In this document: positions 1-64,000 of the stretch, one piece after another | How positions within the stretch are numbered: the first letter of the stretch is position 1 | Layout of the letters: each line of letters opens with the position of its first letter | Assembly (NCBI GenBank): GCA_951406725.2 | Contig: OX597817.1 | Span: 95,666,001 to 95,730,000, forward strand | Direction: 5' to 3' | Source of the DNA: Octopus vulgaris | Taxonomy: Eukaryota | DNA length: 64,000 nt | Position numbers and translations under genes: made by a program | Notes under the pieces: model-generated | Seen by the model: the letters and a program-made list of their open reading frames with translations, nothing else | What the model was told of the DNA's origin: nothing | The model's database searches: none

Positions 1-179
1 TGATGATTCAGTTAAATATTTCAATTCGATCGTGTCATCATAGGTCTGGTTTACAAGTTCATGTTTAAGGTTTTATTGATTATTTATCAGGAGCGTCAAT
101 GCAGATAATGCAGATGTGTTCCTCTCTAAACTGTTACAAACGAAGTCATACACATCTTTTTCTCACTATTCGATAGAGG

Positions 180-1820
180 GTCTGGCATAATTACATATGT
201 GTACCCTCTCCCCGACTGTGTTGCCTTATAACTACCAGAAAAATGGATACTTTTAACGAAATTTTCAACAAATACAGCTTATATATTGATTCAGTGCATG
301 TAGGAATTTATGAGGAAGAATTTTTCTGAGGAGGTGGGGAGAGGAGTTTCGGAAAATTCACACGATCCAAATTTTTTCCCTCATAACTTTCAAGAAAATG
401 GATATCTTTTAATGAAATTTTATACAAATACCTTTCAAAGATTATGATTATAAAGAAATTTGTGGGGACATTTTTTCGGTGCGGTGGGGAGAGGAATTTC
501 GGGTCAGGAAGACGAAATAAGTTGAAACTACTGCATTTTGACGGGGATTTTCTCCATTTTTTGAGTCACAACCTTGGAAATGATGGTGTGTGTGTATGTG
601 TGTGTATGTGTGTGTGTGTGTGGTGGGGGTCGTCTTTTTATGAAAAATAACTTTTAAAAATCACCCCATTCCTTCCCATCTCACTCTGGACCGATTTTGG
701 CCGGTATATTTAAACTTAAAAACCATTTTCAAAGGAAAATGTGTACGATTCAAGGGAGATTTGGCTGTTGTTTCTAGCACACCCCAAACCACCACCCATT
801 TTCGCTCTAACATGTATTGATGTTTTTTTCAATATTCTTCTCCCATTAAACACATTTTATGGAATGATGATACGGAAGTAACACACGTGTGGTCCATTGG
901 TGGAATAAAATAACAAAAACATTGTAATTTAAATTTTACCTACACCTCAATCAAACGAAGCCGTGTGTGTGTGTGTGTAAGCAAAAAATATTTTCTGACA
1001 GAAAAGTAGCTATTAAGATTAATAATCTTTTACATACATCTTTATTTTAAATCACTGTGGATAAATGCCAGCAATTACCTTCTCAGGCTCTCCAATGTTT
1101 TAAATTATGAACAGAAACAACCGAGGGCACAGTTGCAAAAACAATCATCAATTTTTTTTAATAGTGTATAAATGTATTTATGGGGAGAAAAATATTGGAA
1201 AACATCAATACATTCGAGAGTAAGAAAGAAAGGAGGAGGGTTGTCTTAGGATGTGCTAGAAACAACAGCCAAAATCTCCCTTAAACGAGTCACTTTTTCC
1301 TCTGAAAATATTAACAATTTTTTAAAATATTTTTTTACCGAAAAGGTTCCTCCCATGCTTTTGAAGTGCAAATCAAATTGGCCAAAATTGGTCCGGAGTG
1401 GGATGATGAGGGGAAGAGGTTGTTAAAAAATGGGGGAAATCCCCGTCAAAACAAAATAGTTTCAATTTATTTGGTCTTCCTGATCAGAAACTCCTCTCTC
1501 CACTCCCTCACAAATAATTCTCCCCATAAACTTCTTTATAATCGTAATCTATGCCGTTTGAAAGGTATTTGTATAAAATTTCATTAAAAGCTATCAATAT
1601 TCCTGAAAGTTATGAGGGAAAAAGTCAGATCTTGTGAATTTTCCGAAACTTCTCTCCCTACCCTTTCGGAAAAATTCTTTCTGATAAATCCCTGCGTACA
1701 CTGAATCCACAGCATCTAAGCGGTATTTGTTGAAAATTTCGTTAAAAAGCATCCATTTTTCTGGATGTTATGAGGCAACATAGTCGAGGCAGGGTTACAG
1801 ATATGTAGTTAAGCCGAGAG
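180..1820. repeat. Diverged long inverted repeat (arms ~180-860 and ~1165-1820); foldback/MITE-like or two inverted copies of a dispersed repeat
   Basis: For example ttacatatgtgtaccctctccccgactgtgttgccttataactaccagaaaaatggatac (~191-250) is the reverse complement, with mismatches, of ~1750-1810. ttggctgttgtttctagcac (761-780) pairs with gtgctagaaacaacagccaa (1253-1272). Confidence 0.8.
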
Positions 1821-2295
1821 TCTCTCTCTTCTACAAATCGTCGCTGCTCTTCTCTGCTGTATTGCAACTCATGCAATAACTCCAAATTGCCAATATCCTG
1901 ATTAGCGACAATATTGTTTGGCGTTGGCAAGTTAAAGTCACTAAGACTTTTGCCCAGGTCGTTAAGTTTGTCTCCAAAATACAGAAGACATTGATCATAA
2001 TGTCTCTTGCTTTTCTTCCCTTTCAGAATTAGCGTTTCTTCCCTTTCAGAATTATGTTATTTTGAGTGTATTTTCCCATTATGCACCATTTGGCTATTTA
2101 TGGAGGTAGCCAAAAAAAAAAAAAAACAATCGTATCTCGGGAATTCGTGGTCCGATTTACGCAAACTTGTTTTATTCCGTTTGTAGTCACATTTCACGGA
2201 TATTTTTCTTTCAGAGAATTTTCCTATTATGCGCCGGTTTGGCTGTATTAAATTACAGACACACATACACACACCTTAATTATTTTGGGTAATGT

Positions 2296-2545
2296 GAGGC
2301 GCGTAGATTAGTATTAGGGTATTGCACTCATGATAGTAAGAATGTGGTTTCCTAGACCGGGTGATGCGTTGTGTTCTTGAGAAAAACACTACATTTCACG
2401 TTGTACCAGTTCACTCAGCTGGTAAAAATGAGTAACTCTGTGTCGAAACGTCCAGTGGAATGCACAGTGGAAATTATATACGGCACAGAATCCGAGAAAT
2501 TAGCCTTATGAGTTTATGGCTCGGGAAGGATCATTGATCCCTTTT
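2296..2545 (+). mobile_element. Degenerate tRNA-derived SINE (second family)
   Basis: tRNA-like head followed by a conserved-core-like gttcttgagaaaaacact...cagttcactcagctggtaaaaatgagt. A related 3' part is at ~38790-38990. Confidence 0.5.
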
Positions 2546-2565
2546 TTATTCTTAGTTACATAATG

Positions 2566-2620
<55 letters not shown>

Positions 2621-2983
2621 TAAGTACATCCAACCTAACTTGGATGTGTTGTTTATAAACGCCTGAGACTGCGGTAAAGGTCGTGTAAAAGACAAATGTC
2701 AAAGAGCTAAAAACAGAATCTGTTTACCTGATTTTCGGTCTTGTATTCGGTGTCTGTCTGTTGCTGTGATCCGAAATACGGCAAAATCACTTGATACAAC
2801 AGTGCCATCCGCCGGTGCAGACAAATTATCGTCAACTTATGCTATCTATACTTTTTAACATTTGTCATCTACACTGAATGAGTTCTCGGGACGTTTACCG
2901 CAATCATAGACGTTGAAAACAACACAACTAAGGTTAGATTGCCACTTAATATTCGTTACAACGTCTACTTCTGTCGCTGATAG

Positions 2984-3035
<52 letters not shown>

Positions 3036-3181
3036 TACTTGTATACACACGCATACAAACACGTGTACAGAGACTGTAGGGAGAGAGGGGTGAAAAGAGA
3101 GAGAGAGAGAGAGAGTATAATATATACATATATAAATGTTTGCTTACAAACGCACATGCATGCGCAACATACACTCACTCC

Positions 3182-3212
<31 letters not shown>

Positions 3213-3297
3213 GCGCACATCAAGCGCAACATACACTCACATACACAAAAATATAAGTGGAAAATGTTGCCAATTTAAATCTTCTTTAATATTTCAG

Positions 3298-3739
3298 ATA
3301 AGAGTTGGTGTTTTGTCTTTTAGTAGCTGGCCTAGTATCAATATCTACCTAAAGGAATCGACTGATCGTGAAAGCATCCAGAGAAAAATTGAAGTTATAA
3401 AACATCAGCAAGGAGATATGACCAACACAGATGCTGCTTTAAATATGCTCGCAGACACTATGTTTAAACCCGAATATGGTGGTAGAAAAAATGCTGAGCA
3501 TTTAGCAATCCTGCTAACCGACGGAGTGTCTTACAATCCCAAAGCCACACAAGCCGCTGCAAAAAGATGTCATGATGCCAATATCAAGATAATTGCTATC
3601 GGAATTGGTGACAAAATTAACAGTGAAGAACTGAGAGATATTGCTAGTGAACCAAAGAGCCGGAATTTTCTCTTTTCAGCAGATTTCACTGCCCTGAATC
3701 GTATAGAATCCGATGTTATCCAAAGAACATGTCAAGAAG
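3298..3739 (+). CDS. Exon of multi-VWA extracellular matrix protein (C-terminal part of a VWA domain; upstream exons not found in window)
   Basis: Acceptor atttcag|ATA (phase 0), donor GAAG|gtactg (phase 1). Translation IRVGVLSFS...TNTDAAL...ILLTDG...IIAIGIG...LRDIASEP is a typical VWA signature. Confidence 0.9.
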
Positions 3740-3989
3740 GTACTGTACATTATAATTCAAATAATATGGAAGTATTTAACTATACTTTGAGGGAATATAT
3801 ATATATATATATATATGAATTGATTGCATCGCAATCATTAACACTTATGTATTAACTTTGTTGGGTACTTCACTAGCAGTATATTGGATATATGTTATCC
3901 CATGGAGGGTTGCATTTACAACCCCTATCTCAATTTGTATTTTGTATATATATCTCCCCTCCCACTCTCTCATCACCCCGCCTCTTCAA

Positions 3990-4712
3990 ACCCACAGATT
4001 CCAACCTCTACCCCAACTTCTTCTCCTCCCATCCCTCCACACCAAACGAGTCATCTCCTGCGCTCGTCTAATCGATAGCACAACACCAAACCCCACATTA
4101 ATCCTCTAACAGCACCCTCTTTCTCCTCTTTTCCCACCCCTCCACCCTACCTCTCGTCGGAGGATCCTACGGGCTTTCCGTCGTCTCTAGCTAGATCCTA
4201 CCACCCGTCCCATTTTCTCCAACCCACCCTTGTCCTCCTTTAAACGCGTCAGTAACCTACGCAATCTACTGGTCCGTAGCACCTTCTCCTCTTCTCCTCA
4301 TCCCCACCCGGATCCTTCCCTTGCTCTAGATCCCGCTGCCAACCTGCCTTTTCATCACCTCCCTCACTGGATCCAACCAGCACACTCTCCACATTAGAAA
4401 CTCCTTCTCCTGTACCTCTTCAAGCCTTATCTATTGCATTAGATGTAATATCTGCAATAAATTCTACGTTGGTTAGATGGGCCGCCGGCTGGCCGACCGG
4501 TTCACCGAACATCTAAGAGATGTTCAGCTACACACGAACACCCCCATCGCCCGTCATTTCCGCTTGGCCAACCACTCCCCCTCTAATATCTCCGCCTTTG
4601 CCCTCGCCCTGCACTACGGATCCACACACTTGCGTCTCCGCCTGGAACAGCGTTACATTTTCAATCTACAAACACAAATTCCTTTCAGACTCAACACAAC
4701 CCCCTCCTCTTA
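3990..4712 (+). mobile_element. Degenerate Penelope-like element 3' fragment (Neptune-type Zn linker + GIY-YIG endonuclease)
   Basis: Reads PCSRSRCQ... then LIYCIRCNICNKFYVG*MGRRLADRFTEH...EQRYIFNLQT...LN, with stops and frameshifts. Confidence 0.8.
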
Positions 4713-6094
4713 ACGACTGTCTCTATAAACTCCTTAATAAAAGCAAATTTTATTTTTTTAATTTTATTCTATTTTATTTCATTTCATCTTATTTTATCCT
4801 CCCTTATACCCACTTACGTTTTACACTGTTACTCTTTTCTCGATTTTGTATAGTTTTCTTTCTGTCAAATTGTTTAACTTTTCAATTGCTTTATTTTCTA
4901 TAATTGTATTAATTTCTATTTTATCCCTTTAATTATTATTATCTTATTTTTTACTTTTTATCTTGTATCAGTTATTTTTTGCAATTTTTTACATCTTGTA
5001 CCCATTGCCCTTCCCCCTTTATTTATGGATCTTATTTTACTATATTTTATTTTCTTTCTCTATACACGCACGCATAAATACACACACACGCAAAAATACA
5101 CGCACTCGCGCACACACATGAACGCACATATATTTCCCACACACACCACACACATACACAAAACACACATACATGCACATACCTACACACATACACGCAC
5201 ACAGACACATACACACACGTACATACAGATGCACACACGTGCATACACACGCACGCTAACACGAACGCACATATACATTCACATAACACAGTCCCACACA
5301 CACACTCACATACGCATAGGCCCATACACACGCACACATACATACACACATACACACACGCACACATACACGCACACACGTCAATGCACATATCACACAT
5401 ATATATCTCACACACCACACACACAGCATGCACATACATGCACACACACAGCATGCACATACATGCACACACACACAAATCACACACATACATGCACACA
5501 CACACACAAATCACACACATACATGCGCGCACGCACACACACGTACACACACGCACACACACACATACACACACACGCACACACATACTTCAAACTGCCA
5601 GTGAAACACCTTTCTACTGACCATTCCTCTACGCACGTGAAGAGACACACAACTACACAAAGGACCATCACTCCAGTTACCATGCTGCTAAATTCTTCTT
5701 GCGACATTAAGGAACACAAAGTTCACTCATACATACACATATAAACAGCCCAAACCACACAACACATATACACATATGCACACACACACGTGCTATAACA
5801 CACACACACACACTTGCGCGCACGCACATACCCACACATATATGCACATACCTCTTTCTCTTACACTTTCCTGTCTTAGAAAGAAAACCCATTCCCTTCC
5901 GGTCATTTCAAAATGTAACCACATGTGAATCGTTGGCGATTTTCTTCCGTCTTCCTTTCTATTGGACTTTCCTCTGTTTCAAAGCATCTTTCTTTCCTTC
6001 CTGGATCGTCTGCTAATACTTTACGTGTACCACGTCCTCGCGTTGTTGATCTTTTGAGTTTGTTCTTTTTTGGATTTACTATATATATATATGA

Positions 6095-6277
<183 letters not shown>

Positions 6278-6820
6278 ATATAGGATAAATGGCCAGCATA
6301 TTAAAAAATACCTTTAAAGGTTAAATTTATAAACAACTTATAAACAAGGGCGAAAGAAAAAAAATTCTAATGCTAAAATATGCCGAAACTAGACACATTG
6401 TCCATAACCATATAATTCATCACTATAAGTACGTGTCTCGAAGAAAGCCGACTGAAATTTCTAAAAAAACCCGTTATTACCATATCGGACCCGATTTCAG
6501 AGTTAGTTCATAACCACCTTCTCTTCGTCAATGATAAATGCAGCAAAGGAATAAATGAAATACCTACTTATACCCACGGGAGAAACAAACACTAAGTCAT
6601 GAGCACAATTAAGTACCCCAAATATATCCACAATAGAAATTCTCCAGCCCATTCGAGACACGTGCGATTCGAACTGAAAACTCTCAAAGAGTGAGAGAGT
6701 CCGGAAGTGAACACTATTAAATTTACATCTAATATAGGATAAAATGTTTCGAAAAAAATTTTATCAATGACCAGCATATTAAAAAATACCTTTAATAAGT
6801 AAAAAATACCTTAAGTAAGT

Positions 6821-6869
<49 letters not shown>

Positions 6870-6901
6870 TTTATTTTAAGCAGCAGAAAATTCAACAAAA
6901 T

Positions 6902-6939
6902 CTGTTACTCTGAGTTTCTCGTTGCCGTTCATCAGACAG
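6902..6939 (-). ncRNA. Minimal type I hammerhead ribozyme in pLTR
   Basis: ctgt-CTGATGA-acg gcaa cga-GAAA-ctcagag-TA-acag; GUA cleavage triplet. Confidence 0.75.
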
Positions 6940-7949
6940 TTTTTGCTAGAATGGAACTTATATATTAATTCAATCTATACTCTTACAAACGCTACACCTT
7001 TAAAAAGAAATGGACTTGTTTGATTGGCCCTTTAGAAAAAACGGTCAATCTTCGAGCGATAAACAAAAAGGTCAAAAATATATGTATATATATATATAAA
7101 AAAACTTATAAAAATTATAAAATCCGAGGAAAAAACCGAGGAAAAAACCTATTGCCGTTAATGAAGACAGTACAAATTAATGCATAGAAATTAAACCTGT
7201 TATAAATACTGCAATACATATTTATATTAAAATCTACATATATATATCAACATACACAAAAGGATGCGCGTAAACGCCATACATACATATACAGACGTAT
7301 GAATATGAATCTAAATATACACATAAAAGCATGTGTACATATATTCACGCAAACCGTCTCGCACGCAAGCTAAAATTCATCTATGTAGCAATTCTCATAT
7401 ACTGAGCAAGGAGGGGGAACGAAAGAAAGGGAAAGAGAGAAAAAGGAACGAAGGAGGGGTGGGGAAAAAACTTGTAACGATGTTATTGGCATCTATAGAG
7501 ACCAGTATACATACACAAGTTTGAATTGATACATATACATACCGTCGTGTATATGTGTGCTTAAGCACAAGCATACTTTCACTTACACATACACAGATAC
7601 GCATGCTTACAAATACATATGCTTTGCTATACACATACTTATATAAACATTCTAATTTTGACAACATTGCTTTTTTTTAAAAAAACATTGCTTTTAAAAA
7701 ATGGGTGCATTAATAAAAATATATACGAAAGACATATAAAATAAAATATAACATCCTATTTTGGGTCATTTATAAATAATCAAGGTAATATAAATAATCA
7801 AGGTAATCCTATGCAATACAATAACATGAAAACAAAGTTTGTAGGTTTTTCCTAATATATATGTAGAAACATAAGACTTTGCTATAAATCCGTCGTAGCG
7901 CTCAAGATTCAAAATCAAAATCAAAAATCAAAAATACAAAATATATACT

Positions 7950-8966
7950 CTATCCATATGGTATATTTATATTCGACATTTTAAATTTAGCCGCGTGCCT
8001 ACATAAGTTCATTAACTCACTTCTTTGATTCAAAGAATTATTGTCTTTGAATAAGATGTGCATTTTTTCTAATAGGCAGAGTCTGCACTTGAAATTATAT
8101 TTGTAAGCTCCATGCCTGTATGGTGCCGCCCTGTCCAGAATGCTCCATGTTACGTTGAAAGGTGGGGCTTCCTTTTCTTTTAGTTTCCAGACATATTTTG
8201 CTAGGCTGGTTTTCTTCCTATTCTCTGGGTATTTAAAAGAATTCTTATGAGAATAAAATCTTGTTTTAAATGAATTTTCTGAAGCCCCTGTGTATGTCTT
8301 GTATTCCGATGAGCCTTCCACTTGCACCTTGGCTCTATAAACTACTCCTTTCACTAGACATTTCCCTTCTAACGGACAGGAGCTTTCGTTTTTGAAATTA
8401 CATTTCTTAATGGGCTCGGCACCATGTCTAATCTCAATTAGCTTCCTATTATGTTGGCTAATGTAAGAGGCGAAATTTCTGCAACAAGAATAGCTAACCT
8501 TCAGGGTTCTTCTATTAAATATTCTGTAGAATTTATGACCCTGCTTAAAATGCTTAGAGACTAATCTCAAAAATTCCTTACCTATATTAGTCTTTACGGC
8601 CAAATTGAAAGCCGGGTTGAACCACAAAACTTTCCTGGTCCTAGTTCTTCGTGCAGCATTATTATTAGCATTAAGCTGGTTGAACTGGATCTTCTCCGAG
8701 AATCCACTATTCTTTAATGCGCTATCGTAATAAGGTGCAGCATTATGGAATGCTGCCTCGTCCGAAGAAATTGAAGATATTCTTCTACCTACATTGCTGA
8801 CTAAGTTGCTAAGGATAACTGGTGGATGGTTCGAATCTTTGCTAATATACGATAGCTTTTCATTGGGCTTACGGAAAGGTTTAAATCTATCCGATCTTAC
8901 ATTAAAATTTACGTCTAAAAAATCTACACTATTCAGGTTAGCATCTATCGTAATCCGGCCAATCAA
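7950..8966 (-). CDS. PLE RT thumb + GIY-YIG endonuclease (5'-truncated; probably Nematis-type)
   Basis: VDFLDV...SNHPP; CPLEGKC...VVYRAKV...YTGASE..FKTRFYSH...CRLCLLEK...LNQRSEL..CRH. Confidence 0.85.
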   Translation of the reverse strand: MIGRITIDANLNSVDFLDVNFNVRSDRFKPFRKPNEKLSYISKDSNHPPVILSNLVSNVGRRISSISSDEAAFHNAAPYYDSALKNSGFSEKIQFNQLNANNNAARRTRTRKVLWFNPAFNLAVKTNIGKEFLRLVSKHFKQGHKFYRIFNRRTLKVSYSCCRNFASYISQHNRKLIEIRHGAEPIKKCNFKNESSCPLEGKCLVKGVVYRAKVQVEGSSEYKTYTGASENSFKTRFYSHKNSFKYPENRKKTSLAKYVWKLKEKEAPPFNVTWSILDRAAPYRHGAYKYNFKCRLCLLEKMHILFKDNNSLNQRSELMNLCRHAAKFKMSNINIPYG

Positions 8967-9046
8967 ACAAGTCCATTTCTTTTTAAAGGTGTAGCGTTTG
9001 TAAGAGTATAGATTGAATTAATATATAAGTTCCATTCTAGCAAAAA

Positions 9047-9084
9047 CTGTCTGATGAACGGCAACGAGAAACTCAGAGTAACAG
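9047..9084 (+). ncRNA. Minimal type I hammerhead ribozyme in inverted pLTR
   Basis: Same motif as 6902-6939, on the + strand. Confidence 0.75.
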
Positions 9085-9186
9085 ATTTTGTTGAATTTTC
9101 TGCTGCTTAAAATAAAGCATATTACTCTACCACTGGTATTTGAGTACTCTTTTTTCCACCTTGTTTCACATTTATGTGTTTACTCC

Positions 9187-9220
<34 letters not shown>

Positions 9221-9223
<3 letters not shown>

Positions 9224-10139
9224 ATTAGTGAATTGAAGAAATGGAGCTGAACGAAGATTGAACAGAGATCGTTTTATTTCATTCTACACGTGTTTCGAAA
9301 GGCTTTGTTTTTGACGACGGGGGGTTTCTTTGACAAGGCATGATTAGACGAACACACACACATAAAACATAAAATATTTTTCTGCCGCCCGACGGTTTTT
9401 ACTGCAGTGACCATTGTGTAGAGCTGTTTAACAACTGACAGCCGCGCGATCAAACGCACACACGTACACAAAAAATGTTTTCTACCCCTTGACGGAGTTC
9501 TCAGCAGTGACCAGAAAATAGCGCTTCTTACCAACTTGCGCCAGCACACATATATAGAACAGTAAACACACACATGTCTCTAAGTAGATTTTTTCTCGCC
9601 CCATATAATACATCCAATATTCTTTAAATAGTCAGAACTTTACTCTCGGTCACAAAGAACATCTACACACCCCGTGCCCTCACCCACAGCAATGACCGCT
9701 GCCTGACCCGTTAAAATCTTCAACGCACCCACCACCCGTTCTCAACATACACTGATAAACAGTTTGACCATGGGCTCTTAGGAGCCTAGTTCGATTTATT
9801 TTGCTCCGCCTCTGTTCTGTTTTTGTTTTTTCCAACGGATTTCCTATTTCTTCCTGAAGAGAAAGACACAATATGGTCTCATTATTCAATCGGATTTTGG
9901 TAAATTGTGCCTTTCGAAACACGTGTAGAATGAAATAAAATGATTTCTGTTCAATCTTCGTTCAGCTCCATTTCTTCAATTCACTAATAATATTAAAATT
10001 CAATTATCCGCACCAACGCACGGTTGCAACACCATATGGTTGTACCTCCAACCGTGCTGTCTTCTGCTGTGATTTTTGCTACCAAGGTATCGGTTAAACT
10101 TTTGATTAATCTGCTACAAGATTATTCATCTTTCTATTT

Positions 10140-10140
<1 letters not shown>
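9221..10140. repeat. PLE-type 3'UTR/pLTR remnant with inverted ends (9221-9303 vs 9919-9991) and decayed HHR (gaaacacgtgta)
   Basis: Near-identical inverted arms, palindromic stem III acacgtgt, bounded by (TA)n. Confidence 0.55.
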
Positions 10141-10217
<77 letters not shown>

Positions 10218-11816
10218 ATGGCGCCGAACTAACAAGTCGAGTGTTAATGTGTCTCTCCTAAAGTTTAAAAAGACCTCCAAGAGATCGATGTTATCAGAAG
10301 TGAATTTTGTCTGTAAAGCAAATATAAATGAAAGTACGACAAGACACTGTATTTGAGAAGAATATTTTCGCTTTTGATATAGTATTTGCGACTAGAACAT
10401 ACCTCGCGAGTACATGTGTTGAAACCACGTGTGTTACTTCCTGAAGTCGAAGTGAATTTTGTCTGTGAAGCAACGACAAGACGCTGTATTTTTGAGAAAG
10501 ATATTTTCGCTTTTGGTGTGGTGTATCCGTGTGTTTTGAAAACATCTGAAAATTTGCTGCCTGATACCAAATTGCTTAAATATTGATCTCGCAAAGGGAT
10601 CGAAACATAAGAAAATATTGAAAATATTGCATCTACGAACATCGGAACTCTATTCTTTTCTTTTGTTTACAAAATACAAGTAAAGAATACAGGAATATTG
10701 AAGGTCTGTCTTTTTATCTTTCTTTCTTCTAAAACAGAGTGAAGGTAAGTGTTCTCTCAGTCGGAAGGTAAGGAAAAATATTATTTATTATTAGTGTTCT
10801 CTCAACCAGAAGATAAAAAACAAAAAAACGAAAACAAAAAACAAAAACAAAAAAACATTATTTATTATTATTAATAATCGACGATCTTACGGTTCTAAGA
10901 TCGCCAAATAATACATAGATATAATCGCGATTATAAATATAAAAGATATAAGAATACACGCTATCTGACTATCTGTGTAACCTGCCATACTCTCTCTATC
11001 TCTTTCTTGTCTCTCCATCCATCAGACCCTCTATTTCCGCTCTCTCTACCCCCCTCTCTCTCTCTCTGCCATCGTTTCTCTTTCTGCATCTTTCTCTCAG
11101 ATCAACTTTCTCACATCTCACCCCCTCTCTGTTCTTCTACTTCACTCATTCTCTCTTATATCACTATCCCACCCTCTCTCTCCCTCTCTCTCTCCCTCTC
11201 TCTCTGTTACTCTCCCTCCCTCTCTCTGCCTCTCTTCTCTCCGCTCCTTCACAGATCAAACCCCTTTATCTCTTCTCCTTCTGTCCCCTTATTTCTTTCT
11301 CTACACCACCCTCCCTGTCCCTTTACCACATTCTCTTGCACCTCTATCGCACCCCCTCTTTCCCTCTCTCCTTTTTATTCCTACCTTTCCTCTCCCTGCT
11401 CCCTCTAAGGTTCACCCCCTTGTCTCTTTTTTCCTCTCTCTGTCTCCTTTCCCCACACCACCCTCTCTGTCCCTTTACTTCACTCTCTGGTACCCCTATC
11501 CCCCCTCTCTCACCCTCTCCATTTTATCTCTCTGCCTTTCTTCTCCCTGCTCCCCCTAAGGTTCATCCCCTTGTCTCTCTTTCCCCCTGTCCCTTTACTT
11601 TCTCTCTACCACACCTCTATCCCGCTCACTCTCCCCCTGTTGACCTGCCATTCTTTCTCTTTTCTCTCAGGACAATCCCCTCGTCTCTCTCTCTATCCCC
11701 CCCTGGATGATCTGCCACCAGCTTTTCTCCTTTCTCTTCTCCATCTCACGTCAACCATCTTATCTTTCCTTCTCTCTCTGTTCCTATATTTCACTCTTAC
11801 TGTATCTCGGGCGAAA

Positions 11817-12617
11817 ATGTCAAGAAACTGGTCTGTGAGGGAGTTGAGATTGTTCGTCCGCGCCTGGAAGATTGCCGAGGGCGACTCGCCAAACAATACC
11901 ATTGCAGCGGCGCTAAAGAGCAATGATTTTTCGAGGACCACCGCCCAGATAGAGCGAAAGAAACGAGAATTTCTCCGTTCACACGCTCTAATCAGGCAAC
12001 ACATGGACACTCTGGACATCATCCTAAGAAGTGACTGCACCAGGGAAGACCAAAAAGATGAAGAAAACACCCAGGACCCAACAAAAGGCACAACCGAGAA
12101 ATCTGCAACCAAGGGAAACAATGGCACATGTCCAGCTCCCAACACAACTGAAGACCAAAGAGGTGCGATAGCCGCAAAAAAAAGAAAGCACCCTAAAATT
12201 GATGGGAAACAAGAGGTAAAAGACAAGAAAATTAAAACTAAAAGAAACACTGTTCAGAAAATACAAAAGAACCCCAGCAAGAACTATAAGGGCAAAGGGA
12301 GAAACATCTGCAAATTCTACCTGAAGGGGGACTTCTGGCACGGCGTCGGAGGTGCAAACTGTCGCTTTGCACATCAGAAGCCCTACCAAAACCGCACGGA
12401 CACAAGACAAAAATCCCTCCCTCGGGGAGAACAAAAAGATAAAGAAAAAGAAAAATATAAAAGAAGGAAAAATAGCGCACTGACCACTCCTGAAAGACGA
12501 TATGCGGATGTAGTGCGCGGTAACCCAACAAATGGCCAGCTTCACCCAGATGTGAGAAGAGCAGCAGCTGAACAGCAATCTTTTTTGTGCATGGCACAAA
12601 AATTGTTCAGCAGCTGA
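11817..12617 (+). CDS. LINE ORF1p: Myb/SANT-like N-terminus plus degenerate CCCH zinc finger
   Basis: MSRNWSVRELRLFVRAWK...IAAALKSNDFSRTTAQIERKKREF; ICKFYLKGDFWHG...NCRFAH. Confidence 0.65.
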   Translation: MSRNWSVRELRLFVRAWKIAEGDSPNNTIAAALKSNDFSRTTAQIERKKREFLRSHALIRQHMDTLDIILRSDCTREDQKDEENTQDPTKGTTEKSATKGNNGTCPAPNTTEDQRGAIAAKKRKHPKIDGKQEVKDKKIKTKRNTVQKIQKNPSKNYKGKGRNICKFYLKGDFWHGVGGANCRFAHQKPYQNRTDTRQKSLPRGEQKDKEKEKYKRRKNSALTTPERRYADVVRGNPTNGQLHPDVRRAAAEQQSFLCMAQKLFSS

Positions 12618-15560
12618 CCTGGCTACAAGCACAAAGCTGGAACTACCACCACATAAGGCCACCACCAACAGATGCAGGATGGCCAACACTGACACCAACA
12701 CACACAACAAAAACATTTCTACTGAACGTAGGAGGGCTGCTGCGCGGCAACTGTAAAAGGAAAATTTCATTCCTGAGAGACCTTGTGACATGGAATCAAG
12801 CTATATGCATGGCACTCACAGAAACGCATCTTAGACTCGATATAGGGGATGCAGAAATACACATGTCACAATATGCAGTCATACGCTCAGATAGAAAAGG
12901 GAGGAGCCATGGTGGAGTTGCAATGTACATCCGAGATGACCTAACGCCCCAGGTCCTGTTGTTATATTCAAACTCAGTGTGTGACACTCAAATTGTACAC
13001 ATAAGACAACTGAATATCGTCATATGCACTACATATCGCCCACCAGTTGCCCCAAATCACTCAGGCATATTTGAAGACTGCCTAACAAAAATAGAAGTCC
13101 TCACCAACCTTGAACAACACAACAGTGTATTCTTCATGGGTGACTTTAACTTCCCCAATGTGGAATGGCCTGGGCGGGGGCAGATGCTCTCAGGGATGAC
13201 ACACCATCAGCAGGCACAGGCAGAGTCCCTGCTCCATCTCACAAATGCCTCTTTCATGGAGCAAATAGTTCTGCAACCAACAAGGGCAGATAATATACCG
13301 GATCTCTGCTTCACAAACAATATGGATATTATCCATAATATTAAAGTGATGCCGACAATGATCTCGGATCAGAATATAATGGAGCTGTCTATGTATGGAC
13401 CAAAAGCCCCCGTAGACACACAGCCTATACGAAGCATCCACCATCTCTCCAACTTAAACTTTCATAAAGCAAACTGGAAGTTGATTGAGAAAGAGATCCA
13501 GGATTGGCCTAAATGTCTCTCCACACCGGACATTAACATGAAACACAAACACTTCATGTCCATAATACAAGCCATATGTGACAAATATGTCCCAGTGTGC
13601 AGGGCCAGTACACACAAAAACAAAAACAGGATCCCTAGAGAAAGGAAGATTCTTATGAGACGACGGACAAGGATTGCGAACCGCTTGAGCAAGCACACCA
13701 AAAGTGGTGAGAAGTCTCGGCTCGAGAGAATGCTAATGGAATTTGAGAAAAGTCTGCATCAGTCCCATGAAAAGGAGAGAGCAGATAAAGAAGCTTGGGT
13801 AATAGAAAATATAAAATCAAACCCTAAAGCTTTCTTTAAGTTTGCCAAAGAGACAGCCATAGTGCACCAGAGAATAGGACCTCTCTTCCAAAAAGATGGC
13901 TCTCTCACAGGAAATCCCACGAGGATAAGTGAAATACTGAACGAACAATTCCAAAGTGTGTTCACTACACCTCTAGGACACAGGCAAGTAAACAACCCAG
14001 AAGAATTCTTTGCCACTTTACCTGCGGCCAAAGAGGCAAAAATTGAGTACATCAACATTGAAGATGATGATATCACACTAACCATAGATGAGATTGACAC
14101 AAACTCAGCTGCTGGACCTGATGGATTCCCAGCGATCCTTCTCAAATCGTGCAAACGATCCCTTGCAAAACCGCTACAGCTTCTTTTTCAAAGCTTTCTT
14201 GCAAGTGGTAAGCTCCCAGTCAAATTGAAAGAGGGGGTAATATGCCCTATCCATAAGGGAGGTAGCAGAGCAGATGCAGATCTCACACATCAGCAAAGTC
14301 ATGGAACGAATAGTCCGCAAGAAACTAATCATGTTCCTTGAAGAAAATGACTTGCTGTCTGACACCCAGCATGGGTTTCCACCAGGTAGAAGCTGCCTAA
14401 CACAGCTCCTGCAACACTATGACTGGGTGTTAAAACAGTTACTAAATGGCTCAAATGTGGATGTAATATATCTCGACTTTGCAAAAGCCTTTGATAAAGT
14501 CGACCACGGTATGATCTATCACAAACTGCATGGTCTCGGCATAGGCGGAAAACTTGGAGAGTGGCTGCACAACTTCCTAAAAGACAGAAGACAGACAGCT
14601 GTGCGCAATGGAGTCACCTCCAAGGAAACACAAATAACAAGCGGTGTTCCACAGGGCACTGTCTTGGGGCCATTGATGTTCATAGTGGCCCTTTCAGACA
14701 TGCCCTCAGTTGCTACGATGGCCACCCTTGCTAGCTATGCAGATGACACAAAAGTCTCCGACACAATACAAAACCCTGAAAATATTGCGCATCTGCAACA
14801 GGAGTTGGATACTATATACAGGTGGGCTGAGGACAAAAACATGCAGTTTAATGCAGGTAAGTTCCAGGCCCTGCGCTACCGGCACACAAAGGTAAGCGAC
14901 ATGCAGACTGGATACACTGGCCCAGGAAGCAATCCCTGAGTCAAAATCAGTGCGTGACCTGGGCATTGACATGAGCAATGATGCAGCTTTCCAAGTGCAT
15001 ATTACTAATCTGGTGATAAAATGCAGACGGCTAGCTGGATGGATTCTCCGAACTTTCAGAACAAGAGAGAAGGAGACACTGATGGTCCTCTGGAAAAAAT
15101 TCGTCCTCAGCCGCTTGGACTACTGTTCCCAACTATGGTCACCACACAATATAAAACTAATAGCAGAAATCTAAGCAATTCAGAGAAGCTACACAAAGAA
15201 GATCGTCTCAATGCAAAATATCAGCTACTGGGAAAGACTGAAAGTATTAAACCTCTTCTCCCTAGAGCGAAGGCAGGAGAGATATGCGGTGATATAGATC
15301 TGGAAAATCCTGGAGGGTCTTGTCCCAAACTTTGGCATTCAAAGTTACCCCAACCGCAGAACGGGGTGCCACTGCATGGTGCCAAAGATTCCAACATCAC
15401 CATCAAAATACAGGTCCAGATACTGCAACAGCTTGGGTTTCAGAGGACCACAGCTCTTTAACATCCTCCCTAAATGCCTGAGAGATTACATGGTGTGGAT
15501 ATGGGTTTCTTTAAAACTAAACTGGATGTCTTGTTGTCGGGGGTCCCAGATGAACCTACC
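12587..15560 (+). pseudogene. LINE ORF2 (APE endonuclease + reverse transcriptase), disrupted
   Basis: APE motifs LTETHL, GGVAMY, YRPP, GDFN. RT motifs GPDG, YLDFAKAFDKVDH, SGVPQGTVLGP, YADD. Frameshifts near 14277 and 14930, stop at 15172. Confidence 0.92.
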
Positions 15561-15840
15561 TCACGACAGGAGACACAGATGCGGGCATCGGCATCGAACT
15601 CCCTTGTTGATCAAGTGCCACGTATCAGAGGTGGATTCACATATTAGTGTAGCTCATTCAGCGGTGGTGCCCCAGCATGGCCGCGGCCTTCGGGCTAAAA
15701 CATTTTAAAGGATTTTAAGGATTTTTAAGGATATATATATATATATATGGATGTATATATATATATATATGTATATATACATACATACATACATCATACA
15801 TACATACATACATACATACATACATACATACATACATACA

Positions 15841-15874
<34 letters not shown>

Positions 15875-15891
15875 CACACAGACACACACAT

Positions 15892-15922
<31 letters not shown>

Positions 15923-15959
15923 CTACTTCATTATCGTATTTCATTTTCGTCTTGTATGA

Positions 15960-16556
<597 letters not shown>

Positions 16557-16579
16557 TTAAAAAAATATAATCACACATA

Positions 16580-17934
16580 ACACACAAAAACCACAACAAG
16601 AAAACAGCTGTTCATGCAGGAATAAAAAAATTGTGCCCGCTAAATGGAGCTTGCATGTCCGAGACCATCATCTATGAAGCTACCGTGGACTCTATAACCA
16701 CTAAAGACACCGTTTCAACGAAGAAATACGTGGTCCTTACAGAGGGTAATTTCAAGGCCAGCTTCAATAACCACACCTTGAGTTTTAGGCACTGGAACAA
16801 AAGAAAAGCGACAAAATGATCTAATCATATTTGGTCTTTAAAAGATAAAGGTGTCGATTATAACATCCATTGGAAGATTTTGGGCAAATGTAAGCCCTAC
16901 ACCAACGGCAGCGGAAAGTGCGGTCTATGCGACATGGAGAGATGGCTTATCTGGAAAAGCAGCTTAGACCTTACTACATGTCTAAACTCAAGGACAGAAC
17001 TTTTCGGATCATGCCCACATGTGACAAAATTTTTGTTACGTTTTTGGTCTCCTAAAGAAAACAGATAGAACTTGCTTTCTATATTATGTCCCAAAAAGTT
17101 TTTCTATCTCATTATACCTTTTATTATTTCATATATTTTTATATTTTCACACATAATAATTTTTTCTGTACTCTTCTGTCCTGCATTTTTTCCTGTGCCT
17201 ATATAGACGTGTATATAGATTCATTTGTACACGTGTGTGAATATGTATGAGTGGGCAGTTTTAGATGTGTGCGTGTATGCGGGCATAAGAATGCATATAT
17301 ACATAGACGTTTTTACTTAGTATTTTTCCATTTTTTTAGGGTTTTTTGGTGGGGGGGCATATGTATATTCATTTTTTGTATATGCGTGTGTGTGTATGTG
17401 TATATAAACATGTGCGGGTATGTACATATATAGGTGTGTGTGTGTATGAGTGCATAAGGGCAAGTCCGTACATGAACGTAGTTTTTATGCTTTGTATACT
17501 TCCTTATGTTTTTTCTGTTACCTTTAACCATGGTTTTTCTTGTGCTTGTGCGTATATAGACGTATGTATGAACCTTTACGGTACGTGTGTGTGTGTGTGT
17601 GTGTGTATGAGTTTGTATATATATATGCGTATATATTTGGCGAAAAATGCGAGTGAAGATGTGTACGTTTTCATAGTGACGTATAAGTACGCACGTGGGT
17701 CCTCGAGCGCACATGTGAGCGTATGACTAGCCATGTTTACGTGTTTACTATGAACTTTTAATCTTATTTTATATAAGTAGCAGAATTATAACACAGTAAT
17801 TTCCCTTTATATAACGGTATTTTTTCATAGCGTTTTTCAGATGGCCAGATAACCGAAGAGATTGTGTTGTGGATTTCCACTTCGGCATCTGAAACTCAGA
17901 GTTTTATCTTGACTATTGAGTAATTGTAACATAT

Positions 17935-17935
<1 letters not shown>
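16580..17935 (+). mobile_element. Degenerate PLE 3' fragment (GIY-YIG, same type as 7950-8966) with 3'UTR and HHR
   Basis: CSCRNKKLCPLNGAC...IIYEATV...KYVVLTEGNFK...CGLCDME...LNSRTELFGSCPH (16600-17068, one stop). Confidence 0.85.
17847..17909 (+). ncRNA. Hammerhead-like motif with CCGAAGA (U4C) core
   Basis: agataa-CCGAAGA-gat...atc t-GAAA-ctcagag-TT-ttatct. Confidence 0.6.
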
Positions 17936-17986
<51 letters not shown>

Positions 17987-18911
17987 GTACATGAATAGAT
18001 ACAAACAAGCATACGTAAATACATGCATATATACACACACATGCATGCATGCAAGCATACATACATGTATAAATGCATACATATATACATACACACATAC
18101 ATGCATGCATGCATACATACATACATACATACATACATGCATACATACATGATAGCTGTCCACTCGTGACTGAGGAAGACCATCACTGACCGTTGCCCAA
18201 GCAAAATGACAGCAATGCCCGTGTATTAGTTTATTGCAGCTGCGATCAGCTCCACCTTGGTTTGCATCCGTGGCTTTCATGCTAGCTGCGGCATCCTCCT
18301 ACTTGACGAGGATCAGAAAGTTGCCTCGCCGGCGATTGCGCAGTCTAAAATTTTAGGTCCAATAAGCGGATCCTCTCCACCCAATTGACATGATCCAGAG
18401 ACAAGCTTAGGCAAGAGATTCAATATCAATATGGATCACCGGCTCAGGAATGTGGGAGCGCCATGAATGTTTAATGCCATTTCCGATATATTTGATTTTA
18501 TATCAGTGTGACCTTCTCCCAGAGACATGCTTTAAGAAAAGTTGAGTGGTACCTCACTCCCAGTTGTCTTCCAGCAAGCCGGAATTTCTGAGGGCCCGTG
18601 CTATTGCTAGATAGTCATTGAACCTTTACTATGCTAATTCGTTCATTTGACAGGGTTTTAATAAAAAGTCTTGCTGGGTTTCTAGCAATCTCCACACACC
18701 GGGCAAACTTGTGGGAGTGCCGGTTTAGTCATTCACAATGCAACAGTTTGTTCTGGATTCCATGTTACCAGTAGCACTCGTGCAAGACCTCACAAGTAAT
18801 CTGAGATATCCATCCATCCATCCATCCATCCATCCACCCATTCATCTATCCATCCATTCATCCATACACACATTCATACATATATATTTGTGTATATATA
18901 TATATGTACAT

Positions 18912-18986
<75 letters not shown>

Positions 18987-19363
18987 TTAGGGAGTAAATC
19001 CAAACTTACAGGGAAAAATTAGATTTAGGATTAAATCTAATTTTATAGTATAAATATATATATATTATATTAAATTAGAGATAAAACCACTATAAGGCAA
19101 ATCAAACAGTGAAAATCATAAGCCAATACAAAGAAATAAAATTAATTAATAAAATATATTAAAAAAATATAAAATATAAAATTCCAAATTAAAATATTTA
19201 AATTAAAGTTAAGATTTAAAAAATTATTTAAATTAATAATTTATAATTATAAATTTTAAATATATATATATATATATTATTATTTTATTTATTTATTTAT
19301 TTATTTTTTTATTTATATAACTATCAAAAAGTATTAAAAGTTTAATATAAGATAAAGAGTAAA

Positions 19364-19459
19364 ACCACTACGATCGTTTCATGCCCGTAACCAATTCGAA
19401 TAACAATAATTTAAATTCAATTAATAATTCGAATTATAGTTACAGTCAATCTTCAGGTT
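19364..19459 (-). ncRNA. Hammerhead ribozyme with long stem II
   Basis: aac-CTGAAGA-long hairpin (tgtaac..attcgaat..attcgaat..gttacg)-GAAA-cgatcg-TA-gtggtt; stem I weak. Confidence 0.6.
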
Positions 19460-19974
19460 AATTGTAAAATTTTAATAAATAACCAGAGATATTTAAACAA
19501 TATTTTTTAAGAAATAAATGAAATAATAATTTTTCTGATATAAAACTCTATTATCAAAAAAGAAACTTAACGATTAAGATTAAGTCAAAACATCGATTAT
19601 AATGTTCTATATTATTTGTTTTTAGTTCCCAAATTTGGGAACTGTAAATGGGATTAGGACCATTTGACATTGACCTAGTTTCTCTCACCAAATAGCAGTA
19701 ATTGGCATTTATTAGTGGCAATTGCTGTCTTCAACATGAATTCCTTTTATGGGGTTCTGAAACCTCCTTTACCCCATTTCTACAATTAAAAAATCTTTAT
19801 TGCTTCTAACCTTACAGCAGTTAGGAACAGCCATATCTTAGTCAGTCAGTGGAAGGACTTCACTACCTCATATGTTCTTAAAATTTAAATACACATCTTT
19901 GTCTGTATATCTACTTTCTCTATAATGTTGCCACTTGATTTGAAAATTTTTGTATTAATGGAAAACCTCTATAA

Positions 19975-20046
19975 TTGGCTGATGAGTACTCAGCATCTTA
20001 AATCTGTTGTAGTACGAAATGATGTAGTACGAAACGATCGTACCAA
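19975..20046 (+). ncRNA. Type I hammerhead ribozyme
   Basis: ttgg-CTGATGA-gtact...agtac-GAAA-cgatcg-TA-ccaa, with an internal duplication of gtagtacgaaa. Confidence 0.75.
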
Positions 20047-20182
20047 ATTACCGGAGTCATTCTTGTTGCTTATTTTGATTATAATCACCCCACGGATTTT
20101 TACGGATAACACCATACAAAATTCTGGTGCATCTAAATTAAGTACCATATTCATTTGAATCTAAATTTTTGCTGAACTTATA

Positions 20183-20591
20183 CTCTTTCTCTTTTACTCT
20201 TTTACTTGTTTCAGTCATTCGACTGCGGCCATGCTGGAGCACCGCCTTTAGTCGAGCAAATCGACCCTGGGACTTATTCATTCTTTGTAAGCCCAGTATT
20301 TATTCTATCGGTCTCTTTTGCCGAACCGCTAAGTGACGGGGACGTAAACACACCAGCATCGGTTGTCAAGCAATGCTAGAGGGACAAACACAGACACACA
20401 AACATATACATACATATATATACATATATACGACAGGCTTCTTTCAGTTTCTGTCTACCAAATCCACTCACAAGGCATTGGTCGGATCGGGGCTATAGCA
20501 GAAGACATTTGCCCAAGATGCCACGCAGTGGGACTGAACCCAGAACCATGTGGCTGGTTAGCAAGCTACTTACCACACAGCCACTCCTGCG

Positions 20592-20593
<2 letters not shown>
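20183..20593 (-). mobile_element. Full-length tRNA-derived SINE (octopus-type)
   Basis: Reverse complement: ggcgcaggagtggctgtgtggtaag (A box)...gggttcagtccc (B box)...ggcggtgctccagcatggccgcagtcgaatgactgaaacaagtaaaagag tail. Confidence 0.9.
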
Positions 20594-20645
<52 letters not shown>

Positions 20646-21089
20646 TTTTTCTTTATAGAAACAAAATAACGCGTGTCATAAGAAACAATACATGTCGATG
20701 GATTGTACTTTTATTTCAATATTTCAGGGATAGGATTTTTCATCAGGAATTCTTAGGAGAAATGGTGTTGTGAGCCGAGTTCTCTGTTCTGCAGAAAAAA
20801 TAGGGACCTGTATTATTTCTTATGACTCGCATTGTTTTGCCTTTATAAAGAAAAATCGTAAATAATGATTAACACACACTCACTCACACACACTCACTCA
20901 CACACACGCACACACAAAGAACGCAGGGTTGCATAATCGGACTGTTACCTAACACTCAGTTGAACTCCTAGTGCGAAACCGATTGGTAAGGTTGGCCGTA
21001 ATGGATGTATAATACAATACTGTACACTTGGATTAATATATGTATATATATATAGGGGAGACAAGCACCTCCATCCAGCTAAGCCTGCA

Positions 21090-21131
21090 TCCAGAGACAT
21101 GTTCCTGAGTCTTGCTCGTCATCAGTCTGGA
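21090..21131 (-). ncRNA. Degenerate hammerhead (GGAA in place of GAAA)
   Basis: tccaga-CTGATGA-c gag caaga ctc a-GGAA-catg-TC-tctgga. Confidence 0.6.
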
Positions 21132-21233
21132 GTAGCATGGCTTGCTAGCTGGCTGCAGATACCTGTCTAGACTTTGCAAACATGTATAATTTCAGTGAAG
21201 TAAATTCACGTGATCAGTGAATTTACTTCACTG

Positions 21234-21275
<42 letters not shown>

Positions 21276-21349
21276 TTATCTGACAATGCTTCATGCAAAC
21301 TATACTACTCACAGACACACACATACACATACATATGTATGTATGTATG

Positions 21350-21383
<34 letters not shown>

Positions 21384-22174
21384 TGTATGTATGTACACAC
21401 ACATATATAATTCAAAATCTACTGAAAAGAGAAGAATACGATAGATGAAGAAAAGAAACAACTAGCAGGTGTATTAGTTCTAACGGTTTCACATGATGAA
21501 ATGACCAGAAGAAATAGGCCGATTGAAGGGGGAATAGTGACAAGTCCGACAGGGGTGCATAAGCCAGTGTGTGCATGGGAGAATATTGATAGTGCATGGT
21601 TGTGTGTGTGTGGGGGGAGGTGTGCGAGTGCGTGTTTATGTATGTGTAGGTGAGCTTAAGATTATGTGCGCCTGTGTGCAGGTAGGGGAGCGCGTGTGTA
21701 TGTGTTAAAGTAAATAATTTCATACATTGTATGGAGAAATGTGTGTTCCGTGCATTTATGTGTTTGTGTGTGGCCGTGAGTACGTGTGTGGAGTGTGAGA
21801 AACTGTGTATAGTATATATGTGTGAGGCTGTGTATAGATGTGTGTGTGTGTGTAAACGCATGTATGTTTCAGCTAATATGTGTGTGTGCACATGTGTGTG
21901 TTTGTGTGTGTGTGTGTAGTGTTGGTGGGAGGCGCATGTGCATCCGTCTTTGTGTCTGTGTATGTCTTTCGTCATTTGACAACCAGTATTGTTTGTTTAC
22001 GTCGTCATAACTCCGTGGCTCAGCAAAAAGTCACGAAGAGAATTTGTACTAAATTTAAAAATAAGTACTGGAGTACGTTTCATCAAATAAATCTTCCCAT
22101 AGCCGCATTCCAATGACTCAAACAAGTATAGCATATAAGCATGTAAGTTTACACACACACGCACACACACACAC

Positions 22175-22256
<82 letters not shown>

Positions 22257-22259
<3 letters not shown>

Positions 22260-23135
22260 ATATATATATAATTATATAAGTATAATTATAGTAAGGGCAC
22301 TAATGAATAGCACCAAATGACTCTAAGAACCACATTATTTACCAGATTAGCACTGGCTGAAAGCGAAGGAAATGAACAAAGAAGATTTTTTTTTTACAAA
22401 ATTGTTTAACCATAGATCGATTTCTAATTTAGGGTTGTAACTCTCTTTACCGTCTTCAGTATGGTACAACTCAAAGTACATAATTATAAACATTTATACA
22501 TACCCATACGAACACAACGTATCTACAAGCGCATATACAAATGTTCACACATATACAAGCTGAATCTACTTTGATCATCTCGGCCCCGTGCGAATACGAC
22601 CAAAATAATCCCGAAGTCAATATTTTGGTTGAAGTGTTTTGTAAATTTCTAGTTTAGGGATGTAATTCCCTTTACCGTCTTCAGTATGGTACAACTCAAA
22701 GTACATAATTATAAACATTTATGGGTATGTATATATTCTTACTTAATTCAGTGCACTTTATAATCTTTATAATCAAAGATAGATCTATATAAGATTTTAT
22801 GAAGTAGCCATCATGTAATAAGCCATATGGGTAACAATTAATACAAAATATATAATTATATAAATATAATTATAGTAAGGAGACTAATGAGTAGTGCTAC
22901 ATGCTAGAAATAGACGCCAAATGGCTCTAAGAACTACATTTTTTATCATATTAGCATGGGCTGAAAGCGAGGGAAATGAACAGAAAATATTTTTTTACAA
23001 AATGGTTTAACCATAGATCAATTTCTAGTTTAGGGATGTAATTCCTTTTACCGTCTTCAGTATGGTACAACTCAAAGTACATAATTATAAACATTTATGG
23101 GTATGTATATATTCTTACTTAATTCAGTGCACTTT
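22257..23135 (-). repeat. Partial tandem array of an HHR-bearing non-coding repeat (HHRs at 22410-22464, 22645-22689 truncated, 23011-23065)
   Basis: Three copies of tttaccgtcttcagtatggtacaactcaaagtacataattataaacatttat. Reverse complement: ccata-CTGAAGA-...-GAAA-tcga-TC-tatgg. Confidence 0.8.
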
Positions 23136-23691
23136 CTAAACTTTGTACATTCTCAATAGTTGTTCTGTCAAATTTACAAGTTCAGTAAGGAGAAGTATTG
23201 TTGAATAAAAATGAAATCAGTCGACACGATATTCATTCCTGAAAAAAAAAAAAATTCACAGCGAGACTAAATACAAAGGTATTTGTGTCAGTATATTTAT
23301 ATATTCATAACCAATGCAGTATTGGTACACTAGAAATCGTTTGCCCAGTGATGTAATATTATCATGCATAATGCATATGTTAAAGTGAATGCATATAGCT
23401 ATTACATCTAAGTTAACATCTAAGAAGACGAATATGCTGGGAGAGATAAACGAGTTGATTTTGAACTTAGATTCAATGTTCTTTTCGCTAGTATTGACAG
23501 TCCATAAGATGATAAAAGAGCATATGATGACAGGATCAAAAGCTGAGTAATTTAAAATGCTTACATCTCATATTTTTAGGATTATATATATTAACCATGT
23601 GTTCTAAACCTCTATTTATAATCAATTTAGAAATAGCATGCTTTCAAAAACGACTAGCAATAAATGTTCTCCTTTCTGATCGACTATTCCT

Positions 23692-23887
23692 TTATTCTTT
23701 CAGTCATTAGACTGCAGTCATGCTGGGGCACTGCCTTGAGGAATGTTAATCGAATGAATCAACCATAGTACTTAAAAACATTTCTTTGAATCTTATTCTA
23801 TCGGCCTATTTTGCTGAACTGCTAAAGTTGCGGGGACGTAAACACATCAACGCCGGTTGTCAAGTGGTGGAAGGGAAGAAATACGCA

Positions 23888-23959
<72 letters not shown>

Positions 23960-24045
23960 ACGGGATTCTTGCCCAAGGTGCCACACGGTGGGATTGAATC
24001 TGGAGCCATGCGTAAATTTCAAATCTAAAACCATACGACTATAAT
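23692..24045 (-). mobile_element. Degenerate, internally deleted tRNA-SINE copy
   Basis: Homologous to the head and tail of 20183-20593. Confidence 0.75.
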
Positions 24046-25158
24046 TGTAAACCGCGTCACGGTAAATGTTAAGGAGTTTTAATGATTGAAATTGATGGCA
24101 GGTGTTAATTTAAAGGAAAATTATAAATACATTCAGTTTCTTGATGTCTTTTACAAATATTTAATTGTATACATAGTGGCATATAGTTCTTGATATGGTT
24201 CATTACAACCCACATTTTGGCTGAAACGAATGATAAAGATAGTTATCCATCCATAATTGTAATAGTATTATGCTTTTAGAGAGTTGTTGAAAGTATTCTA
24301 TCAACAGTGTTATAAAAAGAAATAATTCTGAAAATGTAGGTCTTTATTGAATCGTCAGGTATTTCTTTTTCGCTCACTTCACTGTCATTCCTCAACTTGA
24401 GCCTTTTACTGAGTCGGTTTCTACTGACGGTAACTCATTCAATCATAGATCTTAATATATTATTATATTGAAATGGTGTCCACAAAGTCTATCAAATTCG
24501 ACACTTTCAAAATAAATAACAGAAAACAAGTATCATTTCAAGTTAATTAATTTGGGAATAGGGATAAAGATATAAAGCTAACTTACCAGATTATGGTTAA
24601 CTATGAGGATAAGTACTTTGTTAGATTGTGCCTTAATTTGATTTGTTTCTAGCTGAGGGATTCGATATCGAGAAAGAAAAGTTAAACACATGAGATCTAG
24701 AACTCGAGGTACGATATGGATAAAAAGAAAACTCTTGAGTGCTCTAGGAAAATTTGAGTAAGTATGCAAGATAGTGGTGACGTTGTCAGAGTTAGAAAGT
24801 ATTATTTCCATTTGTAGAAAGAGTAATTAAAGAGACAGAAAAAGATTAAGTTCTTCAGTAGAACAATGGGTACAGGATGATTTTATTTTTATTTTTATTT
24901 TTGTGAAGTTGAAGTGAGTTGGATGTGTATCGTTGGATTCATTTCTACCTGTTTGATTTAGAAGGGTTTTGCTGAATTTAAGAGAAAACTTTGCCAACGC
25001 AATGCTCTCTTTTTTAAAATCTTAGCGTTCCTCAAAAAGTATGAGTAACACCTGCTCATTTTCATCAAAACCTTTAGAACTGTTATTTACAGAAATATTA
25101 GATGTGATTTAGTATTATATATGCACATTTTTTTCTTTTTGACATATTTTAATTCTAG

Positions 25159-25392
25159 TTATTACAACAGCAAGTACAACAACTACTTCAACGCTTGCAA
25201 GCACAACAACAGCAAGTACGACAACACCAAGCACAACAACAGCAAGCACGACAACAGCAAGCACGACAACACCAAGCACAACGACAGCAAGCACAACAAC
25301 TACTTCAACTACAGCAACCACAAAGATATCATTATTTACAACAAGTTCTGCTTTGGAAACAACGCGATCTCAAATCCAGTCTGAACAAAGAG
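25159..25392 (+). CDS. Thr/Ser-rich (mucin-like, ASTTT repeat) linker exon of the VWA gene
   Basis: Acceptor aattctag|TT, donor AGAG|gttagt. 234 nt, symmetric phase 1-1, open frame ITTASTTTTSTLASTTTASTTTPS...SEQR. Confidence 0.85.
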
Positions 25393-25841
25393 GTTAGTTT
25401 AAATATATTTTTCTTGATATGTCTGTAAAAAGAATTAAATTCAAATGTTACGTGTTTCTCGTTGACTGACATTTGTGGAGCAATGATAACAGTTGAAATA
25501 TTTCAAGCTAAATAATTTAATAATATGGCGTTTTCTCTCACACTTCGCTTAATTTAGGTTTTTTGGATATGCTTTCTTCATTTTTTACACTTGCAAGTCG
25601 TTTCATTGGAAACATATCAAGAGAAGTCTGCTTTTCCCTGCCTTTCAATAAATTACGAAAGTGCACCAGGCATTGTCATTAAATAAAGTAGCTGTACGAC
25701 CTGTAGCTACAGGTCGTGCAGCTACTTTTTCAGGATGATATTTTTCTACAAATTCAGAAACATACTGCTACTTCGCCAACACTGCCTTTATGTCACTCGT
25801 AGAGATAGCATTCTCCGTTACACATGCACACACACATATAC

Positions 25842-25899
<58 letters not shown>

Positions 25900-25900
<1 letters not shown>

Positions 25901-26840
25901 CATATATGGAAGACAAAGCTGAACTAGGAACGCTAATAATTTTTAAAATACCGTTAGGAAATTTGATGTCATAGGACGAAAGAAGAAGAGAAGGAAGAGA
26001 GAAAGAGAGAAAGAGAATTAAAAGAGAAATGGAAATATAAACAAATAGAGAGTGAATGACAGATAGATAGAAAAGGTGAAGGAAAAATAGGAGGTATGGG
26101 ATGAAAGAATAAAGATTAAGTTGCAGATATTACGTAAGAGGTTAGATATTTGAAATAGCAGAAACAGTGTTTTTTTCGAATGTAAACACCCATAAAAACG
26201 TTCTTTATAGTTGTTGACCAGTTTGTGTTTAGAAAATAGTTGTTCGTCCGCACAAAAAGGGCAGAAGGTTTGATACAATTGATACAATTTTCCAATCCAA
26301 AGAAAATTGTTTATTACAGTTTTTGAAATGCCAAATTAGTTTACTAAGACCTGTAGAATTACGATTATGAATGCATTTAAATGTAGAAAGGTGGTTGGCA
26401 AGACCTTTTCTTTTTAATTCTGTGGATGGAATCCAAAATAAAAGAATTCTTCAGATCCTGCAGAAATTTTACATTGGCAAACAACGTTTGTAATTCTGCG
26501 ATTTCCATTGAGAACGCAGTTTTTTAGGGCCACAATTGCAAGGACTATTACTATTGATACTATTATTTAAGGAGAGATTATCGTTGTTATTATTATTAAT
26601 GTTATTAAAGTTATCAAGTGAAACTCATTTACCGTTCAGAATATAATTGTTATGCGAGTATATAATCCGTAGTAGGTTATCGGTGTTGGAGAAGGGTGTT
26701 GAAAATGGAGTCGTACCTGGAATTTTGGGGAAAGTTCCTTTCGATGGTTTGACGAAATAAGTAGGGAAGGTTATTTTTAACTTGTTTTTTGTATGGAACA
26801 ATAAGTCAAATATTTTTACTCGGGTCATGTGATTTGTAGA
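25900..26840 (-). mobile_element. Heavily degenerate PLE 3' fragment (GIY-YIG)
   Basis: Across frameshifts: CNCGPKNCVLNG...NVV.QCKI...FYFG...NH...STGLSKLIWHFK...LDWKI. Confidence 0.6.
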
Positions 26841-27546
26841 GAGATTTCTTATTTTTATATATGAATATGTATATATATATATGTGTGTGTATGTGCGTGT
26901 GTGTGTATTTATATATATATATTTATATATTTATGTATACATATATATATCTTTGATTCCTTCGCTCCTTGTTTTTTTCTCTCTCTCTTCTACTCTACTC
27001 TCACGTGACATGCTGGTCAACTAGCATTTCCGCCGTTGACCGATGCCGTGTCAACACCGTTTTCTTCGTCTGCCGCAAAGGAATTTTTTTCAAAATACGC
27101 CAGCTAAGATAAGTTAAATTGTCTGAAGTCGTAAGACACCCGCTGTTTTTGTCCTGTTATTACCATTCTTGTTTTTAATTTTATTTTTGTTTTTTTGTAT
27201 TTATATTCGTGTGGCATCGTCCGTTTTTCTGTCCTTGTTTCGTATACATTCGATTCTTTTTCCAAGAAATCTAATGCTCGCAGCTTAGTTCTTCCTTGGG
27301 GCTGGCCGGATCGGAGCGATATCAGGATTAATCAGCCGAAATTTGCTAGGATGATCCGGTTCCTGACTGAAGATTAGAGGCTTCGAATGACCCGTCCGTT
27401 TTTTGTGTCGTCTCTTTGTGTATTTTGCATTCTTGTCCCATTTTGTATTTTTATATATAATTTTTATACATATATATATATATATATATCATATATTTTA
27501 CTTTCTTACATCTGTTAAAATGACTCATTGATGAACACTGTTGTTT

Positions 27547-27639
27547 ATATCCTCCTTGATAGGATTGATGCATTTTCCCACATTAATCTTTCTTTCGGAT
27601 TTATTTTAATGCATCTACCGAAACATATGTCGGTGATAT
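27547..27639 (+). ncRNA. Degenerate hammerhead with TTGATA (U3-A8-type) core
   Basis: atcctcc-TTGATA(g)-gg.gatgcatt...aatgcatctacc-GAAA-catatg-TC-ggtgat. Confidence 0.55.
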
Positions 27640-27691
27640 GGTGATATAGAGGATTTAAATAACATCTTTAGCGTTAAATAACATCTAGAGA

Positions 27692-27739
<48 letters not shown>

Positions 27740-27917
27740 ACATATATATGTGTGTGTGTGTGTATTATATTATATTATGCTACATATATACTGTATTATA
27801 ATACATATATGTTATATTATACTCTCTCTCCATATATATATTTTTTCACATATACATACGTGTTTGTTTGTTTGTATGTATGTATCCATAAAAGTAAATA
27901 TTTTGTTTGCTTCGCAG

Positions 27918-28514
27918 AATGCAAGAATAAAGTTGCTGATATTTGGTTCCTTCTTGATTCTTCGTCAAGTATCACAGCAGACAATTTTGGCAAACAAAAG
28001 AACATAATTGAAAATATGGTTGGTATGCTAGATATACATGCCTTAAAAACCCGTGTGGCTATATCGACGTTTAACCATGAATATCAGTCAATTGTAATGT
28101 TTGGCGACACCAACGACAAGCAAGAAGTCATTAAAAAAATTGAGGCAATTGAGTACGTGGGAGGCGGAACTAAAACTGGTAACGCTTTGAAAAAGGTGAG
28201 GACTGAGCTATTCTCATCTGGGACATGGAGACCAAAAGCTGATCACATAATTATCGTATTTACAGATGGTAGGTCAAGCGATTATAAAGAGACCAAAGCT
28301 GAAGCTGAGCTACTCAAGAAATTAAATATAAAGATATTTGCTGTTGGCATTGGTAGCTCAGTTGATCAGATTGAACTGGAAGATATTGCTAGTAAACCAT
28401 TTAACTCTTTCGTACACAACTTTGAAAGCTTTGATGTTCTCTTGAATGAATATGGAATTCTTACACGTATTGCATGCAACGCATCAACTGAGTTATTGCC
28501 CGCAGATGAAGATG
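27918..28514 (+). CDS. VWA-domain exon (complete domain with MIDAS DxSxS)
   Basis: ttcgcag|AA...GATG|gtaaga, 597 nt, phase 1-1. CKNKVADIWFLLDSSSSI...GGGTKTGNAL...VFTDGRS...FAVGIG. Confidence 0.93.
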
Positions 28515-28739
28515 GTAAGATTAAGACATTAATATTTTAATTATATATATTATTAATATTAATTAATTGATAAATAACTTTGAGTATTTTCTTACACACA
28601 AAAGTTTCCTATTCCATTTAATGTTAAACTTACTCTTTAATGAATTCACAATATTCTCTTTAAAACAAAAATATTTCTGACGTGTAGACATGTTAGAAAA
28701 TAGAAATAACACACACATAAACATACACGAACACGCATA

Positions 28740-28824
<85 letters not shown>

Positions 28825-28981
28825 TGTATGTATGTATGTATATGAATATTTATATATATATCGCACACGTGAACACGCGCATACACATTTCGACTAAAAA
28901 TTCTTCAAGGCAGCTACCCCGTCATGGCCGCAGTCTCATGACTGCAACAAGTAAAATATAAAGGATAAAAGATATTATATA

Positions 28982-29197
28982 TAAACAATTGCAACGTGGA
29001 ATGTGTTTATAAGCCATTTAAGAAACACACAAAACCGTTAGATTCATTTCAACATTTAAATTTAATTTGTCAAAATATTTTCGGCGCTTTGAGACTGCGA
29101 CCTGTTGACTGACAAAACTTCGTGCTGCTGCAATTGTTTTCGTTCCAGCACACGATCTCATTTCAAGTCACTCGCTATGCAAGTACATCTCCGTAAT
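28982..29197. repeat. pLTR-like repeat with internal inversion; HHR-like motif at 29066-29116 (-)
   Basis: 28985-29125 is the reverse complement of, and 29125-29197 is direct to, the repeat at 48550-48748. Confidence 0.75.
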
Positions 29198-29205
29198 ATT
29201 ATATA

Positions 29206-29402
<197 letters not shown>

Positions 29403-29510
29403 CATAATGTATATATAGAAAACTGTTCACGTATATTATTATCCTTAGCAATATAGGCAACTCACAAGAGCTGCTGACCAGAGGTAATAATACACATATC
29501 TATGCATACA

Positions 29511-29542
<32 letters not shown>

Positions 29543-29699
29543 AATCAATATAAACAGCTTGGCACAATGTGGTGCCATAAAGGACCTACATGACTAGAAA
29601 TAAGAGTTAAAATACTTTTAATGCTGTAAGAAGAGCATAAGCATATACATATACTGACAAGGGAGGTAACCGCCTCATGACCATCTCTAGGATCACTGG

Positions 29700-29740
29700 A
29701 CCAGGCCTAGTTTCGCCTATACGTAGGCATTGTCAGTGGT
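29700..29740 (-). ncRNA. Degenerate hammerhead
   Basis: acca-CTGACAA-t gccta cgta taggc-GAAA-ctagg-CC-tggt; core and triplet mutated. Confidence 0.45.
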
Positions 29741-30091
29741 AACTTCTCAAACGGCTGATGGTGGATAATTCCAGCTGCCAACATATATATATTTACCATT
29801 GAAATTTATGGATGATTTAGCTAATTAGTATACTAAAAAATAATATAAACAGCTAAGCGTAATGTGATACCATAAAGGAAAAATTTAATCATCACTAAGC
29901 GTGACATGCTCATTTTCTAGATGAATTCAAATTTATCTACAGCGTACCTACACATATGCTCACATTAATTTACATATACACAAGATATAAATGGCTTACG
30001 TTGTATCTGGCGGCGATATATATCATCCGTTGTTCATGAAGCACAGGTCTCAGCTAACTATGAGAACGGTTTAAGAGAAATCAAGCCGTCG

Positions 30092-30219
<128 letters not shown>

Positions 30220-31366
30220 TGTGTGTGTGTGTGTGTGCGCGTCTGTGTAACTATGTGCCAGTGTGTGTGTGTGTGTGTGGTGTTTACTCTGCTCATTGGA
30301 TTAAACCAAAGTGGAGTGGGAATGGGCCTCTATATCCTCTTCTTGCCTCAACCCACTCCTCTTCTTATACCATCAGATATTCATTTGACAAATTCATTTT
30401 CCAATCACACCATCCACTGAGTCATCAAAGCTTGCATCCTTTGTCGGTGTAGAAAAACCTGTAAAGTTACATTATAAAGTAGCCGTGTTTTTATAAACAT
30501 TATTAATATCTGAAGGGTTTCACTTCACCCCACGACGCGATTATATTGATCAGCTGTATTCATAATGTTGAACCTTTCCCATTAGTCTTTAACTGTAAGT
30601 TTATCTTCATCATTAACTACTTTTATTAATCTTTTAAAAGTTTCTCGCAAATAAAATACCTGGAAGTTAACTGATTTGATTATTTGGCCCGAGTAAATAA
30701 ATTGCACTCTACTCTGACATTATAAAAAATATTTAAGTTGGTAAACTGTAAGGAAAAATACGTTGTTGGAACTATTACGTCTGTTACTACAACTTCTGAC
30801 AGCTGAGAAAAATAAACCATGTTAGAGAAGGCTTGTAGTTATTCAAAAATTATTTGAATGCTGAATCAGATATAAATTAAAATACTTATCGTGGCCTCTG
30901 AAAATCCTTGGATTTTCGGAAGCATTTTCTCGAAGGCATGCGCTTCCAGAAAACCCCAGCTTTATCAACATAGAGTACAACATGGCGCACATATTTTTCT
31001 GGCTCGTCAGATTAATTAACAGCAGCCTCTCTATCAGTACAGGCAGCTTCACCGGTCATTTTAAAGTTATACAAAATAAGGTATTTCATAAAATTTTCAA
31101 ACCAGCTTTTACAATCCGAAAAGGTTTTGTGCCAAGAGTTGCACTTTACTGTTTATGAAAATCGACACATAAACTTAACCTTCGCTTCAATGACCATTAT
31201 GTTTATTGGCACATATGTATTAGCATGTCAAGAAATCTCCCTTAAATTAGATTTACTGTTTTAAGTGTGTATGAGTCAAGCAATGAAACCTGTATACGGT
31301 AATACTACCAGCTAGAAATCATCTCCAACGCACATGCTACTGTCTTATATATTATGTATGTCCGAA

Positions 31367-31470
<104 letters not shown>

Positions 31471-31663
31471 CGTCTGTCTGTCTGTCACACACACACACAC
31501 ACACACACATACACACACACACACAATGGTATGCATATATTTCAGTGAAACAAAATATTATTTTAGATTATATTCTGTTTTATCCACGTTCCACAACTAC
31601 ATTTGCTCTGTAATCAGTGAAATAATCGTATTGTTATATACTATCTTTTTCTTTGTATCATAG

Positions 31664-32238
31664 CATGTCAGAGGACCATACCAACGGATGTCATGTTCAT
31701 GGTCGGTAACAATCAGTTTGGTAGTCACAGGACTCAAATTATCTTCGAGGGTATAAAAGCGGCAATGAAGAAAGTTAATAGTGGAAAAAAGTTTCGATTT
31801 GGAACAGTATTTGAAGACTGTCTGCCTAACCAAGATGTTAGAGTTGGAATAACTGGAGAGAAAGAAATCATAAAGAAAACTACCAACTTCATACACGGTG
31901 ATTTTACATCTCTTTTCCGCAAACTGAATTTTAATAATTTCTTGCCAAACTCAAACTATTTTACGCGGCATTTCGGAATGGTATTTATCGACCGTACTGT
32001 GAATTTGAACAATCCAGAAATAACTACTGAAATCCAAAGAATTTTGGTAGATGATATGCTTTTATTTTATATTGTAATCGGAGATGGTGTGAATATGTCT
32101 AAAATTCCTGGCATAGCACCTAAGATGATTATCAAAATACCTTCCTATGAAGCCTTAGTTACAACTTTTCCAGTATTGCTTTCAGATACAATATGCAAAG
32201 CAGCAGAAAGCTCAGGCGGCAGACCAGACATTTCATAA
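31664..32238 (+). CDS. Terminal exon: divergent VWA-like domain without MIDAS
   Basis: tatcatag|CA, phase 1. CQRTIPTDVMFMVG...YIVIGDGV...IC, stop TAA at 32238, AATAAA signals at ~32272-32300. Confidence 0.85.
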
Positions 32239-34988
32239 TTTCGTTTCTTTTATGTGGAAGTAAGATTTATTGAATAAAATTCATTTAAAAAAATAAATAA
32301 ACGTAACTTATTGGAAACATTCCAGACACTTATTCAGTGTAAACCTTTGACTATCATTCACAAAATACAGGCCGTCATATCCCCGAGGACAAAATCTACA
32401 AGAGTTCACTCTTCAATTTATTTAATAAAAAGAGATTTTCTTTGTGCCTTAATTTTTTCAAACAGAAGTGCCATTAATGGAAAACCTTCCATAATGAAAC
32501 CATCAACAACTGAATGATTGATAGTTATATTCAGAATAGAAATAGAATATTTTGATTTGATAAAATTGACTGATAATTATTTATAACTCAGGAATAAAAC
32601 GTTTATCTTCAGTTTTGAAGTTTTATTAAGATATAATTATTTATCGTTTAAAAATACCAGAAAGTATAGTAGTCTCATTGTTTTTGTTTTCTTTAAAACA
32701 TTTCTTCAGATTGTTATTATTTGTTATATGTATAAACGTGTTTTTCACAAAAATATTTAAAATGTGTTTAATATATCATACGAATTTACTTTTGTCATAA
32801 TAGAAAATGCAGTTTATCTCTTGCAATAAATATTTATATGTAACAGTATTTTTGAATATATGAAATTATGTTTACCTATCTAAATTATATTTTTCTCCTA
32901 ATCTTTCCAGCATCAGATTTTAATTGAATTCGGTATTTACTTGTTTGGATGCAAGACTGTATGTTTGTGTATGTGTCTCTATGTATGTTGAGACTAACGT
33001 CACACAAGCACTATAGCTTATGAAAGAGTAATAAAGTATCAGAAAATAATATACATATATACTTTATTGGAAAGCATGTAGGTTAGGAACAAAGCAGTTA
33101 ATTTTAAATATCAACAGTTAGCTCATGCAATCTAATATATATCTATGATATTCAGCTATAATAGACTCGACTAATTAAGTACCATATGATAATTAGTGCT
33201 GCACTTTAGTAAGAATTGATATATAATGCTGCAGTTTAGTAAGAATTTATATATAATCATTGTAAATGCAATATATACAATTGAAACACAATTGTAAAGT
33301 TGTTTCAACATTTCATGGTCTCTATATAGACTTGTTAACGGCTGTTTTCTTAACAAAAGTTTATAAAATGTTAAAAAATGATCTACCAAATCACGTACTC
33401 GAAAAATTTCAGTCAATCAAAATTTTCTATTTTATCGGAGAAAGAAAACAAAAACCTAGGAGGGAGATAAATTTAAAGAATTAGAAATTTATTTAACAAA
33501 ATTTATTTAGAACCTTAGGGAAAAGTTGACATTTGCGGGCAAAGAAACAATTACAACCAGGTTGCGATCCTTTTACATTTCATCATCATTTCATATCACA
33601 GTCTACTTAAAATTGCTTTGAAAAATTGTCGAAGGTTATTTTTCGTGTTTAGCATAAAAACAGAGTTACGAATAAAACTCAATGTTCTTACTGTTTTGCT
33701 TGAAATATTGTTAGTGTTTTTGTTTAGTCTTGTAAAGATACATAAAAAGCTTATGTTGATGTAAAATTGTTTTCGTTTGTTTTAATAAGAAAATTATGAA
33801 ATAGTATATTGTTGACGCTATGCCTCACAATAAAATTTGAAGTCAGTGAAGCTACTGATTTTGTTGCTATTTCTGTATGTACGTGGTTTTAAAAATTTCT
33901 TTGATTTCATTTTAAGATATTTCATTTTAAGATCTGGGTGTTGCATTTGCGATTGATGTTTGGAAGGCATTTTTCTTGTAGTTGTAAGGACTGTGAGAAC
34001 TAGGACTGAATTTTGCTGCGTTAAATATATGTGCCTCTCGCAGATTTAGCTGGTCATTCAGTCTTAGTATTTTTGTTTTGTAGTGTAGGTACACTCGCAC
34101 AAGGGGACTTAATAAGTTCCTTGTGAATGAAAAGGCGTCCATGTTAGGAGACTCGTGATTTAGTGTACGATTCTTGACAGTTGTTTTTGGTAGGGATATG
34201 TGAAATTACAAAATTTGACGCTTTTAACCATGTTTAGGACCCCAGATTCAAATTCATCGAGCAAAGGGTTACAAAGAGTTTTATAAGATTTAAGCTTACA
34301 AGAGCGACGTTTATGTTTGGATACCTCTTTAATGTCGAAGAAGAAAACGTGCAGCCTAATTTTTCTTAAGCCATTAGTCTTCTGAAGAAGAGGTAATAGA
34401 TATGATCCGAGGCGGAATGGAATATCCTTAAGTGAAATATTAAGGGATTGCCTGTCTATATTGTGTAATGCTTATTATTTGTATTCTTGAGCATGCATAC
34501 ATACTTTTACACTTCATCATTTCATATCACAGTCTACATACATGCATACATACATATATACATTCATACATACTGGTTTTAAATGTTGGCACAAGATCAG
34601 CAATTTCGGAGCAGGTAAGTCGATTACATCAACAACAGTGTTCGGTTAATATAATTATTTTATCAATCCCGAAAGGATGAAAGGCAGAGTGCCAGGCTCT
34701 ATCTGCTCTTATGCTGAGTATCTTCCCTTAGATAACATCGGTGGCGTGGAGAGGGCAGACTTGTATACATAGATGATAGGTAGTCTTCCTTCAAAACAAG
34801 ACCCTGTGCAGATGTTGCAGATATACGGTTAACTCTAATCGGCGCAGACCCCTAGGAAATGGAAAATGAAAACCTATCACTTTCTTTCAGAGACCTGCAA
34901 TAGTGAATACAATTTCTACACATCTGCTTCTTATCCAGAATTCATATACAAGCAAGACTTTACTGATATCTTGCATTGAGATAGCAGC

Positions 34989-37900
34989 TGTTACACATTC
35001 ATATCTATGTGTATACGTGCATCCCCACTCTTGGCACTATTTTGTTAGTGAATAGTACAAACTGTGTGTAAAGTATATAATGTATTACTACGCTGAAGTT
35101 GAGTCCGTGTAACATGAGCAGTAAATAAACACGTAACAATAACAATGGTCTTCATCTGGTTGTCTATCCCATTAGAACACAAACTACACATAACATGGTG
35201 GCAGCGGTAAATAATTAAACGGAAACTGTGCCTTTACAACAAATCAGAAACGCAACGAACCAGGAAAGTAACAAACAAAACATCGCTTCGTCTTCGGACA
35301 ACATACACGACGATCCAAGATGGCGCCCCCCGTCGCCGTACAGATGAATCTACATCCGATTATGGATTGGGGCTCCGATGATATTTTGGAAGCATTTAAA
35401 AAGTTTAAACAGAAAACTCAACTAGCTTTCAAAAGTTTCCTGAAAGACACAACTGACGATGAGAAGGTAAGCTATATCCTTTTATGGTCAGGTAATAAAG
35501 GAATAGACCTATTCAATAGCTGGGATATGTCAGAATCGGACTGCAATAACCCAGACACACTTCTTGAGAAATTTGAAAGGCACCTAGAGCCCAGGTCGAA
35601 CCATAGAATTCACAGATACGAATTCCAGGGCCTGAAACAAGACCCACAAGAAACAATTGACAATTTCCAGTCAAGACTGAAAAATGTTGCAGAGAAATGC
35701 AAATTCAAAGACAGGGAGGAGAGAATTGTAGACCAATTAATATGGGGGTGTGCCCACAAAGAAGTACAAAAATCACTAATTGGTAAGGACGCTCTCCAGT
35801 TGGTAGAAGCAGTAGACACTGCAAGAGCATTCGAAGCCACTACCAAACAAATGGCCTCATTTAGCTTACAAACAAGCTCACTAGATAGCAGTGTAGATAC
35901 TGTATCTAGGCACAGGACACTTACCCACAAACAAAGAACATACCAGTACTGTGGTACAGAGCATGAATTTAATAACCGAAAAAAATGTCCTGCATTCGGT
36001 ACACACTGCAAAGCATGTGGAAAACTTAACCACTGGGAAAAAATGTGTAGGTTAACAAAATCCCAGAAATACAAGCCCCAATTTTCAAAGAGGAGCAGAA
36101 ATAGAAGAGATATACATGCACAACAACAGGAAAAAAACATCTCAGAGGAGGAATTCTTGGCAGTCGGCATAATAAATGTGCATGAGATGGGAAAGGACGA
36201 CCGGAAGAAAGAAGATGAAGCATACACGACAATAAGAATTCAAAAGAAGGCCGGAAGGAAAAGAACAAACATAGACTTAAGGCTGAAGATAGACACTGGG
36301 GCCCAGAGTGATATCTTGCCTGTCAGATTATACAAGAAGATGTTCCCAGAAAATATGACAGAAGAGGATAGGGTCAGGAAAGGAATCCTCACACCAAGTG
36401 ATGTGGTCCTCACTGCGTACGGAGGAACCAGGATTCCACAACTGGGTAAAACAACTATCACAGGGACACACAAAGGAAAAATAATTAAGTGTTCTTTTTA
36501 TGTCACAAGAACAGAAGGCCCAGCAATTCTTGGACTCGATACCTGCAGGAGGTTAAATATTGTGTCGGTCAATGCTGAAGTGAAAGCAGCTCCAAGCAGG
36601 ATTGACAGTGATATGCCTATCAAAGACCGACCACCAATCACAAACAAACAGGAAATGGAAGGACTAAGCAGAAAGGTCCACCACATTGTAAATGTGACAA
36701 CCAATAATCTAGTGGAAATCAAAGAGGAGACCAGCAAAGATGAAGAACTTCAGCTCCTTACACAGATGGTGATTCAGGGGTGGCCAGAAAAGAGACATCA
36801 GGTACAGCCCCTAATTCGTGAATATTGGGCCATCCATAATGATATATCAGTGGAGGATGGAAACCTGATGGTTGGATCCCGAATAATTATACCTAAGTCA
36901 ATGCAAGAAGAGATTCTTGACAAGATCCACCAAGGGCATCTCGGAATGGAAAAATGCAAGCTCCGAGCCAAGTCAGCAGTATATTGGGTAGGCATGTATA
37001 AAGACATGGAAAAGACAGTTTCTACAAGCCACATCTGTCAAAAGTACAGAAACTCACAACAAAAGGAAGAAATGATATCTAGTGACATCCCAAGAAGGCC
37101 ATGGCAAACTATTGGAGTAGATCTGTTCACAGAGGGCCAAGAATGGTATTTGATAATGGCCTGCTACTACTCCAAATTTCCATTTGTGAGAAAAGTGAAA
37201 GACCTGACAGCCAAAACAATCACCACAGTAGCTCGAGGACTTCTAGCAGAGCAAGGAATACCAGAGCAGATCATGTGTGACAATGGAACCCAGTTCACAT
37301 CACAAGAATTTAAAAAGCTAACCGATGAGTATGTGTTCAATATTACAACTTCATCTCCACACTATCCCAAAGGCCATGGGTTTATAGAAAGACAGGTGCA
37401 GACAGTGAAGAGAACACTAGTCAAATGTCGAGAGACTAAGGAAGACCCACACCTGGCACTTCTGTCCCTACGAGCGACACCACTGAGAGCTGATATGAAA
37501 TCCCCAGCAGAATTGCTGAATGGCAGGAAGTACAAAACTACCCTGCCAACTAAGATCCAACCTCCTATTGACCAGGAAGAGACAAGGGAAAAGCTAGCAG
37601 CCACTCAAGAACAATCACAGAGCTATTACAACAAACATGCACAATATTTACCTGAGATACTTGGAGGACAACATGTGCATACTCAAGATCCCATAACTAA
37701 AACATGGATCCCAGCACAGGTTGTCAGTAGAGCTGAAACTCCAAGATCATATATAATAGAAACGGAATCTGGTAGGCAGCTGAGACGCAACAGGGCCCAC
37801 ATCCGCCCAACACCAGAACTGTTGAGGACAACGTGTACAACACCTGCTGCATTAGTGACAACACCCACAGAATCATCACCCCAACGTGCACAAACCACCT

Positions 37901-38388
37901 ATCAGCAGCCCAACAACACACCTCAGACACCGGTGCGAAGCACAAGATCCACCAGATGGAGAAAGAACATTCTGCCACCGGTTCGATACCGTTAAAGAAA
38001 AAAAAAGAAAATGAAAAGAGAAGTATCTAATTCAGCTAGACTTTAAAGCAGAGGCAGAATAATCTCACGACTTCTGCTGTAGGATTGCCACCTCAGGCTG
38101 ACAATCCATAGAGCAACGGAGACTACTCATAATTGTCTTCACTGCCAAAAGACCCCTCTTTTTTTTCAAGAAGAAGGGATGTTACACATTCATATCTATG
38201 TGTATACGTGCATCCCCATTCTTGGCACTATTTTGTTAGTGAATAGTACAAACTGTGTGTAAAGTATATAATGTATTACTACGCTGAATGTCGAGTCCGT
38301 GTATCATGAAAAGTCAATAAACACGTAAACAATAACAATCGTTTTCAATTGGTTGTCTATCCCATTAGAACCCAAACTACACATAACA
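34989..38388 (+). mobile_element. Complete Gypsy-type LTR retrotransposon lacking RT/RNase H (non-autonomous)
   Basis: LTRs 34989-35195 and 38180-38388 (TGTTA...TAACA). 5-bp TSD GCAGC (34984-88, 38389-93). PBS TGGTGGCAGCGGT at 35196 (complement of tRNA-Leu 3' end). PPT aagaagaaggga at 38168-38179. Confidence 0.95.
35320..37995 (+). CDS. Gag-protease-integrase polyprotein (891 aa), no RT/RNase H
   Basis: CCHC CKACGKLNHWEKMC; protease KIDTGA; IN Zn region HQGHLG and core VDLF / CDNGTQF / FIERQV; no YxDD motif. Confidence 0.92.
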   Translation: MAPPVAVQMNLHPIMDWGSDDILEAFKKFKQKTQLAFKSFLKDTTDDEKVSYILLWSGNKGIDLFNSWDMSESDCNNPDTLLEKFERHLEPRSNHRIHRYEFQGLKQDPQETIDNFQSRLKNVAEKCKFKDREERIVDQLIWGCAHKEVQKSLIGKDALQLVEAVDTARAFEATTKQMASFSLQTSSLDSSVDTVSRHRTLTHKQRTYQYCGTEHEFNNRKKCPAFGTHCKACGKLNHWEKMCRLTKSQKYKPQFSKRSRNRRDIHAQQQEKNISEEEFLAVGIINVHEMGKDDRKKEDEAYTTIRIQKKAGRKRTNIDLRLKIDTGAQSDILPVRLYKKMFPENMTEEDRVRKGILTPSDVVLTAYGGTRIPQLGKTTITGTHKGKIIKCSFYVTRTEGPAILGLDTCRRLNIVSVNAEVKAAPSRIDSDMPIKDRPPITNKQEMEGLSRKVHHIVNVTTNNLVEIKEETSKDEELQLLTQMVIQGWPEKRHQVQPLIREYWAIHNDISVEDGNLMVGSRIIIPKSMQEEILDKIHQGHLGMEKCKLRAKSAVYWVGMYKDMEKTVSTSHICQKYRNSQQKEEMISSDIPRRPWQTIGVDLFTEGQEWYLIMACYYSKFPFVRKVKDLTAKTITTVARGLLAEQGIPEQIMCDNGTQFTSQEFKKLTDEYVFNITTSSPHYPKGHGFIERQVQTVKRTLVKCRETKEDPHLALLSLRATPLRADMKSPAELLNGRKYKTTLPTKIQPPIDQEETREKLAATQEQSQSYYNKHAQYLPEILGGQHVHTQDPITKTWIPAQVVSRAETPRSYIIETESGRQLRRNRAHIRPTPELLRTTCTTPAALVTTPTESSPQRAQTTYQQPNNTPQTPVRSTRSTRWRKNILPPVRYR

Positions 38389-38572
38389 GCAGCCAAATCT
38401 CTCTTCTATAAGAGAGGTAATATTTATCACCATTTAAACGTGGATGATCAGTCAGAGCAAATTATACCGCGGTAGTTACCATGAGAAAGCCTCGCATTGG
38501 CTTTTGATGCAGAATGCATTCTTTTTTAAATAAACAAAAATACAACAGCAAACAAAACAAAAACAACAACAA

Positions 38573-38760
38573 AAAAGATATATGTACGTGCACACATATT
38601 TATGTATATTAGGTCATCCCATAAGCAACGTCCGAATTTTGAGTAAGGAAAAAACTGATCTAATTTTACATTTTATCGAAATTTAATCCTGTATATAATT
38701 TCTATCATTATTGAGGACTTCTTTCCATCTACTCATCCGGTTTTTAATTCCACTGGTGAA
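38573..38760 (-). repeat. Near-identical inverted copy of mariner 3' end plus flank (41882-42069)
   Basis: Contains the TIR tattaggtcatcccataagcaacgtccg and about 35 bp of flank. Confidence 0.9.
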
Positions 38761-39428
38761 AGCTCTTTTGGTCTTTATGGTATCTACCGCAGTCTACTCA
38801 GCTGGCAAAAATTAGTGGTACCTGTATTTCAAGGGACCAGCCTTGTCACATTCTGTGTCATGTTGAGAACTACGTTAAGGGTACACGTGTTTGCGGAGTG
38901 CTAAGCCACTTGCATGTTAATTTCACGAGCAGGCTTTTCCGTTGATCGGATCAACTGGAACCCTTGTCGTCGTAACCGATGGAGTACCAGTTTTTCTATC
39001 TACCCCAGAATACTTTGTTCTAACAGAATATTTACGTCTAAGTGGGGATAAATATTACCTCTGGGTATTAATACTGTCTCTGTCACTATAAGAGTTTTGA
39101 GTACAGATAGTACCTTCATTATCATAAGCAACTCGGGCGCACTCGGTAACCACAGAAGTATGTTTGTATATATACATTTATAAGTGTGCGCGTGTGGTGT
39201 TTTCAGTGTGTTGCGTATGTATACTTGCGCGTCAGTTTGTATGTATGTATGTATGTATGTATGTATGTATGTATGTATGTATGTATGTATGTATGTATGT
39301 ATGTATGTATGCATGCATGCATGTAAGCTTTTCATTGGGGTATGTTCTCGTAATTCAAGTTAGTCATAATATAGAGACAAGGGTTCTTTGTTCGAATCAA
39401 AACTGTTCGAGAGATGTCTGTCTATCTA

Positions 39429-39513
<85 letters not shown>

Positions 39514-39996
39514 CTCCCGCCCCCTCTCTCTCTCTCTATATATATATATATGAGTTAATGCGTGTATGTAAGCATTTATATATGTATGTACTTAATTGTG
39601 TGTTGTGTATAAAAGAACATGAACAAGAATGGAGAAAAAATATATACACATACATAGACACACACGTACAATCGGAGAGAGAAGTGCAAGTCACATGTAT
39701 ACATACTAAGGTGTGCATCATTTTGTAACATTTGAGTGTATGTGTGATTATGCGTGCGTGTGCATACAATGTTTATGCATGAGATTATATGCAAATGTTC
39801 ATTGTAGGAATGTCAAAGGACGAAGTTTGGAATGCTTTAAAATTACTCACCCCACCACTACTCGTGTGGATTTAGTGAATGCTAGACAGTTTATTTATTC
39901 TTTCTTGTTTGTTTAATGTAAATCTGTTGTTAGATAGCCCTATGCAACAATTGAGAATCCATAGCCAGTATGTCCCGTTTTAACTGACCATAGGTG

Positions 39997-40032
<36 letters not shown>

Positions 40033-40077
40033 TTCTTTCACTCATTCATTGTTTTCTTCTTTTCTTCCTCCCTCCCT

Positions 40078-40158
<81 letters not shown>

Positions 40159-41049
40159 TCTTTCCTTGTCTGTCTGTTTGTTTGTTTGTTTCTTTCTGCT
40201 TCTTTCTTTGATGGTGGTAATAATGTGTGTGTGTGTGTGTGTGTGTGTGTGGTGGCGAGGGCTGTTTATTGACATGTTTTTGCAGTATCTCTTACTTTTA
40301 ATGCTGTGAATACAGTCTTGTTGTGGTGTGCCGTTTTGTATCATCGTTAGGACAACCATTGTTGACGATCTTTGCTGTCTATGTGTCTCCTCTGTATTCA
40401 ATCATTTAAATTCTTCCTCCAAAGAAGGTGCTGGTTTCTAGCAAAGATGCAAAACTCCATTGCTGGAATGTAGATAACGAAAACAATGTCACATTTTAGA
40501 CCTGAAAAATGTCTTGCGTAGTTTTACTGTTTTGCTTACAGTTTGTATCTGTAACGTGTGAATCAGTTGGTTGATTTCTTTTCCTGAATATCCAAGCTTA
40601 TCCAGACTGATAGTTAGGCGTTTACTCACAAAATCAAGTGCTCCAATTACTATTAGCATAGATATAAATTTGTAATCTGGGTATAGAATCTAGAGGTTTC
40701 GAAGCAGTTGTCCATAATTATGTATGTTTGTATGTATGTATGTATGTATGTATGTATGTATGTATGTATGTATGTATGTATGTATGTATGTATGTATGTA
40801 TGCATGTATGTATGCATGCATGTATGCATGTATGTGTGTTTCTGTATATGTATGCATGAAAATATGTATTTACCACTCTGTTTCTCTATCTCTCTTTCGT
40901 TATGTATTATAGGTATGTATATGCGTGTATGTATAAGGTCATCTCATAAACAATCTCCGAAATATCTAATATATAATTTATATCAAATTTTTACAGTATT
41001 CTATAATGTCAAGTGGTATTAATTGATACTCATATAAATTTGGAAACCT

Positions 41050-42035
41050 TTAACGTTACATATTTCTTTTTACAGAACAATTTGACTGAATTAATCACTA
41101 ATATGAACCCTTCAAAGATGGATATATCAAAGGAACATTTAAAGTACATAATGCTTAATTAGTTCAAAAAGGGAAACAGTGCAGCAGAAGCAACCCGAAA
41201 TATTCATGCTGTTTATGGGGAAGAGTGCTTGAACGAAAGAAGTTGCAGAAGATGGCTTGCAAAGTTGCCATCTTCAACAGCCTGGAACGTTGCCTAAACT
41301 CGGAAAATGGGTTCTCCTTGATTTGACAGGAGCCAATCGAAATCACTAGTGGATATCTGTTCATCTCTTCACTCTTGTGAAGGTATCTCACCATTTTTGG
41401 ACAGATTAGTGACTGGTGATGAAAAATGGACATTTTATGAAAATGTTAAGCGATGTGGAGAACAGGCTAAACCACAACCCAAAAAGACCTCCATGTAAAA
41501 AATGGTTCATTCTGTTTGTGGGGAATTGCATTAGAGTCATCCACTTTGAGCAGCTACCAACTAATGTAACAATTACTGCTTATTATCAACAGTTGGAATA
41601 TTTGGATGCTGCTTTGAAGAAAAAAAGACTTCGGCGGATCATAAGGGAGTAGTATTTCATCATAATAATGCAAGGCACCACACTGCAAAGATTGCATCGG
41701 TAAAAAAAATCGAAGAACTTGGCTAGGAAAAAATCCATCCGCGTTATTCTCCGAACTTCGTTCCTTCTTGATTATCATTTGTTTCGAATTTTACAGAATC
41801 ATTTAGATGGATTAGTACTCAAAAGCACCAAAGAAGTCGAAACTAATTTCTCTTACCTCTTCTCATAAAAACCAAAATTAATTCACCAGTGGAATTAATA
41901 ACCGGATGAGTAGATGGAAAGAAGTCCTCAATAATGATAGAAATTATATACAGGATTAAATTTCGATAAAATGTAAAATTAGATCAGTTTTTTCCTTACT
42001 CAAAATTCGGACGTTGCTTATGGGATGACCTAATA
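41050..42035 (+). mobile_element. Degenerate mariner transposon (transposase pseudogene + 3' TIR)
   Basis: FKKGNSAAEATRNIHAVYG; VTGDEKW; HNARPH; YSP..PSDYHLF, with many frameshifts. TIR ends gacctaaTA. Confidence 0.88.
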
Positions 42036-42062
42036 TACATAAATATGTGTGCACGTACATAT

Positions 42063-42262
42063 ATCTTTTAGCTTTTATTTTTTCAGCCATTGGAATGCGG
42101 CCATGCTAGAACACCGCATTGAAGTATTAAGCCAAACAAGTCGACCTCAGAACTTATTTTATTGAAGCTTGGTATTTATTCCATCGGTCTCTTTTCCGAA
42201 CAGCTAAATTACGGGGACATAAACAAACCGAAACCGATTGTCAAGCGGTGGTAGAGGCCAAT
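42063..42262 (-). mobile_element. tRNA-SINE 3' fragment
   Basis: Homologous to the tail of 20183-20593. Confidence 0.7.
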
Positions 42263-42268
42263 CACGCA

Positions 42269-42307
<39 letters not shown>

Positions 42308-42381
42308 GCATGTAAGTATGTATGTGTGTATATATATATATACGTATGTATATTTGTATACATGTATATATATATATTTAT

Positions 42382-42423
<42 letters not shown>

Positions 42424-42431
<8 letters not shown>

Positions 42432-43403
42432 AGGGATATTAGCCAACTGAATATGGCTAGGGACAGGGCAGGGTGGTGGGGGTGTCACTGTTGCATTTAG
42501 CCCCAGGCGAACATCAACGTCACCAGATAGGCCGACGCCATCACGGCGTCCTCTATCTTGCAAAGGGAGATCATTCACCAAGAAGCGGATACCACACACG
42601 GACCTAGGTTTCAAGGTGTATTGCCTATTATCAACGTGTGGTAGGCATCGCCTCTCGATGAACGACCAACCATGCAAGATATATATAAAGATTTTCAAGT
42701 AAATACATTTACTGATTTCGAAAATCTGTTCGACAGCAATAATAATTCTCTAAATGAGAGATATAGACAGTGACTGCTCCATAATATAAGGGATATTAGC
42801 CAACTGAATATGGCTAGGGACAGGGCAGGGTGGTAGAGGTGTCACTGTTGCATTTAGCCCCAGGCGAACATCAACGTCACCAGATAGACCGACGCCATCA
42901 CGGCGTCCTCTATCTTGCAAAGGGAGATCATTCACCAAGAAGCGGATACCACACACGGACCTAGGTTTCAAGGTGTATTGCCTATTATCAACGTGTGGTA
43001 GGCATCGCCTCTCGATGAACGACCAACCATGCAAGATATATATAAAGATTTTCAAGTAAATACATTTACTGATTTCGAAAATCTGTTCGACAGCAATAAT
43101 ATATATCTTGCATGGTTGGTCGTTCATCGAGAGGCGATGCCTACCACACGTTGATAATAGGCAATACACCTTGAAACCTAGGTCCGTGTGTGGTATCCGC
43201 TTCTTGGTGAATGATCTCCCTTTGCAAGATAGAGGACGCCGTGATGGCGTCGGCCTATCTGGTGACGTTGATGTTCGCCTGGGGCTAAATGCAACAGTGA
43301 CACCCCCACCACCCTGCCCTGTCCCTAGCCATATTCAGTTGGCTAATATCCCTTATATTATGGAGCAGTCACTGTCTATATCTCATTTAGATAATTATTA
43401 TTG

Positions 43404-43405
<2 letters not shown>
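42424..43405. repeat. Retrozyme-like 357-bp HHR repeat: two head-to-tail units (-) plus one inverted partial unit (+), inside (TA)n
   Basis: Units start at 42424 and 42781, inverted copy at 43100-43405; copies nearly identical. Confidence 0.9.
43145..43190 (+). ncRNA. Type I hammerhead with U3-A8 core (copies at 42595-42640 and 42952-42997, -)
   Basis: cacacg-TTGATAA-t agg caataca cct t-GAAA-cctagg-TC-cgtgtg. Confidence 0.8.
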
Positions 43406-43454
<49 letters not shown>

Positions 43455-43456
<2 letters not shown>

Positions 43457-44593
43457 AATATATAAAACAAAGTGGAGTTGTATGGTACCGCACGAGTGGA
43501 ATTATATATGAAAGAAGGTTTGAAAATGCAATTTTAAAAGATGTTTATTTACTTTACCGGTTTCACTTTTTAGAAAAAGATTGTCAAAAGTAACATGTAA
43601 AAGCTTGGTTGTGTTAGTAACTGGTTGTCACAAAATACTACAATACATATATATATTCTTTGATAACAAGAACATGTTAAGAACAGTTTACAAGGGGAAA
43701 TCTTGGGAAAATATAAAAACGTTTAACAAGTTCATCAAAATATTGGGCACAAAAGCTTGGTTGTGCCAGGTACTGGTTGTCACAAAATATTACAATATAC
43801 ATATACATTCCTTGATAATAAGAACATATTAAGAACAGCTTACAAGGGAAAATCTTGGGAAAATATAAAATAGTTTAACAAGTTCATTAAAATATTGGGC
43901 ACAAAAGATTACAACATATATATACATTCTCAAGAAAATGTTAAAGATAGTTTCCAGAAGGAATTATTAAAAAGTTCAGTGGAATATTGGTATTATATCT
44001 GTATATATATACACACACAGAATATTATAAGTTCAAAAAAGTTTACAGCTTAAACTGACCTGGTTCACCATGTTATTGTAAAAGACTATTTTTAATTTCA
44101 AGGGACAGTGTAGGTGTGTTTGGGTGGGGGAAGGAAGAGTAATGTGGAACTGAAAAGAAGTTTTTTGTCTCTCCTTCAAGCATCAATGATTTGGGGGATT
44201 GGTCTTTAGAGGTCAGAATGGTGCGAGTGTGTGTGTCTGTGTGTGTGTATATACATATACATGTATTTGTGTTTGTGTACGTGGGCCGTTTTTGATTGGT
44301 CCCAGGGTCCATTGTGGTGTAAATAGATGTGTCTGTGTGTGATTTTAAAAATTTGGTAGCAAGGTGTGTGTATATGTGTGCCCGTTTGTATGTGTGTGGT
44401 TAGTGTTTGTTAGACTATTGCGTGTGTGCTAGTGTGTGTATATGTGTTTGACGTATGTGTGTCCATGTGTGTTGGGTTTATCTGGGTGGCGTGTGTGTGT
44501 GTATATATGCGTTTTTGTGTGTTGGTATTTAGTATGTGTTTGTGTGTGTGTGTGAATGTGTGGGTATGGTTCATGTAGTTCTGTAGTTTCCGG

Positions 44594-44639
<46 letters not shown>

Positions 44640-46160
44640 TTTTGTTTGTGTGAATGTGATTTGTAATTTCGGGGTGGTGTGTGTAGGTGTGTGAATGTCC
44701 GTGTTCACATGTGTATATATGTGTGAAAGTGTTGGTTATGGATGCTAAAATCTTATTGCAAGTGTATATGTATATGTGCTTTTTTCCTGGGATGTGTGAG
44801 GGTTTGTGTTCTAGTGTGAGGATATTGTGTTTGTGCAAGTGTATTTGCGTCGGGGGTTAGCATTGTTTTTTTGTGTGTGTGATTTTGTATATCTGTATGT
44901 GTTTCAGTATGTGTTTGTTTTGGATGTGTGCCTGGGAGGGGGGTATGTTAGAGTATGTTTAGTTGTGGTCTGTAGTTTTGAATAAGATTATTTTCCCTAT
45001 TTATTCGTGTTTGGTCTGTGGTGTTATTCGGGAATAGTGGGGAAACTAAGAATTTGGAGTACTTATTGTGTGCACAGAGGTCTAAGTGTCCACTAAGTGG
45101 TATCTGTCTTGCCGTGGGGTCCATCAGTTGTTGGCGGTGAACTGTCATCCTTTCTCTGAGGGTAAGGCTCGTTTGCCCTATGTAGTCTTTGTGGCACCCT
45201 TCACACCTTTTGACATAGAGTAAATCTTTTGATGCGCAGGTGAAATTAATTTTTATGACAAAAGTGTGTCCCGACTGGAATGTGTACGCTGATCCTTCAA
45301 TGAGGTGGATACAAGTCCTGCAGTTGGAACGACCACATTTTTTTACGGTGGGCGGTGGGTTTGTGTTGTGTAATTTTGCATTGGTGAGTAGGTTTTTTAG
45401 GGATTTGGGTTGTCTTTTACTTTTTATTATTTTATGGGCTGCGAGTAATTTATTTTAGACGTGGGTCTTGATTTAGTTGTGGAATGTTGTTGTATATAAC
45501 TGTGTAAGCTTCTGCATTTCTTACATTGTGTGTTGAGAGATAGGGGAGACTATTTACTGTACTGTGGGTGTGTTTTGGTTTTCGTAAGTCTTGTGTGTTA
45601 ATTGATTTGGCCCGTTTTATTTCGTGTCCACTAGTGATGCTGGGTAATGTCTTTCGAGGAGAATTGCCCTTAGTTCTCGGAGTCTTTTAGCTGTGTCATT
45701 TGAGACAATTGTGCAGATTCTTCTCGCTAGTTTGAAGGGGATATTTGTCTTTGTGTGCTTTGGGTGATTGGAGGTGAATAGAAGGTATTGTTTAGAATCA
45801 GTGGGTTTGTAATGGATGTCAGTTTCAATGTTGATGCCTTTTTTTAATGATTAGAATGTCAAGAAAAGGGAGTTGGTCCTGACTATATTCCATTGTGAAT
45901 TGGATGTGGTTGTTTACACTGTTGATAAGGTTTTTGAAGTCAATAAGTTGGTCGAGTGTATGGGATCATAGGATGAGGCAATCATCTAAGTAGCGTTTCC
46001 AATTCTCCCACAGGTATTTGTGGCAAGACTGGCCGTGCTTATATTTGGATTTTTCATAAATATGTGATTCCAGGTAGACCATCACCAGGTTTGCAACTTT
46101 CGTACCCATTGCAGTTCCTGAAACCTCTCTGTAAGTGTTATTATTAAAATTCATAAAGTT
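43455..46160 (-). mobile_element. Degenerate Neptune-type PLE (RT + GIY-YIG, long 3'UTR with 151-bp tandem repeats at 43601-43901)
   Basis: GTAMGT, RYLDD, PFLDI, SNHP; KCGRSNCRTC; LLYVKRCEGC..YIGQT...RMTVHRQQ. Confidence 0.88.
43549..43593 (-). ncRNA. Type I hammerhead with U3-A8 core at PLE 3' end
   Basis: ttactt-TTGACAA-t ctttt tcta aaaag t-GAAA-ccgg-TA-aagtaa. Confidence 0.75.
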
Positions 46161-46164
46161 TTTT

Positions 46165-47235
<1,071 letters not shown>

Positions 47236-47462
47236 ATTGTTAGTCAACTTGATTGTGTCATTAACCGATCAGTGAAACAACCAGCTGGTTTGTCAGTATC
47301 CATTCATTGCTTTTCGAGTAAAGAGAATATGTCAGTCATGAGATGGTGAATCACGACGAAAGTACTCTGTCAGACCTACTGAATATTGAGTGATCGAACG
47401 ATTAATGAAAGCAGTGATTAATTAATCGATGAATTAGCTTACTAGTTGACGAATAATAAGAA

Positions 47463-47810
47463 AAAGAAACTTGTTTGACATTATCAAAATATCATTCCCT
47501 AGATACATGTTTTAACACACGATTTCCTATTAAGAATTTTACATAATAAAAGCAAAGAACGATACCCCCCACACATATCTTGTTGTTCCTTCACCTGTCT
47601 TCATCTTTTGGTTTCTGTAAATTTGGACTATATATATATATATAGTCCAAATTTACAGAAACCAAAAGATGAAGACAGGTGAAGGAACAACAAGATATGT
47701 GTGGGGGGTATCGTTCTTTGCTTTTATTATGTAAAATTCTTAATAGGAAATCGTGTGTTAAAACATGTATCTAGGGAATGATATTTTGATAATGTCAAAC
47801 AAGTTTCTTT
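47463..47810. repeat. 348-bp spacerless palindrome centred on (TA)8
   Basis: Arms are reverse complements about position 47636/47637. Confidence 0.95.
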
Positions 47811-48656
47811 AAAAACACAAAAAACGTTAGATTCACTTCAATATTTAAATATAATTTGTCAAAACATTTTCGTCGCTTTGAAACCGCGACCTATTCACTG
47901 ACAAAATTCCGTGCTGCAACACGCATATCAAGCTACTACCTCCTGCTGCCCACTACCTAGAACTCTCATGAGTAAAAGAGAGACAGAGACAGACAGAAAA
48001 AGGAAAATCTCCCTTGCATTTGAAAACTATGGAAATATTTTAAAAAACATTTCTTTTAATTTTTCCACAATTTAATTGCTTTTCATTTTTTTTAATCTAA
48101 GTTGAAAAGTCGCAAAGACTGAAAGCGGTACTAAAATTTTCTTCATGATAAAATTATTTTAGCATTTTCTACTTTGTCTTATTTTCCTTATACATATCAA
48201 CTCGTTTGTTCCTTTTCAACCTTATATATATATATAAGGTTGAAAAGGAACAAACGAGTTGATATGTATAAGGAAAATAAGACAAAGTAGAAAATGCTAA
48301 AATAATTTTATCATGAAGAAAATTTTAGTACCGCTTTCAGTCTTTGCGACTTTTTCAACTTAGATTTAAAAAAAAATGAAAAGCAATTAAATTGTGGAAA
48401 AATTAAAAGAAATGTTTTTTAAAATATTTCCATAGTTTTCAAATGCAAGGGAGATTTTCCTTTTTCTGTCTGTCTCTGTCTCTCTTTTTTACTCATGAGA
48501 GTTCTAGGTAGTGGGCAGCAGGAGGTAGTAGCTTGATATGCGTGTTGCAGCACGGAATTTTGTCAGTGAATAGGTCGCGGTTTCAAAGCGACGAAAATGT
48601 TTTGACAAATTATATTTAAATATTGAAGTGAATCTAACGTTTTTTGTGTTTTTAAA
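47808..48656. repeat. ~850-bp near-perfect palindrome centred on a short (TA)n; right arm continues as a pLTR-like repeat to 48748
   Basis: Centre ~48229/48230; arms differ mainly in homopolymer lengths. Confidence 0.93.
48559..48609 (+). ncRNA. Candidate hammerhead with G3-(C/U)8 core (copies at 47855-47905 -, 29066-29116 -, 51497-51541 + deleted)
   Basis: tttgtca-GTGAA(T/C)A-g gtcgc...gcgac-GAAA-at(a/g)t-TT-tgacaaa. Confidence 0.6.
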
Positions 48657-48744
48657 TGGCTTATAAACACCTTTCACGCTGCAATTGTTTTTATTTCAGC
48701 ACACGATCTCAGATTAGGTCACTTGCTAAGCAAGTACATCTCCG

Positions 48745-48831
<87 letters not shown>

Positions 48832-48857
48832 TGTGTGTGTGTGTGAAAGAGGGATAG

Positions 48858-48943
<86 letters not shown>

Positions 48944-48949
48944 GGATAG

Positions 48950-50665
48950 GTTAGCTGTCCATAAGTAAGATGAAAAGAATTCTCAAAAAAAAAAAAGGAA
49001 AGAAATTGAGCGGTTATACTTTTATATTTTCGAGCAGTATATTCCTGGTTATGTTTTATGGGCGGTCTGAAAGTTACTGAGGCATATTTTTATTGTATGG
49101 TGTATCAGAGATTTATTCTTTCAATTTTATTGCTTGGAGTTTTTTACAATTATTTCTTGAGCACTTTCAGGTTATTCTTCGCATTTTTGTTATTCTTTGT
49201 GCTTTCCTTGCATCTCTTTCGTACAGAATAGATAACCAATTGTTTCACTTGGCTCGAGACCCATACTGAGACTCCGGCAACGCTTTCCGAGATAACTAGG
49301 AGACATTTCAACAGTATGCTGGCGAAGGTTTTGCTTAGGACGAAGAAGTGGAATACGCCAAGGTAGTTCCTACAAACGTTGCGATTTCCTTTCTTAAAAA
49401 TTGTAACAAAGGCATTCATTAGATCTACAGGTACTATATGCTTCCCAAGTTTTCAGGTTGAAGTTCAATAACCTTTTTCTTATAGACTGGCTACCATTTC
49501 AGATGAATTCCACGATGGCATGACAGAATGACTGACATATCAAAACAACACATCAGAAGATTTCCCGATCATCAACGCTATAAAGCAGTGTATGTACTAG
49601 CCCAACCTCGTTCAGTGTGTACCTTACAACCTTGCTCTACGAAATTCCACTTCAAGGATGGAGTGCTGTTTCGACTCTTTATTTTGTCGATCACAAAAAC
49701 TGATCTACAGCACTCGTGTCACTGCACTGTGGTACACCGACGACAATATCTCGCCAGCTTATTCACTTCAAGAAATTCAGGAATCGGTCAACAAAAATGC
49801 GTATGTACGTTTCGGTCTGACAATCAACATCCAGAAGACCAAAATACTTGCGCAACCTGCTCCACTGTCAATCATTCCAGATTTCAACATCACTATTTCC
49901 GACACATCATAGAAGCAAGTAGCTCACTTCCTTACCAAGTTGTTCATGTTACATTCGGGAAACTCTTTCTGCATGTCTTCGGAAACGAGAATCTTAAATT
50001 ACAAGTCAAGCTCATGGTGTATCAAGCCGTAGTTGTTTCCACTTTACCTGCGACATATGAGGGGTTGGGTTAGGGTTAGGGTTGTTAGAGGTGGAACGAT
50101 TTCATTAACAAAAACTGCGATCAGTTATGAATATCAGATGAGATTACTATGTCAACTACTTTGCAGTCCTTGAACGGATCAAAGCTAACAATACCGAGGT
50201 CATTATCATTAATCCTTACCTCAAACGTGGAGGTCATATCCACACATGAATAGCGACAGAATGCTACGTGAAATCCTTTACCGCAAACTTAGCATCGGCA
50301 AGAGATTATGAAGCAGATCCAAGAAACGCTATAAAGACGAACAAAAATGACAATAAGGAGCATCAACATCTTCCCTAAATCCTAGTAGTAATACGCAGAC
50401 GACTGAACCAGGTAAAGTCACATCATCAAGAGATGCACAGAACATTTTGGAGAACATTGTCAAAGAAATGAAGAAGATAAACGGCTATGACGAAAATCTT
50501 GCCAACCCCAACTAAGGCCTCCAGCAACCAAAATATTTTACCTCTACGAACAAAAATCGGTCTTGTCAGTTTCAGTTATCAAAGACACCGTCATAAATAC
50601 AAAAGCAGATACGAAGGAGGAAATACCCAGAAGCAAAGAGGAACCCAAGACGACGACGATACTAT
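48950..50665 (+). mobile_element. Degenerate RTE-clade LINE with inverted 5' segment (~48950-49495 on -, 49495-50665 on +)
   Basis: Minus: FVTIFKKGNR..CRNYLG. Plus: FHDGM...YTDD...RFGLTINIQKTK...KLMVYQAVVVSTL. Confidence 0.8.
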
Positions 50666-50825
50666 GAGCTAGAAAATGAGAAAAATATGCATGTGCCTGA
50701 ATATGTGCATGAGTATATGCTTGCATGCATGTAATTTGTGTGCGTGCTTGTGTGTATGCTTTTATACGTCTGTATGTACATATATCTGCATGTATATATA
50801 AATATGCACATGTGCACATATGTAG

Positions 50826-51385
50826 GGTGTAAGAATAAAATTACCGGTATTTTGTTTCTTTTGGCCACATTTTCGAGCATTTCAAAAAACGAATTTCGAA
50901 AGCAGTTAAACGTTGTTGAAAATATCGTTCGTAGTCCGTAGCTATATTTCTACTTAAACACAAATATAAACCTGTTTGCTGTGATAGTAACAACAAAACG
51001 GAACTTATTAGAGGGATTGCAAGCATCCAACATATAGGTAGTGGTACTAGAACTGCTAATGCAAGGTATGATTTTTGGAATCAAATGTAGACTACATCAA
51101 GACTTAAAGTCGACCGTGTTGTTGTTGCGCTTACTGATGGTCTCTCGAGTAATGATGAAATAATGAAGAAGGAAGCAAAGTCTCTAAAAAATTCCGGAGT
51201 GAAAATATTTATAGTTGATGTCAGTCCTGCTCTTAAAAGTGAAATGTTACAAGATATTTCGAGTGAACCATACGAAGAATTTGCCCACAGCTTCGAAAGT
51301 TTTGACGTTCTCCTTGCTAAATATGGACTCTTTACTTATAAGACTTGTAGAAGAGTTCAAGAAGAAACGACTTTTACAAAACAAG
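50826..51385 (+). pseudogene. Pseudo-exon paralogous to VWA exon 27918-28514
   Basis: CKNKITGILFLL...TDG...SFESFDVLL..YG..C. MIDAS lost, frameshifts and stops present, donor CAAG|gtaaag retained. Confidence 0.88.
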
Positions 51386-52094
51386 GTAAAGTTTTTTTGT
51401 TATTTGCTAAAAAGTAACTCATTCTTCTTTTGTGCAAACTATTTTATAACTATTGTTGATGAGGAGATATTTATGAATGCTGATGCAGCACGGATTTTTG
51501 TCAGTGAAGCGGTCTTAAAGCGACGAAAATATTTTGACAAATTAAACTTAAATGTTGAAGTGAATCGAACGGCTTTTGTGTGTTTCTTAAATGGCTTACA
51601 AACACCTTCCACGCTGCAATTGTTTTCGTTTCAGCACACGATCTCAGATCAAATCACTTGCTATGCAAGTACATCTCAGCTATAAATGTTGTTTCTGTGG
51701 AAACTAAGTGGAAAAGATCGGCTATACCACCTTTCTCAATAAAATTAGCTTTGTCTCTTGTAACTAGCATTTCCAATAACTGTTTTATGATCTTTGTGTA
51801 ATTATTAATTCAAAAGGTAGTTTTTAAAATTAATTATACACTTAAAAGTTCAGCATTCTCCCCAATAATTGCTTTGTCTTTGATTTCCATTTTCTTCTTC
51901 ATTTTTGCATTATTGATTCATTCCTTCTATCATGTTATTTCATTCTTATTAATCTCAGATAAACAAGTACATTAAAATGTTCCATTAGAATAGGCGTATG
52001 CGTGGTTGTATGGTAAGAAGTTTGCTTCCCAGCCACAGAGTTCCGTGTTCAGTTCCACTGCATCGTACATTGGCCTTGTAACTGAAGCCCGTCC

Positions 52095-52422
52095 TATGTA
52101 TGTATGTATGTATGTATGTATGTATGTATGTATGTATGTATGTATGTATGTATGTATGTATGTATGTATGTATGTATGTATGTATGTATGTATGTATGTA
52201 TGTATGTATGTATGTATGTATGTATGTATGTATGTATGTATGTATGTATGTATGTATGTATGTATGTATGTATGTATGTATGTATGTATGTATGTATGTA
52301 TGTATGTATGTATGTATGTATGTATGTATGTATGTATGTATGTATGTATGTATGTATGTATGTATGTATGTATGTATGTATGTATGTATGTATGTATGTA
52401 TGTATGTATGTATGTATGTATG
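52095..52422. repeat. Long perfect (TATG)n microsatellite (~330 bp)
   Basis: Direct reading. Confidence 0.98.
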
Positions 52423-53107
52423 TGCAACTCGAGATTTCTCAAAAGTGGCTGTCCCCTCATGCACAATCCTTCTCCACCTGCTACGATCAATAGCTATGCC
52501 TTCCCATGTGTCAGGAGAGACGCAAGCATCTCGTAAGGAAGCCTTCAGCAAGTCCTTACACCTCTTTTTTGGTTTATGTGGAGGTCGTTCTCCTTTAGCT
52601 AACTCTCCATAAAAGAGTTGTTTTGGCATCCTTGAATCCTTCATCCTGACGAGATGACCACTCCATCTGAGCCTTTGCTTTAACACAAGAGCTTCTATAC
52701 TTTCACACCGAGAGCCTTCCAATATTTGATGCTGACATGCAATGTCTGTGCAAGACCCTGCCTCAGTAAAGCTGGACTCAAGTGTCATCTTCGTAGTCAT
52801 AAAACGAGACAGATGAGTGACAACCTGGCCACTGGTGGTGGTGTAACACGCCATACTAATCATATCTGTCGGGCATGTGGAAGAGAGTGTAATTCGGCAG
52901 GAGGACTTAAACGACATGCAAAGGTACATGAAGCCCAGTTACAACTACAGCCGGCTATTACCAGTAAAGGTTTTAGTTGCCAATTCTGTACAAGGCATTG
53001 TAGATCTTTAGCTGGGCTAAAAAGTCACATTCGATCACAGCACCAGTAACAGTTAAGCTTCGTGCAATGGCCATAGTCGATAACGAGGGGGCCGCCATAA
53101 TAATAAC
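52423..53107 (+). mobile_element. RTE-clade 3' fragment with 5' inversion; C-terminal three C2H2 fingers; (TAA) tail
   Basis: Minus 52725-52423: RLRWSGHLVRMKDSRMPKQLFYGEL. Plus 52728-53049: three CxxC-x12-HxxxH fingers. Confidence 0.85.
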
Positions 53108-53172
53108 GTATGTATGTATGTATGTATGTATGTATGTATGTATGTATGTATGTATGTATGTATGTATGTATA

Positions 53173-53584
53173 CTCTTTACTCTCTCTTTTACTCTTTTAC
53201 TTGTTTCAGTCATTTGACTGCGGCCATGCTGGAGCACCGCCTTTAATCGAGCAAATCGACCCCGGGACTTATTCTTTGTAAGCCCAGTACTTATTCTATC
53301 GGTCTCTTTTGCCGAACCGCTTAGTGATGGGGACATAAACATACTAGCATCGGTTGTCAAGCAATGCTAGGGGAACAAATACAGACACACAAACATACAC
53401 GCACACACACATATATATATATACATATGTACGACGGGCTTCTTTCAGTTTCCGTCTACCAAATCCAGTCACAAGGCTTTGGTCGGCCCGAGGCTATAGT
53501 AGAAGACACTTGCCCAAGGTGCCACGCAGTGGGATTGAACCCGGAACCATGTGGTTTGTAAGCAAGCTACTTACCACACAGCCA
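53173..53584 (-). mobile_element. Near full-length tRNA-derived SINE
   Basis: Highly similar to 20183-20593. Confidence 0.9.
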
Positions 53585-53870
53585 GTATGTATGTATGTAT
53601 GTATGTATGTATGTATGTATGTATGTATCATCCCTCACCGCTTGACAACCGGTGTTGGTTTGTTTTCTTCCCTGTAACTTAGCAGATCGGAAATAAAAAC
53701 CGATAGAATAGGTATCGGACTTTAGTAGTGTGTCCCCAGCATAGCTGCAGTTCAATGACTGAAACAAGTAAAAAATAAAGGACTACTTATCCAATCAAAT
53801 TCTAGTAAGATTATAGTAAATAAATCTACCGACCGTCTTACTGTATTATTGCATTTTTTATTGTTTCCAG

Positions 53871-54400
53871 GCTGTAGAGATGCTTCTTCGGCAGACATGT
53901 TATTCACAACTCGGATATAATAAAACTAAAACAATACAGGACGGTGTGGAAGAAAGTTTTAAAGAATTTAACACTCGTCACAATATAAACTTTGGGATCT
54001 TATTAAAGGATTGTTTTCAAAGTTTGGATATTTCGGTGGGATCAATTAAGGACAGTGAAGAATTCATAAAGAAAACCAAGGCCTCGGTTCGCTACTAAGT
54101 CAAATAAGTTTAGATAAATTTATATCGAACAGTCATAGATTTCCTCAAAAATTTGTGAAGTAACCTGAATAACCAATAGCTTCAACCAGAAATTAAAAGC
54201 CTTTCCAATGAAAACATCGATGTAGTTGCAGTACTCATTGAAAGAACTGTAGATACAAATGCTTTAACTTCCTAAGCAATTACCCCCAAATACATACTGA
54301 GCATTCTCTCTTACAAAACATCTTCTTCGTCGTTAGCAGAATTATTTTATAACAAAGGTTACTGAAAACCTCTCACAGTCAAAATCAATTCGTCTTAGTG
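53871..54400 (+). pseudogene. Pseudo-exon paralogous to terminal VWA-like exon 31664-32238
   Basis: ttccag|GC; CRDASSADMLF..QLGYNKTKTI...FGILLKDCF..DISVG...IKKT...ITPKYILSILSY, with frameshifts and stops. Confidence 0.82.
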
Positions 54401-55570
54401 TATGAAACAATTTCTTTGCTCACATATTTAAAACGAAAATGTTGACTACTAATTGCTTTGTGGCAGCTTTCGACAATGAAAGAGAAGTGAAAATGTAAAG
54501 CGCACGTATTTTCTGATAATGATAAATCAATTCATATTTATTCTAAATACTTACTTTTATTTCATTCTACTTTTCGTACAATAGTTGTCAGTCATAATTT
54601 TTCATGATGGAAATTAGAAAGTAAAACAAAATGCATTTTAAAGGGAAAAAACTCTAAATTTCTACCGTAAAATTATTTCCCATTAAGTCTCCTGTCAGTT
54701 TTGAAAATCCATTAGAGGACTTTTTTCCATGCATGTACTATAACCGATTTCAAGAACCCTTGATTTCAAAACCTTTTCAGAGTATCAGGTTCTCTGGGCC
54801 AAAATTTCACAATATATTCTGGACCAATTAAATATATATATCTACTATTCCGCTAGTACACTTTGCATAGCTAAACGATTAAACAAAATATTGCATGATT
54901 AAATGAAAAAATGCATACAAGTTTTTTCAAACAGTCTGTACCAATGAAACAGAATTTTTAATTAAACGCTATCTGAATCATTTAATGAAATAAACTAAAT
55001 GTTAGTCACGAAGGTCTCGAAGCGGAGAACTTTAAGTATTACTACCTGTTTCTAGATAACATTTTCTTCATGGAAGGTTCAGAATTTCCAAATATAGGCT
55101 TAGTACTTCGACACATATTCTAATAAACACGTTATACGAGCAAAACTGCTTCAGATGCTTCCCTGCATAATTTTTACATGTAGCAAATGAAAATTGATTA
55201 TCCTTTGACGTGCTGAAACAATCGTCCAATCGGAAAAATGCTTTGTGCAATATCATTTGTACAATATTATTTGTTCCGGTGCTTTACATTCTGAGTTCAA
55301 ACATCGCCGATGTCAACTTTGTCTTTCATCTATTCGTGGACGATAAAACAAAGTACCTGTTATATATTGTGATCAAACAAATAAAAAATAAAGAATAAAA
55401 AGCAACTTAATTTGAGAATTCAGAAAATCGTCTGGTATTCTAGTAACTATCTTATTACGTAACTAATTAATTAATTTATTTCATTTGTAAATGATTTAAG
55501 CACTTCTGGCCAGGATCTCATATGCTATATCGTGCACTTTTATTTTATACACACGCGCGCGCGCGCATGC

Positions 55571-55667
<97 letters not shown>

Positions 55668-56444
55668 AAGTTTGGGAGATGGGCGTACAGTGTCCTCCAT
55701 ATATACCTCGTTATAATAGAGAGGCCTTATTGAAGATCTCTCTGGCCGCCGAGAGTTCAGTTTCCACTACTTATGTCTGTGACTAGGTTTTTTTTTTTAT
55801 TGTAGCTAGGGAGTGGTTGCAATTTTTCTGGATTAATGCAGTTTCCACGTTGGACTTCTTGTAAGACTAATACTTGCTTGTCTTCAGGTCTAGGTTATGT
55901 CCATGCTGGCAATCCAACTTACTAACACCAAATTTTAATCTAACACCACCAAACCTAGTTATTCCATGGGAAAGGCTGACGCCGCTATAGTGTTACTTCT
56001 GCATACCCATACTGCAGTCTTCAGACATACTAACGACAGCTACATACCAACATCCTTCTCGACCATGTCAACCGAAGAACAAAGAAAATTACTGATGTCA
56101 CGTCAGACAAATAACACCACCTATCATCTGGAAGCCATCTTGTATTTGTCCCATGATGTCTGGCCAGCTAGATTCGCTCTACGAGCCAATGAAACTTTAA
56201 GTTGCGTGGAGCTGGGTCTAACTGCTATTAAATGAAACATGTAACTCCTACCAAATGTGTTGAGAGCCACTTTTTTTCGTTTGTCCACTCATTCATATAC
56301 ATACACACACATACATACACACACATACATACACAGACATACATACATACAGAAATACACACATATGTGCATACATACATACATACATGCATACATACAT
56401 ACATACATACATACATACATACATACATACATACATACATACAC

Positions 56445-56720
56445 AATTAAGCACATAAATGCAAAACAAGGTGGAAAAATAGTACTCAAATACCAAAGGT
56501 AGAATAATATACTATTTATTTAAGCCGGAAAAAAATCTTCAAAGCTGTTACGTAAAGTTTCACGTTACCGTTCGTCGGACAGTTGCGATGATACTAAATA
56601 AAAAAAAAAATGCGTGGGTACTTGTAATATGATATAGTATAGTATAATGCAATAATAATATAATAGAATGTAGCCCTAATTACGAATAAGCAACTTAATT
56701 TGATTGGACGACTGATTTCA
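56445..56720 (-). mobile_element. Solo pLTR related to 8958-9190, with decayed HHR at 56545-56582 (CCGACGA core)
   Basis: Reverse-complement match to 9110-9180; ctgt-CCGACGA-acg gtaa cgt-GAAA-ctttacg-TA-acag. Confidence 0.7.
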
Positions 56721-56930
56721 AACCATAGTGGTGTGGATAGTCTGTCATCGACAAAAAAAAAAAAAATGTTTGTGTAAAAGCGAGGAAAATAAACAGAATA
56801 TACACAGAAAATAGCAACTGTAAATAATTAAAAGAAATAATAGGATTTCGAAATGGAGCATTTAAAAGTTAAGATTACAATAAAAGATAAAAATAAAGGT
56901 ATAAATGAGAGAATAAATAAGTAGACATGC

Positions 56931-56963
<33 letters not shown>

Positions 56964-56970
56964 TTTTTCT

Positions 56971-57038
<68 letters not shown>

Positions 57039-57508
57039 ATGTGTGTGTGTTTGCAAGTATATAATTATAATTATATGCGCTGGAACGCCAGCGCCTATAC
57101 GCTAAAAGTAGATGTCAAATAACTACAATCAACTCTAAATTTGTTTTCTACTTATAACCCCAGGTCGAATGCGAGATAATGAGCAAGAAGATGTACAAAA
57201 AATTTCGGATAATCATTACGCTGAGAACTATATAAGCGAAAAATTTATTTACATACTGATAAATCTATTCGTACAGATACCAATATATACATGCATTTCC
57301 CGCATATGCATTCTATCTACTATCCCATCTCGACCATGTGGTTAATATCAGAAATCATACAGTTTGGATATAGTACCGCAGCATAATATAATTAAGCTTG
57401 GCCTGTTAGGCCGAGAAGCATTACCGCAGCATAATATAATGACTAGAGAACTCAAAAATTAGTGACATTTGCAATTGGAAAGAGGTTTCGTCACTAGCTT
57501 GTGGTTGT

Positions 57509-57552
57509 CTCACACTGAGGACGGATAACATTCAGAAACCTAGGTCTATGAG
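57509..57552 (+). ncRNA. Type I hammerhead (canonical core) in a diverged relative of the 357-bp repeat
   Basis: ctcaca-CTGAGGA-c gga taaca ttc a-GAAA-cctagg-TC-tatgag; downstream atgacctcccttgcaaatg resembles atgatctccctttgcaaga. Confidence 0.7.
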
Positions 57553-57734
57553 TATTACGTAAGGCTAGAGATGTGAGCGATGACCTCCCTTGCAAATGCT
57601 ATACGAACACAAATTGTGTGTCGATAGCCAGCTGGAAAATATGTTTTCCTGTGGCTAAAACAACAGTAACAACGTTCTTTATAGGACTGGAACATTCTGT
57701 TGGTATATAAACATTACTATATATATGTATATAT

Positions 57735-57802
<68 letters not shown>

Positions 57803-58516
57803 GAAACACTCCTGTCACAACCTGGGACCTTGAAGACTGCTTTAATGCAAGACAGTATACTAGTCCCTTAATATTTTATATTCAATATTTCATCTATTCA
57901 ATACGACAATCAATACTTCATTTCATTTTACTATATATATTATTTATACTATATATTCTATATTCTACATTAATATTATAAAGAATATAAATAAAACATA
58001 AAAAACAGAGTTGGAATTTCTTTGAATAATATATATACATATATAAATAATCAGAAAATGGAGAAAATCTCTGATTAACAAACATCGATTGGACCTCTTT
58101 AATAGCTTGTTTTTTAATACAAAGCATGACATAACAAAATAGGTGACGCAACATACCTTACGGCGTTTGCGATCGGTTACCAATGCTGTCAATAAATAGA
58201 TGCGAGAATAAAGTTCTTTAACTTCATAGGGTATTCGAATTAAGGCAGCGGAGTTCATCAGAGGGAAGGAGGAAAGGGATGGAAAACATGGCCAACACAA
58301 AAAGTCTAGAAGCCCAAGATGTTAAAAGTATATAATTTACCACGAAGGGGGTGCTTATTTAAATTTGTTTCTTGATAAACTTTTATTTATTCTGTTGTTA
58401 CTTGTACCCTATGAGCATAGCGTGCTTGCATACCCAAGCCCAGGGATAGCGTAGGTAAATAATACCGATAGTATTATCCTTTAGACAGTTACTCTAACCG
58501 CTAACTCTGCTTACCT

Positions 58517-58558
<42 letters not shown>

Positions 58559-58561
<3 letters not shown>

Positions 58562-58697
58562 TCATTTGACTGCGGCCATGTTGGAGCTCGGCCTTTAGTC
58601 GAACAAATCGGCCCCAGAACTTATTCTTTGTAAGCTTACTACTTATTCTATCGCTCTCTTTTGCCGAACCAATAAGTTATGGGGACGTAAGCACACC
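58559..58697 (-). mobile_element. tRNA-SINE 3' fragment
   Basis: Homologous to the SINE tail. Confidence 0.75.
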
Positions 58698-58951
58698 TAT
58701 TTTGTTATGACATGCTTTATATTAAAAAGTAAGCTATAAATGTGGTCCAATCGATGTCTTTATTAATCTGAGGTTTCTCCATTTTCTAATTATTTGCATT
58801 GATTCCTGATAAGTTCTTGTTTATCCTGTTGTTATGTACACACCAATGCCCGAGGTAACGGATACCTATAGTATATTCCGATATTTTATCCCTTAGTCGG
58901 TTATTATAACCGCTAATTCTGTTAAGAAAAAGATAAAAGATATAAGATATA

Positions 58952-59004
<53 letters not shown>

Positions 59005-59006
<2 letters not shown>

Positions 59007-59602
59007 CAACTAATAAGGGTGAGAAAATTGGATACTAATTTAATAGTACATCCATTTAACACCAAGTGGCTTAGTGCATAAAAACCTGGATTTCGATAAA
59101 TTTTATACATAAATATAAGAGAGTAACCACTATGTGGTCGACTCTAGTACTAAAAATAGATCCGCTAGGTTTCAGCCACAAAGAATTGTTTCCGATGAAA
59201 GTTAGCACGACTACTAGCGCAAACGAACAGGGCAAATAAAAATAACAAAAATGCAGATTAGTTCAGGACAATTGTTTCGCTATTAATAAATTATGTAATT
59301 TTACTCACATAACATATCTGTAGCTCTTCAGCCGAACCCGTCCAGAATACAATTTACTCAACCGCACGTTAGATTTTACCATAACGATAAACACACGTGC
59401 GGTTCAGATATGTTATGTGAGTAAAATTACATAATTTATTAATAGAGAAACAATTGTCCTGAACTAATCCGCATTTTTGTTATTTTTATTTGCCCTGTTC
59501 GTTTGCGCTAGTAGTCGTGCTAACTTTCATCGGAAACAATTCTTTGTGGCTGAAACCTAGCAGATCTATTTTTAGTGCTAGAGTCGACCACATAGTGGTT
59601 AC

Positions 59603-59606
<4 letters not shown>
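59005..59606. repeat. pLTR-like repeat with inverted arms 59123-59320 / 59405-59602, bounded by (TA)n
   Basis: Near-identical reverse-complement arms. Confidence 0.85.
59261..59337 (-). ncRNA. Intact type I hammerhead
   Basis: gttcgg-CTGAAGA-gcta...tagc-GAAA-caattg-TC-ctgaac. Confidence 0.8.
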
Positions 59607-59652
<46 letters not shown>

Positions 59653-60474
59653 CCCTGTTATCGTATCCGCCTTTCACCATGTGCTTCTTATCTCGTTGCC
59701 CGCTATCTTTCTTTCCTTCCTCTTTATATATATATATATATATATATATTGTCCCTTGTTGTTTTTTGTTTCCGTTTATATATATATATATATATATATG
59801 TATTAATAAAAAGAATTCCAACCTTGTCTGATTTTCACGTTTTATTTACAATCTTATAATGATATATTATAAGATAATATATTATAATTGAATAAAATAA
59901 AATGAAATAGTAGAATGTTAAATATTCATTCTGATTGAACTAGTACTTTCATGCATTGAATTCTGCAATCTTCGGGTTCATGTAGTAGTGTTGACAGTCA
60001 TGCTTCACAATTTTTGACTGTAGCAAGATGAGTGATTCTGTGCTATAAATACAGCTGGGTAGGCTCCAGAGTGCTAGGTTTTGCAAACTGTATTCTGACC
60101 AATCAGTGTGTAGTATCACTCAATTACTTAAGCTGATTGGTTGGTTGAGCTGATTGGTTTAGGCATCACGCTTTGTTGGACAGGTCAAGAGTCCTGTATC
60201 TTGACCCTGGCCGAAGCAGCAATTGTTGGGTTATTTTTAGAAATGTTGTAAATATCCTTTGTCAGAGATTTTTATATTTTTATATTTCAATTGTCATCAT
60301 CATCATTGTCAGCACCTTAATTATTGTTGCTAGTGGTGATGGTGGTGGCAATAGAACTTTTAACCCTAAATAAGATAATTTTCCTGCTATCTTCGTCTTG
60401 ATCACCTTTAGTATTGTTGTTGTTGTTAGTGGTCATGGTCGTAGCAGTGGAAGTAATACCTCTAAGTATTATTA

Positions 60475-62131
60475 TTATTGCTTATTTAGCTTGGGTTCGA
60501 ATTTATCAATAAAATTCTTTTCTCTGATTTTCCTCTCGATTTCACTTGGGCTGTGTAATTTGTAGAATGGAAATATTATATATATTTTCCGACCACATGT
60601 TGCTAGGTGGTTACTCAAAGGTATCTGACGGACCTCTGGGTCTCTAATCTGTTGCCGGTGTACACGTGAGCGTTCTAATAGTGCGTTTCCCGTCTGACCT
60701 ACATATATTTCTTCACAATTTGGGCATTTGATGCAGTAAATTAAATTTCTGCTTTTGCAGTTCATATTCGCGTTTGTGAATATTTTCCCGGTTTTTGTGT
60801 TTATATATTGACCGGTATGTATGAATTGGCATGTGCCACATCGGCTATCATTGCATTTAGATACCGTGAATGTTTGGTCTTTGTTGCTGAGGTCAAATTT
60901 TGCCTTTGTTAGTAATGTTTTCAAGTTTTTAGGCTGTCTTTTACTAAGCACCATAGCTCGATCCTTGATTATGTCTTTTAATTCATTACTTTGGGCAATG
61001 ATTGGTAGGTTTGCTTTGGCAATGTTGAAGATATTCTGGTGACATGGGTTGTGTGTCACTATGAATGGTATGACTTGTTCTTGTTTTCCTCTTCCTTGGG
61101 TTGTCCTAAGTTGTTGTATAGGTATTTTTATAGCCCGCTGTATGCCATTTTCTATAAGTAGAGATGGGTATTTTTGTTTGAGCAAAAATTCTCTTAGTTC
61201 TATTAGGCGTTTGTTCCTGATATTTGCATCTTCTACAATAGTACAAATTCTTCTGGCTAGGCAGTATGGGATGTTACGTTTTGTATGTGGTGGATGGCAC
61301 GACTTAAAATTTAGGTATTGATGTGTGTCTGTGTGTTTATAGTATATATCTGTGGTGATGGTGGTGTCTTTTTTAATTACCATTATATCCAGGAATGGTA
61401 ATTTGGTACTACTCATCTCCTTTGTAAATTTGAGAGATGGGTGTAGGTTGTTCAGGAGGATATTGAACTCTTCCAGAGTATTTAGAGATTCTGTCCAGAT
61501 TATGAAACAGTCGTCTAGGTATCTCTTCCATGCCTTTTCAATATACTTTCTAAATCCAGTGCCATAGTTTACCTCCACCTCTTGGTAGAGTTGTTCTTCT
61601 AAGTATCCCATTACAGAGTTGGCGTAAACGGGAGCAAACCTCGTTCCCATCGCCGTGCCTCTAATTTGGATGTAATTCTTTCCATTGAAGAAGAATGTGT
61701 TATTTTCTAGAATAAGTTTGACTGTGTCTAATATAAATGGCACTGTGAATCTGCTGGGAATCACTTCTCTATGTTTTTCTAACCAGTATTTAATCGCCTT
61801 TATTCCTAAATCGTGTGGAATATTGGTGTAGAGGCTTACCACATCAAAACTTAGTAAAACTGAATTTGTTTCTGTTGTTTTGGGAAGATGGGACAGGAAG
61901 TCGATGTCATCCCTGATGAAACTTGGTATGTAAGTACATAGTGGTTTCAAAACAATGTCAATAAAATTGCTTAGACGGTGGGCATGCTGGACCAGCTATA
62001 ATAGGTCTAAGTTTTAGGTCTTTTGGATGTAATAATTTTATGTACTCACTTTCTTGTTCTTTTACTGCCTGTTGAATGTTTTTTGATTTGTGTATTTTTG
62101 GTAAGCCGTAGAAGTTGCTGGGTTTTGGTTG
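60475..62131 (-). CDS. PLE RT + GIY-YIG (5'-truncated; one frameshift near 61980)
   Basis: FYGLPKIHK..RPII; FDVVSLYTNIP; GTAMGT; RYLDD; CNDSRCGTC; LIYCIKC..YVGQT. Confidence 0.92.
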
Positions 62132-63216
62132 CTGGATTTAGAAAGTATATTGAAAAGGCATGGAAGAGATACCTAGACGACTGTTTCATAATCTGGACAG
62201 AATCTCTAAATACTCTGGAAGAGTTCAATATCCTCCTGAACAACCTACACCCATCTCTCAAATTTACAAAGGAGATGAGTAGTACCAAATTACCATTCCT
62301 GGATATAATGGTAATTAAAAAAGACACCACCATCACCACAGATATATACTATAAACACACAGACACACATCAATACCTAAATTTTAAGTCGTGCCATCCA
62401 CCACATACAAAACGTAACATCCCATACTGCCTAGCCAGAAGAATTTGTACTATTGTAGAAGATGCAAATATCAGGAACAAACGCCTAATAGAACTAAGAG
62501 AATTTTTGCTCAAACAAAAATACCCATCTCTACTTATAGAAAATGGCATACAGCGGGCTATAAAAATACCTATACAACAACTTAGGACAACCCAAGGAAG
62601 AGGAAAACAAGAACAAGTCATACCATTCATAGTGACACACAACCCATGTCACCAGAATATCTTCAACATTGCCAAAGCAAACCTACCAATCATTGCCCAA
62701 AGTAATGAATTAAAAGACATAATCAAGGATCGAGCTATGGTGCTTAGTAAAAGACAGCCTAAAAACTTGAAAACATTACTAACAAAGGCAAAATTTGACC
62801 TCAGCAACAAAGACCAAACATTCACGGTATCTAAATGCAATGATAGCCGATGTGGCACATGCCAATTCATACATACCGGTCAATATATAAACACAAAAAC
62901 CGGGAAAATATTCACAAACGCGAATATGAACTGCAAAAGCAGAAATTTAATTTACTGCATCAAATGCCCAAATTGTGAAGAAATATATGTAGGTCAGACG
63001 GGAAACGCACTATTAGAACGCTCACGTGTACACCGGCAACAGATTAGAGACCCAGAGGTCCGTCAGATACCTTTGAGTAACCACCTAGCAACATGTGGTC
63101 GGAAAATATATATAATATTTCCATTCTACAAATTACACAGCCCAAGTGAAATCGAGAGGAAAATCAGAGAAAAGAATTTTATTGATAAATTCGAACCCAA
63201 GCTAAATAAGCAATAA
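62132..63216 (+). CDS. Inverted duplicate of the PLE ORF C-terminal part
   Basis: Identical translation from GFRKYIEK to the stop. Confidence 0.85.
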
Positions 63217-63710
63217 TAATAATACTTAGAGGTATTACTTCCACTGCTACGACCATGACCACTAACAACAACAACAATACTAAAGGTGATCAAGACGAAG
63301 ATAGCAGGAAAATTATCTTATTTAGGGTTAAAAGTTCTATTGCCACCACCATCACCACTAGCAACAATAATTAAGGTGCTGACAATGATGATGATGACAA
63401 TTGAAATATAAAAATATAAAAATCTCTGACAAAGGATATTTACAACATTTCTAAAAATAACCCAACAATTGCTGCTTCGGCCAGGGTCAAGATACAGGAC
63501 TCTTGACCTGTCCAACAAAGCGTGATGCCTAAACCAATCAGCTCAACCAACCAATCAGCTTAAGTAATTGAGTGATACTACACACTGATTGGTCAGAATA
63601 CAGTTTGCAAAACCTAGCACTCTGGAGCCTACCCAGCTGTATTTATAGCACAGAATCACTCATCTTGCTACAGTCAAAAATTGTGAAGCATGACTGTCAA
63701 CACTACTACA

Positions 63711-63755
63711 TGAACCCGAAGATTGCAGAATTCAATGCATGAAAGTACTAGTTCA
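63711..63755 (+). ncRNA. Hammerhead with CCGAAGA (U4C) core (mirror copy at 59936-59980, -)
   Basis: tgaac-CCGAAGA-t tgca gaattcaa tgca t-GAAA-gtac-TA-gttca. Confidence 0.7.
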
Positions 63756-63954
63756 ATCAGAATGAATATTTAACATTCTACTATTTCATTTTATTTTATT
63801 CAATTATAATATATTATCTTATAATATATCATTATAAGATTGTAAATAAAACGTGAAAATCAGACAAGGTTGGAATTCTTTTTATTAATATATTCTTCTA
63901 TACACAATCACACACACCCATATATATATATATCTATATATATATGTATATATA

Positions 63955-64000
63955 TATCTTTTACTCTCTTTTACTTGTTTCAGTCATTTGACTGTGGCCA
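63955..64000 (-). mobile_element. tRNA-SINE tail (runs off window)
   Basis: ttttacttgtttcagtcatttgactgtggcca. Confidence 0.8.

Follow-up and report, generated by a model that had tools for sequence, protein, structure and literature searches.

The Octopus vulgaris genome carries a 3,400-bp Gypsy retrotransposon in which Gag, protease (PR) and integrase (IN) are read in one frame and from which the reverse transcriptase (RT) and RNase H have been excised, and the same excision junction recurs in gene models from other contigs and from a second octopus species. These observations probably reflect a multi-copy lineage lacking RT, with or without use of its open reading frame (ORF). Whether that lineage supplied its own Gag, protease and integrase is, judged from the predicted proteins, close to an even question, and we hold with equally divided confidence the full proposal that a semi-autonomous Gypsy sub-lineage exists in Octopus, with one insertion in the window, which would obtain RT in trans and contribute its own proteins. 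The window is the whole stretch of DNA analysed, 64 kb of contig OX597817.1 (positions 95,666,001 to 95,730,000 of the forward strand), and positions below count from its first letter.

The element spans 34989-38388 on the + strand and is the only copy of its family in the 64-kb window, where neither a second copy, a solo LTR nor an RT-bearing partner was found. Its features are as follows.

34984..34988, + strand: 5′ target site duplication (TSD) GCAGC, identical to 38389-38393
34989..35195, + strand: 5′ LTR, 207 bp, TG...CA ends, with TATATAA at 35074 and AATAAA at 35124
35196..35208, + strand: primer binding site (PBS), starting immediately 3′ of the 5′ LTR
35320..37995, + strand: single ORF of 891 aa without a stop, Gag-PR-(start of RT)-IN
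35320..35890, + strand: Gag capsid-like helical region, residues about 1-190, from predicted fold and Foldseek
35941..36048, + strand: nucleocapsid with two Cys/His arrays, residues 208-243, first ligand position substituted here
36220..36560, + strand: aspartic protease, DTG at residue 325 (nt 36292), from the motif and its conservation in relatives
36643..36650, + strand: junction of the in-frame deletion, 451 codons spanning RT and RNase H missing, placed by alignment and common to P0123 and P0136
36928..37038, + strand: integrase HHCC zinc finger, residues 537-573, ligand position 570 substituted here
37120..37389, + strand: integrase catalytic core, D601, D654 and E690 all kept
38168..38179, + strand: polypurine tract (PPT, purine run), abutting the 3′ LTR
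38180..38388, + strand: 3′ LTR, 209 bp, TG...CA ends
38389..38393, + strand: 3′ TSD GCAGC, an exact match to the 5′ TSD, flanking the LTR end

The preliminary description of this DNA had reported both LTRs, a PBS, a PPT, a 5-bp TSD and an uninterrupted 891-aa ORF, and each of these was confirmed; its term "intact" was too strong, because zinc ligands of the nucleocapsid and the integrase have been lost from the window copy. We take the PBS to be of the tRNA-Leu type, and the 64-kb window contained no tRNA gene for comparison. Over residues 1-494 and 752-891 of the window ORF, the O. vulgaris gene model P0010 shows 100% identity, and it skips residues 495-751. The last exon-like ORF of a vWA-domain gene ends about 2.7 kb upstream of the element.

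The in-frame absence of RT and RNase H, also claimed in that description, was borne out by several observations. No Pfam match to RT or RNase H was obtained for the window ORF at E ≤ 1, all five YxDD variants searched were absent from the element, and 15 of the 16 aligned relatives carried 347-452 extra residues exactly after window residue 442 (449-452 residues in 12 of these 15), the remaining relative starting downstream of the junction. In one aligned relative, this insert contains RVT_1 and RT_RNaseH. The missing segment corresponds to 451 residues at 442/443, about 1.35 kb, and the junction, at about nt 36643-36650, falls inside the interval of about 36640-36670 first proposed for it. 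Because the right breakpoint lies 5-6 residues beyond the last aligned residue of the Ty3 RT/RNase H structure (475 of 478), RNase H was removed whole, and extrapolating the Ty3 alignment leftwards suggests that the element still has the PR/RT boundary followed by about 25 residues of the RT N-terminus.

In RT-bearing copies, the two junction flanks are look-alike pentapeptides; in P0020 their codons could agree at as many as 12 of 15 nt, a level reached by 0.4% of 264,628 in-frame P0020 pairs, and in P0006 the flanks are compatible at 11 of 15 nt, a level reached by 2.2%, all of these being upper bounds derived from protein with a comparison window chosen post hoc. RT template switching guided by homology is established for such elements, according to the available text of PMC6894440, and in combination with look-alike flanks it would explain both the position of the deletion and the kept frame without selection.

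Pfam recognized the integrase zinc-binding domain (residues 524-578) and the integrase core (608-683) in the window ORF, and nothing else. For Gag, the predicted model of residues 1-255 reached a pLDDT of 87.7, and every Foldseek match listed for this folded region was a retroelement capsid, with PNMA2, dArc, Copia and Ty3 capsids at the top (E 0.007-0.05; best 0.007, none ≤ 0.001); close octopus relatives gave weak Pfam gag matches. Seven Cys/His positions of the nucleocapsid (208-243) are at least 90% conserved in 64 relatives. The protease region of the window ORF had no Pfam match and a PDB sequence search with the Gag-PR half yielded nothing informative; K-D-G-A is nearly invariant among relatives, and the gene model matching the window ORF bears the source name "Peptidase A2 domain". 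The C-terminal half matched PFV and Ty3 integrase best in Foldseek (E 3e-18 to 2e-13). In the AlphaFold model, PR and IN are predicted as separate confident domains with a low-confidence linker between them, and the domain borders at which PR and IN would have to be released seem to be preserved.

With direct LTRs ending in TG...CA, a PBS, a PPT and a TSD, the element has the hallmarks of Ty3/Gypsy. RT-bearing family members show the order PR-RT-RH-IN, and in the window PR precedes IN with a gap at the RT-RH site; the RT of the family was placed by proxy through O. sinensis relatives, whose best matches among solved structures are to Ty3 (E 2.5e-52 and 1.5e-60). Unlike an autonomous Gypsy, the element does not encode RT and RNase H, and its 891-aa ORF sets it apart from TRIM and LARD elements, whose interior is non-coding. 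After the octopus family members came two further proteins, then an element from sea urchin (78% over IN) and others from amphioxus (61-65%), the last two groups being the nearest named relatives outside octopus. As described in the available texts, Mag elements commonly have a single ORF, short LTRs, a 5-bp TSD and a Leu PBS (PMC3286476), their nucleocapsid has two Cys/His arrays (PMC2577118), and more than one in three Gypsy elements of molluscs belongs to Mag (PMC6238403). A PBS of the Leu or Ser type is part of the Mag profile. The window element resembles Mag, including the SURL C-clade, in coding through a single ORF, in the size of its LTRs and TSD and in having two Cys/His arrays, and is unlike Mag in lacking RT and RNase H; judged by these traits, it probably belongs to the Mag lineage.

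A search with residues 395-500 against proteins shorter than 490 aa returned 17 matches, two of which cross the same junction: P0123 from O. vulgaris and P0136 from O. sinensis. Among the matches listed for longer proteins (the best 120 of 271 in one search), only P0010 crosses it. The window copy, which corresponds to P0010, lies on a contig of 176.7 Mb, P0123 on one of 147.5 Mb and P0136 on one of 213.4 Mb. Ten O. vulgaris and O. sinensis models cover the left flank; three have the junction and the other seven continue into the RT start. The preliminary description had called for other copies with this junction, and these were found on different contigs and at the protein level, the other copies being known solely as predicted proteins. 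The RT-bearing relatives it anticipated exist in O. sinensis, where models with RVT_1 and RNase H are 87-98% identical over the integrase. A junction unique to this locus with RT in all relatives, which it had named as the opposite case, is contradicted by P0123 and P0136. In a scan of prokaryotic genomes for stray family DNA, 17 pattern matches were obtained and none was confirmed.

The deleted copies are linked by further residues. Arginine at window residue 451 occurs in 3/3 deleted copies versus 0/9 other octopus rows, two of which are probably one locus, and N462 is common to the window copy and P0136 and is likewise found in 0/9 of those rows. In a tree of the protease region (16 rows), the window copy and P0123 formed a clade with support 100/99; a tree of the integrase region (10 octopus-family rows) lacked resolution and did not group the window copy with P0136. 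Identity to the window copy is 91.6% for P0123 and 90.6% for P0136, and the deleted copies have no decay changes in common at conserved sites. This protein divergence of 8-9% without shared decay suggests separate insertions of different age.

These data bear on the second possibility raised in the preliminary description, a single deletion after insertion at the window locus, with P0123 and P0136 as orthologues or annotation artefacts. Gene models do omit parts of elements, as P0010 does, and P0136 might be an orthologous insertion. However, P0123 is a same-species model on another contig with 91.6% identity, P0136 is only 90.6% identical over a range where one RT-bearing O. sinensis copy reaches 97.5%, and splicing could give precisely this junction only from a GT donor at a place where relatives, as inferred from the code, encode K-E. 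Recurrence of the junction in two further models, both on other contigs and one from another species, effectively refutes a single deletion, which we consider very improbable, and favours the non-autonomous lineage that the same description had put forward. Splicing as the source of the common junction was rejected by inference, no GT donor fitting the residues that relatives encode, and an assembly artefact was rejected because the junction recurs in the assembly of another species.

The recurrence could also have arisen without a retrotransposing lineage, through repeated deletion after insertion, at a microhomology hotspot of some RT-bearing subfamily outside the sample, or through segmental duplication or gene conversion of one deleted copy. 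The junction flanks are plausible as a hotspot, the sample consists of gene models only, P0136 differs by one residue at the junction (K just after it, versus Q in the window copy and P0123), and the uneven LTR differences described below hint at recombination at the window locus. By contrast, the linked residues at 451 and 462 occur in 0/9 RT-bearing models, the three deleted copies come from two species, sit on separate contigs and have no decay changes in common, and the window copy has a clean TSD, all of which makes this explanation unlikely.

The two LTRs are 93.8% identical and differ by 11 substitutions and 2 single-base indels, of which 12/13 fall from column 110 on in an alignment of 209 columns (P=0.022 with a scanned breakpoint). 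The TATA box is at LTR position 86 and the predicted U3/R boundary at about column 110, and with the breakpoint fixed at this boundary the bias reached P=0.001. If the divergence (2.7% per LTR plus indels) were read as an age, the probability of no stop would be 0.03 and that of no frameshift 2e-4. We rejected LTR divergence as a measure of age on two grounds: the differences are clustered in one half, and the open frame cannot be reconciled with the age they would imply. As such an age would almost surely have broken the frame, one R-U5 half is likely derived from another template, whether by co-packaging during reverse transcription, cDNA recombination or gene conversion, routes that are equally compatible with the data here. 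The same calculation would favour a domesticated host Gag-PR-IN gene whose frame is kept by host selection, a neutral open frame being very unlikely at the LTR-derived age. However, a divergence confined to one half is no clock, private substitutions strike highly conserved zinc ligands, and LTRs, PBS and TSD are all kept, as in a young insertion, so that domestication is hardly credible.

A doubtful, if serious, alternative to use of the ORF is that the RT-less lineage replicated with the ORF as a passenger, in-frame flanks and youth keeping the frame and intact partners giving all proteins. As a proxy for selection, we scored 187 sites of the nucleocapsid-protease region at the protein level. 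The 10 changes common to the window copy and P0123 had a mean BLOSUM score of 1.8 versus -0.29 under neutrality (reached in 0 of 20,000 simulations), and these shared conservative changes may be older than the deletion. The 14 changes that followed the split of the two copies were also more conservative than neutral (mean BLOSUM 0.64, P=0.02), which argues against a passenger ORF; 13 of them are in P0123 and partly clustered, and the cluster could be a recombined patch. Avoidance of conserved sites within the protease region was not significant (P=0.06), and a pooled Fisher test on conserved sites (P=0.04) was set aside as confounded by region. Two further observations weigh against a passenger: an independent junction removing RT in O. 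bimaculoides is also in frame in 2/3 models, and long open frames persist in copies 8-9% apart.

In favour of a passenger ORF, the flank similarity is itself in frame, an outcome with a prior of 1 in 3 in any case. Lineage-specific change that could be tested is almost absent from the integrase region. The window copy has 5 private changes at 407 scored sites and 36 window-only residues among 891; at the decay of 0.45-1.5% per site implied by the private changes, the probability of no stop is 0.17-0.6, and the open frame therefore needs no selection and could have persisted under neutral decay. Of the 16 private changes in P0136, 8 are at outgroup-conserved sites. Four window-only residues (208, 507, 563 and 570) lie in columns at least 80% conserved among 76 relatives, and two of them are substituted zinc-ligand positions, 208 in the nucleocapsid and 570 in the integrase HHCC finger; the window copy is probably no longer functional as a protein source. 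Collectively, these comparisons give a hint, short of proof, of selection after RT loss, and no such hint for the integrase specifically. The suggestion in the preliminary description that the lineage brought its own capsid, protease and integrase and borrowed RT alone is plausible, with weak and indirect support at the protein level (P about 0.02).

Under the semi-autonomous model that we propose, an in-frame deletion took RNase H and all of RT but the first ~25 residues, and would have arisen between two short look-alike stretches that share a frame, an RT template switch being the simplest route. Copying of the deleted form to several loci is strongly supported, and implies that its RNA would have been packaged and reverse-transcribed by the RT/RNase H of intact family members. 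The LTRs, PBS and PPT would serve as cis signals, and the TSD indicates integrase-type insertion. The fused ORF may have been translated, bringing Gag, protease and integrase into mixed particles, or may have favoured packaging of its own RNA. The window copy has since taken random changes, including those at the two zinc-ligand positions.

Described semi-autonomous LTR elements keep Gag, sometimes with protease, and drop RT and integrase, the usual account being that Gag is needed in bulk. A lineage dropping RT-RNase H alone would show which Pol functions can be traded between the polyproteins of one particle and which gain from synthesis in cis; if the ORF is merely a passenger, the lineage would be an ordinary deletion subfamily. 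Survey pipelines based on RT miss such elements, and LTR-based dating would misjudge the window copy.

Among known systems, mouse IAP 1Delta1 has a 1.9 kb in-frame internal deletion and a fusion ORF, and is non-autonomous yet amplified, its fusion protein being cis-acting (available text of PMC6466679). The octopus element is similar in its in-frame internal deletion and in the presence of the same junction at several loci (3/10 models, two species, protein level). The IAP 1Delta1 deletion takes parts of both gag and pol, so that Gag and Pol must be supplied in trans, whereas the octopus element keeps Gag, protease and integrase and loses RT-RNase H only; the former is a betaretrovirus-like ERV and the latter a Gypsy. 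BARE-2, a non-autonomous barley Copia element that lost one polyprotein module, is a mirror case as far as the title "Life without GAG" goes, with Gag missing there and RT-RNase H missing in octopus. The plant elements RLG_Sabrina_SA, RLG_WHAM, RLG_Quinta and TR-GAG have no RT, retain an ORF for Gag (or Gag-protease) together with a PBS and LTR ends, and depend on an autonomous partner, according to the available portions of PMC9744471, PMC11302176 and PMC13570524. The octopus element is like them in lacking RT and keeping a Gag ORF, but the plant elements are without integrase, whereas it keeps a full-length in-frame integrase with DDE; it therefore belongs neither with them nor with IAP 1Delta1, whose deletion reaches into gag. 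With an integrase still 87-98% identical to that of its RT-bearing partner, the octopus element is a young derivative.

A variant of Drosophila mdg3 with a deletion of ~1.3 kb, possibly without RT, reportedly amplified in cultured cells and may be a close precedent; no such paper was found in the open-access texts searched. The same open-access main texts gave no description of an amplified Gag-PR-IN element lacking RT-RNase H only, or of the octopus family, and the available parts of PMC10886601, PMC12440569, PMC3248453 and PMC8392823 held nothing specific to the octopus element. The family may already be curated in Repbase, Dfam, GyDB or the supplements of PMC6238403.

Other RT-less junctions were also present. 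A different junction, with a left break a few residues further left, is common to the models P0121 and P0122 of O. bimaculoides and rejoins near the RNase H end with about 414 residues lost and flanks compatible at 10 of 12 bases; P0135, from the same species, has the same left break and then, as read by eye, apparently another frame. This second junction is in frame in two of the three O. bimaculoides models, and since these are gene models, their junctions could include splicing. Two independent origins in one genus would make the question of which Pol functions can be traded testable with public octopus genomes. Weighing against our proposal, RT-less in-frame ORFs with breakpoints at scattered places are not uncommon in relatives: among 231 proteins with both flanks there were 17 others, a count biased by the RT-less query. 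Most of the 17 also lack the protease or the integrase zinc finger and look as one-off deletions or model artefacts would; the left side of P0158 matches an RT-bearing protein at 99% identity. PR and IN are both kept in P0189 and in the pair P0076/P0106. We tentatively raise the possibility, doubtful at present, that RT-only parasitism is recurrent and selected, such that at least two independent Octopus lineages, possibly joined by others in distant relatives (P0076/P0106 and P0189), excised RT-RNase H alone, kept functional Gag, protease and integrase, and built and integrated their own particles with the RT of a partner; if so, the LTR differences from the predicted U3/R boundary onwards would be the trace of a co-packaged second template. 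P0076 and P0106 are 97% identical, have their junction in common and are possibly alleles.

Comparison of the 5' LTR (34989-35195) with the 3' LTR (38180-38388) of the RT-less Gypsy element revealed a single difference within the first 109 alignment columns and 12 within the last 100, with the onset of differences lying approximately at the predicted U3/R boundary. Within this Gypsy family, the O. bimaculoides gene models P0121, P0122 and P0135 show another junction at which RT has been removed, the second of its kind, and they retain the RNase H tail. The distant relatives P0076, P0106 and P0189 possess protease and integrase and lack RT, and a common junction is found in P0076 and P0106. Among the protein matches, the RT of the RT-bearing O. 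sinensis family member, P0020, displayed 80% identity with that of a Strongylocentrotus purpuratus element (P0003) and approximately 74% with those of amphioxus elements. These identities are high for the phyla compared and possibly reflect horizontal transfer.

Several other mobile elements and inverted repeats are present in the window:

11409-15700, broken LINE (endonuclease, 12572-14341; RT, 14241-14939)
38559-38760 and 41882-42083, inverted arms of 202 nt, 97% complementary, 3.1 kb apart
44948-45454, minus strand, GIY-YIG fragment
59789-63902, inverted arms of 1,771 nt each, 100% complementary, 572 nt apart
6864-9122, 42424-43384, 47463-47810, 47808-48656 and 59123-59602, near-perfect inverted repeats of 166-286 nt

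The 1,771-nt arms carry RT and GIY-YIG ORFs, which we take to be Penelope-like; this locus represents either an inverted Penelope-like pair or an assembly fold-back. The separate GIY-YIG fragment is probably another Penelope-like remnant. In the LINE, endonuclease and RT lie in different reading frames. The 202-nt arm pair, which begins 170 bp past the Gypsy 3' LTR, may represent a DNA transposon or MITE pair, and one of the near-perfect inverted repeats is a perfect 174-nt palindrome without a spacer.

A vWA-domain host gene lies just upstream of the RT-less Gypsy element:

27689-28540, vWA-domain exon (PF00092, E 1.5e-41)
31621-32238, likely last exon with stop, AATAAA at 32274, vWA-like by eye only
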